From contig JAZUAE010000018.1 in NCBI GenBank assembly GCA_045637805.1, positions 9,703-73,702 of the forward strand: a stretch of DNA of 64,000 nucleotides, given 5' to 3'. Every line of letters begins with the position of its first letter. The first letter of the stretch is position 1. The DNA comes from Clostridia bacterium. Lineage in GTDB: Bacteria; Bacillota; Clostridia; Christensenellales; UBA1242. Below are positions 1-64,000 of this stretch, one piece after another. The notes under the pieces are model-generated. The model did not search any database and was not told the origin of the DNA. It saw only the letters and a list, made by a program, of their open reading frames with translations. A program made the position numbers and the translations under genes.

Positions 1-214
1 CACCAATAATGAAATATGCATGTTCATCACTGTTACTCACATATGGGTTTTTATTTAATACCGCGTCACAGAAGTTATACAATAATAGGCCTTGCTCTTG
101 TGGCGATAAAGACTCATTACCATCCATATAAACACTGTATAACAGATCAGCAAATTCTGCTCTTTGTATATCATTCTCCATATTTGCCTGGGTTTTATTT
201 TTCATTTTTGCCAT
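1..214 (-). CDS. hypothetical protein, N-terminal part only (gene runs off window start)
   Basis: ATG at 214-212 with GAGGAG about 10 nt upstream. Frame stays open to base 1 (MAKMKNKTQANMENDIQRAEFADLLYSVYMDG...). Not in ORF track because there is no stop in the window. Confidence 0.3.
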   Translation of the reverse strand, partial: MAKMKNKTQANMENDIQRAEFADLLYSVYMDGNESLSPQEQGLLLYNFCDAVLNKNPYVSNSDEHAYFIIG

Positions 215-444
215 ACATTAAAATCTCCTCATATATTACCAATTTTTATTCACATCTTTTTTTGAAAGCGCAATAGCAAGTTGATCAGCGCAAGATGTAT
301 TTCTCCAACCGCAAATATCACCTTTTAACTTATTTTCTATTTCTCTATCCCACCAGTCTTCGAGTTCCTTGATGGTTGCTATTCTAATTTTTATACTCTC
401 TCTTTATTTAAGTATAATTTATTTTAAAACATTTATCAACCTTT

Positions 445-2094
445 TTAACCCTTTCTGTTTTTATAATAATCATAGTTTCCATAATATGTTGTAATTTTAC
501 CATTATCAAACTCTATAACTTTATCGGCAAAATTATTAATAAAATATCTATCATGCGATACAAACAAAATTGTCCCCTCAAAATCTTCTATAGCTTTTTC
601 AACAGCTTCTTTTGTTTGCAAATCTATATGGTTAGTAGGCTCATCAAACACAAGACAATTTACTTGTTGCTGCAATAAAATAGCCAGTTTTAGCCTGATT
701 TTTTCGCCACCTGACAAATTCTTCACAAGTTTATTTATATCAGCGTTAGAAAAGTAAAAATTAGCCAAAATTCGTCTAGCCTTTTCTTCATGAATACTTA
801 TTTCTTCAATAAAACAATCTAAAACCTTGTCTTTTTCGTTTTTAAAATTTATCGTTTGAGGCAAATATCCAACCTTTACGCTCGGCCCAACAAAAATTTC
901 ACCCTCACTGTTTAATTCACTTTTTCCAAGTAGAGATTTTACAAACGTAGACTTACCACTACCATTTGCTCCGATTAGTGCAATTCTTTCACCTGCTGTT
1001 ATTATAAAGTTAATATTGTTTAATATGGTTTTTCCACTTGGTAAAATCACTGAAAAGTTACGAGCTTCAAATATTCTTTTGCTTGATTTCGCATCTTCAT
1101 TAAACTTTAATTTTACTTTATTATCTTCCTTAGGTCTTTCAATTTTTTTAGCCAGCAATCTATCTAATTGAGTTTGAAGTGCGTGCGCTCTATCACAAAG
1201 AGTTGAACTATTTTTAGCCATTCCCATTGTTGAAAAATACTTAATTTGTTCTTGTAATCTTTTTATAACTATTTGCTGGTCTTTATAGTCAGCCATTGCT
1301 TTTTCAAACTCTTTATCGCGTTCTTTTAAATAGCCACTATAATTTGTATTATAAACTTTTGCTGTAAGCCCTGATAAATCTATAATTTTTGTAGACATTT
1401 TATCTAGGAAATATCTATCATGCGAAACAATAACACTTGCACCTTTAAAAGATTTTATATAACTTTCAAGCCATTCAATTCGATTAATATCCAAGTGATT
1501 AGTAGGCTCATCGAGCAAAAGCAATTTTGGTTTCTGCAAAAGAACCTTTGCAAGTTCAACAAGAGTCTTTTCTCCACCACTGAGTGTTGAATATTCCTGG
1601 TCAAGTTTATCCATTATTTTAAGCCCACTACAAACAGTATTAATTGCGACATCTATGTCATACCCACCTTTTCTTGAAAACTCTTCAATTAATAGACAGT
1701 ATGAAGATAACACCTTTTCATGCTCGCCACTTCTAGTAGTATCCGATAAAATGTCTTCATATTTTTTCAATCTTTTTCTCATTTCCTCTAAATGTGGGAA
1801 TGCATCTTTAAGAGTGTCTCTCACATTTCTTGAATCTAGCTTATCTGAAGCAGTTTGATCCAAATATGCAACGCTTGCATCTTTACTAATATTAACAGAG
1901 CCAGAATCTCCTTTTATTTTTCCTGCAATAATTTTCAAAAGCGAAGATTTACCACAACCATTAGGACCAACGATTGATATAGAATCTCCTTCATTAAGAG
2001 TAAAAGATAAATCCTCAAATAGTTTTCCATAGCCAAAATTTAAACTCAATTTATTAATATCTAAAATAATCATATATGTTCTCCTTTTGGGCAA
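445..2094 (-). CDS. ABC-F family ATPase (two ABC domains, no transmembrane domain); possible ribosome-protection/ARE type
   Basis: Two Walker A motifs (GPNGCGKSS, GANGSGKST). Two LSGGEK signatures. Two Walker B motifs (LLLLDEPTNHLD, LVFDEPTNHID). Charged inter-domain linker. No hydrophobic segments. Confidence 0.9.
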   Translation of the reverse strand: MPKRRTYMIILDINKLSLNFGYGKLFEDLSFTLNEGDSISIVGPNGCGKSSLLKIIAGKIKGDSGSVNISKDASVAYLDQTASDKLDSRNVRDTLKDAFPHLEEMRKRLKKYEDILSDTTRSGEHEKVLSSYCLLIEEFSRKGGYDIDVAINTVCSGLKIMDKLDQEYSTLSGGEKTLVELAKVLLQKPKLLLLDEPTNHLDINRIEWLESYIKSFKGASVIVSHDRYFLDKMSTKIIDLSGLTAKVYNTNYSGYLKERDKEFEKAMADYKDQQIVIKRLQEQIKYFSTMGMAKNSSTLCDRAHALQTQLDRLLAKKIERPKEDNKVKLKFNEDAKSSKRIFEARNFSVILPSGKTILNNINFIITAGERIALIGANGSGKSTFVKSLLGKSELNSEGEIFVGPSVKVGYLPQTINFKNEKDKVLDCFIEEISIHEEKARRILANFYFSNADINKLVKNLSGGEKIRLKLAILLQQQVNCLVFDEPTNHIDLQTKEAVEKAIEDFEGTILFVSHDRYFINNFADKVIEFDNGKITTYYGNYDYYKNRKG

Positions 2095-2104
2095 TTTTTA
2101 TTCA

Positions 2105-2178
2105 AATAAAAAATTTGCCACACATAATTTTTTGTAGTTTTTTTTCAAATCCAAAAAAGCATGCTATATGGCAAATTT
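2105..2178 (-). promoter_or_regulatory. long-range hairpin plus U-run in the ABC-F 5' leader (second terminator/attenuator element)
   Basis: AAATTTGCCA (2111-2120) and TGGCAAATTT (2169-2178) are perfect complements. On the minus strand the 3' arm is followed by TTTTTTATTT. The element lies between the leader uORF and the ABC-F SD. Confidence 0.3.
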
Positions 2179-2212
2179 AAAGCACAAGATTATTTTATAA
2201 AATTCTTCGCAC

Positions 2213-2243
2213 TAAAAACCTACATATAGCAACTATATGTAGG
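2213..2243 (-). terminator. intrinsic terminator overlapping the end of the leader uORF
   Basis: Perfect 11-bp stem CCTACATATAG/CTATATGTAGG with loop TTG, followed by TTTTT on the minus strand. Confidence 0.6.
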
Positions 2244-2279
2244 AACATCATGCCTCAGAATTTTATCAAAATAACTCAT
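2220..2279 (-). CDS. 19-aa leader peptide (MSYFDKILRHDVPTYSCYM) upstream of the ABC-F gene
   Basis: AAAGGAGA SD 6 nt upstream of the ATG. The last 8 codons span the whole terminator hairpin. This is the classic translation-coupled attenuator layout. Confidence 0.45.
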   Translation of the reverse strand: MSYFDKILRHDVPTYSCYM

Positions 2280-2602
2280 ATTATTTCTCCTTTTATATTT
2301 TTAATATACAACCACAAATCGACTTTGTCAAGTAAAGAATAAAATCCCAACTTATATAAGTAAATACTATTTTTCTAAATTTCTTCCTTTTTTTTATTAT
2401 TTAACATGCTGAATAAGCAATATGCCTTACATAAACAATTGTCAAACATTAACAAATGATAAAACACGCAAATATAACTGTTAAAAAAACAATCCAGCGG
2501 ATTGTTTTCTTTACGATCTTCTCCATCATGAGTAGTTCGAGTTCTATACTTAACCAAACAAATAGTCTACTTTAAATATTAATTTTATTTTCTGATAAAT
2601 TT

Positions 2603-3850
2603 TTATCTATTTAAATTTTGTAATATTTCATTCATATTACATTCTATATAATTTTTAAATATTTCTTTAACATACCTTTCACTAAACATACAGAACGGCT
2701 TGTTTTGTAAATATTCATTTCTACATCCAAAATTGCAAAGTGGAAGCATATTACAATCTAAACATTTCTTAGGCATCTTTGGAGCACACCAACGTGCCGT
2801 ATTGTATTCATTTGTGTTGTTGTATACATCTCCCACTTTTAAGTTGTTATTTTTAATCTCTTTAGAACACTTAAACAAGTCACCATTTGGCATAATAACA
2901 AAATTAGATAAAATATATGCCGGGCATATTTTATATCTTGGTTTTAGACGATTTATAATATCATTTTGAAGACCACACTTCATTAATTTTCTTAAAATCA
3001 AAATGTCTTCCTTTTCAGAAGATACCAAATCATTATTCCTATCGTCATACATTATTTTTCTAGCTGATACAAAAACATTTTTATACTTAGAGAATTTTTC
3101 AGATAAAAAATCTATCAATTCCATCAATTCATCTAAATTATATGTATCATAGTTGAGACGTATATTTACAAAAATATTATTAGTTAGAAGTTTTTCTATA
3201 GTTCCAATAACCCTTTCAAATGCATTTGGCTCATTAAATAGTTTAACCTTTTCATAGGTCTCTTTTAAACCATCAAGCGTAATTTGTACAGTCTGCAAAT
3301 TCCACACATTTTTAGCTCTACTGATGAGTTGATCATCAAAAATATAACCATTAGATATCATTTTGCTAAAAACAGTGTAACCTTGCCCATTTAGTTTTTC
3401 ACATATATATGTGATAATATGATGATTTACTAGTGGCTCGCCACCAAACCATTCAATAGTTAAACTTTTATTTTCTTTATTTTGGTTAATTATAAAATCA
3501 CAGACCTTATCTGCTGTTTTTTCATCCATTGTTTGAACTTCAACACCCTTTTCATAGCAATAAAAACACTTAGCATTACAAGCCGTAGTAGTTAAAATTC
3601 TATAAAAAGAAGATTTATCTTCTTCAAGCACTTTTCTGCTATTGTAAAGAAACAATTCTGTTTCATCAACTTCATCTTCAACATAAAATCCCAATTCTAC
3701 AAAATTATTAAAATATGTAGAATTTGTATCCATGTTACAAAATTCAGCATAGTTTTTATCATTTAAAATAACACAAGTGTAATTTAATGAATTAAAAATT
3801 AAATTTGCACCACTATTTGAAACAATTACATTATACTTAGACTTTTTCAT
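2603..3850 (-). CDS. radical SAM/SPASM-domain peptide maturase
   Basis: CNAKCFYC (CX3CX2C) radical SAM motif. GGEPL motif. C-terminal Cys-rich SPASM-like region (CPAY...KC...CAPKMPKKCLDCNMLPLCNFGCRNE). About 85-aa N-terminal extension compatible with a peptide-recognition (RRE-like) domain. Confidence 0.9.
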   Translation of the reverse strand: MKKSKYNVIVSNSGANLIFNSLNYTCVILNDKNYAEFCNMDTNSTYFNNFVELGFYVEDEVDETELFLYNSRKVLEEDKSSFYRILTTTACNAKCFYCYEKGVEVQTMDEKTADKVCDFIINQNKENKSLTIEWFGGEPLVNHHIITYICEKLNGQGYTVFSKMISNGYIFDDQLISRAKNVWNLQTVQITLDGLKETYEKVKLFNEPNAFERVIGTIEKLLTNNIFVNIRLNYDTYNLDELMELIDFLSEKFSKYKNVFVSARKIMYDDRNNDLVSSEKEDILILRKLMKCGLQNDIINRLKPRYKICPAYILSNFVIMPNGDLFKCSKEIKNNNLKVGDVYNNTNEYNTARWCAPKMPKKCLDCNMLPLCNFGCRNEYLQNKPFCMFSERYVKEIFKNYIECNMNEILQNLNR

Positions 3851-3910
3851 ACTCTCTCCTATTAGTAAAATAAAAAAAGTCTAAAGAAAGAATCTTTAGA
3901 CCATTGCCAA

Positions 3911-4015
3911 CTAGTCGTTCATTAATTGAGAACAATCTGGACCAGAACCACCAGGGCAGTTGCAAGACATACTTACAACATGTGATAATTGCATTTTCTT
4001 TAATACAAAAAACAT
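3911..4015 (-). CDS. 34-aa Cys-rich RiPP precursor candidate MFFVLKKMQLSHVVSMSCNCPGGSGPDCSQLMND
   Basis: AGGAGG 8 nt upstream of the ATG. Lies 60 nt upstream of the rSAM/SPASM gene on the same strand. Three Cys in the C-terminal core. The ORF-track entry 3837..4052 is a different frame covering the SD. Confidence 0.6.
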   Translation of the reverse strand: MFFVLKKMQLSHVVSMSCNCPGGSGPDCSQLMND

Positions 4016-4128
4016 AACACTTACCTCCTATTTGGTATCTTAAGTTTAACATAAAAAGTCAATCTTGTAAACATTTATTTATGTAATTTCTAAAATTAAT
4101 CTTTTACAACACTAGAACGAAAATACTC

Positions 4129-4197
4129 CTAGCCATCAGTAGAATATGAAGACACATTCGCTAATTGCATTTTCTTTAATATTGAAAACTTAAACAT
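4129..4197 (-). CDS. 22-aa paralogous leader-only peptide MFKFSILKKMQLANVSSYSTDG (core lacking Cys)
   Basis: DNA and peptide similarity to the 5' half of the 3911..4015 gene (shared ...LKKMQL..V.S). Weak SD (GGAAG) with short spacing. Stop falls before any Cys. Confidence 0.3.
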   Translation of the reverse strand: MFKFSILKKMQLANVSSYSTDG

Positions 4198-4227
4198 GCT
4201 TCCTATTTTTAAACTAACATAATAAAA

Positions 4228-4632
4228 TTATTGCATTTTTAACTTATTATATATTTCTTGAATTTCATTTTTTGCACCATAGAATTTTGGCCACGCATCT
4301 ATGTTGTCATTTTTCTTACGTGGAATAATATGCACATGAAAATGCGCTACGGTTTGACCAGCACTTTCGTCACTTGCATTGAGCAAGTTAACCCCATCAT
4401 ATCCACAATTATTTACACAATGACTTGAAACTTTTTTTACAGTATCCATTAATTGCGTTAAGGTTTCCATATCACAGTCAAGAATATTTTTTACATGCTT
4501 TTTAGGTATTGCAACCATATGTCCATCAACATCTTTTGCAATATCCATAAAGACTAATGTATGTTCGTCCTCATACACTTTTAGACTTGGAATATCCCCT
4601 CTTATAATCTTACAAAAAACACAATTATCCAT
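4228..4632 (-). CDS. HIT (histidine triad) family hydrolase
   Basis: HFHVHIIPR histidine-triad motif. Typical length of about 134 aa. Confidence 0.9.
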   Translation of the reverse strand: MDNCVFCKIIRGDIPSLKVYEDEHTLVFMDIAKDVDGHMVAIPKKHVKNILDCDMETLTQLMDTVKKVSSHCVNNCGYDGVNLLNASDESAGQTVAHFHVHIIPRKKNDNIDAWPKFYGAKNEIQEIYNKLKMQ

Positions 4633-4673
4633 TTGCTATTCCTCCAAATTAACACAAATTAAAAACATTAAAT

Positions 4674-4994
4674 CTATCTTCCGCTTCCTAAATGTCCCTT
4701 TTCTTCAAAACGTTTTTTCATTTTTTGAAGAACAATATCTAAACATTCATCAGCATAAAAATCCAACTCATCAGCAAGAGATAGAAGTGAATACAAAACA
4801 TCTCCAAATTCTTCTTTAAAGTCATCACTTAGTTTAAATTCTTCAGCACCATAGTTAGAGTTCTTTAAATATTCTTTTGCTAATTCTCCTAATTCACTTT
4901 GAATATCTGAAAGTCTAGCAAAAACAGGCATCGGATCAAAAGTCTTAATTTTATTAAATTCTTTTACTTTATTTTGCATAAGATTATCCTCCAC
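4674..4994 (-). CDS. MazG-like nucleotide pyrophosphohydrolase domain protein
   Basis: EELGELAKE and EEFGDVLYSLLSLADEL helices, typical of the MazG/all-alpha NTP-PPase fold. 106 aa. Confidence 0.7.
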   Translation of the reverse strand: MEDNLMQNKVKEFNKIKTFDPMPVFARLSDIQSELGELAKEYLKNSNYGAEEFKLSDDFKEEFGDVLYSLLSLADELDFYADECLDIVLQKMKKRFEEKGHLGSGR

Positions 4995-5055
4995 ACTTTC
5001 AAATTATATATTACCAAAAAACTTATGTCAAACTTCTATATATCAAATCTCAATT

Positions 5056-5105
5056 ACAAAATAAAAAGACTAAAGCATATTCTCGCTTTAGTCTTTTTAT
5101 GGTGC
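5056..5105. repeat. copy 1 of a 48-50 bp direct repeat (terminator hairpin plus TATGGTGC)
   Basis: ACAAAATAAAAAGACTAAAGCATATTCTCGCTTTAGTCTTTTTATGGTGC. Near-identical to 9163-9210. The hairpin AAAGACTAAAGC/GCTTTAGTCTTT with flanking A/T runs also serves as terminator of the 5202..6119 gene. Confidence 0.7.
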
Positions 5106-5201
5106 ACCATATTGAGTCTAAATCGAACATTTTCCAATTTTTGTTTCTCATGCATAGATAATTTATTTATAAACACATATTTCCCCTATTTTGCACCTCT
5201 A

Positions 5202-6119
5202 CTACCACTTCTTTTCATCTAATGATTCTTGTATAATTTTTTTACATTCATCTTTTACCGCAACGGCCTTATCAATCTGTTCATTACTTGCACCAAAATG
5301 CATATTTTCTGCTATAAAATCACAACTATCCATAACTTTCTTTGTAGCAGTATCACCTAACACATCAACAAACACTTTGTTAGAATTTTTTAGTTTACAT
5401 TCACATATTTCATGTTTGTATTCATTATAAAAATCTTTCATAAAAATATCTGGTGCCCAATAAATTCCACTATTAATAAACGTTCTTTCCAATTTTTGTT
5501 GTCCTTGCAACATTGGACAACCATTTTCTAGTAAATAGTTATATATATCAACTGCGATTTTGTCTGTAAAATATTCATTAAACATTTTGTTTTCTTTACT
5601 ATGATCTTTATTTATTTTTTCAAACCCACTACAATCTAAGCCATCTATGGTATTACCATCAATAGCGTGTATCAATTCATGAATGAGTCTAGGATAAAAA
5701 TTTTTATCACACATATCAATAAATACAATAGGTATTTTGCCCTTATGTTTAGATTCTGCAATAGAACAAGATGACTGATTCTTTTTTTCTAAGATATTAT
5801 CTTTAACCATATTTGAAAAATCATTCTTATCACTATCATCAATAGCCTCATCATCTATGGATTCCAATTTTTTAAACAAAATTTCTAGTTGTTCATCTAT
5901 TTCTTTTTCCTTATTTTTACTTTTAGAAAAATAAGGAAAAAATATAGTGTTTTGTATCCTAGTTTTTATAAAATCTATATTTTGTTCACCATAAAACTGT
6001 TCAAACGCTTTTAATAAATATGGCAAAAATTCGCTAATAGCTATTTTATCTAAACATTTTGGTTCAACAAAACCCGTCTTAGTTGTTTCATTTTTGTATT
6101 TTTCACGTTGTATTGTCAT
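5202..6119 (-). CDS. hypothetical protein with HExxH zinc-metallopeptidase-like motif
   Basis: LIHELIHAIDG motif. Start moved to the internal ATG at 6119 (AGAGGAAA SD). No other family recognised. Confidence 0.5.
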   Translation of the reverse strand: MTIQREKYKNETTKTGFVEPKCLDKIAISEFLPYLLKAFEQFYGEQNIDFIKTRIQNTIFFPYFSKSKNKEKEIDEQLEILFKKLESIDDEAIDDSDKNDFSNMVKDNILEKKNQSSCSIAESKHKGKIPIVFIDMCDKNFYPRLIHELIHAIDGNTIDGLDCSGFEKINKDHSKENKMFNEYFTDKIAVDIYNYLLENGCPMLQGQQKLERTFINSGIYWAPDIFMKDFYNEYKHEICECKLKNSNKVFVDVLGDTATKKVMDSCDFIAENMHFGASNEQIDKAVAVKDECKKIIQESLDEKKW

Positions 6120-6372
6120 ATCTTTTTCCTCTTTTTCTATAATATTGCATAAACAAGGTATAGTCAATCATTTCATAACAATTCCCCTCATATTTTACAA
6201 AACAAAAATACCAGATATATTACATTCATGAAAAGGAAAAGCAACGCATAAAAAAGCCAAACAAGTTTACTTATTCGGCTTTACCAAATTATTTACATAA
6301 TTATAGATATTCTGTAAATCTAATCTTTATTAATACTTTTTATATTTTGGAATACAAAATCTATATGTTTAG

Positions 6373-7362
6373 TTACATTTCTCTATATTGGTTTTGTTTT
6401 TTTCTATCTTTTGTCATTTGGATTTTTTTCCATTCAGGAACACCAGTCAATTCTTGTTGAATCTCTTTTCTAGATTGCTCTTTTCTCTTAAATTTTAGAT
6501 ATCTATTAAACAATGCTTCATCTAATTTTCCATTTTCTATCGCTTCACGAATTGCACACCCTTTTACACCTTCAGCATGAGTACAATGTGAAAACTTACA
6601 ATGAGATTCAAGTTCAATTATTTCTCCAAATACCTCATTAATACCTTCACTGTTTTCTTCTTTTGAAACACCAACAGCTCTAACCCCTGGTGTATCAATT
6701 ACAATTCTACCATCATCAATATAGAACAAATTTCTAGATGTTGTTGTGTGTCTACCCTTTGCATCTTTGTCTCTAATTTCCCCAGTTTTCATTAAATTTT
6801 TATTAGCCAATGCATTAATTAACGTAGATTTACCAACACCAGAACTTCCAATAAATATAGCCGTTTCACCAGGAGCCCAAAGTTTTAAAACATCATCAAC
6901 ACCATCATTTTCAATTGTACTAGTTGATACAACAGAACTGTTTGGAAACCTTGCCTTAACCACATCTTCAAACACTTCTGGCATATAACATAAATCTTTT
7001 TTTGTCAAAATAAAACAAAGTTTCGATTCTGGAATATTACCTAAAATTGCAAATCTTTCAAGTTTTCCAATGTTAAATTCATTATTCATACTACTAACAA
7101 CAAACACTACGTCAATATTTGATGCTATTTGTTGTTTTTTGCCATTATTCATTCTAAAAAGTTCATTTTTACGAGCACCTATATCTGTAATAAAATAATG
7201 GCCATACTCATCAACTCTAACGGAAATATTGTCTCCAACACAAGGCAAATCTTGGTTTTTATAAGATCTATCTAGCTGTGCATAATATACCTCACCATTA
7301 TTATTAAATTCCCACAAATTTCTTTGAACTGAACTACATTTTGCATTAAACGTATTATTCAT
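6373..7362 (-). CDS. rsgA: RsgA/YjeQ-like circularly permuted ribosome-associated GTPase
   Basis: G4 LTKKD precedes G1 GSSGVGKST and G3 DTPG (permuted order). C-terminal zinc knuckle CKFSHCTHAEGVKGC. The ATG overlaps the upstream rSAM stop (ATGAATAA). Confidence 0.85.
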   Translation of the reverse strand: MNNTFNAKCSSVQRNLWEFNNNGEVYYAQLDRSYKNQDLPCVGDNISVRVDEYGHYFITDIGARKNELFRMNNGKKQQIASNIDVVFVVSSMNNEFNIGKLERFAILGNIPESKLCFILTKKDLCYMPEVFEDVVKARFPNSSVVSTSTIENDGVDDVLKLWAPGETAIFIGSSGVGKSTLINALANKNLMKTGEIRDKDAKGRHTTTSRNLFYIDDGRIVIDTPGVRAVGVSKEENSEGINEVFGEIIELESHCKFSHCTHAEGVKGCAIREAIENGKLDEALFNRYLKFKRKEQSRKEIQQELTGVPEWKKIQMTKDRKKQNQYREM

Positions 7363-8748
7363 GTAATAATTCCCCCTTTAATTTCTTTAACAACGCTTTA
7401 CAATTAATAAAAAACTTTTTAGATTTTTCTTTCAACTCACTTCTGTTGTTAATATTAGCAACTAATAAATCTAAATAGTTGTATGGCATTGTTTTGAGCA
7501 TTATTAATGTCTGATTATCAATCAAATTTGTCGATAAGACTTTTTCAATATCATAACCAAACTCTACAAAAAACTTGGTTAGCTTTTTAAATATGAATCC
7601 AACATCTTTATTTATAAAATAATTTCGCTCATTGAACTTACCATAATCATCTTTTACTTTTGTTCCAGGATAAGCAATTACTTTTTTATAAATTAGTGTT
7701 GGATAATACCCCCATAATTCATTTTCTTTAAAAAACGATAAATTTTCTTTAACTTCGTTTATACTAGTATACCTGTCAAACATAATAAAACCAATACCTA
7801 TATTGATTTTTGATTCTCGTAACATTTTTATAGCCTTAACATTTTCTTCTACTGTCGTAAATTTTTTATATCTATTTAAAACATTATTTGAACCATTTTC
7901 AATACCAAGTTCAACCGCTGTACATCCATATTCCTTTAGCCCATTTAAGTATTCTTGCCCTGCACTAATAATCTGATTTACTCTCGTTGCGAAAGAAAAC
8001 AACAATGTTTTACCACATTTTTCCTTTATACTTTTTACAATATTTAATGCTCGATTTTTATCAACAAAAAAATTATCATCTATAAATACTAAAAAAATAT
8101 TTTTTTCTTTTTATAAATTTCATAAACTTCATCTGCTATATTTTGTGGGCTTCTGCCTCTCCATTTTAAACTCATACATGGTATTGAACAAAATGCACAC
8201 TTATATGGACAACCTCTACTTGTTGAAATGCCAACATTGATTAGTTCTTCACCTGTTTCTTTATTCTTTCTTGTTGAATATAAATGAAAAGTATCACGAG
8301 TTGGGAAAGGTAAAGAATCCAAATCATTTTCTTGATAAATTGTATTTGTAATAATAATTGAATTATTTATATTTTTATATGAAACACCTTCTAACTTTAT
8401 TGTTGGTTTGGAATTTTTTTCTAAATCTTGTAAAAGTTTAAGAAGCTGAACCTCCCCGTCACCTCGCATTGCAAAATCAAAACAATTGTATTTTCTAATT
8501 ATTTCTTCATGACAAATTGTAGAATGAACACCACCTGCTGAAATAAAAATATTTCTTTTGTATTGTTTTATTTTTTTAGCAATCTTTAACACCCTTTTAA
8601 AACAGCTAGAAAAAATAGAAAAACCAACAAAATTATACGATTTTTCTTTTATTAATTTTATTAAATCACTATCTTTAAAATTATATATAGCAGCATTACA
8701 AAAACCTTCAACAAAAACAACTTTTTCTTTTAACAATAATTCTAACAT
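7355..8748 (-). pseudogene. B12-binding-domain radical SAM enzyme, split by a 1-nt frameshift in an A7 run
   Basis: N-terminal Rossmann-like cobalamin-binding region, then CPYKCAFC. ORF 8089..8805 ends in ...YKKKKIFF*. The adjacent frame continues sensibly (KEKNIFLVFIDDNFFVDKNRALNIVKSIKEKCGKTLLFSFATR...) into ORF 7355..8005. The homopolymer is at 8100-8106. True start is ATG 8748 (AAAGGAG SD). Confidence 0.75.
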
Positions 8749-8764
8749 ATAAACTCCTTTTATT

Positions 8765-8863
8765 TTAGGTGGTTGGATTACATTCATCATCTGGATAACA
8801 TCCACTTAAACGACAAGCAGCTGCAATTCTATCAGAACTTGTAACTTTTGCAATTTTAGACAT
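8765..8863 (-). CDS. 32-aa Cys-containing RiPP precursor candidate MSKIAKVTSSDRIAAACRLSGCYPDDECNPTT
   Basis: GGAGGA 7 nt upstream of the ATG. Stop lies 16 nt before the B12-rSAM start. Three Cys in the C-terminal half. Not in the ORF track. Confidence 0.55.
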   Translation of the reverse strand: MSKIAKVTSSDRIAAACRLSGCYPDDECNPTT

Positions 8864-9162
8864 AATCATATCCTCCTCAAATTAATTAAACCATGAAACT
8901 CTATTTTTGTCATGAATACTCACGATTGTTATTTTTACCAATATTTTTATTTTGTATAGAATTATGTGCATAATTGAATAAATTTATATAATTAAATAAT
9001 TTATGATATTTTCTAACAAAAATTATAAATTTGTATAATTATAATATTATCATTGAAGATAAGTTAAATTAATGCTAACTTAAAAATTAGCGTATACAAA
9101 TTAAATAAAGTATTTAAAAATCTAATATTTAAAATTTTAGATTTTAATTTCCCTTACAAATA

Positions 9163-9210
9163 ACAAAATAAAAAGACTAAAGCATATTCGTTTTAGTCTT
9201 TTTATGGTGC
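9163..9210. repeat. copy 2 of the 48-50 bp direct repeat
   Basis: ACAAAATAAAAAGACTAAAGCATATTCGTTTTAGTCTTTTTATGGTGC. Differs from copy 1 by a 2-nt indel and 1 substitution. Confidence 0.7.
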
Positions 9211-9220
9211 GGATGAAGGG
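9205..9220 (-). other. 16-nt tRNA 3'-end-like fragment (CCCTT CATCCGC A CCA)
   Basis: On the minus strand it reads as T-stem 3' strand, 7-nt acceptor strand, discriminator A and CCA. The repeat-copy-2 terminator follows immediately. No T-loop or tRNA body lies upstream. Confidence 0.35.
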
Positions 9221-9321
9221 TACTGTGTTTGCTTCGCAACCACCCGCACAAAGGATTAACCTTTATGCTATTCGTCGCTAAAAACAGTCCACTGGTCTGT
9301 TTTTTACACTCCTCACCCTCT

Positions 9322-9346
9322 CAGGGTTCGAGTCCCTACCATTCCG
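9322..9346 (+). other. tRNA 3' fragment (T-arm plus acceptor 3' strand), no complete tRNA
   Basis: cAGGG-TTCGAGT-CCCTa T-arm, then CCATTCC/ACCATTCC and G. No complementary 5' acceptor strand (GGAATGG) and no anticodon arm within 150 nt upstream. Confidence 0.45.
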
Positions 9347-9353
9347 TAAACAT

Positions 9354-9385
9354 AAAAAAACTAGGCATGAATCCTAGTTTTTTTT
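9354..9385 (+). terminator. intrinsic terminator after the tRNA-like fragment
   Basis: AAAAAAA-CTAGG-CATGAAT-CCTAG-TTTTTTTT. Confidence 0.6.
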
Positions 9386-9409
9386 GTGTCAATTGTTCAC
9401 AAAGTCTTT

Positions 9410-9506
9410 TTTTTGATTTCTTACTTTTGATTTTGCGACACTTTTGATTTTTGATTATTTTATCAAAATTTTTCAAAAAATCAAATAAATCAAAATGAAA
9501 ATCAAA
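9410..9506. repeat. array of TTGATTT motifs: 4 forward then 4 inverted copies
   Basis: TTGATT at 9413, 9427, 9444 and 9451. AATCAA at about 9479, 9488 and 9500, plus ATCAAAA at 9462. Contains the 15-mer TTTTGATTTTGCGAC, also present at about 33620-33636. Confidence 0.6.
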
Positions 9507-9507
9507 T

Positions 9508-10113
9508 TTAACTAATATTGAATTTGTTTTTTACATCTCGTAATATATAGTTATTGCCTGCAAATTTGCTTAAGAAAAATTGAGCTTCTTCTTTTGATTC
9601 ACACGCATACGCCCTTGATGCTATGTGATCTTCCAATCTATTCCATGTGTTGAAATCCATACTGTTTCTACTTACAAGTTGAACTAAATTTTTATCTTGC
9701 ATTTTCTTTAATTCTTCCAAAACATTTTCGATCTTTATTCTTTCTTTTATCTTGCAAGATTTCGTTATATAAAACTCATAACCATCTACAACAACGTCAC
9801 TTTTAGAGACGTCACAAATATAAATATACCCACTTTTATTAAATAATTCTTCAAAAAAACCATCATATAGTTCGTAAATTTTGATAGGTTTTGAATTAAA
9901 ATTTATATGACAGGAACAAGCATGCGCCCTTGTTGTACTATTTATATTTTCCAAATACGATTGTATTGGATTGAGAGAAAATAACAACGCAACTTCTATC
10001 TTGTCAGCAAAATATATTCTTGGCTTATAATCAGCCCTTTTATATGCTCTATGTGGTACTAATTCATCATCAATCAGAACATTGCTTCCATGATACAATT
10101 CCATATTTATCAC
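9508..10113 (-). CDS. hypothetical protein (prophage-end cargo, own promoter and terminator context)
   Basis: 201-aa ORF preceded by a TATAAT-like box and AAGGGTGA SD, downstream of the recombinase terminator. Begins ..MELYHGS. No family recognised with confidence. Confidence 0.5.
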   Translation of the reverse strand: MINMELYHGSNVLIDDELVPHRAYKRADYKPRIYFADKIEVALLFSLNPIQSYLENINSTTRAHACSCHINFNSKPIKIYELYDGFFEELFNKSGYIYICDVSKSDVVVDGYEFYITKSCKIKERIKIENVLEELKKMQDKNLVQLVSRNSMDFNTWNRLEDHIASRAYACESKEEAQFFLSKFAGNNYILRDVKNKFNIS

Positions 10114-10151
10114 CCTTTATTATTATATCATAGAGAACAGAATAAAACAAT

Positions 10152-10183
10152 AAAAAAAAAGCCACTAATTTAGAATTAGTGGC
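10152..10183 (-). terminator. intrinsic terminator after the recombinase genes
   Basis: GCCACTAATT-CTA-AATTAGTGGC followed by T9 on the minus strand, 4 nt after the stop. Confidence 0.65.
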
Positions 10184-10186
10184 TCA

Positions 10187-11773
10187 CTATATATTTTGAT
10201 CTAAAGCTATGCCACATTTAAACACATATGTCGCAGTATGCTTATCTTTTATGATTATTTTTTCTATCAGATTCTTACAAATTTCTTTATCGAATGTTGT
10301 GTATACACCATTTAGTACTTTGTCTATTTCTTTTATTCTATAATTTATAATACTAATATTATCCGTTTTCTTTTGGGCTATCTCTATCTTTTCTTTCAAG
10401 TCCTTTATTTGGGCTATAATTTCGCTCGATTTCGCTTGTATATCATCTGTTGCCTTACTTGTATTGATTGTAAGGTTTACAAGTTCTTCTTGCTTTTTAA
10501 TAAGGTTATTTTGCATCGATTCAAGAGTTTCTATATCTGGCACATTTATAACTGTATTAATATTATTTTTTACCTTTTCTATAATATCTTTTCGATTTGA
10601 TGTCAATACTTGCAAAGCTTCAATAAATCCTTGTTCCAATAGATTCTCTTTTATAGGTTTCATTGAACATGCATTTTTGTCTTTTTGATGCTTTGTACAT
10701 ACCCATATTGGAACTTTTTTACTATGGTCTATACTCCATTGTGAATGTCTGCGAAATTTTGCACCACATTCTCCACACTCAACAATTGAGCTAAATGCAT
10801 AATCGTTAGTGTACACCCCAAATCCGTCATCTTCGCTTTTAAGTTCTTCACGCCTTTTAAGTTCTATTTGTACTGCATCAAAATCTTCTTTACTAATAAT
10901 CGCCAAGTGATGACCAGTTACATAATATTGTGGCTTAAATCCTTCATTCTTTTTCCTTTCACAAAGTATGTCTGGCTTGTATGTTTTTTGGAGTAATAAA
11001 TCGCCCTTATATTTCTCGTTGGTTAAAATATTGATTATTGTGTTTACATACCATTTAGTTTTTCCATAAGGTGTTTTTATTTCATCTTTTTCAAGTTCTT
11101 TCTTAATTGCTCTAATCGTATTACCTCTGAGATATGATTCAAATATCCTACGAACAATCACAGCTTCTTTTTCTACTATTTTAAAACCATCTTTGGTATT
11201 GTACCCGAATATTCTACCACTACCAACATACTCTCCTTTCTCAAATTTCTTTTGATGAGACCAAGTAATGTTGTGGGATATTGTTCTGCTTTCTTCTTCA
11301 GCAATGGAGGCCATTATTCCTAGCAATAAGAAGGAGTTTGGATCTGCCGTATCAATATTTGTAGTTTCAAAGAGTATTGTAACACCTCTATCTTTTAACT
11401 CTTGTGCTATTGTTAAGCATTCCCCCGCATTCCTGGCAAATCTTTGTACTGATTTAGTTATAATTCTTGTTATTTTACCATTTCGACAATCATCAATCAT
11501 TTCTAGAAATTTCTTTCTTTTTCTCATTTTTGTTCCAGTAATACCCTCATCAGCATATAAGCCAACATAAACGATACCCTTATCACTACTTAATTTTTTA
11601 TTATAATACTCACACTGAACTTTATAACTATTTAGTTGGTCCTCATTATCCGTACTAACCCTAGCATATGCACAAACTCTAGGTTTATTTGCTAACATAT
11701 TTATTGTTCCACCAACCATTTTCTGCCTTGCAGGAATAACTCTAATAGTTCTTGCAGTACTTTCTATGTTCAT
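10187..11773 (-). CDS. large serine recombinase (528 aa)
   Basis: N-terminal resolvase domain with AYARVST (catalytic Ser). Recombinase domain. Zinc ribbon CGECGAKFRRH...C. C-terminal coiled coil. Confidence 0.9.
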   Translation of the reverse strand: MNIESTARTIRVIPARQKMVGGTINMLANKPRVCAYARVSTDNEDQLNSYKVQCEYYNKKLSSDKGIVYVGLYADEGITGTKMRKRKKFLEMIDDCRNGKITRIITKSVQRFARNAGECLTIAQELKDRGVTILFETTNIDTADPNSFLLLGIMASIAEEESRTISHNITWSHQKKFEKGEYVGSGRIFGYNTKDGFKIVEKEAVIVRRIFESYLRGNTIRAIKKELEKDEIKTPYGKTKWYVNTIINILTNEKYKGDLLLQKTYKPDILCERKKNEGFKPQYYVTGHHLAIISKEDFDAVQIELKRREELKSEDDGFGVYTNDYAFSSIVECGECGAKFRRHSQWSIDHSKKVPIWVCTKHQKDKNACSMKPIKENLLEQGFIEALQVLTSNRKDIIEKVKNNINTVINVPDIETLESMQNNLIKKQEELVNLTINTSKATDDIQAKSSEIIAQIKDLKEKIEIAQKKTDNISIINYRIKEIDKVLNGVYTTFDKEICKNLIEKIIIKDKHTATYVFKCGIALDQNI

Positions 11774-13223
11774 ATTTATACTCCTTCTTTATGCATTGCT
11801 GATTTTTAAAAATGATATCTATTTTATAATCTGTAATAATTATTTTTTCTATATGTTTCTCCACAATTTCATCGGTAAACTCTTTTGCTTTACATTTAGG
11901 TTTTTTATAAACACTTAATAAATTATAATTACGTAATTTTTCAATTAATTCTGATTGTTCTTTTGTTTTCTTATCAACCTCTAGTTTATATTGACCATAT
12001 GTTATTAATTTGTCTATGTACAATCTTTTAATCTTATCAATAATGTTTTGAATTTCTCTTATTTTCTGTTTTAATTCGTTATTGTTAGGTAACTCGTATG
12101 GAATATCTACGTATTCATTATAAGCATCAAATATGATCTCATTTAATAGATCCTGAGGAATGTCAATCGCCGAACAAGCACATTTACCATGCCTTTCTTT
12201 GTTTATACATATCCATTGTCTATTATCACAATTTACAATGCGCTTATTAATTCGGTGTCTGAATGTATTTCCACACTTCCCACATTTAATCTTCCCTGAC
12301 AGCGAGTACCTTCTTTTTTCTTGCATTTTATTGCCGGTTGCCTTTCGAGTTCTTTCCAACATTATTTTATTAACAGAATTAAAAGTTTCTCTATCTATTA
12401 TTGCTTCATGATTATTGGTTATGTAATACTGCTCTAATTGCCCCTTGTTTTTTTGTTTACGGCCATTATCGTAAAATTCTTTTTGCAATAAAGCATCTCC
12501 AATATATTTTTCGTTTCTTAATATTCTTTGCACTGTTGTGTTTCGCCAAACTTCCTTTCCTGTACATGTTGGAATTTTAAGTTTTGTTAATTGATTTGCT
12601 ATGCCTTCTATTCCATATCCCTTTAAGTATAATGTAAAAATCAATCTAACAATCTTAGCTTCTTCTTTATTTATTACCATTTGATTTTCTTCATTAAAAT
12701 CATAACCAAAGATTTGGGTTTTGGGAACAATCCCTTTTTTAAAATTATTTCGTGCTGTAAATTGCACATTTTTACTCATAGTTCTCAATTCCTGTTCCCC
12801 TAATATTGCCTTTAGGTTCATTAATAAATCCATAGAACATGTTAATGTATTTATGTTTTCTTCATCAAAAATTATTGCAACACCTTTCTCTCTGAGAGTT
12901 TTAATTACATCCATAGTTTCTTTACTATTGCGACCAAACCTATAAATACTTTTTGTATAAATTTCTTTTATAAATCCAGCCATCGCTAGCTCAATCATTT
13001 TGACATACTCTTTTCTTTGTATTACCTTATGTCCACTTATACCTTGATCTGCAAACACTCCACAGAATTTCCTGTTTGACAATGTTTGGAGTTTTTCTGT
13101 CCAATAAGAATCCTGCATTAAAAAACTTGATTCTTGCTCTTCTTTCATAGTACTTACTCTTACATAAGCACAACATGGAATTTCTTGATCCTTACTTGAA
13201 TCTATTCGTTGTATTTTTGCCAA
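11742..13223 (-). CDS. large serine recombinase (493 aa)
   Basis: AYVRVST catalytic motif. Recombinase domain. Zinc ribbon CGKCGNTFRHR. 32-nt overlap with the downstream recombinase gene. Confidence 0.9.
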   Translation of the reverse strand: MAKIQRIDSSKDQEIPCCAYVRVSTMKEEQESSFLMQDSYWTEKLQTLSNRKFCGVFADQGISGHKVIQRKEYVKMIELAMAGFIKEIYTKSIYRFGRNSKETMDVIKTLREKGVAIIFDEENINTLTCSMDLLMNLKAILGEQELRTMSKNVQFTARNNFKKGIVPKTQIFGYDFNEENQMVINKEEAKIVRLIFTLYLKGYGIEGIANQLTKLKIPTCTGKEVWRNTTVQRILRNEKYIGDALLQKEFYDNGRKQKNKGQLEQYYITNNHEAIIDRETFNSVNKIMLERTRKATGNKMQEKRRYSLSGKIKCGKCGNTFRHRINKRIVNCDNRQWICINKERHGKCACSAIDIPQDLLNEIIFDAYNEYVDIPYELPNNNELKQKIREIQNIIDKIKRLYIDKLITYGQYKLEVDKKTKEQSELIEKLRNYNLLSVYKKPKCKAKEFTDEIVEKHIEKIIITDYKIDIIFKNQQCIKKEYKYEHRKYCKNY

Positions 13224-13254
13224 TTTTACACCTCCAATTTACTTAACCAAACAC

Positions 13255-13280
13255 TGCCGCAAAGAATTCTAAAAGTCCAG
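13255..13280 (-). promoter_or_regulatory. copy 1 of the conserved 26-nt phage motif CTGGACTTT-N8-TTTGCGG(C/T)A
   Basis: Minus strand reads CTGGACTTTTAGAATTCTTTGCGGCA. Ends 31 nt upstream of the recombinase ATG. Confidence 0.5.
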
Positions 13281-13420
13281 CGAAACTTTAAAGAAATAAG
13301 ACTTTTTAACAAATAAAACTTGACTGATTTATGGAATCGAGTTCCTTATGTTCTTTACATGTTATTAACCCTTTTCCCAATAACATATCAATTATGCCTT
13401 TACTTAATAAATAATCTAAA

Positions 13421-13738
13421 TTATTTGTCTTTGACATTAATTTCTACTTCCTTTATATCAATACCAAATTTTTTAAGCTGTTTAAATATTTGATTACATC
13501 CCGTAGCAGATAATCCACTTGCTCCGCCAATAAGAATTGCAACCCAAATATTAGATGCAGATATAATGCTTGGAATAAAATAAAAACATATAATTGCCAA
13601 TACTATACCAAGTAGTCCAGCTATTATTGGAATAAGTCTGATTAAATTTTCCTTCTCTTTTGCAATATATTTTTTATAAATTTCCATAAACAAAAAAACC
13701 AGTGCAACAATCACTGGAACACAAATAATTTCTAACAT
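13421..13738 (-). CDS. holin-like membrane protein
   Basis: 105 aa with three hydrophobic helices. GGASGLSATGCNQIFKQLKK motif resembles phi-LC3/LL-H type holins. Charged C-terminus. Sits after the tail fibre genes. Confidence 0.6.
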   Translation of the reverse strand: MLEIICVPVIVALVFLFMEIYKKYIAKEKENLIRLIPIIAGLLGIVLAIICFYFIPSIISASNIWVAILIGGASGLSATGCNQIFKQLKKFGIDIKEVEINVKDK

Positions 13739-13743
13739 TGTAT

Positions 13744-14043
13744 TTATTCTCCCTTATCTGAATTTTCGATTAAAAAATCTAACATTTCTTTATTAACTTT
13801 TTCATATTCATTGAGCGCTTTATGCATTTCTCCATTTGTTTTTCCATCTCGCAAGGCAATAGAATTTGCCACTGTGAGATCTCCAACTGCTGTTATACTT
13901 TTTATAACCAACACATCTCTTTTATGTCGTGCAATATCTCGTTTTTCTTCCTCTTTGTGCCTTTTCTTAAAATAATATTGTAAGAAAAAAAGCACCATTC
14001 CAGACACGATGCTTGCGACAATACTTATAACTATTGATATCAT
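13744..14043 (-). CDS. small N-terminally anchored membrane protein (lysis-cassette associated)
   Basis: Single N-terminal TM helix followed by a charged helix. Adjacent to the holin. Confidence 0.4.
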   Translation of the reverse strand: MISIVISIVASIVSGMVLFFLQYYFKKRHKEEEKRDIARHKRDVLVIKSITAVGDLTVANSIALRDGKTNGEMHKALNEYEKVNKEMLDFLIENSDKGE

Positions 14044-14051
14044 TTTTTCTC

Positions 14052-15707
14052 CTATTCCACATTTATATTTGAAGCATTTACCAATGTAAATTTCGTTGTT
14101 CCATTTAACATATTATTAATTTGTGTTTGTAAATTTTCTCTCTCATTGGTTGCTTCATTTAATTGAGTATTAAAAGTTGTAGTTAAATTATTTATAGCCT
14201 GTTGTACAGAACTATCTATTAATTCTTTCAATACTTTTCCTTGCTTTGCTGATAAAACATATGCAGAATTTTCAGACTCCAAATTATCTACAATTGTTAC
14301 TCCAGCATCTGTGCCTTTTAATGCAATCAATCCCCAATAATCATTTTCTGCACTATCTGATGGTTTTTGGTTTATGTTTGTTTTTTTACAATAATAAGTA
14401 CAACCAAAAATACTAACTGTATCAATAAAATATTCATTGTTCAAATATTCTGTGCTAGCATCCCAACCACCCATGGCTCGATACGACTTTCCTTGTTTAG
14501 GCTCTGGAATATTAAAATGAATATTTTTTCTTTTTGTTATTTCATTAGTTTCAATATTGACACTTACATGCTCAGTACAATCAATTTCTGAACTTGAGAC
14601 CGTTAAATTTTCAACAATATCAAGTGCTGTTGATGATTTATTATTTGCAGTTTCAGCTGTAGAAACGGCATTTTCTGATTTATCATTAGCAATATTTGCA
14701 GCATTCACTGCATTAGTTGCACTTGTATTTGCATTATTTGCTGTCATAACTGCGTTATTTGATTTTTCATTTGAAAAATTCGCAATATCATTTGATTCTT
14801 GAGCAATTTCTTTAGATTCCGAAGCTAATGCAACTGCATTATCCGATTTTTCATTTGCATTATTTGATGTTTGGACTGCATTGTTTGACTTTTTATCTGC
14901 ACTATTTGCAATTTCTAGTGCATCTTCAGAGTTACTAAGTGCTACATTTGCAGTATTTACAGCATCTATTGATTTACTATTTGCTGTATTTGATGTTTCT
15001 ACCGCCCTATCAGCTTTTTCATTAGCACTATTCGACACCTGCTCAGCATATTCCGCACTATTTTGAGCAGCCAATGCACTATTTTCTGCATTTTTTGCCT
15101 TTATGTTTGCAGAGTCTGCACTATTTTGAGCAGCCAATGCACTATTTTCTGCATTTTTTGCACTATCTTCTGCATTAATGGCTGATTTTTCTGCATCATC
15201 TGCTCTCTTTTGAGCATCTTCAGAGTTAGCTAAAGATTCTCGTGATAACTCTAAAGATAAATTTGCATATTCGTATGCTTGAATTATAAGATCTGGATTT
15301 TCTGAACTTTCTTTTTTAACATACATTATTGAATCTTCAATAATAATTTTAAACAATTTAAATGGCACAAAAGTTTCTGTGTTGTCTGCTAGATATGCAA
15401 TAAATTGAATTTGCAATTCCCCCTTAATCGTTACTGCCGTAGGCAAAGTAAAAGCAAAGTTTAATTTATCAAAATCTTCGCCATAGTTTTTTGTTTCATC
15501 TTCAGGTGTATATAACCCTATGCTCCACTTTTCATTTCTTATATTTTTAAAGTCTACTCGTTTTGAAAAGTCTTTATATTCTTCTGGGAAATGCACAAGG
15601 ATTGTTGTGGCATTATTTTCGCCAGAAATAATTTCATATTCTTCTTTATTTTCAGCAACATATTGCTTGTTTCTTTTTAGTGTTATTTCTATTCCTTGCA
15701 TATTCAT
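14052..15707 (-). CDS. tail fibre protein with Ala/Asn/Ser-rich periodic repeats
   Basis: 551 aa. Central region (about aa 160-365) consists of xAxNSAxxA-type repeats, including a duplicated KNAENSALAAQNSA. Last large gene of the tail module. Confidence 0.55.
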   Translation of the reverse strand: MNMQGIEITLKRNKQYVAENKEEYEIISGENNATTILVHFPEEYKDFSKRVDFKNIRNEKWSIGLYTPEDETKNYGEDFDKLNFAFTLPTAVTIKGELQIQFIAYLADNTETFVPFKLFKIIIEDSIMYVKKESSENPDLIIQAYEYANLSLELSRESLANSEDAQKRADDAEKSAINAEDSAKNAENSALAAQNSADSANIKAKNAENSALAAQNSAEYAEQVSNSANEKADRAVETSNTANSKSIDAVNTANVALSNSEDALEIANSADKKSNNAVQTSNNANEKSDNAVALASESKEIAQESNDIANFSNEKSNNAVMTANNANTSATNAVNAANIANDKSENAVSTAETANNKSSTALDIVENLTVSSSEIDCTEHVSVNIETNEITKRKNIHFNIPEPKQGKSYRAMGGWDASTEYLNNEYFIDTVSIFGCTYYCKKTNINQKPSDSAENDYWGLIALKGTDAGVTIVDNLESENSAYVLSAKQGKVLKELIDSSVQQAINNLTTTFNTQLNEATNERENLQTQINNMLNGTTKFTLVNASNINVE

Positions 15708-15713
15708 CTCCTA

Positions 15714-16715
15714 TTATGTTATTTCGTAGGCAAACCACAAATCCCATCCATACGCTCTGATAGCCGCCATAGACCCACCGCCATAACCATCCGCCGTAAC
15801 ATATATTTTACCATCGGTATCTATTTTACCAATATTAGGTCTATACGAACCACTATAAGTCCACATTGATTCTTCAATTACTATTGTTTGCTGGGTTTTA
15901 GGTCTAAATCCTTCTGGAATAGTTGCTAAATGTTTACTTGTTGTTTCATATCTTGTTGCATTAGAATCCTTTATTCTTATACAGCCTATTACGAAGTTTA
16001 CCTGTCTCTTAACCCAATTTTCAGGGACACTTGTATTTGAGACTACGACCGACAATGTCCCAGTGGTTATATTTTTGACATTTGTGATTGCTGTTCGCAC
16101 ATACGATGTTGTTGCCACTTTTGTAGAATTATCTGTTTGCGCCTGTGTATGTGCAGTTACATTACTTGCAATTGTTCCCCCTGATATAAGGTTCTTTGAG
16201 TTTGTTGCTAAATCACTATTTATGCTATGGGTTGAGTATGCAACCCTATTAAGCATATTCCTTTGGTCTGTAAAGGTTATTGTTCCATTTGTTTGTATTG
16301 CAATCAAATAAAGTTGAATTTGATATACACCTGTTGTTATTTCAGACAATTTGTCTTGTTGTAGTTCTATGACTGACGTATCACTTTGTGGTGTTACTTT
16401 TACAGCCATTGCCTGTGGTCTAGCCGACAAATCAAACTCAACATAAACCTTCGAGTATTGTGTTCCACTACTTGGTATAACAAAGTTGAATTGGACTGGT
16501 GCATCACTCATTCCAAAGTATCCATAAGCATGAGCCAGACCTGGTCCAACTATTATTCCTCTATCTATGATTGATATAGGAAATCTATTCGCTTCACTGG
16601 CAACTATACCAGGATCTACTTGGCTATAAAAATTATAGATTTTAGCATCAAATGTTGGAACAATTTCATTTTTACCTGTGACGCTATCTCCTATTCCTTT
16701 GAGAATATATCCCAT
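15714..16715 (-). CDS. tail/baseplate-associated protein (function unassigned)
   Basis: Position between the Tal-like protein and the tail fibre. 333 aa. Start and stop abut neighbours. Confidence 0.35.
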   Translation of the reverse strand: MGYILKGIGDSVTGKNEIVPTFDAKIYNFYSQVDPGIVASEANRFPISIIDRGIIVGPGLAHAYGYFGMSDAPVQFNFVIPSSGTQYSKVYVEFDLSARPQAMAVKVTPQSDTSVIELQQDKLSEITTGVYQIQLYLIAIQTNGTITFTDQRNMLNRVAYSTHSINSDLATNSKNLISGGTIASNVTAHTQAQTDNSTKVATTSYVRTAITNVKNITTGTLSVVVSNTSVPENWVKRQVNFVIGCIRIKDSNATRYETTSKHLATIPEGFRPKTQQTIVIEESMWTYSGSYRPNIGKIDTDGKIYVTADGYGGGSMAAIRAYGWDLWFAYEIT

Positions 16716-17788
16716 TAGCTTTTCCTCCTATATCTTCTATCATTATATATTTTCATTCTATCTGTGAAATCAATTCTTGTTTTACCAAAAACACACGTGT
16801 AGTATGGATCATTCATTGTGTATTTTAATCCAGTGAATATTGATTGATATTCTCTGTTCTCATACACTATTGTGACCTTATCTCCATATCGGAAGTTCTT
16901 ACACTTAACCATCGTTTGTGTTTTCGCCAACTTGTATAGAATACAGTGGTTGAAAATATTTCCGCAAAGTTCACTCTTTGCTTTCTCTTCCATTGTGTAG
17001 CCTTCTTTTACTGCATCTGTTGCATCCCACTCCACATACTTTGTTTGAATAGGCATTATTCTCTTTGAATCATTTACATTTGTAGTTACTTGGTTATTTT
17101 CAAGCAAATAGTATGTTCCTTGCTCAACTCCTGTGTCAGCATTATAAAAAACGACCTTATTATAGGTCGGCATATCATTGTTATCAAATTGTGGTTTTGA
17201 TAGTTTTATATTGTCCTTTATAATGTACCCTTCGGTTGAGTTCTTTGCTATCATACACACTATTGTATTGCTCACAAAGTTTATTGAAAAATCTAAATAA
17301 ATATTGTAAGTGTCAAACATCCAATCTATGAAATCTGCTAGATTGATTGTATCTTCATCATCACTATACACACAACTATATTCGCTACCAAATGTCCTTA
17401 TTTCTAGTGGTAGTTTCTTTTGTACATCTACTGTGTCAATAAAAGCATATGTGAGTATTGTTTTTAATCCTTGCACCCCATCAAACTTTCTTCCAAGCAA
17501 ACTGGTATATTTGAAGACATTGATTACTGTGTCATTGAATAACTCTTTCATATGTTTGAACGAGATCTTTTGTTCTGTGTTATCGATGGAAGTTATGACT
17601 CCAAGTTCTACTAGTTTATTTCCATTTATGAGTGCAATAATGTCGCCTTTGAACCCCATTGAAGTGTCAATAATTGATGCTGTGCTAGTGTTGTTAGATA
17701 TTATGTCATAGTCAATCGAATAGTCCTTTACAACTCCACCATCAATGTATTGCAAGGTGTTTCTCGCATAAATTCTATAATGAACCAT
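16715..17788 (-). CDS. tail-associated (Tal-position) protein
   Basis: Synteny: follows the Dit-position gene downstream of the tape measure. ATGA-type junctions at both ends. Confidence 0.4.
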   Translation of the reverse strand: MVHYRIYARNTLQYIDGGVVKDYSIDYDIISNNTSTASIIDTSMGFKGDIIALINGNKLVELGVITSIDNTEQKISFKHMKELFNDTVINVFKYTSLLGRKFDGVQGLKTILTYAFIDTVDVQKKLPLEIRTFGSEYSCVYSDDEDTINLADFIDWMFDTYNIYLDFSINFVSNTIVCMIAKNSTEGYIIKDNIKLSKPQFDNNDMPTYNKVVFYNADTGVEQGTYYLLENNQVTTNVNDSKRIMPIQTKYVEWDATDAVKEGYTMEEKAKSELCGNIFNHCILYKLAKTQTMVKCKNFRYGDKVTIVYENREYQSIFTGLKYTMNDPYYTCVFGKTRIDFTDRMKIYNDRRYRRKS

Positions 17789-18684
17789 TACACCAACTCC
17801 TTTTGTATTGAATAACTAATCGTTACTTTACCAAAGTCGGTATTGACTGCTGAGAATACTAGTGTTGATTTTCCAGATGGTATTGTTAGAAAGTTTGAGT
17901 AAGTATAGTCCTTTTCGCCTATATAATAAACATCTTCACGGATGTATTCTCCGTCAACTAGTGTGTATAAACTTGCTTCTTGCTTATTTGGACTACTATC
18001 AATTTGCAAGAAACTATTTTCTTTTACTATTAAGTTGTATTTGGCTTGGTCTAGTATTTGCCCATCTTGAATAATTCTTATAAAGGGTGTATCGGTTACA
18101 GCTTCTACCTTTATAACGCAACTTGTTGGTAGGTTTCCTTCATTGTCTATGTCTACAGCAAGGTTATTACTACCACCATAGTAGTATGGATAGTAGTATG
18201 GATATACGAGTGGTTCTCCATATCTACTTAATTCTAGGACTATTTGTTTGTCTTTTTTCCACCTTGATAGGCAAGCAAATTTTACTTCGCATTTTAGGAA
18301 ACCTGTTTTATAATCGATTTCACTTTTCTTTAATTCGTTTATTAGCACCAACTTATACCATTCGCTTTCTAATGAATTGTCGTGTGAGTGTCCATTTATT
18401 GAGTAGTAAAGTTTCATTGGCGTTTTTGTGTTTATGTTTCCTACGAAGTTCACGAATGCTGTGAAGTGATTATAATCTGAAAAATACAAGTCGCCTACTA
18501 TTGTTTGCGATTGTGTTTCTACTTCTTCTATAAAGCAAGTATTCTCTACTTCGTATGATGTTATTTTTGTTTTTATACCAAAGCCTTCCGGTTCTCCGAA
18601 GAAACTACTTCTTTTGTCGTATGGGTTCTTGGGAGTTAGATTCCAGATTTTGCCTTTTTCATTTTCTAGCCAAAACTTTCTCAC
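17788..18684 (-). CDS. distal tail protein (Dit-position)
   Basis: Immediately downstream of the tape measure with an overlapping stop/start. 298 aa. Confidence 0.5.
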   Translation of the reverse strand: MRKFWLENEKGKIWNLTPKNPYDKRSSFFGEPEGFGIKTKITSYEVENTCFIEEVETQSQTIVGDLYFSDYNHFTAFVNFVGNINTKTPMKLYYSINGHSHDNSLESEWYKLVLINELKKSEIDYKTGFLKCEVKFACLSRWKKDKQIVLELSRYGEPLVYPYYYPYYYGGSNNLAVDIDNEGNLPTSCVIKVEAVTDTPFIRIIQDGQILDQAKYNLIVKENSFLQIDSSPNKQEASLYTLVDGEYIREDVYYIGEKDYTYSNFLTIPSGKSTLVFSAVNTDFGKVTISYSIQKELV

Positions 18685-20267
18685 TAAATCTTACCTCCCA
18701 ATTCCTTATTTATTCTTTCTGCCAATAAATCAGCAACTAGTTCAGCATTTTCTTGACTTATAGGTGAATCTCCTGTCGCATTTATGTCTACATTGATATC
18801 TACTTGACTATGGTTTGCATTTTCGCTTACCTGTGTAGTGTTTACATCAAAGTCCGAACCCATATTCGAGTATTGAGCTTCTAGGTCTGCCATTTGTGAT
18901 GTTTGCTGATTAAGTGTTTGTGTTAGGTTTGTGCTTTGCCCCATCAAAAATGCGAACAATGTGGCTACAACTAGCACCACCGCTGCCACAGCCCATAGGA
19001 TTGGCAATAATGGTGTACTTGCCGCCGAAACTGCTCCAATACCACCAGCTGCTCCATAACTTGCTACTGTGATTGCCTTTATCACACCTACTATTGCAGT
19101 GACTATTGACACGATTTTTGGTAGTAGCACTATGATTAGCAATAAAAATAGTGTGAATTTTTGTTGTTGTGGACTCATACTACCAAACCAATTTGTTATT
19201 GCTGTTAGTATTGGTAGCACATTCTCTATTACAAACTCACTTAATACCTGTATTATTGGTAGTAAGTTTTCAGCAAGTTCTGCACTCACTTCCATAAATC
19301 CAAATTTTAGCTCGTTCCAAGTTTCTTGCACTTGCTTTGCTGTCTTTACTTGTTCTTCTGTTGTTATTCCTAGATCTTGTTGCTTTTGGTTTAATTCATC
19401 AATTGTTTCTGCTGATGTTTGCATCACTTCTAAGACATTTATTGCGTTTTCCCCAAACAATTCATAAGCAAGTGAATTTCGAAGCGAAATATCTTCCATT
19501 CCTGCTAATGATTGGAGCACTTCATCATATACAACACCTAGTTCTTTTGTATTTCCATTGAGGTCTTTGGTTGACACCCCTAAATGCTCTAAAATGTTTA
19601 GGTATCCTGCACCATTTCCTAGTGCTATGCTTGACATAACACTCTTTAGACTAGTCAATGCCGAGTCAAAGTTGCCTGCATCTCCTGTTATTTCCTTGTA
19701 AACATTCCTTTGTAGTTGCATTTTTTCAATACTGACATCAAGTGCTTTTGCTTGTTCTTCAATTGCTAGTGTCTGGTTTGTGAATGCTGTTATTGATGCT
19801 GTAATTGTTGTGATCAAGGCAAGTGTTAGGGCTGAAAAAGTTCTTAATGTTTTTTGAGATTTTTTCAATGCACTATCTACCTTGTCAAACCCTTTCTCCA
19901 ACCTACCAATTCTCTCTATTGTTGGTGCATCTGCTGTCTTTTTTAGTTCTACATTGTATTTTGCAAGTTCATTCTCTGCTTGCATTACAGAAACCTTTAT
20001 TTTATTAAATTCTTTGGCTGTCAAATCGCCCTTTTCAAAGGCTTTTGTGGCCTCTATTTGTTTCTGTCTTAACAATGCGACTTTCTGGGTTGCAAGCCCT
20101 ATTTGAGTTTCTAGATTCTTCATTTTTTGTGCCGATGCTTCGGTGTTTTTAGAATCTAGTTTTAATGCCTTATCTAGTTCTCTTGTTTGAGAGGTGGTTT
20201 GCCTTATTGACTCATTCAGTTTCTTCACTTTCTGGTCTATCTGTTCCAGACTTCTACCAACTTCCAT
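18684..20267 (-). CDS. tape measure protein
   Basis: 527 aa. N-terminal coiled coil. Long hydrophobic segment (LLLIIVLLPKIVSIVTAIVGVIK...AAVVLVVATLFAFL). Position after the chaperone genes. Confidence 0.8.
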   Translation of the reverse strand: MEVGRSLEQIDQKVKKLNESIRQTTSQTRELDKALKLDSKNTEASAQKMKNLETQIGLATQKVALLRQKQIEATKAFEKGDLTAKEFNKIKVSVMQAENELAKYNVELKKTADAPTIERIGRLEKGFDKVDSALKKSQKTLRTFSALTLALITTITASITAFTNQTLAIEEQAKALDVSIEKMQLQRNVYKEITGDAGNFDSALTSLKSVMSSIALGNGAGYLNILEHLGVSTKDLNGNTKELGVVYDEVLQSLAGMEDISLRNSLAYELFGENAINVLEVMQTSAETIDELNQKQQDLGITTEEQVKTAKQVQETWNELKFGFMEVSAELAENLLPIIQVLSEFVIENVLPILTAITNWFGSMSPQQQKFTLFLLLIIVLLPKIVSIVTAIVGVIKAITVASYGAAGGIGAVSAASTPLLPILWAVAAVVLVVATLFAFLMGQSTNLTQTLNQQTSQMADLEAQYSNMGSDFDVNTTQVSENANHSQVDINVDINATGDSPISQENAELVADLLAERINKELGGKI

Positions 20268-20277
20268 TAGCCACCTC

Positions 20278-20679
20278 CTATCCCTTTATTTTTCTTTGAA
20301 ATCTGTCGTATATTCTCTCATCCATGTCTTTTAGGTTATGGATTGCTTTGTTTATGAACCTAGTTCCTTTTATGGTGCTAGTTCCATAGTTGAGTATGTT
20401 TGCTATCTTTTGGTAAGGAATACCTTTTCGGTTTTCCCCTTGGAACTCTACCGAGTATCCATACCAATTGTATTTGGCTACAATCTTGCTTTTCTTTAAT
20501 GAGTTCAAAAGTCCAAGTGTTGCACCCCTAGGTGTTGTGGACTCTAATTGTTTTATTAGGTTTTCCACTTCAAAATCTATTTGCTCTTGTATAGCTTCTA
20601 TTGCATAATCCCCATAATCACTTATTTGCTCAAAGTATTCGGCTAATTGCTTTGAAACACCATCATTCCAACTTGCCAT
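20278..20679 (-). CDS. hypothetical phage protein
   Basis: 133-aa ORF between the chaperone and the tape measure. Start abuts the upstream stop. Confidence 0.4.
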   Translation of the reverse strand: MASWNDGVSKQLAEYFEQISDYGDYAIEAIQEQIDFEVENLIKQLESTTPRGATLGLLNSLKKSKIVAKYNWYGYSVEFQGENRKGIPYQKIANILNYGTSTIKGTRFINKAIHNLKDMDERIYDRFQRKIKG

Positions 20680-20945
20680 TTATCCCCTTAATTTCCCATT
20701 GAGTGTCATATCCGACAAACTCATAGGTTTTGTGTATTGAATATTCTTTCCTTCTGCTTTGGCGATTGTCAATGCATCTATTTGTGCTGAATAATCTATT
20801 AGGTCATAGAAAACATTAAGCCCCATATCTGCCATGTTTACATGAACCCCTGTTTTTATGGCACAATAAAGCATTTGAGTTGTAAAATCTCCCTCAATTT
20901 GGCTTGTTTCAGCACTTCTTATCCCTGGATTTATCTTTTTTTTTG
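20680..20945 (-). CDS. -1 frameshift extension of the tail assembly chaperone (gpGT-like product)
   Basis: A 9-A run (20936-20944) sits at the end of gpG. The -1 frame is open from the slip site (..KKKINPGIRSAETSQIEGDFTTQMLYCAIKTG...) to the stop at 20680. Frame arithmetic matches a -1 shift. Confidence 0.5.
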
Positions 20946-21374
20946 AGCAATAAACAATGAGAAAAAGTCCAAAAGTTCGCTGATTATTCCCTTATCTGTG
21001 ATTACATAAGGTGGAATACTCATAATCAATTCGCCAACATCCATTTTGTTTGGGTATTGTGCTGTTGCAATTAGTGATGCTATAAAGTTTAGGATAAACT
21101 CACAATCAAACTCGTATTGCTCCATAGTTGAAAGCACTTCGTTTGCTTCTTTATCTTCTAGTTTTTCTAGATCTTCAATGGTTTCAATGTTGTATTCCTT
21201 TAATTTTTCAAGAGTATCCTTATTAGAGTTCTTCTTTGCGAAACTTATAATGTCGTTCAGCAAATCTTTGCCGAAATAACTCTTGTAAAGTATAAATGTG
21301 AAGGCATTTCCACATAGTTTAATTTCTTCGCCATCATCTGTTTTAATGGTCTTTATTAATCCATATTGTTTCAT
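20931..21374 (-). CDS. tail assembly chaperone (gpG-like)
   Basis: 147 aa, acidic, between the major tail and the tape measure. Ends in the slippery run CAA AAA AAA AGA TAA. Confidence 0.6.
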   Translation of the reverse strand: MKQYGLIKTIKTDDGEEIKLCGNAFTFILYKSYFGKDLLNDIISFAKKNSNKDTLEKLKEYNIETIEDLEKLEDKEANEVLSTMEQYEFDCEFILNFIASLIATAQYPNKMDVGELIMSIPPYVITDKGIISELLDFFSLFIAQKKR

Positions 21375-21376
21375 TG

Positions 21377-21982
21377 TTATGCTCCTACTGTGCTATCTGG
21401 AATATAAATTGCATCTTGCACTTTTGCCCAAATGTCTTTATTGAGATTACTATTTAGTATTGTGTATGTTACTTTGTCTGGCTCGTTCTCTGTATTGATG
21501 TATTCGTGTGGGTACACCTTTACATTAAGTGTTAGGTTTCTAATTGTCTTACCATCAAAACTAATGCTTGATAATGTTGGCAATTGGAACACTGCCCTAT
21601 ACATAGTAAACATTGACTCGCTACCATCTCCGACACTTGAATAATAACCAAATGCAAGTTCTTTGCTCTTGGTTTTACTCTTAATGATCACAGCACCATT
21701 TTTGTCTATTTTTACATCAAAAAACTTTGAATAAACATTAAATGGTAGCACTGCAAATTTGATTGTGCCTTCGCCTGTTACTTGGGTGTTTAATCTAATA
21801 AATGAAACATCATCATCTGCATTGATTTCAGTAGTTTCTGACTTGAATTCAATGCTTACTTCCATCAATCCTTGATGGTATTGCTTTTCTCCAAATGTTC
21901 CATCTGGGTTAAGTGTCGCTGCAAAAAACTTTTTGTTTCCTGTTTCATATAATTGGGAAACATTTACTGTCTCGTTTGCCAT
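21377..21982 (-). CDS. major tail protein
   Basis: 201 aa, directly upstream of the chaperone pair. Beta-rich composition. Confidence 0.6.
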   Translation of the reverse strand: MANETVNVSQLYETGNKKFFAATLNPDGTFGEKQYHQGLMEVSIEFKSETTEINADDDVSFIRLNTQVTGEGTIKFAVLPFNVYSKFFDVKIDKNGAVIIKSKTKSKELAFGYYSSVGDGSESMFTMYRAVFQLPTLSSISFDGKTIRNLTLNVKVYPHEYINTENEPDKVTYTILNSNLNKDIWAKVQDAIYIPDSTVGA

Positions 21983-21995
21983 TTTTCTCTCCCTT

Positions 21996-22445
21996 CTAAT
22001 AAATTTTGTATAATGTCAAAGGATAATGAAAAAGTGAAGTTTCAGACTCAAAAATTTCATCTGCAAACTCCACCTCAAACCCGTTATCCTTGAATATGTC
22101 CTCTATCTTTTCTAGCAAGTCCAAATTGTCTTTGCTATCAAAGCTTCTTTTGCTGAAGACATCAATTGCAACCATAACTTCACGAAGGAAGTCATCATTA
22201 TCTGCATTTATTTTGCTTTCAAAACTTGGGAAATAATACGACACATAGGTGGTCTTATTTCTTGCTTTTGGGTTTCTCAAAACACCATGCCAAAACAATG
22301 TTTTTGTTGCTTTATCTATTTCTGCATCTGTTAGTGAAATACCTTCCACTAAGTCAATGCTTTTTAGTAGTTTTATCACTTCGGTTCTACATACCTTTCT
22401 TGCCTTAATAGTTCTCATATCGCACCTCATCATAACTTGGCGCAA
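21996..22445 (-). CDS. tail completion / head-tail joining protein (unassigned)
   Basis: Position between the head-closure and major tail genes. Confidence 0.35.
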   Translation of the reverse strand: MRQVMMRCDMRTIKARKVCRTEVIKLLKSIDLVEGISLTDAEIDKATKTLFWHGVLRNPKARNKTTYVSYYFPSFESKINADNDDFLREVMVAIDVFSKRSFDSKDNLDLLEKIEDIFKDNGFEVEFADEIFESETSLFHYPLTLYKIY

Positions 22446-22773
22446 GTATTTCGTTTGCTCTTATTACCAAGTCGCTTTTGTTATGTTCATAACCATCGAT
22501 TGAAACTATATCGTATGTTTTTCCTTTGAATTCCAAATATAATTCGTTTACTATCTTTGGATTATAAACCACCTTGAATTGTGTGGTTTCTTCAACTTGA
22601 ACTGCCCTTGCAGAAAATCTTTCATTCTCTGAAAGTTCTCTCACATAACACCATAAGCCACCACTTTTCTTGCTATGAATATAGGTTTTTATAACCTTTT
22701 CGTATCCATCAATAACTTTGGTGCTTATGCTAAAAAACTGCACTTTTTTATCTTTGTTTTCTTTCTTTTCCAT
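22405..22773 (-). CDS. head closure / head-tail adaptor protein
   Basis: 122 aa. Synteny after the gp6-like connector. Confidence 0.5.
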   Translation of the reverse strand: MEKKENKDKKVQFFSISTKVIDGYEKVIKTYIHSKKSGGLWCYVRELSENERFSARAVQVEETTQFKVVYNPKIVNELYLEFKGKTYDIVSIDGYEHNKSDLVIRANEILAPSYDEVRYENY

Positions 22774-23045
22774 TAAAAACCTTTTCTCCTATACTCAGAA
22801 AGTAGCAAAGCAACCGAATTTTCAATCTCTCTTGCATTTGTATTTTCACGATTGTTGTAGTATGCACTTACAATAAATTTGGCAGTTTCTTTGATTGTTG
22901 CAGGTACTTCTTGTAGTTCTGATATTGGGTATCTTAGCACTTTCTCTATGATGCCCTGTGCTAGTTTTAATAAGTCGGCAAGGAGGGAGTCTAGCCACTC
23001 CCCATCAATGCCCAAATATAATTTCATTTCTTCTATTGTTGGCAT
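22773..23045 (-). CDS. gp6-like head-tail connector protein
   Basis: 90 aa. The MPTIEEMKLYLGIDGEWLDSLLADLLKLAQ pattern is typical of DNA-packaging/head-tail connector proteins. Confidence 0.55.
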   Translation of the reverse strand: MPTIEEMKLYLGIDGEWLDSLLADLLKLAQGIIEKVLRYPISELQEVPATIKETAKFIVSAYYNNRENTNAREIENSVALLLSEYRRKGF

Positions 23046-23066
23046 ATCCTTGCCCTGCCTTACTTA

Positions 23067-23510
23067 CTATTCTTCTGTGGTTTCAGTTGTATCTTCTGCC
23101 ACTTCTTCTGTAGTTTCCACAATCTCAGTTTCTCTTTCTACTGCATATCTTGGTTCGCCAAGTAATGCAACGATTCCACAAGTTACTGTGGTGCTTGCTA
23201 CTGCATCAACTTTAATTTTGATGCTAGCTGCATCGTAGTGTGCAATTTCATTTGCTACTACATTGATTCTACTTTCAGTGTTGCCACCGATTGTGATTTC
23301 TTCATTCTTAATTTCTTGTTCTGTTGCATCTGGGAGAATTGCCACAACTGATGCTTTAGTTGTTGCTGTGTCGCCTTCGCCTGTGCTAATAACAATTTGT
23401 GCTGATTGATAGTTATCAAGTTTTACTTCTTTTGTTTCAATTGCAGAAGCAAGGCTTGAACCTGGCTCTGCAATGATTTCGATTTTGTTTGTTTCTAAAT
23501 ATTGACTCAT
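23067..23510 (-). CDS. hypothetical head-associated protein with acidic Thr/Glu-rich tail
   Basis: 147 aa, immediately after the major capsid gene. Confidence 0.35.
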   Translation of the reverse strand: MSQYLETNKIEIIAEPGSSLASAIETKEVKLDNYQSAQIVISTGEGDTATTKASVVAILPDATEQEIKNEEITIGGNTESRINVVANEIAHYDAASIKIKVDAVASTTVTCGIVALLGEPRYAVERETEIVETTEEVAEDTTETTEE

Positions 23511-23526
23511 ATTATTCTCCTATAAT

Positions 23527-24855
23527 TTATTTTCTTTTAGCCAATGCTACAAATGGTGATACTGTTGCACTACCTTTATATGGTTGAAGCGCTTTGTTCC
23601 AAACTGGTTGTCCATCAACCCTATAAATGAAACGGAATACATTTTCATCATAAAGGAAGCGAACATGAATTGATGATGTTGCATTGATGCCACCTTTATC
23701 AATTAAAATGTATTGGCTAAAGTCTGCAAGGATGATATCTCCTACTTCGCCAAGTTCAGAGCATTGTTCAAGTGGCATAACTGGTCTGCCGAACAATGTG
23801 CCATATGGAGCTTCGCTCAAACCACCTGCTGGGATATACACTGGTTTATCTCCAACTCTAAGTGTGTAAAGCAATGGTTCAATTTCTGGGTTAATGTACC
23901 ATACTGAGTTTGCTCTTGATCTTGACCACAATCTAGCCCACATTTTAACAAGGTTTTCTACTGTGATGATTTCAGTTTGGTCTTTCTCTTTCTCAACTTT
24001 TACAAGTGAACCTGCATTAAGGATTCCAAGTGGTTGACCTGCACCTGTTCCGCTAAGGATTGCATCATCAATTTTGAAGCCAAATTCTTCAGCAAATGCT
24101 TCACGAATAACATTTTCAAGTGCTGATGCATCTTGCAATAATTCATCTGTCACATAGCAAAGACCTGTAAGTTTCTTCAATGACAAATCCATAGTTCTAA
24201 ATCTTGGTTTTGATGCTGTGATTTTATCAGCTTCGTTTTCCCAATAAGTTTGAACACCACCCCATCTTGAACCATTTGCTCTTGAATCTTCATCAATTGC
24301 ATTGATTTTAATTCCGTTAGCATTTGTTGAAAGTGGGATTTTCTTTACCTTTGATGCAAGGATACCTGTTTCATACGTTCTTTTCAAAAGTTCTGCAACA
24401 AAATCTTTTTGCACTAAAAAACCACCATCGCTTGGGTTTGTTTCGTTCAAACCGCTTGCTGACCTGGTGGTTAATCTTCTATCAATTTTACCTGCTGGTG
24501 TTGATGCACGATATACTGCCATCATTTGTTCGCCTAAGGTACGGAATTTTCTTTCTTCATTTTTCTCTGGATTATCTTTCACTACTTCTGTTTCATCTGG
24601 TTCGCCTGCACTATCATTTTTAGTGTCTGCATCTTCTTTCTTTTCTGGCTTGCTTTCTTCTTCAAAATCGCCTTTGAAAACTTCAAGTCTTACAATCTGT
24701 TTTTCCCAATTTCGCATTTCAGTTTCTAATCTTGTAAGTTCTTTGTTCTCATCTTCTGTTAGGAATCTATCTTCCTTTTCTGCTTGCTCAATAATTTGGA
24801 TTGCCTTTAATCTGCAATCATTTTTTCTAGCTTTAAGTTCTTTCAATGTTCTCAT
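23527..24855 (-). CDS. major capsid protein, HK97-like
   Basis: 442 aa. N-terminal coiled-coil delta-like region followed by a capsid fold region. Follows the prohead protease. Confidence 0.85.
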   Translation of the reverse strand: MRTLKELKARKNDCRLKAIQIIEQAEKEDRFLTEDENKELTRLETEMRNWEKQIVRLEVFKGDFEEESKPEKKEDADTKNDSAGEPDETEVVKDNPEKNEERKFRTLGEQMMAVYRASTPAGKIDRRLTTRSASGLNETNPSDGGFLVQKDFVAELLKRTYETGILASKVKKIPLSTNANGIKINAIDEDSRANGSRWGGVQTYWENEADKITASKPRFRTMDLSLKKLTGLCYVTDELLQDASALENVIREAFAEEFGFKIDDAILSGTGAGQPLGILNAGSLVKVEKEKDQTEIITVENLVKMWARLWSRSRANSVWYINPEIEPLLYTLRVGDKPVYIPAGGLSEAPYGTLFGRPVMPLEQCSELGEVGDIILADFSQYILIDKGGINATSSIHVRFLYDENVFRFIYRVDGQPVWNKALQPYKGSATVSPFVALAKRK

Positions 24856-24858
24856 TTA

Positions 24859-25509
24859 CTAATCTCCCATAAATTTTAATTTTTGTTTTTGCATCTCCAA
24901 CTTTCTTTTGTTGGTTTCCTTGCTTTTTGCCACTTCGGATTGGTGGGTTCTTATAACATCAACCAATGAGCGAACACCACATTCAGTCTGTGCGTATGCT
25001 GGGAAAGTCACAGGACTTACATCATATAGTTTCACTTTTAATAGTTCACGAACATCGATGTTGTCCTCATAACTCCATCGGTCTAGTATTACTGTGAAAC
25101 CAAACGACATTTGTGTTATATCGCCACGCTTGATGCTTACAAGTAAGTCTTTTGCCCATTGTGTATCTGGTGGTACTATTCTCACTTTTAGACCTTTCTC
25201 ATCTTCTTCAAGTGTGAGTGTGCCAGCCTTGTTTCTACCAAGGACATAGTTTGGATCGTGATTAAACAATGCTCTTATGTCATCGTTTTGAATTGTTTCT
25301 TCAAAAGCACCTTTCACAACCCTTTCTCTAAATGGCGAATTGCCACCTAGTTCTTCGCTCCAACTATCAAAAACCGATGCATAGCCTTCGATTGCTGGTT
25401 CTGTTAGAGGATCGACATTTGCCTCAACAACTCTTAATTCTTTAAGTGTTATCGTTCTTCTCTCAAACAGGTTTTTCTCCATTGCTTTGGTCATTATTGC
25501 CTCCTTCAT
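24859..25509 (-). CDS. prohead (HK97-family) maturation protease
   Basis: IEGYASVFDSWSEEL...VVKGAFEETI...LFNHDPNYVLG pattern. Lies between portal and capsid. The true start is probably an internal Met, since the ORF overlaps the portal gene. Confidence 0.8.
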   Translation of the reverse strand: MKEAIMTKAMEKNLFERRTITLKELRVVEANVDPLTEPAIEGYASVFDSWSEELGGNSPFRERVVKGAFEETIQNDDIRALFNHDPNYVLGRNKAGTLTLEEDEKGLKVRIVPPDTQWAKDLLVSIKRGDITQMSFGFTVILDRWSYEDNIDVRELLKVKLYDVSPVTFPAYAQTECGVRSLVDVIRTHQSEVAKSKETNKRKLEMQKQKLKFMGD

Positions 25510-26734
25510 TTATTTCATTTTTTGCACCTCCTGCTGCGATTGCCGAAATCATGTTTCCGTTTAGCAAATACAAATCGCCACCTTGCTCTTTTGGAATTTT
25601 GTTCATATCTTCCAAAGCACGAATTTCGTTAGCACTCATCCAGCCATTTTGTCTGGCGATTGCATACCCATTCATTCGTGTAGCAAAGTCGCCACGCATC
25701 AATCCGTCTACATTGAATTTTGCATAGTATATGGTTCTTTCTTCATCTGTAAGTAGCGACCTTGCAATGGCTTGTTCCCAGCGAACCAACCAAGGTCTTA
25801 TTGTATGAACCACAAAATCTATGGATTGATGCTCAATATTACTAAAAGTGCTACGTGATAGGTCGCCTATCATATGTGGTGGCACTCTGAAAATTCTGCA
25901 AATTTCAGTCAATTGAAATGACCTTGTTTGCAAAAATTGACTATCTTCTGGACTCATACCAATCTCATGATATTTCATCCCTTCTTCAAGAACCGCCACC
26001 TTATGTGAGTTGGCTGTTCCCTGATATACCTTGTTCCAACTATCTCTCAGTTTTTCTGGATCTTTGACCACTCCTGGATGTTCAAGCACACCACCTGGTC
26101 TTGCTCCATTTCCAAAAAACCTTGCGCCAAATTCTTCTGTTGCTAGTGCTAGCCCCATAGCTTCCCTAGCATAGGTTATTGGACTCACTCCTAATACTCC
26201 GTCAAATGAAAAAGCAGGTATATGTAGTACCTGCTTTGGAGTGTATGTTGTTGTTATTCCTTTATTGTTTGTGTAAATGTATTTTATTTTGTTTGTGACC
26301 GCATCCCTTTCCACTTTCATATTCTTGCTTTTAAGTGGGTATAGTTCTACGATTTGCCCTAGTTTATTTCTCTTGATCAACGAATAAGCATTTCCCCAAA
26401 GTAGCAAGTTTGTCATCAGCATTTCCCTATAAGTGAAACTCGACATTTCGCTATTTGGTGCATCTTTTAACAATGTAAACAATGGATGCTGTTTTGCTTT
26501 TTCGCTATCGCCATTGGTTAGTTCTTTTAATAGGTTTAATGGCAAACTTGCCACTGTTTCACTTATCACTTTTACACAAGCATATACTGCTGAGATTTTA
26601 AGTGCTGTTTCTTCATCAACATCTACACCACTATTACTCAAATGCCCTGTGTCGATATCAACACCTTTTATGAAGTCAGCAGTTTTTTGGTCAAGGTTTC
26701 TTTGCTCTTTCTTTTTGCGATTAAATAACCCCAT
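25463..26734 (-). CDS. portal protein, HK97 family
   Basis: 423 aa. NPLFTLLKDAPN...LLWGNAY...ELYPL pattern. Lies downstream of TerL. Confidence 0.9.
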   Translation of the reverse strand: MGLFNRKKKEQRNLDQKTADFIKGVDIDTGHLSNSGVDVDEETALKISAVYACVKVISETVASLPLNLLKELTNGDSEKAKQHPLFTLLKDAPNSEMSSFTYREMLMTNLLLWGNAYSLIKRNKLGQIVELYPLKSKNMKVERDAVTNKIKYIYTNNKGITTTYTPKQVLHIPAFSFDGVLGVSPITYAREAMGLALATEEFGARFFGNGARPGGVLEHPGVVKDPEKLRDSWNKVYQGTANSHKVAVLEEGMKYHEIGMSPEDSQFLQTRSFQLTEICRIFRVPPHMIGDLSRSTFSNIEHQSIDFVVHTIRPWLVRWEQAIARSLLTDEERTIYYAKFNVDGLMRGDFATRMNGYAIARQNGWMSANEIRALEDMNKIPKEQGGDLYLLNGNMISAIAAGGAKNEINEGGNNDQSNGEKPV

Positions 26735-26742
26735 TTCTGCTC

Positions 26743-28305
26743 CTATAAAATAATAATTCCTCTTTCATTGTAGACACTTTCTTGTTGGCCTCCGTGTCTT
26801 ATTGCTCGGTCTAGTGCCATTATAAGTGCTATCGCACCGTCAATCTTTTCGGTTGACTTTTCTTTATCTGGTTTTATATTCCCTGCTGGATCGGTTTTGA
26901 TATAAATATTATCGACCATCCACTCCAGCACCTCATTTCCACCATGTGCTATCTTTTTCTCAAGCACAAGCTTCATAAGTTCCTTACTTGGTGGACTCAT
27001 ATCCTTGTATCCTTGACCGAAAGGAACAATTGTGAATCCCATACTTTCTAAGTTTTGTACCATTTGAACTGCTCCCCATCTGTCATATGCTATTTCTTTA
27101 ATGTTGTATTGTGTGCCAAGTTCTTCAATGAACTTTTCAATAAATCCATAATGAACAACATTACCTTCTGTTGTCATTATTAGTCCTTTTGCTTTCCAGG
27201 TATCATATGGTACATGGTCACGACGAACTCTTAGTTCTAGTGTTTCTTCTGGCAACCAAAAAAATGGCAGCACTTCATACTTGCCATCTTCATCTTCTGG
27301 TGGGAATACAAGCACAAATGCTGTGATGTCTGTTGTGCTACTAAGGTCTAGTCCACCATAACAAACACGACCTTTTAGTCGCTCTTTATCTACTGCATAC
27401 GAACACAAATTCCATTTATCCATAGGCATCCAACGAATTGATTGTTTTACCCATTGATTTAGTCGTAGTTGTCTGAATAGGTTTTCTTCTGCTGGATTTT
27501 CCTTTGCATTGTTGAATGCTGCTCTTATCTTGTCTATGTCTACTGTTATATCCAAACTTGGATTTGCTTTGTACCAATTTTTCTCATCTGTCCAATCATC
27601 TTCATCTTTAATTCCATAAATAACGGGATAAAATGTTGGATCATGTTTTTTACCATTTATCACATCTTCTGCTTTTCTATGGACTTCATAGCAAATGCTG
27701 TTTCTATCAGTTCCTGCTGTTGTTATCAAAAAATACAAAGGTTGCTTTCTTGCATCTCCAGAACCTGTGAGCATAACATCGTATAATGCTCTATTTGGTT
27801 GTGCATGGAGTTCATCAAATATAACTCCGTGTACATTCAATCCGTGTTTTGTGTATGATTCAGCTGATAGCACTTGATAGAACGATTTTAGCGGCAAATA
27901 CACAATTCTCTTTTGACTGGCTAGTATCTTGCATCTTTTCTTTAATGCAGGACACTGATTTATCATTTCCACTGCAACATCAAATACAATTGATGCCTGT
28001 TGTCTATCAGCAGCACATCCATAAACTTCCGCACCGTATTCCCCATCTCCACAAGTGAGATATAAAGCAACAGCCGCCGCCAATTCGCTTTTCCCTTGTT
28101 TCTTTGGGATCTCAATGTATGCTGTATTATATTGTCTATATCCATTTGGTTTTAATGTTCCAAATAAATCTCTTACAATTTTATCTTGCCAAGGTAGTAG
28201 TTCAAAGTTTTTCCCGTACCAAACACCCTTGGTATGCTTAAGGGAATTGATAAAGGCAACTGCTCTGTCGGCAAGTGCTTGACCTTTTTGTTCAATTTCG
28301 TTCAC
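26743..28305 (-). CDS. terminase large subunit
   Basis: IPKKQGKSELAA Walker-A-like motif. DELH Walker B. C-terminal nuclease region. 520 aa. Confidence 0.9.
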   Translation of the reverse strand: MNEIEQKGQALADRAVAFINSLKHTKGVWYGKNFELLPWQDKIVRDLFGTLKPNGYRQYNTAYIEIPKKQGKSELAAAVALYLTCGDGEYGAEVYGCAADRQQASIVFDVAVEMINQCPALKKRCKILASQKRIVYLPLKSFYQVLSAESYTKHGLNVHGVIFDELHAQPNRALYDVMLTGSGDARKQPLYFLITTAGTDRNSICYEVHRKAEDVINGKKHDPTFYPVIYGIKDEDDWTDEKNWYKANPSLDITVDIDKIRAAFNNAKENPAEENLFRQLRLNQWVKQSIRWMPMDKWNLCSYAVDKERLKGRVCYGGLDLSSTTDITAFVLVFPPEDEDGKYEVLPFFWLPEETLELRVRRDHVPYDTWKAKGLIMTTEGNVVHYGFIEKFIEELGTQYNIKEIAYDRWGAVQMVQNLESMGFTIVPFGQGYKDMSPPSKELMKLVLEKKIAHGGNEVLEWMVDNIYIKTDPAGNIKPDKEKSTEKIDGAIALIMALDRAIRHGGQQESVYNERGIIIL

Positions 28306-28359
28306 TTTTCAACCCCTTATCAATGAAAAAAGGAAGGTGTTTTTTACCTTCCTTTTGTC

Positions 28360-28626
28360 TTATTTATTTAGTTGTTCATCTATTATTTTGCCTTGCTTTA
28401 TCTTTTCTTTTAATGTCTGACTTTCACTTATGTCTATAAATTCTACTAGTTCACTCATTTGGTATATGCCCTGTGGATATCTACTTTGCAAGACCTTATC
28501 TCTTAGTTCATTATAGTCATTTATCCTTCTTTCTTTTCTCAAAGCTTCTCTTACTTTTGATAGCATAAATAACACATTCCCATCTGGACCATCTATGTCT
28601 ATATAAACTAATGGTTTCTTTCTCAT
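28360..28626 (-). CDS. hypothetical phage protein
   Basis: 88-aa ORF, overlapping stop/start with the upstream gene. Confidence 0.4.
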   Translation of the reverse strand: MRKKPLVYIDIDGPDGNVLFMLSKVREALRKERRINDYNELRDKVLQSRYPQGIYQMSELVEFIDISESQTLKEKIKQGKIIDEQLNK

Positions 28627-28862
28627 ATGTTTGACACCCTTTTAATATACACACCAAGTTTTGTTTCTTCAACTTCTTGTTCTGTAAAAATTTTATTTAG
28701 TTTCTCCATTACATAATCTGTGATTTTTACTGGTGGAGCTTCTTGTTCGTATATATCAATCACAGAGCCAACTACTGCTCGAACTTGTTCAATCATATCT
28801 TTCTTTACTCTTAGGAATTTATAATTACCATCAAGTTCAAGTATCATCAACCATTTTTCCAT
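28623..28862 (-). CDS. hypothetical phage protein
   Basis: Start moved to ATG 28862 (AGGAGA SD). The upstream extension in the ORF track covers the conserved intergenic motif. Confidence 0.4.
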   Translation of the reverse strand: MEKWLMILELDGNYKFLRVKKDMIEQVRAVVGSVIDIYEQEAPPVKITDYVMEKLNKIFTEQEVEETKLGVYIKRVSNI

Positions 28863-28893
28863 ATTTTTTCTCCTTCTATGTGTATCAAAACAA

Positions 28894-28919
28894 TACCGCA
28901 AAGGTTATTCAAAGTCCAG
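28894..28919 (-). promoter_or_regulatory. copy 2 of the conserved 26-nt phage motif
   Basis: Minus strand reads CTGGACTTTGAATAACCTTTGCGGTA. Ends 31 nt upstream of ATG 28862. Confidence 0.5.
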
Positions 28920-28940
28920 TGTTAATTGAAAGAAAAATCG

Positions 28941-30326
28941 CTATTCTTCGTATAATTTTGTGTCTTTGAATAGTATTTCTTTCCCATCTCTTTCTAGGTA
29001 TATGTCATCACTTCCAAATGCTTTGACAAATCGTTTTACGATTACATCGCAATAGTTTTCGCTTAATTCCGAATTATATGATTTTCTGTTCAGTTGTTCG
29101 CAAGCCATTAATGTAGAACCACTACCTGCAAAGGCATCAAACACGATTTCTCTTTCACGACTACTGTTGCGAATTAGTTTCCCACATAATGTTATTGGTT
29201 TCATTGTTGGATGTTCTGCATTTCTTAGTGGTTTTGCATCTTTTATTATATCGCTTGGATAGTTTTCTAGTATTTTGTTTAGCAAGTCAACAAGTTCTTC
29301 TTTCTTCAATTTGCTTATGTCTTTGGTTGTTTCTATTACTGTTGATAGTGTCCTATCGTGTATGAAATAATGTGGTTTACCATCTACCACTTTCCAACCA
29401 TATAGGATTGGTTCATGCTGCCACTGGTAGTCGTTGCGACCAAGTGTGAAATGGTCTTTTGCCCAAACTAGTGTTTGTGATACTTTGAACCCAGCATCTT
29501 TCATTGCTTCAATAAAGTTTACTGATTCTTTAGTGCTATGGAATACATAGATTGCTCCACCACCTTTTGTTATTGCATATGCTGTTTCGTAAAACTTGAA
29601 AAGGAACTTGTAGAACGACTCATCATCCATGTTGTCGTTTAGTATGCTTCTGTTCTCCATAATCACACCACGAGCCCTTGCTCTATCCTGCTCGCTATTA
29701 CCATAATCTATGTTGTATGGTGGATCGGTTACAATTAAACTTGCTTGCTCGTTTTCGACAAAAAGTCGCTCTATATCCTCCAGCTTTGTGCTATCTCCAC
29801 ACAACAATTTATGTTGTTTGATATGCCAGATATCGCCACTTTGAGTAAATGGTTTGTTGTCTATTTCTTCCAAAGCTTCGCCAACATCAAAGTTGTCCTC
29901 ACTGACATTATATTCCGTTCCTGCAAACAACTCATCCAATTCTTCTGTTTCAAAACCTGTAAGGGAAACTATTCCACCTTGATCTAACTCCTTAAGCAAA
30001 TCTGTAAGCAAGTCATTATCCCATTCGCCACTAATTTTATTTAGTGCAATGTTTAATGCTTTCTCTTTTTGCTCATCAAGATCTACAATCACACAATCAA
30101 CTTCGGTGTATCCTAGGTGTTTCATTACTTCAAGTCGTTGGTGTCCACCAACTACTGTGTTTGTTCTTCTATTTAGAATTATTGGTTCTACATAGCCGAA
30201 TTCTTCAATGCTCTTTTTCAGTTTCTCAAACTCTTTGTCGCCAGGTTTTAACTTCTTTCTTGGGTTGTAGTCTGCTGGTTTTAATTGTTCAACTTTTAAT
30301 TTCTCAATTTGCATTATATTCTCCAT
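28941..30326 (-). CDS. ParB-like N-terminal domain fused to N6-adenine/N4-cytosine DNA methyltransferase
   Basis: ParB/Srx-type N-terminus (YNPRK...VVGGHQR). TDPPY catalytic motif. FAGSGST SAM-binding motif. Confidence 0.85.
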   Translation of the reverse strand: MENIMQIEKLKVEQLKPADYNPRKKLKPGDKEFEKLKKSIEEFGYVEPIILNRRTNTVVGGHQRLEVMKHLGYTEVDCVIVDLDEQKEKALNIALNKISGEWDNDLLTDLLKELDQGGIVSLTGFETEELDELFAGTEYNVSEDNFDVGEALEEIDNKPFTQSGDIWHIKQHKLLCGDSTKLEDIERLFVENEQASLIVTDPPYNIDYGNSEQDRARARGVIMENRSILNDNMDDESFYKFLFKFYETAYAITKGGGAIYVFHSTKESVNFIEAMKDAGFKVSQTLVWAKDHFTLGRNDYQWQHEPILYGWKVVDGKPHYFIHDRTLSTVIETTKDISKLKKEELVDLLNKILENYPSDIIKDAKPLRNAEHPTMKPITLCGKLIRNSSREREIVFDAFAGSGSTLMACEQLNRKSYNSELSENYCDVIVKRFVKAFGSDDIYLERDGKEILFKDTKLYEE

Positions 30327-30360
30327 AATAAAAAGGGACTCAATTACGAATCCCTTTTGT

Positions 30361-31446
30361 TTAATCTTTTATTTGTTCCCAAGGAAACTCAGGTCTGCCA
30401 AAATGTCCATAGCACGCTGTTTGCTTATAAATTGGATTTAGCAATCCTAGTTCCTTGATTATATTGTCTGGTCTAAAATCAAAGTTATCATCCACATACT
30501 TTGCGATTTCTTTTAATGGTTTTGTGTTTGTTCCGAAGCAATCAATGCAGATTGACACTGGATCGGCAAGCCCTATCGCATAAGCAACTTGAATTTCGCA
30601 CTCTGTTGCAAGTCCATGTGCTACGATATTCTTGGCAACATACCTTGCGTAGTATGCTCCTGACCTATCTACTTTGGTTGCATTTTTAGAACTGAAACAT
30701 CCGCCACCCACTCGGCCAACTCCACCATAAGTATCTACCACAATCTTACGACCAACACAGCCACTATCTCCAAAGCTTCCCCATACTGTGAATTTACCAC
30801 TTGGATTCACAATGATTTGTGTTTGATTGCCAATAAGGTGTGCATATTCCGCCAAAACAGGCGCAACAACCTTGTCAGCGATTGTATCCCTTATTTCTTC
30901 CTTACTTAGGCTCTTATCGTGCGACACGCTGATTAAAATGGTTGCAAACTCCAACACCTTTTTGTTGTTGTATAAAACTGACACTTGGCTCTTTGCATCT
31001 GCAAAGTATTTATCGGTGGTTCTTCTAAAAACATCATACTGTTTCATAAGTTTATGAGCGACAATTATTGGCAATGGCATATACTCATCTGTCTCAGCTG
31101 ATGCATATCCATAGACCATACCTTGGTCGTTTGCACAAAGTTCTTTCTTTACCACTGCTTGGTTGATATCTGGACTTTGCTCACTAAGTTCTTTAATGAT
31201 TGTAAACTCGTTTTTGTATCCTATATCCTTTAATACTTCCTTGGCAATTTTATCATAGTCAATGTTTGCTTTGGTTGTTGCTTCCCCATAAATAAATAAT
31301 TTGTCATTCTTTATGGCACATTCAACTGCCATTTGGCTATTTGGATCTTGGCTTAATGCTTCATCCAAAAATGCATCTGCGATTATATCGCATGTCTTGT
31401 CTGGGTGTCCACAATTGACACTTTCACTTGTTACTACTTTAATCAT
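30361..31446 (-). CDS. metK: S-adenosylmethionine synthetase (compact, 361 aa)
   Basis: GHPDKTCD, QSPDINQ, DQGMVYGYA, DAKSQV, GRKIVVDTYGG, GGGCFSSKNATKVDRSGAYYARYVAKN and ACYGHFGR align along the whole MetK fold. Confidence 0.95.
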   Translation of the reverse strand: MIKVVTSESVNCGHPDKTCDIIADAFLDEALSQDPNSQMAVECAIKNDKLFIYGEATTKANIDYDKIAKEVLKDIGYKNEFTIIKELSEQSPDINQAVVKKELCANDQGMVYGYASAETDEYMPLPIIVAHKLMKQYDVFRRTTDKYFADAKSQVSVLYNNKKVLEFATILISVSHDKSLSKEEIRDTIADKVVAPVLAEYAHLIGNQTQIIVNPSGKFTVWGSFGDSGCVGRKIVVDTYGGVGRVGGGCFSSKNATKVDRSGAYYARYVAKNIVAHGLATECEIQVAYAIGLADPVSICIDCFGTNTKPLKEIAKYVDDNFDFRPDNIIKELGLLNPIYKQTACYGHFGRPEFPWEQIKD

Positions 31447-31488
31447 ATTCTCTCCTATTTGATTTTATATTTCCATAAAAAGTCATAG

Positions 31489-31622
31489 AAAAACCCATCG
31501 CTACCGATGGGCTAAAATTCGAATATAGGAATTACCATCGGTCAGCCTTTAGCACCTTAGCATCGCCAGGTTGCTGTGTGGTCATAGGGGCTGTCCCTCG
31601 CACACTCTTTATGGATGCTTTC
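31489..31622 (-). promoter_or_regulatory. SAM-I (S-box) riboswitch with intrinsic terminator, 5' of metK
   Basis: Minus strand reads ...CCATAAAGAG..GAGGGACAGCCCCTATGA..CAGCAACC..AGGTGCTAAAGGCTGACCGATGG. Then the terminator CCCATCGgtagCGATGGG+TTTTT. CCGATGG can alternatively pair with CCATCGG (antiterminator logic). TATAAT box at 31624-31629. Confidence 0.8.
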
Positions 31623-31637
31623 ATTATAGCATACCTT

Positions 31638-32981
31638 TTATGAATTTGTATCATTTTTAAATAATTTTATGAAAATTTCTTCAAGTACATTGATTACAAT
31701 GCCATTTCCTGCTTGTTTGTACATTTGTGTGTTGCTTATTTTTGTCGCTTTTATCTTATCTATTTGTTCATCTTTCCAGCCCATAAGTCGCCAACACTCT
31801 GTTGGTGTCAATTTTCTAATTCTCAAATAGTCATCTGTTTCGTGCTTCTCAGCTTTTAGAACTGATGCACTTGCTGTGTCTACTCCACAATTCGTTGTTT
31901 GCGTTGGTGCTATGTCACTAATTTCTTTGCTATGATATGGATTGAACAATTCTGGAATATATCCGTGCTTATCTGTAAATTTCTTATATCCACGACAAAT
32001 TAGTTTGTTTGGTTTCTCAATTACAAGGTTATCTTTTGTAACTGTAGTAAGTGCATTCGTTGTACCCTTGTTATTTGGTTCTATTACTTGTCCAGCCTCT
32101 CTCCCACGAATTGCTACAATCTTGGTTTCTGTTCCTCCGCCGCCACCTGCCATTATTGTTGGACATATTCCATCTGGATCGAACACCTGTCTTATTTGGT
32201 TATATCGTTTATCCCAAACTCCACCCTCTAATTTACCTACTGCTATAAGCTTTGGTTCGTGATAATCTCTTGCACATAATGTTGCACAAATATCTTGGTC
32301 GCCATGTAGCAATCCTTTTCTTTGGTTAAATGTTGTATTGAGTATACTTATAATCGTTGATGCTTTTAGGTAGTACCTTTCTTCAACTTCATCTTCAAGT
32401 ATATCCTTGAGTCTTTTATTAAGCGGCTGTTTTTCTGGGAATACAAATGGTTTATGATCTCCAAGTATTGAAACACCGAACACCCTTTCTCTGTTTTGTG
32501 GTATTCCATAATCTTTGGCATTTAACACTTTTGTATAAGTTGTGTATCCTAAACCATTCAAAAAGGATAGCCATTTCTCATAGCTATCCTTAAATTTGAC
32601 TCCTATTAAGTTTTTAACATTTTCAAGTAGCAGATATTTTGGAAGTGTTCCTTGTTCTTTGGCGACTAGTAGCAATCGCTCAACTTCCCACAACAACCCT
32701 GACCTAGTGCCACTACCTTGCTCAAAGCCTTTTTGCAATCCTGCAACCGATATGTCTTGGCAAGGGAACGAATACGTCCAAAGGTCTGCTTTTGGCAAAT
32801 TCTTAATTTGTGTTATATCTCCAAGATTATTTACATTAGGATTATGCAAAGCTCTATATGATTTATCTGCAGATACATCATTATCTGACACTGCAATAAC
32901 TTCGTGTTCTATTCCTATGTTCTTCAATGCTTGGGTTTGCGATCCTATGCCTGAGAATAATTCAATTACTTTTAGCATCAT
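31638..32981 (-). CDS. DNA (cytosine-5)-methyltransferase
   Basis: Motif I ELFSGIGS, IV FPCQDIS, VI ENVKNL, VIII QNRERVF, X AGNGIV. Confidence 0.95.
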   Translation of the reverse strand: MMLKVIELFSGIGSQTQALKNIGIEHEVIAVSDNDVSADKSYRALHNPNVNNLGDITQIKNLPKADLWTYSFPCQDISVAGLQKGFEQGSGTRSGLLWEVERLLLVAKEQGTLPKYLLLENVKNLIGVKFKDSYEKWLSFLNGLGYTTYTKVLNAKDYGIPQNRERVFGVSILGDHKPFVFPEKQPLNKRLKDILEDEVEERYYLKASTIISILNTTFNQRKGLLHGDQDICATLCARDYHEPKLIAVGKLEGGVWDKRYNQIRQVFDPDGICPTIMAGGGGGTETKIVAIRGREAGQVIEPNNKGTTNALTTVTKDNLVIEKPNKLICRGYKKFTDKHGYIPELFNPYHSKEISDIAPTQTTNCGVDTASASVLKAEKHETDDYLRIRKLTPTECWRLMGWKDEQIDKIKATKISNTQMYKQAGNGIVINVLEEIFIKLFKNDTNS

Positions 32982-33466
32982 TTCCCCCTTAGTAAACTTT
33001 CCATAATGTCATCATTTGGAGAGTTGTTGTCTAATTCTGTTAGTTTTGTTTCTCTAACGACTTGATAAATTTTACCCCAAACATCATTTGTCATTTTCAA
33101 GTATTGTTGTGCTAATGACACATAAGGATTTGGTATCGGTTTACCACTGTTATCCTTTACTAAAAATCCATGAGTATTTATTGCTTCTTCACTTTCAAGC
33201 CATCTAGACTTGCAGTGAGCATATTCTTCTACGTTATATGGAAGAATTCCTTTTGTACAACCAATCTTTTCCAACCATTCAACCAAATTTTTATAAATTT
33301 CTTTTGCTTTTTTAGTAAGCCAACTTGGTGGTTCTTTTGGCAATTCCTTCCCTTCATCAAATTGAAGAACTTCTATCGGTCGCTTGCCAGGATTCCCATT
33401 TAAAATTTTTTCTGTAACCGATTTCTTAGGTCGCCCTGCACCAGCTCTATATCCACCACTTGCCAT
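32978..33466 (-). CDS. terminase small subunit (P27-like)
   Basis: GRPKKSVTEKILNGNPGKRP...PSWL..KAKEIY pattern. 162 aa. Confidence 0.8.
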   Translation of the reverse strand: MASGGYRAGAGRPKKSVTEKILNGNPGKRPIEVLQFDEGKELPKEPPSWLTKKAKEIYKNLVEWLEKIGCTKGILPYNVEEYAHCKSRWLESEEAINTHGFLVKDNSGKPIPNPYVSLAQQYLKMTNDVWGKIYQVVRETKLTELDNNSPNDDIMESLLRGK

Positions 33467-33475
33467 CTCTTTACC

Positions 33476-33640
33476 TCACTTTTTGATTATTTTTTGATTT
33501 ATTTTGATTATTTTTTGATTTTTACCAACACCAAAATAAAAATGTTAGAAATGAAAAAACACAGCATTTTTCAAGTGATTTGCTGTGTTTTCAAATTATA
33601 ATTTTTGATTTTTTTGTTTGATTTTTGATTTTGCGACTTT
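33476..33640. repeat. two blocks of helically phased TTGATT(T/A) / A-tract repeats flanking a hairpin, upstream of terS
   Basis: ttgattatttt ttgatttatt ttgattatttt ttgattttt at 33480-33520 (period 10-11). Three more copies at 33600-33632, including TTTTGATTTTGCGAC. Confidence 0.55.
33553..33590. terminator. bidirectional hairpin terminator
   Basis: AAAACACAGCA-N14-TGCTGTGTTTT with A/T runs on both sides. Confidence 0.55.
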
Positions 33641-33704
33641 TTCTGTATGACTGCCGCCCCGCTCTTTAAGTTAAAGGCTGTAGAGATTTACATCCCCCTG
33701 GTGC

Positions 33705-34196
33705 CTACTTCTTTCTCGCCCAATTTATAAAGTTCGCTGCTTGGAATTTACCATATGTGGTATCTCTTTCTTTTATAAGTCTATTGTATTCACTACCACT
33801 TGCATTGTTTATCTGTCTATCTAATGAGTCTAGTTGTTTTCTGTATTTGTTTTGTGCTTGGGTTGTGATCTTGTTTACTTGATTTGGAGTTCTTACTATT
33901 TGGTTCATTAAGTTTTCTTTTTCTTGTTTATAACCTGCTTTATTTGCAGTATTTGCTGTTCTTCTGAACCCTCTTTCATAATCGCTTATATGAGATGAAT
34001 ATAATACTTCTTTCATTGCTTGTTTTGTATTACCACTATCTCTATCTAATTTCCTTAATCTTTCTACTGTCGCACTTACCGACTCTTTTGCTGGCATTCC
34101 TGCATCTGCTAATATTTTGTGTATGCCTTCTGCCCTTTTTTGCAAGCCTCTATCACTAGTTTTTTCACTTATTGAGTTTCCACCTCTACCGCCCAT
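33705..34196 (-). CDS. hypothetical phage protein
   Basis: 163-aa basic protein. No motif recognised. Confidence 0.4.
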   Translation of the reverse strand: MGGRGGNSISEKTSDRGLQKRAEGIHKILADAGMPAKESVSATVERLRKLDRDSGNTKQAMKEVLYSSHISDYERGFRRTANTANKAGYKQEKENLMNQIVRTPNQVNKITTQAQNKYRKQLDSLDRQINNASGSEYNRLIKERDTTYGKFQAANFINWARKK

Positions 34197-34212
34197 ATTA
34201 TTTCTCCTTTTA

Positions 34213-34455
34213 TTAAAATTCTTCTACTAATAATTCTCTAAACTTTCTATAATCCTGTGGTATTTTTTCTAGCATTTCTTCAGCTTCGTTATAATACTCT
34301 TTCTTTGCTTGTTCAAGACCTTTTTTATCTTCAACTTCACTTCCGATTAATAGTAGTGTTACTGCATCATCGTATTGTGCCTTATACTCTAAAACCACTT
34401 TTTTGGTATATTTGTTTATAAGGTCTTTTTCCATTTTTTTGAGTTCATTTGTCAT
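34213..34455 (-). CDS. hypothetical phage protein
   Basis: Start moved to ATG 34455 (AAAAGGAGAAAAAC SD). The upstream extension covers the conserved motif. Confidence 0.4.
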   Translation of the reverse strand: MTNELKKMEKDLINKYTKKVVLEYKAQYDDAVTLLLIGSEVEDKKGLEQAKKEYYNEAEEMLEKIPQDYRKFRELLVEEF

Positions 34456-34485
34456 AGTTTTTCTCCTTTTATTCAACACAAAACA

Positions 34486-34511
34486 TACCGCAAACAATTT
34501 CGAAAGTCCAG
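34486..34511 (-). promoter_or_regulatory. copy 3 of the conserved 26-nt phage motif
   Basis: Minus strand reads CTGGACTTTCGAAATTGTTTGCGGTA. Ends 30 nt upstream of ATG 34455. Confidence 0.5.
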
Positions 34512-34513
34512 GG

Positions 34514-35248
34514 TTATTCCGAAGTTTTTCGCATTAATTTGAACTTTTCATCCATTATGTATCCCATATGGAATATGTTCTTTTCTCTCTCTAATTCTTT
34601 TGGAATATTTCCCCAAAACAACACCTTTTTAGGTTTTAGTTTCTTTTTCATTTCCATATAACCTTTAAGGAATAATTCTCTACTTTCTTCCTGCCTTTGT
34701 GTTCCTATTGAACTTACTGCAACAATTGACTTCTTTGGTTCGCCATCAAAACACCACTCGAAACTTTCTTCATCGCTCCATCCGATTGTTGGTATAACCT
34801 TTATTCCAAACAATTCCAAATATGCACCTATCCAATGTTTCTGATAATGTTTCCACATCTGCATCGCTTTTGGATAGTCTAGGAACATACTAAAATCTGG
34901 ACTTAGCACATACCTATATTTCAATAATAATGGTACATACTTGTTTGGGTTGTTCCATAATCTATTGAATTGGTAATCATCAAGGAAGAAATGTATTCCA
35001 AAATCGGTTTTTTGTGCTTTTTCAAATGTTTTTGCGTAATTAAAACCAATAAATTGCACTTTTTCATTAATTTCGCTTATTCCTTGTATCTCTGGTATAT
35101 TCCATTTGTTGTTGGCATAAAAGTTTATTTTCTTTATGTTGTCATTGTCTGGCTTGTACACCGAACCTACTACCTTCTTTAATTGACTTCCTACTATGGC
35201 ACGACCAACATAATGTTTGCAAGTTATCCAAATCATAAGGTTCGCCAC
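34514..35248 (-). CDS. DUF4417-like phage protein
   Basis: HFFLDDYQFNRLWNNPNKYVPLL..YVLSPDFSMFLDYPKAMQMWKHYQKHWIGAYL..GIKVIPTIGW recalls the DUF4417 pattern (from memory). The 5' end overlaps the HNH gene, so the true start is uncertain. Confidence 0.55.
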   Translation of the reverse strand: MANLMIWITCKHYVGRAIVGSQLKKVVGSVYKPDNDNIKKINFYANNKWNIPEIQGISEINEKVQFIGFNYAKTFEKAQKTDFGIHFFLDDYQFNRLWNNPNKYVPLLLKYRYVLSPDFSMFLDYPKAMQMWKHYQKHWIGAYLELFGIKVIPTIGWSDEESFEWCFDGEPKKSIVAVSSIGTQRQEESRELFLKGYMEMKKKLKPKKVLFWGNIPKELEREKNIFHMGYIMDEKFKLMRKTSE

Positions 35249-35516
35249 CTTGCTTTATTGGTACTATATGGTCAACAATCTTTCCTACTACCATCGTTCC
35301 GTTTCTTTGGCATTCTTCACAAAATGGATTTATGTGCAATTTCTTTTTCCTGGTTTCTATCCATCGCTGTGTTCTATAAAAGGTTCTGCTTAGTTCATCT
35401 CTCTTGTATTGATTATAAATTTTGTTGTCCTCTCTTTTATGCTTTTCACAGAATGTTTCATTTGTCAGTTCTGGACACCCAGGATGTCTACAAGGTTTTT
35501 TAGGTCTATATGGCAT
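35142..35516 (-). CDS. HNH endonuclease (terminase-associated type)
   Basis: CxxC...HIVPIKQGGEPYDLDNLQTLCWSCHSRK. 124 aa. Confidence 0.85.
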   Translation of the reverse strand: MPYRPKKPCRHPGCPELTNETFCEKHKREDNKIYNQYKRDELSRTFYRTQRWIETRKKKLHINPFCEECQRNGTMVVGKIVDHIVPIKQGGEPYDLDNLQTLCWSCHSRKSIKEGSRFGVQARQ

Positions 35517-35595
35517 ATCACTCTCCTAAATAAAAACAACCCACCTTTCATTTGGTGAGCTGTTTTGCAATTTCAATTATATTATACGGCTTAGT

Positions 35596-35633
35596 CGTTC
35601 ACTTTCGTTCACTTTTCGTTCTCTGTCGTTCAC
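35596..35633. repeat. four phased GTGAACG (minus-strand) repeats, period 10-11 bp
   Basis: CGTTCAC at 35596, 35606 and 35627, plus CGTTCTC at 35617. The first minus-strand copy contains the regulator's TGA stop. Confidence 0.55.
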
Positions 35634-35956
35634 TTTTTTATATCATCGTAAATTTTGGCTAGATTTTTAAGTGCTTTCTCTCTCATTTTGTATATGTTTG
35701 ACTTACAAGTAAACAACAATCTTGCTACTTCACTGAGAGATTTCGCATTTTTATAAATCAAAATTATCACTTCTTTCTCTTTCTCGTTCATACAATTCAT
35801 CGAGAATTCCAATAATTGCATTTGCTGTTTCAGATGTCCAAGATTTTCCTTTAATGAAAGGTTTGATTCTTCTGACTGTGAGTCTGCTAATTTGATCTTG
35901 TTCAAATTTAGTTGATAATTCTGCAATAAGTTCTTCACAACATCTAATGTACCCAT
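35630..35956 (-). CDS. ArpU-family / sigma-70 region-4-like late transcription regulator
   Basis: 108 aa. C-terminal HTH EKEVIILIYKNAKSLSEVARLLFTCKSNIYKMREKALKNLAKIY. N-terminus parallels the 52985..53371 protein. Confidence 0.6.
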   Translation of the reverse strand: MGTLDVVKNLLQNYQLNLNKIKLADSQSEESNLSLKENLGHLKQQMQLLEFSMNCMNEKEKEVIILIYKNAKSLSEVARLLFTCKSNIYKMREKALKNLAKIYDDIKK

Positions 35957-36419
35957 CTCTCCCTCCTACGTCGTAGATTAAATCTAATTGTTCTAGCATT
36001 TTATATCTGTATTTTTCTTCTACCCAATCTAATTCGTTTGGCAAATCTTCAATTTTTGTTTCATACCAAGCCCTAATCTGTCCGCATTCTTCTAAATCTT
36101 CATCGTAATCTTCAGCTTCACAAATGCCAACAATTTCCCACGATTGCATATTTGCAAATTTTTGCCTTTGTTTTATAAAAAACATTAGGTTTTTACCTGT
36201 TTCTTCGTGAATATAGGTCGTTCTGAAATATCTTTTATACCAAACTTTCTTATTAAGGGTTATATACAATTCGAGTTCATTTTTTATATTTTTATCTAAT
36301 CGGAAATTTGGTGGAAGGTCGCTACCAAAATCTCCAACCAATAAATTGAATATTAACGCATAGTCAAATTTCGCTTCCTTTGAAATTCCCACGCGATGGA
36401 TGATATATTCTTCCACCAA
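35751..36419 (-). CDS. hypothetical phage protein (3' end uncertain)
   Basis: 222-aa ORF. Its last 68 codons overlap the regulator gene in another frame. Confidence 0.4.
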   Translation of the reverse strand: MVEEYIIHRVGISKEAKFDYALIFNLLVGDFGSDLPPNFRLDKNIKNELELYITLNKKVWYKRYFRTTYIHEETGKNLMFFIKQRQKFANMQSWEIVGICEAEDYDEDLEECGQIRAWYETKIEDLPNELDWVEEKYRYKMLEQLDLIYDVGGRDGYIRCCEELIAELSTKFEQDQISRLTVRRIKPFIKGKSWTSETANAIIGILDELYERERERSDNFDL

Positions 36420-36428
36420 TTGCCTCCA

Positions 36429-36707
36429 TTAAATATTTTCAATAATTTCCTTTACTTCTTCAACAGAAGTGACAACCCTTGCAATTCCTTTTGCTCTTGC
36501 TATTTTAGTAAGGGTTATTTTTTGTAGAACTGTTGGTTTTCTCCCTGGTTGTTTACATTCAAATCCTATAAACTTCCCTTTATAGCAAACTATTATGTCT
36601 GGAATTCCTGCTGTTCCGAACTGACCACCATGTTCTTTCCAGAAAAATAGGTTTGGAATTGACTGCAAGTATTTTTTTATTTCATTTACAATCTCTTGCT
36701 CTTTCAT
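36429..36707 (-). CDS. VRR-NUC domain nuclease
   Basis: GIPDIIVCYKGKFIGFECKQPG (D..E.K PD-(D/E)xK core). Start moved to ATG 36707 because the upstream extension covers the iterons. Confidence 0.75.
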   Translation of the reverse strand: MKEQEIVNEIKKYLQSIPNLFFWKEHGGQFGTAGIPDIIVCYKGKFIGFECKQPGRKPTVLQKITLTKIARAKGIARVVTSVEEVKEIIENI

Positions 36708-36727
36708 TTTCCCTCCAAATTGATAGT

Positions 36728-36940
36728 AAGGTGGCACAAGTGTCACAGGTGGCACGCATCACTACCTTACCCACTTACCACTTAAACCCCTTTTACCTTT
36801 CAGGATTTTTTGCATTTTTAGTAGGTGCTACCTTGTGCCACCTTGGAAGTTTAAGGTGGCACACATTTGTAGTTGCTAAATGTCTTTATTTTTCGGCAGT
36901 TTTGGGCTTATGTGCCACCTTGTGCCACCTGTTCCACCTT
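36728..36940. repeat. iteron cluster: 6 copies of AAGGTGGCACA/TGTGCCACCTT in both orientations plus degenerate copies
   Basis: GGTGGCAC at 36730, 36748 and 36855. GTGCCACC at 36835, 36912 and 36922. Degenerate GTGCTACC at 36826 and TTCCACCTT at 36932. Locally GC-rich. Lies between the primase-helicase and VRR-NUC genes. Confidence 0.65.
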
Positions 36941-36945
36941 GATAT

Positions 36946-38997
36946 CTAATCTAATAGTTCTTGTTGTTCACAATTATCTGGTTTAATTGCCTTGCCTGTG
37001 TATTTGTTCTTCAAATAAAAGTAATGCCTTTTGCCAATTCTGGTCTTTTTCTCATCAACTTCGTGAATAATTCCATCAAGCCCAAGATCATAGGTCAAAT
37101 GATTTAGTTCCATTCCTACCTTTGTATCGCTACCTAGCCTAGTTCCATCATTCAAAATATTTATACTCTCCATTTTGAACTGAGTCACTGTGCCTCTCCA
37201 GCCACTTGGTTGCCTTTTGAGTAGTTCTTTGATAACTTTAACAATAGGGTTCTTTTCGTATTCGTTTCTCTTTTGCATAGCTTCCTGTTGTTCAGCATCT
37301 CCAATCAAATCCCAACGACCATTTTTCTCGCCTTTGGTTATAACAAGTTCCATTGTTCCTATATCACGACCTGTCGTTGCCATTGTTGCCTCTAAGTCCA
37401 TTCTGTTTTTCTTGTAAATAACCCACGAGTTGTCCGAAACACCTATCAAACCATTTGTTCCGTTTATCATATTGAAAGCATCATTGTTGTCTGATAACTT
37501 TCTCACATGGTGCAATACCAATATGCAAATATGATGTTTGTAGGCAAATGCTTTTAGAATATTCAACTCTCTATAATCCGTTGCATATGCTGATTCATTT
37601 TTCAATGGCATACCACGAACTCTTTGCAAGGTATCAATGACAATTAGCCTAATGTTTGGATGTTCATTCATATACATTTCCAAAGTATCCATTAGCCCTG
37701 TGTCTAGGGTTGGTGCATAAATTGAATACATATAACCTTTTGGCACTGGATCATCGCCTAGGTAGATATCCATTCTTGTTTGAATTCTCTTTTTGCTATC
37801 TTCTAGTGCCAGGTACACTGTGTCTGCTTGAGTGGTTTTGTGTTCAAGGAACTTTCCACCTCTTGCCACTTCGATACAAATTTGTTGCGCCATCCAAGAT
37901 TTACCCAACTTACTTGATGCTACCAATAACGACAAGCCCTCTGGCAACAATTCTTCCACTACCCAAAATGGTGGTGGTATGACTTCATTTCTCAAATCGG
38001 CAGCACTTTGCAAGTCAAACTCAGTTGCTGTGAGCTTCTTTGCTTTGTCTATTGCTACTTGTATCAAAAATTGAAATCTATCTTTGTTCGTTGTTAACAT
38101 TTCATTTGGATCTTTGCAATTCTCTGCCAAATTAAATACCAAGTATTTTACTGCTAGTTTGTCTAGTTCTGCTGACACTTCCTTGGTTGCTTGTTTTCCT
38201 GCATCATCATTGTCAAAGCATAGTATCAATGCACCTTTTGGTTTTGTTTTCTTTAATGCATCTCTCAGTTTATTCAAACATCCTGTTCCACAAGTTGCCA
38301 GTGCCACCCCACCTTCTTGAGCAATGCTCATTGCACAAATGGGACTTTCAACAACGAATATCGGAGTTCTTGTTCTTCCGGCCAATGCTCTTTCATTGTA
38401 TAGTGGTTCTTCGCCAGCATCTTCTTTCTTTGGTTTGAAGAACTTCTTTTCATTTATCGTTCTTGTTTGATAATAAGCAAGGTTGCTACTGTAAGGAATT
38501 GTTATCGCATTTCTTTGGATGTCGTATCCAACTTTAAACTTTTTCAATGTTTCTACTGTCAACCCACGCGATTGCATATATTCTTGCTTTTCAATGTTTC
38601 TTGCACATTCTTGTAGGTATGGCTTGATGTTTGGATTCGGCTCAAAGTTTTCTTCTATCATTGGCTCTACTTTCCTTTCCACTTTCTTTATTGGTTTTGT
38701 AGGTTTGGAGTTGTCATCAAATATTCTTAAACTAAATGCACTGTCAATTAGTTTCGCTGCATCCAGGTTACTAATTTCCTTAAGCATTGCTACAAACTTG
38801 ATAGCATCTCCACCCACACCGCAACCAAAGCATTTGAAAATGTTTTCCTTTTCATCAATGCTAAATGAGGGAGTTTTCTCATGATGGAATGGGCAAAGGG
38901 CTTTGTTCTGTCTGTCAACATCCATATAGAAATGTGCTATAACTTCTCTTATTCCTACTTTGCTTTTTAACTCATCGAATTTGTTATCTAATTCCAT
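36946..38997 (-). CDS. bifunctional DNA primase (CHC2 zinc finger plus Toprim) / RepA-DnaB-like ATPase
   Basis: CPFHHEKTPSFSI..CFGCGVGGD. Toprim VVESPICAMS...DNDDAGK. Walker A SSKLGKSW. LVLHHVRK. Confidence 0.85.
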   Translation of the reverse strand: MELDNKFDELKSKVGIREVIAHFYMDVDRQNKALCPFHHEKTPSFSIDEKENIFKCFGCGVGGDAIKFVAMLKEISNLDAAKLIDSAFSLRIFDDNSKPTKPIKKVERKVEPMIEENFEPNPNIKPYLQECARNIEKQEYMQSRGLTVETLKKFKVGYDIQRNAITIPYSSNLAYYQTRTINEKKFFKPKKEDAGEEPLYNERALAGRTRTPIFVVESPICAMSIAQEGGVALATCGTGCLNKLRDALKKTKPKGALILCFDNDDAGKQATKEVSAELDKLAVKYLVFNLAENCKDPNEMLTTNKDRFQFLIQVAIDKAKKLTATEFDLQSAADLRNEVIPPPFWVVEELLPEGLSLLVASSKLGKSWMAQQICIEVARGGKFLEHKTTQADTVYLALEDSKKRIQTRMDIYLGDDPVPKGYMYSIYAPTLDTGLMDTLEMYMNEHPNIRLIVIDTLQRVRGMPLKNESAYATDYRELNILKAFAYKHHICILVLHHVRKLSDNNDAFNMINGTNGLIGVSDNSWVIYKKNRMDLEATMATTGRDIGTMELVITKGEKNGRWDLIGDAEQQEAMQKRNEYEKNPIVKVIKELLKRQPSGWRGTVTQFKMESINILNDGTRLGSDTKVGMELNHLTYDLGLDGIIHEVDEKKTRIGKRHYFYLKNKYTGKAIKPDNCEQQELLD

Positions 38998-39022
38998 TTT
39001 TACTCCTTCATTGTGAAATTAT

Positions 39023-39712
39023 CTATTCTTCACTGTCATAGTTCTCATGCAAAGTTGATGCCATTGCTTTCACTTGCTCACTCATTCTTTTCACATTGAC
39101 AAGTTCTTGTTCTGTCAAATCTCTTTCATATGCAAGTGTCACTTTGCTAAATGTGATACCTGTTTTATTTGAATCTTTCTTAAGACCAAACTTTGTTACT
39201 ACTTGGTTTGACTTCTTACCTTTTGAAAGCAATCGCATAATGTATTTTGAATAATCGCTTATGCTTGCTGTTGGTAATGTCAAGAGTGTTGGGAAAGCTT
39301 CGCCTGCTCTCAAAATGAAAATTCTTCTTTTTGTTTTACAAGCCTTGCCTCCATTTTCCCCTGTTCCAAATTGATTAAGTGGACAATCTTTGCAAGATTT
39401 CAATTCTCCTGTTTCTCTTTCAACACCATTTATTCCATCCATTGATGAGCAATCTGGTGCTTCGCTTCCACCTGTATATTTTTCCTTGTAGTATGAAAGT
39501 ATTGGGTGGTGATATAAAATCACTGCACTGAACTCTTTTTGTAGGTCTGGTTCATCTGGATTTTCGCCTGGGACCTCAAAGGCAAGTCCACCACCACTTG
39601 GTACTTTTATTCTGTCAAAGGTTATGTTCAACCCTTGCATTTCTTCTTGCAAATCCATTGCTTCGGCATTTGCTACAAATTGGTTTTCTTTTTTAACTAA
39701 ATCGTTACTCAT
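39023..39712 (-). CDS. replication-module protein with Cys cluster (unassigned)
   Basis: 229 aa. PDCSSMDG...CKDCPLNQFG...GKACK cluster. Position between the Gp157-like and primase genes. Confidence 0.45.
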   Translation of the reverse strand: MSNDLVKKENQFVANAEAMDLQEEMQGLNITFDRIKVPSGGGLAFEVPGENPDEPDLQKEFSAVILYHHPILSYYKEKYTGGSEAPDCSSMDGINGVERETGELKSCKDCPLNQFGTGENGGKACKTKRRIFILRAGEAFPTLLTLPTASISDYSKYIMRLLSKGKKSNQVVTKFGLKKDSNKTGITFSKVTLAYERDLTEQELVNVKRMSEQVKAMASTLHENYDSEE

Positions 39713-39721
39713 AGTTATCTC

Positions 39722-40159
39722 CTAATTCTTTTTGACTCTGATTGATTGTTTTTCGAATGTGTTTATTAAGCCTTCCATCCAATCTGGCAACACTCCATCG
39801 TTCTCTTTTTTGCTTTCTCTTACAAAGCCACTAAGTGTGTTTGCATTGATTGTGAAAAGGTTTTCGTATCCACGCTCTTTGAATCGCTTGTACAATTCTT
39901 CTTTTGTTTCTGGGTTCGCTGACTCAAATTCTCTACTTACCATTGAGAACAACACACCATTTCTTTTGAAACTATCTATTTCGCTGTCTGTCATTCTCTG
40001 GATTAGTTCAATTTCTATCTGTTCCAGCAACTTTGAAACATCTTTAAGTTCCTGCTCTAATCCTTGCTTCTTATCTCTTGTCGCAAGGTATTGGTCGGAC
40101 AATGTGAAAAGTTCATTATTTTCCATAATCTCTCCTATTGATTGAACAAACTTCGCCAA
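39722..40159 (-). CDS. coiled-coil replication-module protein (Gp157-like position)
   Basis: 145 aa, helical. Overlaps the SNF2 gene end. The antisense ORF 39732..40145 is low-complexity and rejected. Confidence 0.45.
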   Translation of the reverse strand: MAKFVQSIGEIMENNELFTLSDQYLATRDKKQGLEQELKDVSKLLEQIEIELIQRMTDSEIDSFKRNGVLFSMVSREFESANPETKEELYKRFKERGYENLFTINANTLSGFVRESKKENDGVLPDWMEGLINTFEKQSIRVKKN

Positions 40160-41508
40160 TTATCTACGACTAGGTCTGCAATATTTTTCTTTTTTGATAA
40201 TGCATCAAGCACTTTTTCATCTATTGAGTTTTTTGCTATCAAGTGAATGTAGGTACAATTGTTTTTCTGACCTATTCTGTGGATTCTGGCTTTTGCTTGC
40301 TCATAATCAGCAAAGTTATAAGACAGCGAATAAAACACCGCTGTATCAGCCGCTGTAAGCGTTAAGCCCATACCTGTCGTTTGCAATTGACCAATAAACA
40401 CTTTTGTTTCTTTATCGTTTTGGAATCGTTCAACTTCACTTGCTCGGTCTTTTACATCTCCACGAATAAGTGAGTATTTAATTCCTTCTTTTTTCAGCAT
40501 TCTTGCGATTGCATCTATCTCTGGAATAAACCTTGCAAATATCACAAGCTTCTTACCAGCATCCATGCATTCTTCAACAATTTCTTCAAGTGCATTTATC
40601 TTTGCTGATGAAACTTGTTCTGATATTTCTGAAAATTCATTTTTGATATAACCACCAGTTATTTGTGAAAGCCTTAGCAATTTTGTTAGAACATTTGGTG
40701 TTGCTATTTCGCCACTGTTTAGTTCTGCATAGCTTTCTTTTTCAACTTGGTTGTATATCGCTCTTGCTCTTGGCTCCAGTTCAATGTATCTAGTTGTATC
40801 CACCTGCTCTGGCAAATCAAGAGCTTCTTTTTTGGTTATTCGGAAAGCAATTTTATGTGCTTTTTCAGTTAATTCTTGTAGGTTCTTGTATCCAACAACT
40901 TGGTAGTTTCCATAACCGCCCATGATTGCATATTTCGACCTAAAAGCGTAATAACTGCCACCAAAAATGCCTTCATCCAGGAATTTATACTGTGAGAAAA
41001 AATCCAACGGGTTGTTGGTCACTGGTGTGCCTGTCAAAATCATATTGTGCTTGCTTTTCTTACCCAGCCTATGCAATGCTTTTGATTGCTTTGCCTGTGG
41101 GTTTTTAATCTTGCTTGACTCATCACAAATGATCATATCTGGTTGCCATTCGGCTATATCTTTTTCTAATCTCCAACACGACTCGTAGTTGACTACTGCC
41201 ACCTGGAGTTTTGTTCCAAATAAATTCCTTAACATCTCAGTTTTCTTGTTTGAAGTTCCTTCCAAAACTTTTATTTGGTAGTCAAAATCAGCAAATTTTC
41301 CGAATTCTTCTTCCCAAACTTTTGTTATTGAAAGTGGTGCGACTATAAGCAATTTGTTTATCTCGCCTTTCAAATACAAATGTCCTGCTAAGCCTATACT
41401 TATCAAGGTTTTCCCTGTTCCCATTTCCGCAAGAATAGCAACTGATTTACTAATTCCTGCCATTCTTTTTTCTCCAATATTCTCTAATGTGTAAGCGTGT
41501 ATGCTCAC
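40135..41508 (-). CDS. SNF2-family DEAD/H helicase
   Basis: EMGTGKT, IICDESSKIKN, LTGTPVTNNPLDFFSQ, QAKARIHRIGQ. Confidence 0.9.
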   Translation of the reverse strand: MSIHAYTLENIGEKRMAGISKSVAILAEMGTGKTLISIGLAGHLYLKGEINKLLIVAPLSITKVWEEEFGKFADFDYQIKVLEGTSNKKTEMLRNLFGTKLQVAVVNYESCWRLEKDIAEWQPDMIICDESSKIKNPQAKQSKALHRLGKKSKHNMILTGTPVTNNPLDFFSQYKFLDEGIFGGSYYAFRSKYAIMGGYGNYQVVGYKNLQELTEKAHKIAFRITKKEALDLPEQVDTTRYIELEPRARAIYNQVEKESYAELNSGEIATPNVLTKLLRLSQITGGYIKNEFSEISEQVSSAKINALEEIVEECMDAGKKLVIFARFIPEIDAIARMLKKEGIKYSLIRGDVKDRASEVERFQNDKETKVFIGQLQTTGMGLTLTAADTAVFYSLSYNFADYEQAKARIHRIGQKNNCTYIHLIAKNSIDEKVLDALSKKKNIADLVVDNWRSLFNQ

Positions 41509-41905
41509 TCCTTGTCATCACTTGAAGATTGCTTGGTTTGTTGTTTAATGGGTTGCCATCAACATGGTGAACCACTTCATCACTTTCTAGTGGTCTACCG
41601 AGTTTTAGGCGCATTATTTTTCTGTGTTCAACTTCTCCTAATTGCTTGTTGTAGGTATGCACTTCTTTTCCTTTTCGGTCTTTTGCATTTATTCTTCTAT
41701 TTCTCATTGCAAACCTTTGCTCTAGTGTCCTACCTTTTGCATTCATAGGATTTTCAGTTATGTTGTAGGTTGTAAATCTTTTTGAGTTAAAGTTGTTCAT
41801 GCACTGGCGACAACAGAAGTTCATCTTTTTCATACTTCTTGCATCTTTTACGAACAACTTTCCACACTCATCACAAGGCAACATCACTTCTTTTTTCATA
41901 AGCAC
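41450..41905 (-). CDS. HNH endonuclease with N-terminal zinc finger
   Basis: CDECGK..CCRQC; VVHHVDGNPLNNKPSNLQVMTRSEHTRLH. Confidence 0.8.
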   Translation of the reverse strand: MLMKKEVMLPCDECGKLFVKDARSMKKMNFCCRQCMNNFNSKRFTTYNITENPMNAKGRTLEQRFAMRNRRINAKDRKGKEVHTYNKQLGEVEHRKIMRLKLGRPLESDEVVHHVDGNPLNNKPSNLQVMTRSEHTRLHIREYWRKKNGRN

Positions 41906-41962
41906 CCCAACACTTTCAAAGCAAACTTGAAAGCTTCTAGTTGGTGTTTATATGGCTTTACT

Positions 41963-42310
41963 TTAATTGGCATTGAATAAGAAGTTTTCTTTAAGGATGG
42001 ACAACAATTCTCCAACTGTGATTTCGTTGTATTCAAACCCCATAGCCTCCCAATCAATAATGTCAATCAAGTGATCATAGCCAATGTGTTTTGCTAGTTT
42101 TAGTGCTGACAGGTATCCTACCTTTGCACCTTTTTTAAATAAACTATCTGTTGTAAATGTGTCTGCTTGCTCAACACCGTATTCTCCATCTTCTTTTGAA
42201 TAATAGATTTCTCCAGTGTTTAGCACTTCGACAAGGTCTTGCTTGCTTACTCCATGTTCTTTTAGGTAATCAGCAAGTTTCTCCCCGTCAATAATCATTT
42301 CATCGTTCAT
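41963..42310 (-). CDS. hypothetical phage protein
   Basis: 115-aa acidic ORF. Stop/start overlap with the upstream gene. Confidence 0.4.
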   Translation of the reverse strand: MNDEMIIDGEKLADYLKEHGVSKQDLVEVLNTGEIYYSKEDGEYGVEQADTFTTDSLFKKGAKVGYLSALKLAKHIGYDHLIDIIDWEAMGFEYNEITVGELLSILKENFLFNAN

Positions 42311-42672
42311 TTCTCTACTCCTGCTAATTTTGTAGGTAGTGAGTATTCTTGGATTAAAGACTCCAATAATTCCTGGTCAACATCTTCGCCACCTAACTTC
42401 TGCAAAAGTCGAAGTGCCTTTTCTATGAGTTGCAGCTCATCATTTGACCTTATTTTCCCTTGATGTAGGTAGTTCTCATCCAACTTTACTCCACCATTTT
42501 TGTTTCCACAGAAAGTCTGAATAGGATAACGATATGAAAGTGATTGTATATGGCTTCTAACTGTTCTTTCTGAAACTTCTACTTTGTCTGCTATCTCTTG
42601 CATTTTGTGTAATTTGCAATCTGATAAAATGTTTAATATGTCAGCAGTTATGCTTGTATATTTCAAATCCAT
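42307..42672 (-). CDS. winged-HTH DNA-binding protein (first gene of the early block)
   Basis: KMQEIADKVEVSERTVRSHIQSL HTH. GGAGGTGAG SD. Confidence 0.5.
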   Translation of the reverse strand: MDLKYTSITADILNILSDCKLHKMQEIADKVEVSERTVRSHIQSLSYRYPIQTFCGNKNGGVKLDENYLHQGKIRSNDELQLIEKALRLLQKLGGEDVDQELLESLIQEYSLPTKLAGVEK

Positions 42673-42799
42673 TTCGTTATCTCACCTCCTTTTTTTCTGT
42701 TTCAACGCCTTAACTTTAGCAAAAGTATTCGGAAACCATCTTTCCGAGTAGTTCAACTTTTTTTATTTTTTTTGAAAATTTTTTAATTGTTTTTGCAAT

Positions 42800-42852
42800 A
42801 AAAAATCCCAAGTCGTTTAGGGCGCAAAGTACCCCCTTCACTGACTTGGGAT
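42800..42852 (-). terminator. intrinsic terminator
   Basis: ATCCCAAGTC-N28-GACTTGGGAT followed by TTTTTT on the minus strand. Confidence 0.6.
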
Positions 42853-42964
42853 GTCAAATTAACATTTATATAAATATGTAGGTTAAAAGTGTCTTGTATC
42901 AATACGCAAAACCCTCCAATCTACTTACAGATTATTTATCTTGCGTACAATATCTACTATAATT

Positions 42965-42996
42965 TTACAACACACTACGTGTGTTGTAATTTTTTT
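42965..42996 (+). terminator. plus-strand hairpin plus T-run with no annotated plus-strand gene
   Basis: Perfect 11-bp inverted repeat TTACAACACAC-TAC-GTGTGTTGTAA followed by TTTTTTT. Confidence 0.45.
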
Positions 42997-43047
42997 ATAA
43001 ATAGTTTTATTTTTGTTTTAACACTACTTTTGTCGTTTAATGTAAAT

Positions 43048-43099
43048 AAAAAAAATCCCAAGTGCTATGCCTCATTTTCTATAGGCAAAACTCTTGGGT
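43048..43099 (-). terminator. intrinsic terminator after the lexA/zinc-ribbon operon
   Basis: CCCAAG...CTTGGGA followed by T8 on the minus strand. Shares AAAAAATCCCAAGT with the 42800 terminator. Confidence 0.55.
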
Positions 43100-43137
43100 T
43101 TCATCTTCATTTATATAAGGAACTCTTAGGTTCTCTA

Positions 43138-43353
43138 TTAAGCTGGCTTTACTTCATATGTTACATATACTAAGTTTTTACATTTAACACACTTTAATGT
43201 TTCCAGCATATCATCTTCTTTTTCATTAACTGGTCTATTGCATAATGTTCTACTTACAGCCCTTTTATTTTTGAAGAACCGAATCGCCAAACATCTTCCA
43301 CAAATAGGACAATGAACTTTTGTTTCAAATTTCATTTTTCGCCTCCTAAACAT
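43138..43353 (-). CDS. small zinc-ribbon protein co-transcribed with lexA
   Basis: CPICGRC ... CVKCKN. 71 aa. 8-nt overlap with the lexA stop. Confidence 0.45.
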   Translation of the reverse strand: MFRRRKMKFETKVHCPICGRCLAIRFFKNKRAVSRTLCNRPVNEKEDDMLETLKCVKCKNLVYVTYEVKPA

Positions 43354-43942
43354 TATGTATTATTTGTTTTACAACTCCTTGGATTTGAATTTCATCAACA
43401 ACAATGTCATTATATTTAGGATTTTCTGGATGTAAACGATATTTCCCATTTTCTTTATAATACCTTTTTACGGTTGCAGAATCATCAATAAGAGCAACAA
43501 CTATATCTCCATTTTCTGCCGTATTCGATATGCGAGCAATGATTAAATCCCCATTAAAAATCCCTACTCCTGTCATACTATCTCCACAAGCATTAAGAAT
43601 CATAACAGGTTCTGTTCCAAATATTGAAGTTGGCAATCTAAAAGTTTCCTCTATATTTTGCTCAGCCAATATTGGTGAACCACATGCAATATTTCCAACC
43701 AATGGGGCTACAATGGTTTTACCTGTGCTTAAGTGAGATGGTATAACTATTTTTCCAAGTGAATTTTGCTCTATTTGTCCTCTATCTTTTAAAATCATCA
43801 CATACTTTTGAGCCGTAGCAAGGCTAGGGAAACTAACAGCCTTTGCAATTTGTCTAAAGGATGGAGACATTCCTTCTTTTTGCTGGAAATTTTTTATAAA
43901 AACTAGGACTTCTTGAACTTTATCTTCTCTTATGACTTTCAT
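43346..43942 (-). CDS. lexA: LexA repressor (198 aa from the internal start)
   Basis: N-terminal wHTH (GMSPSFRQIAKAVSFPSLATAQKYVMILKDRGQIE). S24 peptidase GDSM ... VKRY. GGAGAAGGA SD before ATG 43942. Confidence 0.85.
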   Translation of the reverse strand: MKVIREDKVQEVLVFIKNFQQKEGMSPSFRQIAKAVSFPSLATAQKYVMILKDRGQIEQNSLGKIVIPSHLSTGKTIVAPLVGNIACGSPILAEQNIEETFRLPTSIFGTEPVMILNACGDSMTGVGIFNGDLIIARISNTAENGDIVVALIDDSATVKRYYKENGKYRLHPENPKYNDIVVDEIQIQGVVKQIIHNV

Positions 43943-43964
43943 ATCCTTCTCCTGGAGTTTTAAG

Positions 43965-44019
43965 CGAACACATTGTTCGTTTATGTTTGAATTATAGAAC
44001 ATTTGTTTGATAAATGCAA
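43965..44019 (-). promoter_or_regulatory. lexA promoter with two SOS-box-like palindromes
   Basis: TTGCAT (44019-44014), 17 nt, then TATAAT (43996-43991). AGAACATTTGTTTG at 43996-44009 has the GAAC-N4-GTTT Cheo-box form. CGAACACATTGTTCG at 43965-43979 has an atypical 5-nt spacer. Confidence 0.6.
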
Positions 44020-44038
44020 GTGGTTTTAATAATTTCTT

Positions 44039-44066
44039 AAAAAAAAGATGCGATTTTTGTCGCATC
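44039..44066 (-). terminator. intrinsic terminator after the cysteine desulfurase gene
   Basis: GATGCGA-caaaaa-TCGCATC followed by T8 on the minus strand. Confidence 0.65.
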
Positions 44067-44067
44067 C

Positions 44068-45201
44068 TTATTTTATCTTTTTATTTAATTGTTTAATCGC
44101 TTTATGCAATGCCCTAAATTCCCTTGCTTTTGTAAATAAACCTACACTAAATCTTATTGTTCCTGCTGGATATGTACCAAGAGTCTTATGTGCAAGTGGA
44201 CTGCATTGCAACCCTATTCTTACTGCTATGTTTCTTTTATTAAAAAATTCTTCATAATTATCTGGCTGATACTTTGTAGGTACACACGACACTATTGTTG
44301 TTGCATTATCTATGTATAATGGTTTTAGGACTGTTGATTTGCTTAGTATTTTTTTTAATTTCTCAAAGGTTTTTCTTTCCTTTTTTTCAATCTTATCCCT
44401 ACCCATTTTTAGCAAATACTTCGTACTATAATATAAACTAAAAATACCATTAATGTTTTGTGTACCTGGTTCTAATCTTGTTGGCATTTCCTTTGGCATT
44501 TCTTCATTTGCCGAGTCAACCCCTGTTCCGCCTTGAATAATATCTTTTATTTTTATGCCCTTGCGAATAATCGCTCCACCTATTCCTGTAAATCCATAAA
44601 GTGTTTTATGCCCTGCAAAAATTGCCACATCTATGTTATTGTTTTGTAGGTTTGTTTTTACTACTCCACAGGATTGAGCCATATCTAATATAGTCATAGC
44701 ACCTTGCTTTTTCGCACATTCAAAGACATTTTCATATTTTTGTATGACTCCGCAAACATTACTAACATGACATACTATAACTAAATCTGGTTTTTGCTCT
44801 TGAAATTGCTTTCTTATTTTTGCAATATCTAATTGGTATCCATTTGTGGAAAGCATCTTAATCTCAATTTTATAATCTCTCTTTATCTGGTTGACTACTC
44901 TTAATACAGCATTATGTTCAAACTTTGAAATGTAAATTGTTTTTATTTTTGTGTAATCTAAACCTTTTAGTATTTGATTTGTCATATAGGTTGCTGATTG
45001 GCAAAAAGCGACTTCATAGTTATCACTAACACCTACAAGCTTCTTTATGTTTTTTCTTGTAGTTTCCACTATTTCTTTACACTTGCTTTGATTGTTCCCT
45101 CTTGATAGATTTGCACCATATTTTTTATATGCTTTGGCTGCATTGTAAACCACCCTCGGTTTCCTAAATGTAGTCGATGCATTATCAAAGTAATTTATCA
45201 T
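44068..45201 (-). CDS. class V aminotransferase-fold cysteine desulfurase
   Basis: FAGHKTLYG (PLP lysine). RIGLQCSPLAH (catalytic Cys loop). 377 aa. ATGA overlap with the upstream gene. Confidence 0.85.
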   Translation of the reverse strand: MINYFDNASTTFRKPRVVYNAAKAYKKYGANLSRGNNQSKCKEIVETTRKNIKKLVGVSDNYEVAFCQSATYMTNQILKGLDYTKIKTIYISKFEHNAVLRVVNQIKRDYKIEIKMLSTNGYQLDIAKIRKQFQEQKPDLVIVCHVSNVCGVIQKYENVFECAKKQGAMTILDMAQSCGVVKTNLQNNNIDVAIFAGHKTLYGFTGIGGAIIRKGIKIKDIIQGGTGVDSANEEMPKEMPTRLEPGTQNINGIFSLYYSTKYLLKMGRDKIEKKERKTFEKLKKILSKSTVLKPLYIDNATTIVSCVPTKYQPDNYEEFFNKRNIAVRIGLQCSPLAHKTLGTYPAGTIRFSVGLFTKAREFRALHKAIKQLNKKIK

Positions 45202-53456: not shown

Positions 53457-56400
53457 ATGAACAATTTCAAAATTAATGCTGAACGTTTGAATTTTGGAAC
53501 CGGAAACACTATTGAAATTAATCTTGAAGATTTACCAATTCTAAAAGATATTAAAATTGTTGATGCCGTTCTAAGTGTCAAACTTTCATCAGAAGCAACA
53601 AATGGTGAACATTTTGTTCACTATAAACCTATCCCCCTCTCAGATGATCATTGTGGATGGGAAAATATTGACAAAGTATTTGCGTCAGCAAACCAAATTC
53701 TAAAGATCAATATCAGTGATGAATTGCAAGATGCTTTTGATAATAACTCTACTAAAATCCAATTAATTTTTGATGGTTCTAATACGATTACATTTGCAAA
53801 TGATACAGAAAACGATTTCTTAAATATTGATTACATTTCGCTTTCTGAATATCAAAGTAATGGTAGTAGCCATAATATTGATTTGGGTAAAAGTGGAAAC
53901 GCTTCTATCGACTTAGTCACTGGTAAATTGTCGGTATCTACACCTGTAGTAAATTCAGACAATAACGTATTACCACTATCAATTGTAGCAAATTATCATT
54001 CGGTCAAAAACCCTAAAATGCCAGAAATTGGTATGCCTGATAATTGGAGTTTAAATGTGAACCAATTCTTGCTAAAAGAAGCAGATGCAAGTGGCTCACT
54101 GAAATTTACTTACATTGATAAAAATGGTAAGAACCAAATTATTGAAGAAAAATACTCTTATATAAACACAAATGGCGACAAAAAATACGCTTTAAGAAAA
54201 GACAAGTTTGATGATTCCAGCACTGAAGAAACTATTGTTACTGTAGACCTTGATGGAAATTATGTTGCAAAAGAAAAGACAACTGCTGAGGATGGCACAA
54301 TCCTTTATAATGAATACCCTATCACAACAGAACTAGTTGCACCATCTGGAATAAAATTAGTATCAAGTATAGAAAATGTGCCAGGTTACAAAAAGGTCAA
54401 CTTTGAACCTGAAGAACTAATTGAAGTTAAAACCCAAATTAAGCAGTTAAATGAAAATATACAAAATATAAATGATGCAATTGCTGTGAATAATAAACAA
54501 TTTTGTATTTCTGCTTTAAATAGATTTTCACTAATTGAACAATTGAAGGCACAACAAAAAAATATTAATGACACATATAAACATTTAGAAATTCAAGAAC
54601 TAATTGAAAAACTAAAACAAGATGCTGTTAGACAAAATAGATACTATAGAATTACTACAAATGATGGTTTTAGCGATGAAGAAAAAGAAGATAAACCATA
54701 TTATACGCAAACAGACATTAAAAGTGTTGTTGAATCTTTAGGAAATAACATATTCACGAAAGAAACAATAGATGAACTACTTAGCCATTATCCAATTGAC
54801 GATATAGGCCCAACTACTAACTTTTTAATTGATACTGCTGTAAACGTACCATCAACTGGCGGTAGTGGAATTCCTGAGGCAACACCAGCCGTTGATACAT
54901 CTACATCCCCAACAATCGAAGCAACGCCTGGCGTGGATAACGATGACGATGAAATTGCTGCCATAGAAGAATGGGAAGATTACGTTGTTAAAGGGACATT
55001 ACTTGCCAATGAATCTTCAACACTTTATTCTCTTGGTTTAAAAAATGAAGCTGGTGAAACTGTATTGAAAGGTTCTATTGATAAACAATTAGAGACAAAT
55101 GACTTAAATTATTCTCTATATAACTATGCAATTTCTTCTACAATGTTTAATTCCATTATTTTACAAGCAATAGAAAAATTTAAGAATCTTGATGGTGTTA
55201 CTCAATTAAAAGAGTCCTCAAACGAACTTTATAATATGTTATTATATAAATTGGGTTCTGGAACTGAAGAATATCCATATAACGAAAATATCATTACTAT
55301 CGCATATAAGGATCTTCTATCAATTGATTTACAAATTGAAAATGCAATAAATAGTTATTGCCAATATACTAAAACACGAGATGAGTATATTGAACAATTA
55401 TGTAAATATGAGCACCAACTTAAACTTCTAGAAATGCAAGTTCCTATTCACTATTTATATGATGCAAATAATATTGTTTACGGATTTGGAAAAACTTTCG
55501 ATCAAAATAATAAAGAGTTAGATGTTTATAGGCTAATATTAATTACCGACGCATATGAAAATTTAATTACAATTAATTATCAATCAGAAACTTCTCACAA
55601 AATTGATAATATTGTTGATTCAACAAATCGAATTATCGCTTTTACATACTCTGATGAAAGTGGATTAATTAAAGAAGTCGTTGATGCTCGAGATAGAAAA
55701 ACTTGTTTTGAAATATTCGATTCCAAATTGACTCATATTGATCGTATAAGTGGTCATACTTCATTTCAATATGATTCAAATGGTGAATATTTATCAATTA
55801 GAGACCATTCTGGTGTTGGTGTTAAATTTATACTTAACAAATCAAATAAAGTTTTACGTGTTGACCAATTATCTACCATAAAAAGTGTTAGCAATAAAAA
55901 CGTAGAATATCTTACAAACACAGATAATGATGTAGTTGCCGACAATTATATTATTTTCGATTATCTCAACTATAAATCAACATCCCTAACAAATGCTCAT
56001 GGCAAAATTATCACATATCTTTTTAATAAATATGGAAATGTTTCAACAATTTATGAAAACAAATATAATCCAAATAAAGATGAAAATAATTTGATTGATG
56101 ACAATTCAATGTGTGATGATGATATTATAGTTAGTTCTTTCGTTAAGCAATTTGATTACAAAGACAAAAAAGTATCATTATCAATTTCAAAATACCCATA
56201 CTCTATCGATTATTTGGAAACTGCAACTTATGATGAATCAAAAGTTCAACAAGTTTGTCAACAATCAACCAGTACTAAATATGATAATTTATATTTAGGA
56301 GATGAACTCATTTGCAGCTCTACAAATATTCCATCAGATTATATCATTCTACACAATCACTACACTTTCAAAGATGGTTTTTCTTCTGTAAACATGTCAG

Positions 56401-59400
56401 TCAATGATGAACTGATTAAAAAAATACTTTCTGAACATTGCCACAAACTTCTTATTTTATCTGCTTGGGCAAAAGCTGAAAATTCAGCATTTATTATTAC
56501 TGATGAAAACACAATCGACTACCCTACTTATGATATAACGCGAAAATTCGAAATACGTGCTGAAATAAAATACTCTCACAAATCAGATGTCATTTCTTTC
56601 TCAAAGTCATTTGACTGGCGTAATACAGATTGGCAATATTGTGCTTTACCTATTTTTATCGAAGACTTACCAACCGATTCAACAATTGAAAGTTTTAATT
56701 GTTATATTGACTATTCTAATAATATAGGAGAAATTGAATTTACTAATCTAGAATTAAAATTAGGTGATTTTGAAAAAACAGAATACAACTCTGATATGTT
56801 ACCTATAAAAATTGAACAAGGTCATTCAGATTGGATCAAAACTTTCACTTATAATAACAATAAACAATTAACTAAGGAAACTATTCTCAGGAAAGTAGTT
56901 AAAGAAAATGTTCAAAACATATTTGAAAAGCACTACTTTTATAACAAAACTGGTAAGTGCATTAAAACAATTGATTTTAATGGGATTGTAACTGAATCTG
57001 TGCTCAATAATAAAGGTAGCATTGTAAAAACATTAATATATAATAAAAATGAGCCAAGCAATGTTTTCTGCCAAGAAACATCTCTAAACGAAAAAGGAGA
57101 AACTATTGGTGAAGTTAACGAATTTGGGGAGAAACTTGTAGATTATACTTATAAGGACGGAACAAATATTATTGAACATCAAATAGATATGAATGATGTT
57201 AAAACCTCATATGGATACTCTGAAGATGATACATTGATAGAATCAACCATAACAATCGATGGTGAGAATAACACCAATACTTATGGATATACTCTAGATC
57301 ATTTAACTGGATTGCGACATAATAACTTCGAAATAAACTTTGATTACGACAACTTACATAGATGCAATAAAATTAGTATTGATGAAACAACATATCTCAC
57401 ACGTGAATTTGATGAAAATGATAAAAATATTGAATTTGTAACCCTTGGAACTAACGAAACTTATAAAAAGGTTCTTAATAATGATGGTAAACTTCTACAA
57501 TTATATTACATACCTAGTAATTCTTCTGATGAAATTATGCTTATTCAAAACATCTATGATGTGTTTGGCAATTTAATTTATTGTGAAAATAAAGAAGATA
57601 ACACCTTTTATAAATTCTATATAGATCAATTTGGAAATACTTACAAAGAAGAATCATTGCAACACAACAACACTGTTACTATTAGCAATGAATATGACTC
57701 AAATCATAAAAATATTGAAACTTCTATAATTGAAATTAAGAATGAAAATGAGATAACTCCTTTACAATATGATTATATTTATTCTGATTCTCCAACATCG
57801 GAATTGTTAAGTATTATGCTACCAAATAAAGAAACTCAACATATCGAATATGACAAACTTGGTAGAATAAGTAAATTTGTTATTAATAATATTGTAAAAG
57901 AATTCACATACCTAAAAAACGGAAATAGAACATCTAATTTAATTTCAAAACTAAATTATTCAAATGGAACACTAATCAATGATGTTCTTTCTTACAAATA
58001 TGACCACAATGGAAACATTATAGAAATTAGAAAATCAAATGAACTAGTTGCCCGCTACAAATACGATTCTCTTTCTAGAATTATTCGTGAAGATAATAAA
58101 TTGTTAAATAAAACCCAGACATATGAATATGATGGTGGCGGAAATATTACGATTCACAAAGAATATGCTTATACCCTATCTGACAATTTGAATTACGAAG
58201 AATATAAATCATTTAAATATTCTTATCCAATATTGGGTTGGCGTGATCAACTTCAAGCATATAATGGACAAATATTTACATATGATAATATTGGTAATCC
58301 TACTAAATATCGTGATATAGACTTAACATGGAGTCATGGTAGACAATTAGATAAATATGGAGATATTGCATCATATTTTTATAATTCAAATGGTATTAGA
58401 ACCACTAAAATTGCAAATGGGTTTACTACCAATTTCTACTTGAGTGGAAATAAAATTATAAGGCAACGAGATGCATCTAACGATATTATTTTCTATTATG
58501 GAGCTAATGGCGTCACAGGTTTCCATATTACAAGTAATAATGCGACATACAATAATGAACCTTTAAACCACGACTTCTATTATAAAAAGAATGTTCAAAA
58601 CGATATAATTGGAATTTATGATTACAATGGAAAGGAAATAATACAATATGTCTATGATGCATGGGGAAATCACATTGCTATCAATACTGAAACATTAGAA
58701 CCACTTGACATTCACACCCCTTCTAAGTATACTAATACTAGTGATATAGTAAACTTTATTGCTACTAAAAACCCTTTCAGATATCGTTCTTACTATTATG
58801 ACTTTGAAACTGGTTTTTATTATCTAAATAGTCGTTATTATGATCCAGAACTCGGAAGATTTATAAATGCTGATGATTTAAGCTATCTAGACCCTAATCA
58901 CTTTAATGGATTAAACCTTTATACATATTGTATAAACAATCCAATAAATCTTTCTGATGAAAATGGTAATGCCTGGTGGGATTGGATTTGGAAAGGGATT
59001 GTCGGCGCCCTTGTCGTTGTCGCAGTTACCGCTGCTGTAGTTATTACAGCTGGTACTGCTGCCGTTGCACTTGGAGCATCTATTGGAACAGCAGTCGGAG
59101 TAATGAGCGGAGCCGCTGTTGGTGGTTTGGTTGCTGGAGGTGTATCACTAGTTGGACAAGCAGTAACTGTTGGTTTGGACAATTTAAACTTCGGAACTTT
59201 GGCCATTGACACATTTAGTGGAGCTGCATATGGCGGAATTACTGGTGGAATTAGTTCAATTGGTACAATTGGAGCTCAAATTATAGGTGGAGTTTCCAAA
59301 GTTGCATTGAATGGATTAACCACAATGATGCATGGATTTAACGATGGATTATCCGCAAATGAAACGTTTACCAATGTTGGTAAAAGCATGTTAACATCTT

Positions 59401-59600
59401 TAATAATTCAATCCACGATTATTGGGGGTGGTCAACTCGCAAAATTTATGCATTTTGGCACAGTTGCCAAAAGCAACAACAGCATTATCAATTTTATAAA
59501 GAACTCAATAGATTTTATAAAGGACAATACAAATTTTAGAATCGCAATGGTGCAACTGTTTGTCGGTGTATTAAATATATTCAAAAGACTGTATAAATAG
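53457..59600 (+). CDS. RHS/YD-repeat polymorphic toxin (2047 aa) with hydrophobic Gly/Ala-rich C-terminal domain
   Basis: Many YD repeats (YKYDHNGNIIEI, YEYDGGGNITIH, FTYDNIGNPTKY, YVYDAWGNHIAI). RHS core end YYDPELGRFINADD...LYTYCINNPINLSDENGN. About 210-aa C-terminal tail after the core. AAAGGAGA SD. Confidence 0.9.
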   Translation: MNNFKINAERLNFGTGNTIEINLEDLPILKDIKIVDAVLSVKLSSEATNGEHFVHYKPIPLSDDHCGWENIDKVFASANQILKINISDELQDAFDNNSTKIQLIFDGSNTITFANDTENDFLNIDYISLSEYQSNGSSHNIDLGKSGNASIDLVTGKLSVSTPVVNSDNNVLPLSIVANYHSVKNPKMPEIGMPDNWSLNVNQFLLKEADASGSLKFTYIDKNGKNQIIEEKYSYINTNGDKKYALRKDKFDDSSTEETIVTVDLDGNYVAKEKTTAEDGTILYNEYPITTELVAPSGIKLVSSIENVPGYKKVNFEPEELIEVKTQIKQLNENIQNINDAIAVNNKQFCISALNRFSLIEQLKAQQKNINDTYKHLEIQELIEKLKQDAVRQNRYYRITTNDGFSDEEKEDKPYYTQTDIKSVVESLGNNIFTKETIDELLSHYPIDDIGPTTNFLIDTAVNVPSTGGSGIPEATPAVDTSTSPTIEATPGVDNDDDEIAAIEEWEDYVVKGTLLANESSTLYSLGLKNEAGETVLKGSIDKQLETNDLNYSLYNYAISSTMFNSIILQAIEKFKNLDGVTQLKESSNELYNMLLYKLGSGTEEYPYNENIITIAYKDLLSIDLQIENAINSYCQYTKTRDEYIEQLCKYEHQLKLLEMQVPIHYLYDANNIVYGFGKTFDQNNKELDVYRLILITDAYENLITINYQSETSHKIDNIVDSTNRIIAFTYSDESGLIKEVVDARDRKTCFEIFDSKLTHIDRISGHTSFQYDSNGEYLSIRDHSGVGVKFILNKSNKVLRVDQLSTIKSVSNKNVEYLTNTDNDVVADNYIIFDYLNYKSTSLTNAHGKIITYLFNKYGNVSTIYENKYNPNKDENNLIDDNSMCDDDIIVSSFVKQFDYKDKKVSLSISKYPYSIDYLETATYDESKVQQVCQQSTSTKYDNLYLGDELICSSTNIPSDYIILHNHYTFKDGFSSVNMSVNDELIKKILSEHCHKLLILSAWAKAENSAFIITDENTIDYPTYDITRKFEIRAEIKYSHKSDVISFSKSFDWRNTDWQYCALPIFIEDLPTDSTIESFNCYIDYSNNIGEIEFTNLELKLGDFEKTEYNSDMLPIKIEQGHSDWIKTFTYNNNKQLTKETILRKVVKENVQNIFEKHYFYNKTGKCIKTIDFNGIVTESVLNNKGSIVKTLIYNKNEPSNVFCQETSLNEKGETIGEVNEFGEKLVDYTYKDGTNIIEHQIDMNDVKTSYGYSEDDTLIESTITIDGENNTNTYGYTLDHLTGLRHNNFEINFDYDNLHRCNKISIDETTYLTREFDENDKNIEFVTLGTNETYKKVLNNDGKLLQLYYIPSNSSDEIMLIQNIYDVFGNLIYCENKEDNTFYKFYIDQFGNTYKEESLQHNNTVTISNEYDSNHKNIETSIIEIKNENEITPLQYDYIYSDSPTSELLSIMLPNKETQHIEYDKLGRISKFVINNIVKEFTYLKNGNRTSNLISKLNYSNGTLINDVLSYKYDHNGNIIEIRKSNELVARYKYDSLSRIIREDNKLLNKTQTYEYDGGGNITIHKEYAYTLSDNLNYEEYKSFKYSYPILGWRDQLQAYNGQIFTYDNIGNPTKYRDIDLTWSHGRQLDKYGDIASYFYNSNGIRTTKIANGFTTNFYLSGNKIIRQRDASNDIIFYYGANGVTGFHITSNNATYNNEPLNHDFYYKKNVQNDIIGIYDYNGKEIIQYVYDAWGNHIAINTETLEPLDIHTPSKYTNTSDIVNFIATKNPFRYRSYYYDFETGFYYLNSRYYDPELGRFINADDLSYLDPNHFNGLNLYTYCINNPINLSDENGNAWWDWIWKGIVGALVVVAVTAAVVITAGTAAVALGASIGTAVGVMSGAAVGGLVAGGVSLVGQAVTVGLDNLNFGTLAIDTFSGAAYGGITGGISSIGTIGAQIIGGVSKVALNGLTTMMHGFNDGLSANETFTNVGKSMLTSLIIQSTIIGGGQLAKFMHFGTVAKSNNSIINFIKNSIDFIKDNTNFRIAMVQLFVGVLNIFKRLYK

Positions 59601-59608
59601 GAGGATTT

Positions 59609-59797
59609 ATGGTTGTTTTAAACTTCATTTGGTACTGTATTCAATGTATGTTTAGCTGTTTTACAGCTATGTTTGGGCATGTACCAGATAATTTCACTGT
59701 TAAAGAAATTCTAATCGGATGCACTACATTCATTGTAATTGGAATTATTATATTTCTTCTTTTATGGTTAATTGGAGTAATTAAAATAAAAAAATAA
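59609..59797 (+). CDS. small two-TM membrane protein, candidate immunity protein
   Basis: 62 aa. AGGAGG SD overlaps the RHS stop. Two hydrophobic helices. Position typical of an RHS immunity gene. Confidence 0.5.
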   Translation: MVVLNFIWYCIQCMFSCFTAMFGHVPDNFTVKEILIGCTTFIVIGIIIFLLLWLIGVIKIKK

Positions 59798-59803
59798 ATA
59801 ATA

Positions 59804-59838
59804 AAAGACAAGACAAATGATGCCTTGTCTTTTATTTG
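59804..59838 (+). terminator. intrinsic terminator after the RHS operon
   Basis: AAAGACAAG-N11-CTTGTCTTT followed by TATTT. Confidence 0.6.
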
Positions 59839-59864
59839 ACATTTGTTATTTTAATGAGTATTCT
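59836..59864 (+). promoter_or_regulatory. sigma-A-type promoter for the lipoprotein gene
   Basis: TTGACA, 17 nt, then TATTCT. AGTGAGGT SD downstream. Confidence 0.45.
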
Positions 59865-59884
59865 TTAAGTGAGGTATATTTATT

Positions 59885-60379
59885 ATGAAGAAATTTTTTA
59901 CATTCTTATTTTGTTTAATTTTACCATTTTGCATTTTACTAACAGGTTGTAGTAACGAACCCCAAAATGAAACACCGAAACAAATTACCCTACAACAAAT
60001 TATAGCATTAATTAATGAATCAGAAAAGCCAAATATAACAGGATATGAAAATCTTCAAATTCATTCTCAAATGTCTGAAACTCTAGATACCCTTCATTCT
60101 TGGAGAAATAAATTAGAATTACAGAACGTTAATGGATCAAACCTTACAATGCTCTATTCCTTACACTACTATCCTTCAAGTAGTGTAAATACTCGTTTTT
60201 ACATCTACATGTTTAAATTTACAAACTCTGAGGATGCAATGCATTGCTCTAAAAATTATTATCCTGAAACATCATATATAAATAAAAACAACTGCACTGT
60301 AAAAACATATGGGAACTTAGCTATATATGTTGACAATACAATTTCTGATTTTGTGTTTAATTTAATCGACACAATATAA
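59885..60379 (+). CDS. lipoprotein
   Basis: Signal peptide with lipobox ILLTGC (MKKFFTFLFCLILPFCILLTGCSNE). Confidence 0.75.
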   Translation: MKKFFTFLFCLILPFCILLTGCSNEPQNETPKQITLQQIIALINESEKPNITGYENLQIHSQMSETLDTLHSWRNKLELQNVNGSNLTMLYSLHYYPSSSVNTRFYIYMFKFTNSEDAMHCSKNYYPETSYINKNNCTVKTYGNLAIYVDNTISDFVFNLIDTI

Positions 60380-60395
60380 TAACTAAAAATTTACA

Positions 60396-60431
60396 CAAAA
60401 AAAGAGATAGGTTTATTCCCTATCTCTTTTT
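60396..60431. terminator. bidirectional terminator between convergent genes
   Basis: AAGAGATAGG-tttattc-CCTATCTCTT flanked by A- and T-runs. Confidence 0.6.
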
Positions 60432-60432
60432 C

Positions 60433-60888
60433 TTATACATCCATATTGTTTCCTATTCTAGTTTTTAAAATATTATAAGCATCTTCAAGTGTTGGATTCT
60501 CTTTATTATAATTATATTCATTAATCTCAGCTTTATATAGTATCTTTACTGGGTTATTAATAAATGGAATGAGATCACTAAAATAATTATACTTTTTCAT
60601 AACATTCAATGCATATTCTTTAAAATCATCGTTTGTATCCGCATACAAAGAGTAATAAAGTGAACTATTTAAATTATGTAAATCTTGAATGTTTGATTCA
60701 TTAGCATTTTCCAATAACACCCTCAATTCTTCTTTTGCTTTTTCATAAAGTGGCAACATTTGTTTTTCCTTTAATCTTTCATCTTCATTTGGATAAACAA
60801 TAAAGCCTATTTTTAGCACAGAATCGTCAACTTTTACTGTGGATGGGTCAATTCTATAATAATGATTAAATTGTTCTTTTAAAGCCAT
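60433..60888 (-). CDS. hypothetical protein
   Basis: 151-aa ORF, last gene of the cluster. Confidence 0.4.
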   Translation of the reverse strand: MALKEQFNHYYRIDPSTVKVDDSVLKIGFIVYPNEDERLKEKQMLPLYEKAKEELRVLLENANESNIQDLHNLNSSLYYSLYADTNDDFKEYALNVMKKYNYFSDLIPFINNPVKILYKAEINEYNYNKENPTLEDAYNILKTRIGNNMDV

Positions 60889-60897
60889 AATCTTCTC

Positions 60898-61986
60898 CTA
60901 TACATAAATTTTTAATACACCGGCACCACCATTGCCGCCCCATCGATTTGTTGCAGCATGTTTACCGCCACCAGATCCGCCACCAGTAGGTCCTCCTGCA
61001 GCTCCGTCAATAGCATCGCCCGTAGATCTTCCACCTTTTCCTGCATAACCGCAACCACCACAACCAGTAGCAGTTCCAGAACCTGTTCTTCCATCATTTG
61101 AATATCCTGGTGAATAAGTAAAGATTTCTCCATTTGTAGCACCTTCTGGAGAATATTTTGTTGCTTCTTGTTTTGATGTTGACTTTGATGTTACACCATA
61201 TGTTCCACCACTAGCACCACTAGCAGTTTTTAATATATACAATGTAAATCCATTGCAATTCAATCTTGTGCCAGTACCTGTAGGATTTGAACTTCCACCA
61301 CTACCTGCTGGACCTTCGTTACCTGATCCACCAGCACCGCCATAAGCTCCAACAATGCTTGATGTTCCATTGTAAATATAAGATGATCCACCACCGGCGC
61401 CACCACCGCCATCTTTACCACATGTACCACCGCTACCTATTGTAATTTTTATAGAGCCTGATGCTGCCGTTAAATATAAGCAAGCACTCAACATTCCACC
61501 GCCGCCAGCTCCTGACCCAACATGGTTTACAAATACACCCCATTGACTTGATCCACCGCCACCACCGGCACCAAATATAGATACAATAAAAACCTTTCTC
61601 TTTTGAGTAGTTGTTGATAATTGAGTACCTGATGCAGAATTTTCAGTAGTACTTAGCCAAACTTCGCCATTTTCAAACCAGTTTAAATAATAAGTTCCCG
61701 CACCTGTTGACACCAATTCCGTTTTGAAATCTGGTCTATGTCCAATCTTTGAGATAGATGCTGGAGATCCATTTATCTTTAGCTTCCCATCTAAATTTTC
61801 AGATTGTGCATAAATATAATCACTTGAAGGTGTAGCTGTTGTTCTTTCTGATGATGAGGTAAGTACTCCAGCTATTTTCAGAGCTTCTGGGCTGTATGAC
61901 AATACCCCACCATCTATCATTGAAGAATTGGTTGTAATTTCAACCAGTTCTCGCACATCTTTATTGTTATATGTAAATTTTCCCAT
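60898..61986 (-). CDS. glycine-rich tail-fibre-type protein
   Basis: Repeated GxGGxGG / GGAGGxG blocks through the C-terminal 230 aa. N-terminal non-repetitive domain. Confidence 0.55.
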   Translation of the reverse strand: MGKFTYNNKDVRELVEITTNSSMIDGGVLSYSPEALKIAGVLTSSSERTTATPSSDYIYAQSENLDGKLKINGSPASISKIGHRPDFKTELVSTGAGTYYLNWFENGEVWLSTTENSASGTQLSTTTQKRKVFIVSIFGAGGGGGSSQWGVFVNHVGSGAGGGGMLSACLYLTAASGSIKITIGSGGTCGKDGGGGAGGGSSYIYNGTSSIVGAYGGAGGSGNEGPAGSGGSSNPTGTGTRLNCNGFTLYILKTASGASGGTYGVTSKSTSKQEATKYSPEGATNGEIFTYSPGYSNDGRTGSGTATGCGGCGYAGKGGRSTGDAIDGAAGGPTGGGSGGGKHAATNRWGGNGGAGVLKIYV

Positions 61987-61995
61987 AATACTCTC

Positions 61996-62457
61996 CTATG
62001 AAATACTGCTAACTAAATTAACTGACAACACATCAAGTTGTCCTTCTGTTGTTAGTTTCATTTTTGCTACATTATTATACTTAAAATAAACATTGTTACC
62101 TTCAACAGAAATAGTCCAACTCGTTGTTTCTGATGCACTACTCTTCAATCCCAGTGAACCTGTGAGGGTTCCACCTGCAAGTGGTAAGCATTTTTCAACA
62201 TCTTCTTTTAATGCGATTTCTTTATCGTTATAGGTTGGTCTTGTTTGACTTCCTCTAATTTTTGTTTGCAAAGCTGCATTGCCTAGTAACGTGGTATTGT
62301 TTCCATCTATACCACACATTGTTCCTACCTCTGTACCATCACTTTTTGTAGCACAAATTCTACCATTTTTACCTAGTTGAATTCCATTGGTCTCTTCTTG
62401 TCCAATGAAAACTTTTCCTTCGACATCTAGTGTACCTTTACATTTAATATTTGCCAT
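61996..62457 (-). CDS. hypothetical tail-fibre-associated protein
   Basis: 153-aa ORF between the two fibre-like genes. Confidence 0.4.
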   Translation of the reverse strand: MANIKCKGTLDVEGKVFIGQEETNGIQLGKNGRICATKSDGTEVGTMCGIDGNNTTLLGNAALQTKIRGSQTRPTYNDKEIALKEDVEKCLPLAGGTLTGSLGLKSSASETTSWTISVEGNNVYFKYNNVAKMKLTTEGQLDVLSVNLVSSIS

Positions 62458-62481
62458 AATTTTCTCCTTATTTTTTATTTA

Positions 62482-63405
62482 TTAAAACTCAAAAGTATAT
62501 GTTCCTGTATTTGAGTCATAAGTTGCACTTACATTTGTAATTATTGGTTTTCCCTCTAATACCGCAACCCTATTAGAAACGTTTATAATGTTTGTATTTA
62601 ATTCTTGATCTTTAGCATTTAATGATTGAACTGTTGATTCAAAAGTTGATTTGTCTGCTTTTGTATTTGCATCAAACTCAGGAGTATATACTCCATCCAC
62701 TTTAACTTTTGTACCTTGTTGTGCAACGACTTGTTGAGCCAACTCTTCTACTGCTGCCTTTGTTTCTTCAGATGTTGTTCGTGAGGTTTCAGCAATTGTT
62801 TTAGCCTCCTCGGCAATAGTTTTAGCTTCCGCTGATGTTGTATTTGCTTGAGTTGATGTTGTATTTGCATTTGTAGCTGTTGTTACTGCACTTTCCGCTT
62901 TTGTATTGGCACTTGCTGATACATTATTAGCATTTGTAGCAATTGTTTTGGCCTCCTCAGCAATAGTTTTTGCTTCCATTGCTGTTGCATTTGCCTGAGC
63001 CGATGTTGTATTAGCATTTGTAGCCGTTGCTACAGCATTGTCAGATTTTGTGTTCGCCTCTCCAGCAGTAGTATTGGCTTGCCCTGCTGTAACATTAGCA
63101 GAATTTGCCGTTACTACTGCATTATCTGCTTTAGTATTAGCATTTGTGGCAGTTGTCACTGCACTGTCTGATTTTGTATTGGCACTTGTGGCCATTGTTT
63201 CAGCTCTTGCTGCGGTATTATTCGCATCAACAATTCCCTGCTGAAATTCTCTCATTACTTCTTGGTCGATGGCTGTACCAGTATTAGTTGGTTCATCCGC
63301 CATTTCAACATCTACAAGCATTGTATCTGCTGTTTGGTTAATAATTTTTAATCTTTTTCTACCAGGATATGTAGATACTCTATCCTGAAAATCAAATTGC
63401 TTCAT
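62482..63405 (-). CDS. fibre-like protein with Ala/Thr/Asn periodic repeats
   Basis: ANTKSDSAVTTATNANTKADNAVVTANSANV..., with the duplicated block EAKTIAEEAKTIA. Confidence 0.5.
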   Translation of the reverse strand: MKQFDFQDRVSTYPGRKRLKIINQTADTMLVDVEMADEPTNTGTAIDQEVMREFQQGIVDANNTAARAETMATSANTKSDSAVTTATNANTKADNAVVTANSANVTAGQANTTAGEANTKSDNAVATATNANTTSAQANATAMEAKTIAEEAKTIATNANNVSASANTKAESAVTTATNANTTSTQANTTSAEAKTIAEEAKTIAETSRTTSEETKAAVEELAQQVVAQQGTKVKVDGVYTPEFDANTKADKSTFESTVQSLNAKDQELNTNIINVSNRVAVLEGKPIITNVSATYDSNTGTYTFEF

Positions 63406-63415
63406 AATATTCTCC

Positions 63416-64000: not shown

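Follow-up and report, generated by a model that had tools for sequence, protein, structure and literature searches.

The 34-aa peptide and the radical SAM/SPASM enzyme encoded side by side in the DNA analysed here (64,000 nucleotides, hereafter the window) very probably form a small gene pair for a modified peptide, conventional in type though undescribed, and represent a new family within a known kind of peptide-maturase pair. We regard it as likely that the locus as a whole is a self-contained two-gene RiPP cassette making a thioether-linked peptide and that a 22-aa ORF upstream of it is dead. Judging from the sequences, the maturase would cross-link its peptide by thioethers of the sacti- or ranthi-type. 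The elements follow one another on the minus strand in the order of a promoter-like site (4071-4043), the precursor, a hairpin with a T-run, the radical SAM/SPASM gene and a second hairpin with a T-run (Table 1).

Table 1. Coordinates of the features at the peptide-maturase locus
Feature	Position	Strand	Basis or remark
Second precursor gene, now a pseudogene: the 22-aa ORF, then an in-frame remnant ...EYFRSSVVKD followed by a stop, ending at 4096	4096..4197	-	
22-aa ORF MFKFSILKKMQLANVSSYSTDG, 113 nt 5' of the 34-aa ORF	4129-4197	-	
Exact 20-nt repeat, copy 2, inside the pseudogene	4162..4181	+	
Sigma-70-like promoter TTTACA-17-(TG)TAAACT, directly 5' of the intact precursor	4043..4071	-	Consensus match only
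Precursor Shine-Dalgarno AGGAGG, 8 nt before the ATG	4024..4029	-	Read directly; kept in relatives
Precursor peptide gene, 34 aa, MFFVLKKMQLSHVVSMSCNCPGGSGPDCSQLMND	3911..4015	-	Translation, family alignment
Exact 20-nt repeat, copy 1, encoding ILKKMQL/VLKKMQL on the minus strand	3986..4005	+	
71-aa ORF overlapping the precursor in another frame	3837-4052	-	Confirmed from sequence
10-bp stem-loop and T-run between precursor and maturase, putative partial terminator (attenuator)	3868..3902	-	
Maturase Shine-Dalgarno AGGAGAG	3854..3860	-	Read from sequence
Radical SAM/SPASM peptide maturase, 415 aa	2603..3850	-	Translation, Pfam, NCBIfam, AF2, Foldseek
Hairpin and T-run some 95 nt past the stop codon of the maturase, likely to terminate the two-gene unit	2481..2511	-	-14.7 kcal/mol, z = -3.0

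The precursor gene and its family

A preliminary description of this DNA had placed a 34-aa ORF with an AGGAGG Shine-Dalgarno sequence upstream of the radical SAM/SPASM gene. We found the ORF at 4015-3911 (-), separated from the enzyme gene by exactly 60 nt. The peptide consists of a short N-terminal leader and a core in which C18-N19, G23, D/N27, C28 and the tail C-x5-COOH are conserved; the leader is unusually short, with about 13-16 residues, and a cleavage site is not evident. The gene had been described as unannotated, but the protein collection lists the exact 34-aa sequence among the proteins called on an NCBI-sourced contig, and orthologues of the peptide have been called as genes in JGI/ENA assemblies. 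The promoter block is kept in the related locus L091, and an equivalent, TTGACA...TAAACT, was found in L081.

Conservation of the small ORF beside homologous maturases, on which the preliminary description had staked its proposal, was observed in at least eight unrelated genomic contexts. Maturase homologues with adjacent related peptides span 42-88% identity to the window enzyme (L091-94, 88%; L081, 78%; L088 and L089, 53%; L084, 50%; L086, 45%; L001, 44%; L175, 42%), different genes flank each of them, and the number of peptide copies per locus ranges from one to four, the latter in tandem in L084. The peptide genes of the relatives have strong Shine-Dalgarno sequences, and one in L089 is placed downstream. 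The precursor frame is open in all these peptide-bearing relatives, and synonymous codons differ between relatives in the conserved tail CSQILND.

The ORF of 71 aa that overlaps the precursor had been considered unlikely, and we rejected it as a real gene: L088 and L089 carry stops in its frame, whereas the 34-aa frame is conserved. In L093, the gene caller joined the 71-aa frame to the maturase, giving a 470-aa product (P0122); this fusion is an artefact, because the 71-aa frame stays open there. A 60-aa ORF at 2375-2557, 3' of the maturase, which has a TTG start, no family match and the terminator hairpin crossing it, we treated as spurious. By its conservation, the 34-aa ORF is a genuine gene, since related peptides adjoin homologous maturases in unrelated contexts and stops interrupt the other frames in distant relatives.

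The last Cys lies exactly six residues before the C terminus in all 22 family peptides collected. C28 is invariant in an alignment of 20 sequences, in which C18, N19 and G23 each reach at least 90% conservation and the peptides of the larger (sister) subfamily carry a C-x-x-D motif. All three Cys residues noted earlier beside a SPASM enzyme are present, but relatives retain only C18 and C28; in place of Cys20, the relatives with 78% and 53% enzyme identity have Thr. The last residue can be D, N, E, H or G, and its side chain therefore need not be the acceptor. Two reduced paralogues, L091-up and L089_2, retain only the leader and a C-x5-D tail.

In line with the earlier remark that the core was not recognised from a known family, 12 family peptides gave no credible Pfam match and no NCBIfam match. 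A profile search of 1.84 billion representative proteins returned only 11 small relatives (34-52 aa) and one repetitive 910-aa match, and a literature search on the core motifs (CNNHTGC, CSQILND and others) found no published mention. Among the matches listed in a scan of metagenome contigs, the relatives were all at 43% identity or below, with no further close ones.

A degenerate second precursor upstream

The duplicated segment reported between the two small ORFs was confirmed as the 20-mer TAATTGCATTTTCTTTAATA, which occurs exactly twice in the window (3986-4005 and 4162-4181). Its chance expectation is 0.02, and none of 100 shuffles contained two matches. The 22-aa ORF had been interpreted as a leader-only paralogue. 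Although the ORF and the shared leader are present, it was not born leader-only: the close relative L091 has an intact 34-aa precursor with a strong Shine-Dalgarno sequence at the same locus. Compared with this orthologue, AGGAGG has become AGGAAG, the ancestral ATG has become AAG, 9 nt have been deleted, an in-frame TAG stop has appeared and a Cys codon has changed from TGT to CGT; the new ATG of the 22-aa ORF follows the degraded Shine-Dalgarno sequence by just 2 nt. With its weakened Shine-Dalgarno sequence, lost start, deletion, in-frame stop and Cys-to-Arg change, the upstream ORF is, from this comparison, a pseudogene of a second full-length precursor.

It could be argued that the 22-aa ORF still serves a function, perhaps that of a leader-only decoy or a maturase regulator, as it retains the leader motif ILKKMQL and an ATG, and leader peptides given in trans can activate some RiPP enzymes. 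We consider this very improbable in view of the intact peptide at the same locus of the close relative, the five independent lesions, the remnant of the ancestral C terminus that is still in frame past the stop, and the absence of a leader-only ORF from all other lineages compared.

Transcription unit and genomic neighbourhood

An equivalent of the hairpin between precursor and maturase, followed by a U-run and unrelated in primary sequence, is found in L091, L081, L088, L086, L084 and L001. The attenuator is not universal, because L175 has just 15 nt between precursor and enzyme. In the window, the hairpin would pass only part of transcription into the enzyme gene, so that the precursor would be made in excess of the enzyme.

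The cassettes are embedded among housekeeping genes, and no recurring protease, transporter or immunity gene is shared between the contexts compared. Two such genes were each seen in a single lineage, an ABC exporter at a distance of 5.4 kb in L081 and an M16 peptidase at 2.9 kb in L091. Neither sulfatase nor QhpA/C genes were found among the neighbours of the maturase.

The maturase groups with RiPP enzymes

Radical SAM proteins bind the SAM [4Fe-4S] cluster through a CX3CX2C motif in a partial TIM barrel. The maturase has this motif as C91-x3-C95-x2-C98, which is invariant in 35 of 35 homologues. Pfam PF04055 (Radical_SAM) scores 45 bits against a cut-off of 29.5, Fer4_12 is also matched, and the AF2 model (pLDDT 93) matches radical SAM structures. 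SPASM proteins are defined by a seven-Cys motif, CX9-15GX4C ... CX2CX5CX3C ... C, with two auxiliary clusters; the corresponding residues C309-x13-G323-x4-C328, C363-x2-C366-x5-C372-x3-C376 and C387 are invariant or nearly so across the 35 homologues, and the SPASM region contains an extra, clade-invariant C355. This assignment rests on the Cys motif and on the fold, which aligns over the SPASM domains of CteB and anSME; Pfam's own model of the domain gave no match at E <= 0.01. At the N terminus, an RRE-like winged-helix domain occupies about residues 1-80, for which the model has three strands and three helices in residues 7-77. This is a predicted peptide-recognition domain, and together with the adjacent precursor in at least eight lineages it matches what defines RRE-dependent RiPP maturases, namely a PqqD-like winged-helix recognition element, either N-terminal or separate, and a nearby gene for the cognate precursor.

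Foldseek with the AF2 model gave the RRE-bearing enzymes CteB, TigE and SuiB as the best matches, over the full length including the N-terminal domain, with ChlB also strong. In a profile search against the PDB, CteB is the best solved relative (7.5e-30) and anSME the second-best sequence match (1e-16); SkfB is also among the matches. The best NCBIfam matches are CefB, TIGR04463, Clo7bot, geopeptide and PapB, all below their curated cut-offs (164.9, 149.7, 134.2 and 118.5 bits against 600, 525, 600 and 400 for the first four; 95.5 bits against 340 over residues 85-379 for the PapB family NF047865), and all five families pair with Cys-rich peptides. By NCBIfam, by its best solved relative and by its RRE-like domain, the enzyme groups with RiPP maturases and not with sulfatase maturases, a grouping that would have counted against the preliminary description; the sulfatase-maturase model TIGR03942 gives 45.3 bits against 349, with no sulfatase among the neighbours. 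A viperin or defence reading was also rejected: the NCBIfam viperin model scores 41.5 bits against 180, and a PADLOC pVip match of 47 bits covers the generic radical SAM core only (residues 88-241).

The rank of anSME in the PDB search could be taken to mean that the small ORF arose by chance or encodes a regulatory leader peptide and that the enzyme acts on a protein or small molecule, as sulfatase maturases or QhpD do. We find this hardly credible. The amino-acid conservation of the peptide over enzyme relatives at 42-88% identity in at least eight contexts, the strong Shine-Dalgarno sequences, the tandem copies, the downstream placement in L089, the synonymous codon turnover in the tail and the stops in alternative frames all argue for a substrate, and so do the low anSME-family score, the RRE-like domain and the lack of sulfatase and QhpA/C genes nearby. 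anSME has the radical SAM and SPASM core in common with the window enzyme. However, it has no counterpart of the RRE-like domain, because the match begins at residue 90, and the window locus differs in having a cognate small peptide and no sulfatase neighbour.

The closest known systems are CteB with thermocellin (CteA) and the SCIFF pairs of Clostridia (ScfA/ScfB, Tte1186), both of which share the RRE, radical SAM and SPASM layout and a short Cys-containing precursor immediately upstream of the maturase. SCIFF is also a minimal peptide-maturase pair among housekeeping genes, without a dedicated protease, exporter or immunity gene. However, the window enzyme is only about 18% identical to CteB, and in the alignment the six catalytic-proximity residues F112/F152/T186/S210/H363/Q364 of CteB correspond to Y99/F135/I165/T191/S329/K330. 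The SCIFF maturase model TIGR03974 scores 50.9 bits against 425. SCIFF precursors have six Cys in about 45 residues, whereas the precursor here has two to three (three in 34 residues in the window), a much shorter leader and an invariant tail C-x5-COOH, and it matched no NCBIfam precursor model. The maturases of the CefB (Cys-every-fifth), TIGR04463, Clo7bot and geopeptide families are likewise radical SAM/SPASM enzymes and the best full-length HMM matches (about residues 1-400), but the scores are 3-4-fold under the cut-offs, and the window-family peptides match none of their precursor models. PapB with freyrasin (PapA) resembles the window pair in placing a Cys at a fixed distance before Asp/Asn/Glu or the C terminus; PapA has six CX3D repeats, whereas the window peptide has a single C-x5-terminus motif plus C-N-x3-G.

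Proposed chemistry

We propose that the RRE-like domain would bind the short hydrophobic/basic N-terminal leader (MFFVLKKMQL...), and that the SAM cluster would generate a 5'-deoxyadenosyl radical, which would take a hydrogen atom from an acceptor in the core. The carbon radical left there could then be trapped by the sulfur of a Cys bound at an auxiliary cluster, closing a thioether within the peptide. The product would be expected to contain two rings, as two Cys residues are conserved. The best-defined would be a C-terminal macrocycle made by Cys28; in all 22 peptides this Cys lies exactly six residues before the free C terminus. In the reaction of PapB, the carbon that receives the Cys sulfur is alpha to an Asp/Glu side-chain carboxylate or, in vitro, to the C-terminal carboxylate (PMC12373016); the likely attachment here would similarly be a carbon beside a carboxylate or amide, either in the terminal Asp/Asn/Glu side chain or at the C-terminal carboxylate. 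Cys18, in the motif C-N-x-x-x-G ... D/N, may make the second ring.

The Cys sulfur is linked to a non-alpha (beta or gamma) carbon in ranthipeptides and to the alpha-carbon in sactipeptides (PMC10114670). That the same pair instead installs sactionine links, and is thus a sactipeptide system, seems unlikely to us. Sactisynthases do share the RRE-rSAM-SPASM/twitch architecture, and SkfB is among the PDB matches. Sactisynthases are paraphyletic, and full-length similarity does not reliably separate them from ranthisynthases (PMC10288494). However, the nearest curated and solved relatives fall on the ranthipeptide side (PapB family, 95 bits; CteB, best PDB match), Asp/Asn occurs at conserved core positions (C-N, D/N27, terminal D/N/E, C-x-x-D), which resembles the CX3D and NxxC logic of PapA, and the core lacks a hairpin-type arrangement with N-terminal Cys facing C-terminal acceptors.

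The modification might also not be a thioether at all, the peptide being a substrate for epimerisation, a C-C or C-O cross-link or oxidation, with the Cys residues serving as metal or cluster ligands or forming disulfides. The strong fold matches to SuiB (which forms a Lys-Trp C-C bond), TigE and ChlB, the position of the enzyme outside every curated equivalog and the reaction scope of rSAM-SPASM enzymes, stressed as open in reviews (PMC10114670), would be compatible with this. Yet Cys28 is the only invariant core residue and C18 is nearly so, the core has no conserved aromatic, Lys/Arg or Val/Ile-repeat residues as in cyclophane, ether or cyclopropyl chemistries, and the five best NCBIfam families all pair with Cys-rich peptides. 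We judge a non-thioether modification improbable.

Since the cassette brings along no gene for a protease, an exporter or immunity, we consider it less likely that the product is a classical bacteriocin than that it is a physiological or signalling peptide of the SCIFF type or a peptide that general machinery releases. A more specific proposal, which we put forward tentatively and with considerable doubt, is that the pair is the founding member of a so far undescribed RiPP family from uncultured low-GC bacteria, in which a thioether macrocycle connects the invariant Cys at -7 to the C-terminal residue, through its side chain or the free carboxylate carbon, and which has a SCIFF-like role. The minimal, transporter-less pair among core housekeeping genes would point to a role of this kind, in physiology or signalling, and not to an antibiotic function.

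Implications

Radical-SAM thioether ligases are wanted as tools for reduction-stable cyclic peptides. If confirmed, a compact and easily expressed pair (34 aa and 415 aa) would join them, with a sharply defined substrate rule of a leader plus Cys-x5-C terminus. The C-terminal ring, if true, would be the natural counterpart of a macrocyclisation so far seen only as in vitro promiscuity of PapB. Like SCIFF, the pair would also be an example, the second, of a RiPP pair retained among core genes although it has neither export nor immunity genes; what such transporter-less pairs do in the cell is still little understood. The decayed second precursor, the four tandem copies in L084 and the reduced paralogues show how the precursor repertoire changes around a fixed maturase.

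A precursor gene beside a radical SAM/SPASM maturase

The ORFs, the Shine-Dalgarno (SD) sequence, the 60-nt gap and the duplicated segment reported in the preliminary description were accurate, and each was located in the window sequence. The duplicated 20-mer occurs there in exactly two copies against 0.02 expected.

Features of the cassette and of the remaining window
Feature	Position	Strand	Remarks
34-aa precursor ORF	4015-3911	minus	encodes MFFVLKKMQLSHVVSMSCNCPGGSGPDCSQLMND
SD AGGAGG	4029-4024	minus	8 nt 5' of the ATG of the 34-aa ORF
Maturase ORF, 415 aa	3850-2603	minus	ATG 60 nt past the end of the 34-aa ORF
71-aa ORF	3837-4052	minus	different frame; overlaps the 34-aa ORF
22-aa ORF	4197-4129	minus	MFKFSILKKMQLANVSSYSTDG; 113 nt upstream of the 34-aa ORF
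Duplicated 20-mer	3986-4005, 4162-4181		TAATTGCATTTTCTTTAATA
Sigma-70-like site	4071-4043	minus	TTTACA-17-TGTTAAACT; 5' of the intact precursor; conserved in L091
10-bp stem-loop, then T7	3902-3868	minus	between precursor and maturase
Hairpin and T-run	2511-2481	minus	~95 nt beyond the maturase stop
Strong promoter-like site for next gene	2331-2303		3' of the second hairpin
B12-binding radical SAM gene	7355-8805	minus	two ORFs, 8805-8089 and 8005-7355
Prophage-like block	9500-45000	minus	starts ~5.6 kb from the cassette
Two adjacent large serine recombinases	10187-11773, 11742-13223		prophage-like block
Tail fibre	14052-15707		prophage-like block
Dit	17788-18684		prophage-like block
Capsid	23527-24855		prophage-like block
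Portal	25463-26734		prophage-like block
TerL	26743-28305		prophage-like block
ParB-N6/N4 methylase	28941-30326		flanks riboswitch-metK pair
metK (SAM synthetase)	30361-31446	minus	inside the phage-like block
SAM-I riboswitch	31492-31617	minus	61 bits; upstream of metK
C5 cytosine methylase	31638-32981		flanks riboswitch-metK pair
Primase/helicase	36946-38997		prophage-like block
SNF2 helicase	40135-41508		prophage-like block
Three consecutive ORFs	45198-51769	minus	PAPS-reductase-domain protein (555 aa), UvrD-like helicase (660 aa), 961-aa ORF
2047-aa ORF with RHS repeats	53457-59600	plus	polymorphic-toxin type

A peptide HMM run on all stop-to-stop segments of 178 loci and the window retrieved family peptides only, and within the window it matched only the 34-aa ORF (2.5e-19) and the 22-aa ORF (0.03). 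The precursor frame is open in all relatives compared, and the conserved peptide tail is spelled with differing synonymous codons among them. The 71-aa ORF was rejected as a real gene, its frame having stops in the related loci L088 and L089. In two other loci, L093 and L094, this frame has no stop and continues in frame into the maturase, from which one gene caller produced a 470-aa fusion product (P0122) engulfing the precursor gene; annotation pipelines can therefore lose this peptide.

Neither Pfam nor NCBIfam has a model for the precursor peptides, and neither the family nor its core motifs turned up in the searched literature. When 1.84 billion representative proteins were searched with a profile, 11 small relatives of 34-52 aa were returned, with no named protein among the matches.

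Relatives of the cassette

From 671 detectable maturase homologues, genomic contexts were taken for the closest ones. The interpretation as a peptide/maturase pair holds, as small ORFs adjoin homologous maturases in differing gene contexts.

Loci related to the cassette
Locus	Maturase identity	Peptide gene(s)	Neighbouring genes
Window		34-aa ORF	HIT/MazG, ABC-F
L091-L094	88%	two intact 34-aa genes 5' of maturase: MFLVLKKMQLANASSASSNSADDLGYSCSSVVKD (SD TAGGAGGG) and MFFVLKKMKLAHVVSMSCNCPGGSGDDCSQLKND	
L081	78%	called 34-aa gene MFFVLPKMQLAQVVSMSCNTPGGSGDNCSQILND, 56 nt upstream	
L088	53%	MIVVIDKKPLEAIACYECNTPGGNGPNCSQILND	
L089	53%	MTIILDAISIYDIACFSCNCPGGDGSNCSQLLND and shorter MTIILDAISIDDDDGCICSQLFSD, both 3' of enzyme	
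L084	50%	four tandem copies, MKIVKD...CNNHSGC...C.S.V.[DNE]	dcw cluster
L086	45%	single related peptide	ftsY-ffh
L001	44%	single related peptide	
L177	44%	frameshifted copy	ctsR-clpC
L175	42%	single related peptide	rpsB-tsf

The flanking genes differ in each lineage examined, and genes for a protease, an exporter or immunity are not shared between the contexts compared, which leaves the peptide(s) and enzyme alone as the mobile or heritable unit. The cassette is rare. Clustered at 50% identity, its peptides fall into ~11 groups, and the only contigs with maturase relatives of at least 42% identity are metagenome-derived and low in GC (28-41%).

The frameshift in L177 (4829-4947) breaks the precursor into MIMKIIKDVKIKTKICTACNNYTG and CGSDSDNPCSGSITG, and is either an assembly error or a further decaying precursor. 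Two Lachnospira MAG loci (L002 and L003, 5000-7610) carry two tandem maturase homologues of 426 and 410 aa, 42-43% identical to the window maturase; the peptide encoded after them, MVVIKGTTSEEQVGACYLGGGSCGPDSDDHDGSCK, is of another type, 35 aa long and rich in Cys, Gly and Asp. At 30-37% identity, members of the wider enzyme family are partnered with several other Cys-rich peptide types: MEFF...CxCDDQGCQGxCHxCDN, ...DDDCCCCSGGYSK, KKFEKPxxEVVxL... in Bacteroidales and ...DVITTS...C... in Oscillospirales.

Conserved features of the peptides

The last Cys lies exactly six residues from the C terminus in all 22 peptides, whose tails fit C[SGTI]xx[VILMH]x[DNEHG]. In a 20-sequence alignment, C28 is invariant, with C18, N19 and G23 each reaching ≥90% conservation. 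The residue preceding C28 (C18+9) is Asp or Asn in the window subfamily, and the larger subfamily has an extra G-C-x-x-D motif. The three Cys residues first noted beside the SPASM enzyme are present, but only two are conserved, with Thr in place of Cys20 in both L081 and L088. At the N terminus is a short hydrophobic/basic leader of 13-16 residues (MKI[IV]KD... or MFFVLKKM...). Two paralogues, one encoded upstream in L091 and one by the shorter gene of L089, are reduced to this leader plus a C-x5-D tail, which suggests that the C-terminal Cys is the core site of modification.

A decayed second precursor

The preliminary description rightly recognised a second copy upstream, but not as what it is: a leader-only paralogue was proposed, and the gene is intact and full-length in L091-L094, where the intergenic DNA is ~91% identical to that of the window. 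DNA alignment matches the 22-aa ORF to the first of the two genes there, plus several lesions: the SD changed from AGGAGG to AGGAAG, the ancestral ATG became AAG with a new ATG 2 nt 3' of the degraded SD, a 9-nt deletion and an in-frame TAG arose, and a Cys codon changed from TGT to CGT. Past the stop, the ancestral C terminus follows in frame (...EYFRSSVVKD*, end at 4096). Judged by this alignment, the 22-aa ORF is what is left of a second precursor gene after recent decay, not a functional leader-only peptide.

Predicted transcription signals

A hairpin with a U-run lies at the same position between precursor and maturase in L091, L081, L088, L086, L084 and L001, with unrelated primary sequences (z-scores of the precursor-maturase hairpins, -1.7 to -6.7); L175, with a 15-nt gap, has no hairpin there. 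The cassette is predicted to contain an attenuator hairpin and a terminator hairpin. RiPP operons commonly have an abundant precursor transcript and partial read-through into the enzyme gene, and the hairpins would fit such an arrangement.

Family and predicted fold of the maturase

The maturase matches Radical_SAM and Fer4_12 in Pfam. Its top NCBIfam matches (CefB 165 bits, TIGR04463 150, Clo7bot 134, geopeptide 118 and PapB 95) are without exception radical SAM/SPASM enzymes that mature Cys-rich peptides, and each falls far short of its curated cut-off; scores of 51 bits for the SCIFF maturase, 45 for anSME and 41 for viperin represent background for the shared core. Across 35 homologues, CX3CX2C (C91/95/98) is invariant, and seven SPASM cysteines (C309, C328, C363, C366, C372, C376 and C387) and G323 are invariant or nearly so; an eighth, C355, is invariant in the close clade. 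In the AlphaFold2 model (pLDDT 93, pTM 0.89), a barrel core lies between an N-terminal domain of three strands and three helices (residues 7-77) and a C-terminal domain that is helical. Among PDB structures, Foldseek ranked CteB first, TigE and SuiB next, and anSME after them; CteB, TigE and SuiB are maturases bearing a RiPP recognition element (RRE), and their alignments span the full length. The family profile matched CteB at 7.5e-30 and anSME at 1.3e-16, the latter match beginning only at residue 90. Together, the scores, conserved cysteines and predicted fold identify a putative CteB-like RRE-rSAM-SPASM peptide maturase outside every curated equivalog.

Other features of the window

Within the prophage-like block, metK may be a phage-borne SAM synthetase under riboswitch control. 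In the B12-binding radical SAM gene, a frameshift within an A-run (...EIYKKKKIFF* / ...KEKNIFLVFIDDNFF...) separates the two ORFs, attributable to an error in sequencing, to pseudogene formation or to a slippery homopolymer. The three consecutive ORFs, of which the 961-aa one has no Pfam match, possibly form a module for defence or DNA modification where the phage-like region ends. Nearly all window genes are on the minus strand, and the RHS ORF is among very few on the plus strand.

Proposed chemistry

Directly established here are the adjacency and co-conservation of peptide and RRE-rSAM-SPASM enzyme and the invariant Cys positions. In working logic, the pair is like CteB/thermocellin, PapB/freyrasin and the transporter-less SCIFF pairs, but it lies outside each of these curated families. 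The finding itself is real, and genome mining regularly yields such peptide/maturase pairs.

RRE-rSAM-SPASM enzymes generate a 5'-deoxyadenosyl radical that abstracts hydrogen from the peptide, a chemistry from which the Cys thioethers of sacti- and ranthipeptides result (PMC10114670). PapB joins Cys to the carbon beside a carboxylate, which is that of an Asp/Glu side chain or, in vitro, also that of the C terminus (PMC12373016). We consider it improbable that the window maturase carries out a non-thioether reaction on its peptide. With thioether formation, C18 and C28 would give two rings, and the C28 ring would close onto the C-terminal residue or another of the last six; the linkage may be to the alpha or to a beta/gamma carbon. 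The free C terminus or its neighbourhood is an attractive candidate for a recognition element, because the Cys-to-end distance is fixed while the last residue varies (D/N/E/H/G). The strict C-x5-end rule offers a directly testable hypothesis.

Follow-up and report, generated by a model that had tools for sequence, protein, structure and literature searches.

A small cysteine-rich ORF, a B12-binding radical SAM (rSAM) gene in two parts and a complete gene for a GTPase of the RsgA/YjeQ family are located next to each other in the window, by which we mean the whole stretch of 64 kb of DNA that was analysed. The features, in the order in which they would be transcribed, are the following:

8765–8863, minus strand: small Cys-rich ORF of 32 aa, MSKIAKVTSSDRIAAACRLSGCYPDDECNPTT, from translation; with a strong Shine-Dalgarno (SD) sequence
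8089–8805, minus strand: B12-binding rSAM gene, 5' part (B12-binding domain and CxxxCxxC site); it stops prematurely at a TAG that follows the frame break
8100–8106, minus strand: A7 run, site of the frame break; A8 would give a single ORF of family length
7355–8101, minus strand: B12-binding rSAM gene, 3' part, in the -1 frame, NIFLVFIDDNFF to the stop; 49–63% identity to orthologues by tblastn
6373–7362, minus strand: complete RsgA/YjeQ-family GTPase of 329 aa; the start overlaps the rSAM stop, and the gene has its own SD sequence (AGGGGG)
6235–6285, minus strand: hairpin followed by a U-run, 3' of rsgA; likely operon terminator (fold of -17.2 kcal/mol, z = -3.1)

The positions of the 32-aa ORF, the rSAM gene and rsgA, all on the minus strand, agree with those given in an earlier note on this DNA, and so do the two junctions described there: the stop codon of the small ORF is found 16 nt before the rSAM gene, if ATG 8748 is taken as its start, and the rSAM stop overlaps the start of rsgA (ATG 7362) by 8 nt in ATGAATAA. 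The sequence GAGGAGG is present 7 nt upstream of the ATG of the 32-aa ORF. At its 3' end this ORF overlaps, in a different frame, the first codons with homology to rSAM proteins (IQPP), and an arrangement of stop, AAGGAG and ATG (the rSAM start) spans the 16 nt after it. The likely terminator at 6235–6285 was missing from the output of a simple terminator scan, and a promoter scan of the locus was no better than with shuffled sequence. The genes downstream of rsgA (for a 321-aa protein, MazG and HIT) were considered as further members of a cluster and rejected, since these neighbours are not kept beside the RsgA of relatives.

The description of the GTPase as a complete protein of the RsgA/YjeQ type was confirmed by scores of 147.1 bits with TIGR00157 (cut-off 100) and 147.7 bits with PF03193 (cut-off 30). 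The motifs G4 (TKKD, 120–123), G1 (GSSGVGKS, 172–179) and G3 (DTPG, 223–226) occur in the circularly permuted order; a predicted zinc site, CKFSHCTHAEGVKGC, is at 255–269, and from the alignment to YloQ (1T9H), which covers residues 35–299, the OB-fold appears to be present as well. Alignments were obtained with YloQ of B. subtilis (1T9H) and with the RsgA of E. coli in its 30S-bound structures (5NO2, 2YKR); the protein is probably still a GTPase of 30S assembly. Its Lys-rich C-terminal tail (PEWKK..KDRKK) is common to the whole lineage. No second RsgA was found within the 64-kb window.

A six-gene cluster in related loci

Intact orthologues of the rSAM protein (42–65% identity) were examined at six distinct loci, and the same cluster was present at all six. 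It is defined here from loci L001–L009 and L100 and has the order small unknown protein, PqqD-like chaperone, precursor, SPASM rSAM, B12 rSAM and RsgA; PqqD, precursor and SPASM genes are upstream at all these loci. The precursor of the intact clusters has 33–50 aa with the C-terminal motif S[WY]C[YF][AG][SG][EQ]SK, and its gene is located upstream of the SPASM gene. Directly after the orthologues P0001–P0004 and P0007 (43–65% identity by BLASTP) follows the RsgA gene, with a spacing between a 4-nt gap and a 20-nt overlap; the coupling of the two genes is tight or translational. By tblastn, the rSAM of the window is 49–69% identical to the cluster rSAMs and its RsgA 61–67% to the cluster RsgAs, and for both proteins the identity to the window falls in the same order of loci. 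The rSAM of the window is orthologous to the cluster enzymes, and here, too, the next gene is an RsgA gene coupled to it. Since all six orthologue loci share one cluster, the adjacency of rSAM and RsgA genes is, by comparison of gene order, conserved. The earlier note had asked for a check of this neighbourhood, and its assignment of both genes to a RiPP-type cluster is supported by the gene order of the relatives.

The cluster is rare and is not described in the literature searched, where no account of a PqqD-precursor-SPASM-B12 rSAM-RsgA cluster was found; the terminal gene is always RsgA. For the rSAM protein, about eight clusters with at least 39% identity were detected among 5.8 billion proteins. 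A search of metagenome contigs with the rSAM alignment was dominated by generic B12 rSAMs (best match 35% identical), and genome contigs searched with the RsgA of the window gave only four irrelevant P-loop matches. The SPASM enzyme of the relatives (317–322 aa) has its best NCBIfam matches with NirJ2, mycofactocin, WgkB and PapB-type models, all far below the cut-offs. By analogy with the PqqD/SPASM families, the PqqD protein would present the precursor, and the SPASM enzyme would cross-link or otherwise modify the Cys-containing C-terminal motif; the B12 enzyme would carry out a methylation or a reaction related to it, as is suggested by class B radical SAM enzymes.

When the small unknown protein, PqqD, the precursor and the SPASM enzyme were used as tblastn queries, no orthologue was detected in the whole 64-kb window; upstream of the rSAM gene there is no set of PqqD, SPASM and a precursor with S[WY]C[YF]..[EQ]SK. 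The sole SPASM enzyme in the window (2603–3850) is a different, CefB-like maturase with 22–25% identity. The missing genes could be located elsewhere in the genome, beyond the 64-kb window. Splitting of the cluster by a prophage was considered and rejected: on the far side (from about 52.9 kb onward) there are genes for a sigma-like protein and an RHS protein instead of the missing ones. An att-like repeat was not found, and an attempt to place the boundary by phage similarity gave one weak recombinase match only. Most likely, what the window contains is a reduced version of the cluster, with a prophage next to it.

The radical SAM gene and the small ORF

The frame from ATG 8748 encodes the B12-binding domain and a radical SAM core with CPYKCAFC and runs into the TAG at 8089–8091; the next frame resumes at NIFLVFIDDNFF and ends with the stop at 7355–7357. 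The break is confined to AAAAAGAAAAAAA (8112–8100), with the A7 run inside. One added A gives EIYKKKKNIFLVF, equal in length to EIYKKHKNIFIVF of the orthologue, and restores the exact family length of the protein. A single-nucleotide change of frame in the A7 run, splitting one sensible protein, had been noticed before and was borne out here by translation and by the Pfam matches of the repaired protein, i.e., B12-binding (PF02310, 44 bits, residues 23–102 only) and Radical_SAM (PF04055, 68 bits), the latter with CPYKCAFC from residue 180 onward as its CxxxCxxC motif. Apart from the frame break there is no stop in the 464 rSAM codons.

When every homopolymer in the 64 kb was scanned, no other run was found that splits two long open frames within one gene, the remaining candidates being ordinary gene junctions; none of the 53 other A/T runs of at least 7 nt in the window is at a within-gene frame break. 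A homopolymer miscall would produce exactly the frame break which is observed. Neither half of the rSAM protein is contained in the protein collection, in which three other products of the same NCBI contig (128,543 bp) are present; the absence of both halves would fit a pseudogene call by the depositor.

Two starts are available for the rSAM gene, GTG 8805, which has no SD sequence, and ATG 8748, which is preceded by AAGGAG. Homology to the orthologues begins at about 8778 (tblastn), and an in-frame TAA is located upstream of GTG 8805. Divergence is strongest in the N-terminal 40 aa of the protein: the four closest relatives share 30 conserved positions which are lost here, and 13 of these are within the first 38 residues. 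Of the universally invariant columns 56 of 59 are retained; L13P and D339G affect columns which are invariant in 10 of 10 relatives. In an AlphaFold model, calculated from an alignment of 11 sequences that is too shallow to give more than weak evidence on the absence of a strand, the rSAM of the window was without beta1 and beta2, and residues 1–14 had a pLDDT of 27; the control, P0002 with the same 11 sequences, formed both strands with pLDDT > 88. Generic matches with scores of 88–130 bits were obtained with the NCBIfam models BchE, ArsL, ApyD and TIGR03975. Since every family match is far below its cut-off, the rSAM belongs to an unnamed subfamily; its closest solved relative is OxsB.

The 32-aa ORF had been taken for the precursor gene in the earlier note. 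It does not encode the precursor that this family uses: the relatives have a different, well conserved peptide upstream of SPASM, and similarity of the 32-aa peptide to the family precursors is not significant (shuffle p 0.2–0.85); for the same reason its interpretation as a divergent family precursor (SGCY resembling SWCY) was rejected. There is no Pfam or NCBIfam match. In the earlier note, a lack of conservation of the small ORF was to count against the proposal; the ORF has no homologue in any related locus, but it is conserved once, in P0361 (MAKISLVTSTDRIAAGCRLSGCHPDDECDPTT), the single homologue in 1.84 billion representatives (78% identity, E = 4e-10). Because this homologue is so similar and has the same length of 32 aa, the ORF may be a real gene; all three Cys are kept in P0361. 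Furthermore, P0361 ends in PTT-stop, a C-terminus that includes, out of frame, the codons for IQPP of the rSAM gene, which suggests that the arrangement of ORF and rSAM is shared with P0361 and hence old. An rSAM gene in decay but free of stop codons does not agree well with such an age. Descent from the C-terminus of a SPASM gene was also considered (CRLSGCY resembles CRGGCW, and the frame relation to rSAM is the same, +1); DNA alignment and spacing did not support it, as a gap of 60 nt would be needed in the window and a hand count gave about 40% identity close to the start of rSAM. As the best explanation we propose a separate small gene which is conserved only in its lineage.

Interpretation and relation to known systems

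The locus is probably the 3' end of a conserved six-gene cluster for peptide maturation, from which the first four genes are missing and in which the B12 rSAM gene was recently inactivated and rsgA is intact. Among the possibilities listed in the earlier note (a decaying cluster, a homopolymer sequencing error, phase-variable expression) the first fits best, in view of the absence of PqqD, precursor and SPASM from the window and of the aberrant 5' end of the rSAM gene. Because of this 5' end and the loss of one base in an A8 tract, the rSAM gene is most likely a pseudogene; that its inactivation was recent is indicated by the otherwise open frame and the invariant columns still kept. The rsgA gene has its own ribosome-binding site and a likely terminator.

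A functional, remodelled operon of three genes, in which the 32-aa peptide is the substrate, the rSAM is intact from ATG 8748 or GTG 8805, A7 is a sequencing error for A8 and RsgA is co-expressed, is considered unlikely. The strong SD sequence of the small ORF would agree with it, as would the homologue of equal length with all Cys residues, the stop-AAGGAG-ATG arrangement before the rSAM gene, and an enzyme which requires one added A for the exact family length, is free of further stops and retains CxxxCxxC and most invariant columns. Yet a PqqD-like recognition protein and a SPASM partner are lacking in the window, the peptide does not resemble the family precursors, strands of the N-terminal B12 domain are absent from the model and present in the control P0002, and L13P and D339G are at invariant positions; a B12 rSAM fragment of about 80% identity from the organism with the homologous peptide P0361 was not found, and the assembly, as far as the 64-kb window is concerned, has no other homopolymer frameshift. 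Use of the frame break itself, be it by programmed -1 frameshifting, transcriptional slippage or phase variation through slipped-strand mutation, would appear highly improbable. The -1 shift that is needed would occur within UAU AAA AAG AAA AAA AUA, a slip-prone run of lysine codons, and A-runs of this type in lysine codons are known to slip. However, six of six orthologues and the rSAM of a sister cluster read the site in one frame, and since the A runs of the orthologues vary from 4 to 8, neither the slippery site nor the frameshift is conserved.

It may be that rsgA has no RiPP-related function and is an ordinary, vertically inherited gene of 30S assembly, with an old peptide cluster by chance upstream that is being lost; we regard this as somewhat doubtful. 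The stand-alone RsgAs P0124 (L102) and P0133 (L100) nest inside cluster-linked subclades with 98–99% bootstrap and are never mutual sisters; cluster-linked copies retain all GTPase and zinc motifs, with TIGR00157 scores like those of stand-alone ones, and the divergence of NrdR between L001 and L102 (59%) is similar to that of RsgA. No synteny beyond RsgA was detected at the stand-alone locus L102. From the tree, the cluster-linked RsgAs are not a separate class of paralogues, and because they form no distinct paralogue clade, the idea of a specialised immunity copy is weakened. Against an ordinary rsgA speaks the tight coupling, which persists down to 42–43% rSAM identity with both outer flanks different at every locus. 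Cluster and rsgA appear to move together, because the RsgAs of L002 and L100 are 89.5% identical with different upstream flanks. In addition, another RsgA gene is present in L100, at a distance of 10 kb and with housekeeping-like neighbours, and a TetM-like GTPase is embedded among the maturase genes of the sister cluster. This cluster (L010/L011, B12 rSAM 37% identical) encodes a GTPase of 665 aa; the L010 protein scores 481 bits on the model for tetracycline ribosomal protection and 335 bits on that for EF-G; for the former model, the cut-off of 775 bits is not reached.

RsgA and Tet(M)-type proteins both bind to the 30S subunit near the decoding centre; we know of no protective role of RsgA. 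In view of the TetM-like gene of the sister cluster, a role directed at the ribosome may still be considered, and so may the immunity or target-mimic function which the earlier note suggested for RsgA. The leading explanation for the retention of RsgA would be that the peptide product is functionally linked to the small subunit of the ribosome. More specifically, the 30S subunit would be the target of the product, the terminal RsgA or the TetM-like GTPase of the sister cluster would protect or clear the ribosomes of the producer, and the GTPase of the window would have survived the decay like an orphan immunity gene; this is put forward tentatively, and its chance of being correct is judged to be low. 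In the literature searched, no link of RsgA/YjeQ to radical SAM or RiPP clusters was found: one paper has rsgA only as a table entry among genes related to translation in antibiotic producers, and in a review of translation-targeting RiPPs the word GTPase occurs only in the title of a reference. Should RsgA functionally belong to the cluster, this would be the first example of the recruitment of a ribosome-assembly GTPase to a pathway for peptide natural products; a rare cluster family would be marked as a likely source of 30S-directed peptides, and a resistance-guided search would be directly testable. For the window, where the enzyme gene is probably dead, an intact GTPase and one small conserved ORF are left to be explained; of lasting interest is the conserved and unexplained link between the cluster and a ribosome GTPase.

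With known PqqD/SPASM systems, i.e., PQQ (PqqA/D/E), mycofactocin (MftA/B/C), ranthipeptide (PapB-type) and sactipeptide maturases, the relatives share a SPASM enzyme, a small protein of the PqqD family and a short precursor in which the C-terminal core is conserved. They differ in that none of their precursor, PqqD protein and SPASM enzyme is claimed by a curated family, that a B12 rSAM and an RsgA GTPase are added, and that an exporter or protease is not consistently present. Class B radical SAM enzymes acting on RiPPs or natural products (TIGR03975 C-methyltransferases, ApyD and PhpK; OxsB, TokK and CysS with solved structures) have the N-terminal B12-binding domain and the CxxxCxxC core in common with the rSAM of the window, whereas the latter deviates by its frameshift and aberrant N-terminus. 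Ribosomal protection GTPases of the Tet(M)/Otr(A) type in producer clusters resemble the sister cluster in that a GTPase is embedded there, although RsgA is of a different GTPase family. RsgA/YjeQ/YloQ (CpgA) proteins, finally, are matched by the protein of the window in full architecture and motifs; what sets the window and its relatives apart is that RsgA is encoded at the end of a cluster for peptide maturation and is coupled to it.

The conserved cluster and its tail in the window

A search of 5.8 billion proteins yielded few close homologues of the B12-binding radical SAM (B12 rSAM) protein; P0001–P0004 were 53–65% and P0005–P0008 39–43% identical to it, and all were intact (482–520 aa). 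One gene order was present in all contigs examined, i.e., those of P0001–P0004 and P0007 and one reached via RsgA:

gene 1: small uncharacterised protein, 75–90 aa
gene 2: PqqD-family protein, 86–90 aa
gene 3: short precursor
gene 4: SPASM radical SAM enzyme, 317–322 aa
gene 5: B12 rSAM
gene 6: RsgA, from 3–4 nt downstream of the B12 rSAM gene to a 17–20-nt overlap with it

The precursors are clearly homologous, with a conserved C-terminal core (ends: ...RYSFTHSWCYASQSK, ...RYSFSDSWCFASESK, ...NSWCYASESK and ...SDSYCFGGQSK). The outer flanks were different at each locus; RsgA ended the cluster in all contigs examined, and the conservation of the rSAM-rsgA neighbourhood, which the earlier note had proposed for checking, was confirmed. 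Precursor, PqqD protein and both the SPASM and the B12 enzyme of the cluster lack an NCBIfam model.

The window contains the following:

8765–8863, minus strand: 32-aa ORF, translation MSKIAKVTSSDRIAAACRLSGCYPDDECNPTT
8748 to TAG at 8089–8091, minus strand: first frame of the B12 rSAM gene, with B12-binding domain and radical SAM core (CPYKCAFC)
NIFLVFIDDNFF... to the stop at 7355–7357, minus strand: its continuation in the neighbouring frame
6373–7362, minus strand: rsgA, its start at 7362 overlapping the rSAM stop (ATGAATAA)
2603–4197, minus strand: first RiPP operon, with a CefB/TIGR04463-like rSAM/SPASM maturase at 2603–3850

With the products of genes 1–4 of the relatives as queries, tblastn found no orthologue in the 64 kb; only the tail of the conserved cluster is present in the window. 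The SPASM enzyme at 2603–3850 was rejected as a counterpart, being a different, CefB-like maturase; two small ORFs upstream of it, MFFVLKKMQLSHVVSMSCNCPGGSGPDCSQLMND (3911–4015) and MFKFSILKKMQLANVSSYSTDG (4129–4197), share an LKKMQL leader.

In RsgA of the window (329 aa; TIGR00157, 147 bits versus a cut-off of 100) the motifs run in the permuted order G4, G1, G3 and a Cys/His zinc site is present; the protein can be aligned with RsgA/YloQ proteins of solved structure. The likely terminator is a hairpin 3' of the gene, followed by a U-run.

State of the B12 radical SAM gene

The small ORF, the frameshifted rSAM and the overlapping RsgA start described in the earlier note are all present. The frame change is confined to AAAAAGAAAAAAA (8112–8100), which includes the A7 run at 8100–8106. 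Addition of one A gives EIYKKKKNIFLVF, with a length exactly as in the orthologues, and a repaired protein of 464 aa matching the Pfam B12-binding and Radical_SAM domains; its NCBIfam hits were all to generic families of class B radical SAM proteins and far below cut-offs. Orthologues are in frame at this site, with A runs of 4–8, and neither a conserved frameshift nor a conserved slippery site was found among them.

The gene is damaged at two places and is otherwise fresh. Besides the frame break, its 5' end is affected: family homology starts only at about 8778 (IQPP vs LQPLG), and a TAA lies upstream in the same frame. GTG 8805 is without a Shine-Dalgarno sequence; ATG 8748 has one, and a start there would drop about 31 N-terminal family residues. 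Thirteen of the 30 lost positions that are common to the four closest relatives fall in residues 1–38. L13P and D339G affect columns invariant in 10 of 10 relatives, and the four closest relatives lose none. In AlphaFold models built from one set of 11 sequences, the B12-domain strands beta1 and beta2 were both of high confidence in the relative P0002 and neither was present in the window protein, which is suggestive of damage, but not decisive. Since the 464 codons contain no stop besides the frame break and 56 of 59 universally invariant columns are kept, any inactivation should be recent.

Homopolymer errors are not rife in the assembly: among the 54 A/T runs of at least 7 nt in the window, only that at 8100–8106 lies at a frame break within a gene. 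Of the products of this NCBI contig, the protein collection contains RsgA, the ABC-F protein and even the 32-aa ORF, but neither rSAM half, from which we infer that the depositor called the gene a pseudogene. The locus is seen, with somewhat better than even confidence, as the conserved cluster reduced to a remnant, in which the B12 rSAM was recently inactivated and rsgA is intact and self-sufficient. The main alternative, that a three-gene operon is maintained and the frameshift is a sequencing error, as the single added A would allow, is considered unlikely.

The 32-residue reading frame and its surroundings

GAGGAGG is located 7 nt 5' of the ATG of the 32-aa ORF, and 16 nt separate its stop from the rSAM ATG at 8748. 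Although the earlier note took it for the precursor, it is not the precursor of this family: no related locus contained a match, and the similarity to the family precursors was not significant in a shuffle test. A single homologue, P0361 (MAKISLVTSTDRIAAGCRLSGCHPDDECDPTT; 32 aa, 78% identity, E=4e-10), from short ENA contigs, came out of an exhaustive phmmer search against 1.84 billion representatives. It retains length, start, stop and 3 of 3 cysteines, which would not be expected of unconstrained DNA at this level of divergence (RsgA P0122, about 84% identity); the ORF may therefore be a real small gene. Because its final codons overlap the IQPP codons of the rSAM out of frame, P0361 probably also precedes an rSAM remnant; at about 80% identity, the search of 5.8 billion proteins gave no fragment of an rSAM.

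Upstream of the ORF follow a 340 bp AT-rich spacer and these elements:

9208–9346, plus strand: GC-rich element of about 140 nt with tRNA-like fold, paired 5' and 3' ends and T-arm-like GGTTCGAGTCCC
9350–9390: strong terminator hairpin (fold z=-4.0)
about 9500–52900: prophage-like block, with two adjacent large serine recombinases at its start (10187–13223), a holin (13421–13738) and, at the far end, an HTH repressor and M78 peptidase (51844–52852)

ARAGORN and Rfam detected no tRNA or tmRNA in the GC-rich element, which might derive from a tRNA or tmRNA or be what is left of an att site between the ORF and the prophage end; att repeats of the block were not found. Within the block, a SAM riboswitch (31492–31617, minus strand, 61 bits) lies 5' of metK (30361–31446, minus strand), followed by a Noc-like N-terminal region fused to a DNA adenine methyltransferase (28941–30326, minus strand); it would be unusual for a phage to carry a SAM synthetase under riboswitch control. 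A 2047-aa RHS-repeat protein (53457–59600, plus strand) is preceded by a sigma-70 region 4/DUF1492 gene (52925–53371), and the locus probably encodes a polymorphic toxin. Repeats with a 21-nt period are common to 14635–15200 and 62770–63225, which lie in two minus-strand genes some 48 kb from each other; the gene products resemble Ala-rich fibre or zipper proteins, and a second phage-like element may thus be present where the window ends. An ABC-F family ATPase (445–2094, minus strand), 4 kb downstream of rsgA, has nearest relatives of only 70% identity among 5.8 billion proteins, and the organism thus belongs to a poorly sampled lineage.

The kind of RsgA and a possible link to the ribosome

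Locus L100, a metagenomic contig, carries two RsgAs 10 kb apart (10001–10978 and 20377–20978; 62% identical to each other). One closes the cluster; the other, P0133, stands among SpoIIIAH, Asp23, M24 peptidase, NusB, XseAB and LepA, and is consistently more diverged from outgroup RsgAs than the cluster copy. P0124, also stand-alone, is 64% identical to the window RsgA, and no cluster remnant was found at its locus. In a bootstrapped NJ tree P0124 grouped with the window and L001-type RsgAs (98%) and P0133 with the cluster RsgAs of L002, L004 and L100 (99%); the two stand-alone proteins were sisters in 0 of 100 replicates. Since they nest in separate groups of cluster copies, there is no ancient cluster-type paralogue. 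The cluster-linked RsgA looks like the ordinary RsgA of the lineage, or one repeatedly exchanged with it, which makes a specialised immunity copy less likely.

That RsgA is an ordinary housekeeping gene whose adjacency to the cluster is incidental is rather doubtful. Three observations speak against coincidence: the coupling holds from 65% down to 42–43% rSAM identity while the flanks change, the RsgAs of L002 and L100 are 89.5% identical with different upstream flanks, and in the sister cluster of P0009 (37% identity) a gene for a 665-aa GTPase lies between those of the maturases. For RsgA to be protective or linked to the target is considered unlikely; these estimates answer a separate question and overlap with those for remnant and operon.

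The sister cluster comprises three rSAM genes, a 41-aa Cys-rich ORF (...SSLTVSACHCCA) and an M29 peptidase. Its GTPase (L010, 3754–5751; L011, 1817–3814) fits the model for tetracycline ribosomal protection (NF012153, 481 bits) better than EF-G. In the literature searched, RsgA was nowhere described as part of a cluster of this kind, and a general review of translation-targeting RiPPs was all that surfaced on the ribosome side. The window alone is of modest interest, but the conserved link between cluster and RsgA is worth a directed test. The best hint of a connection between the products and the small ribosomal subunit is the occurrence of two different 30S-binding GTPases, RsgA and a TetM-like protein, in related clusters.
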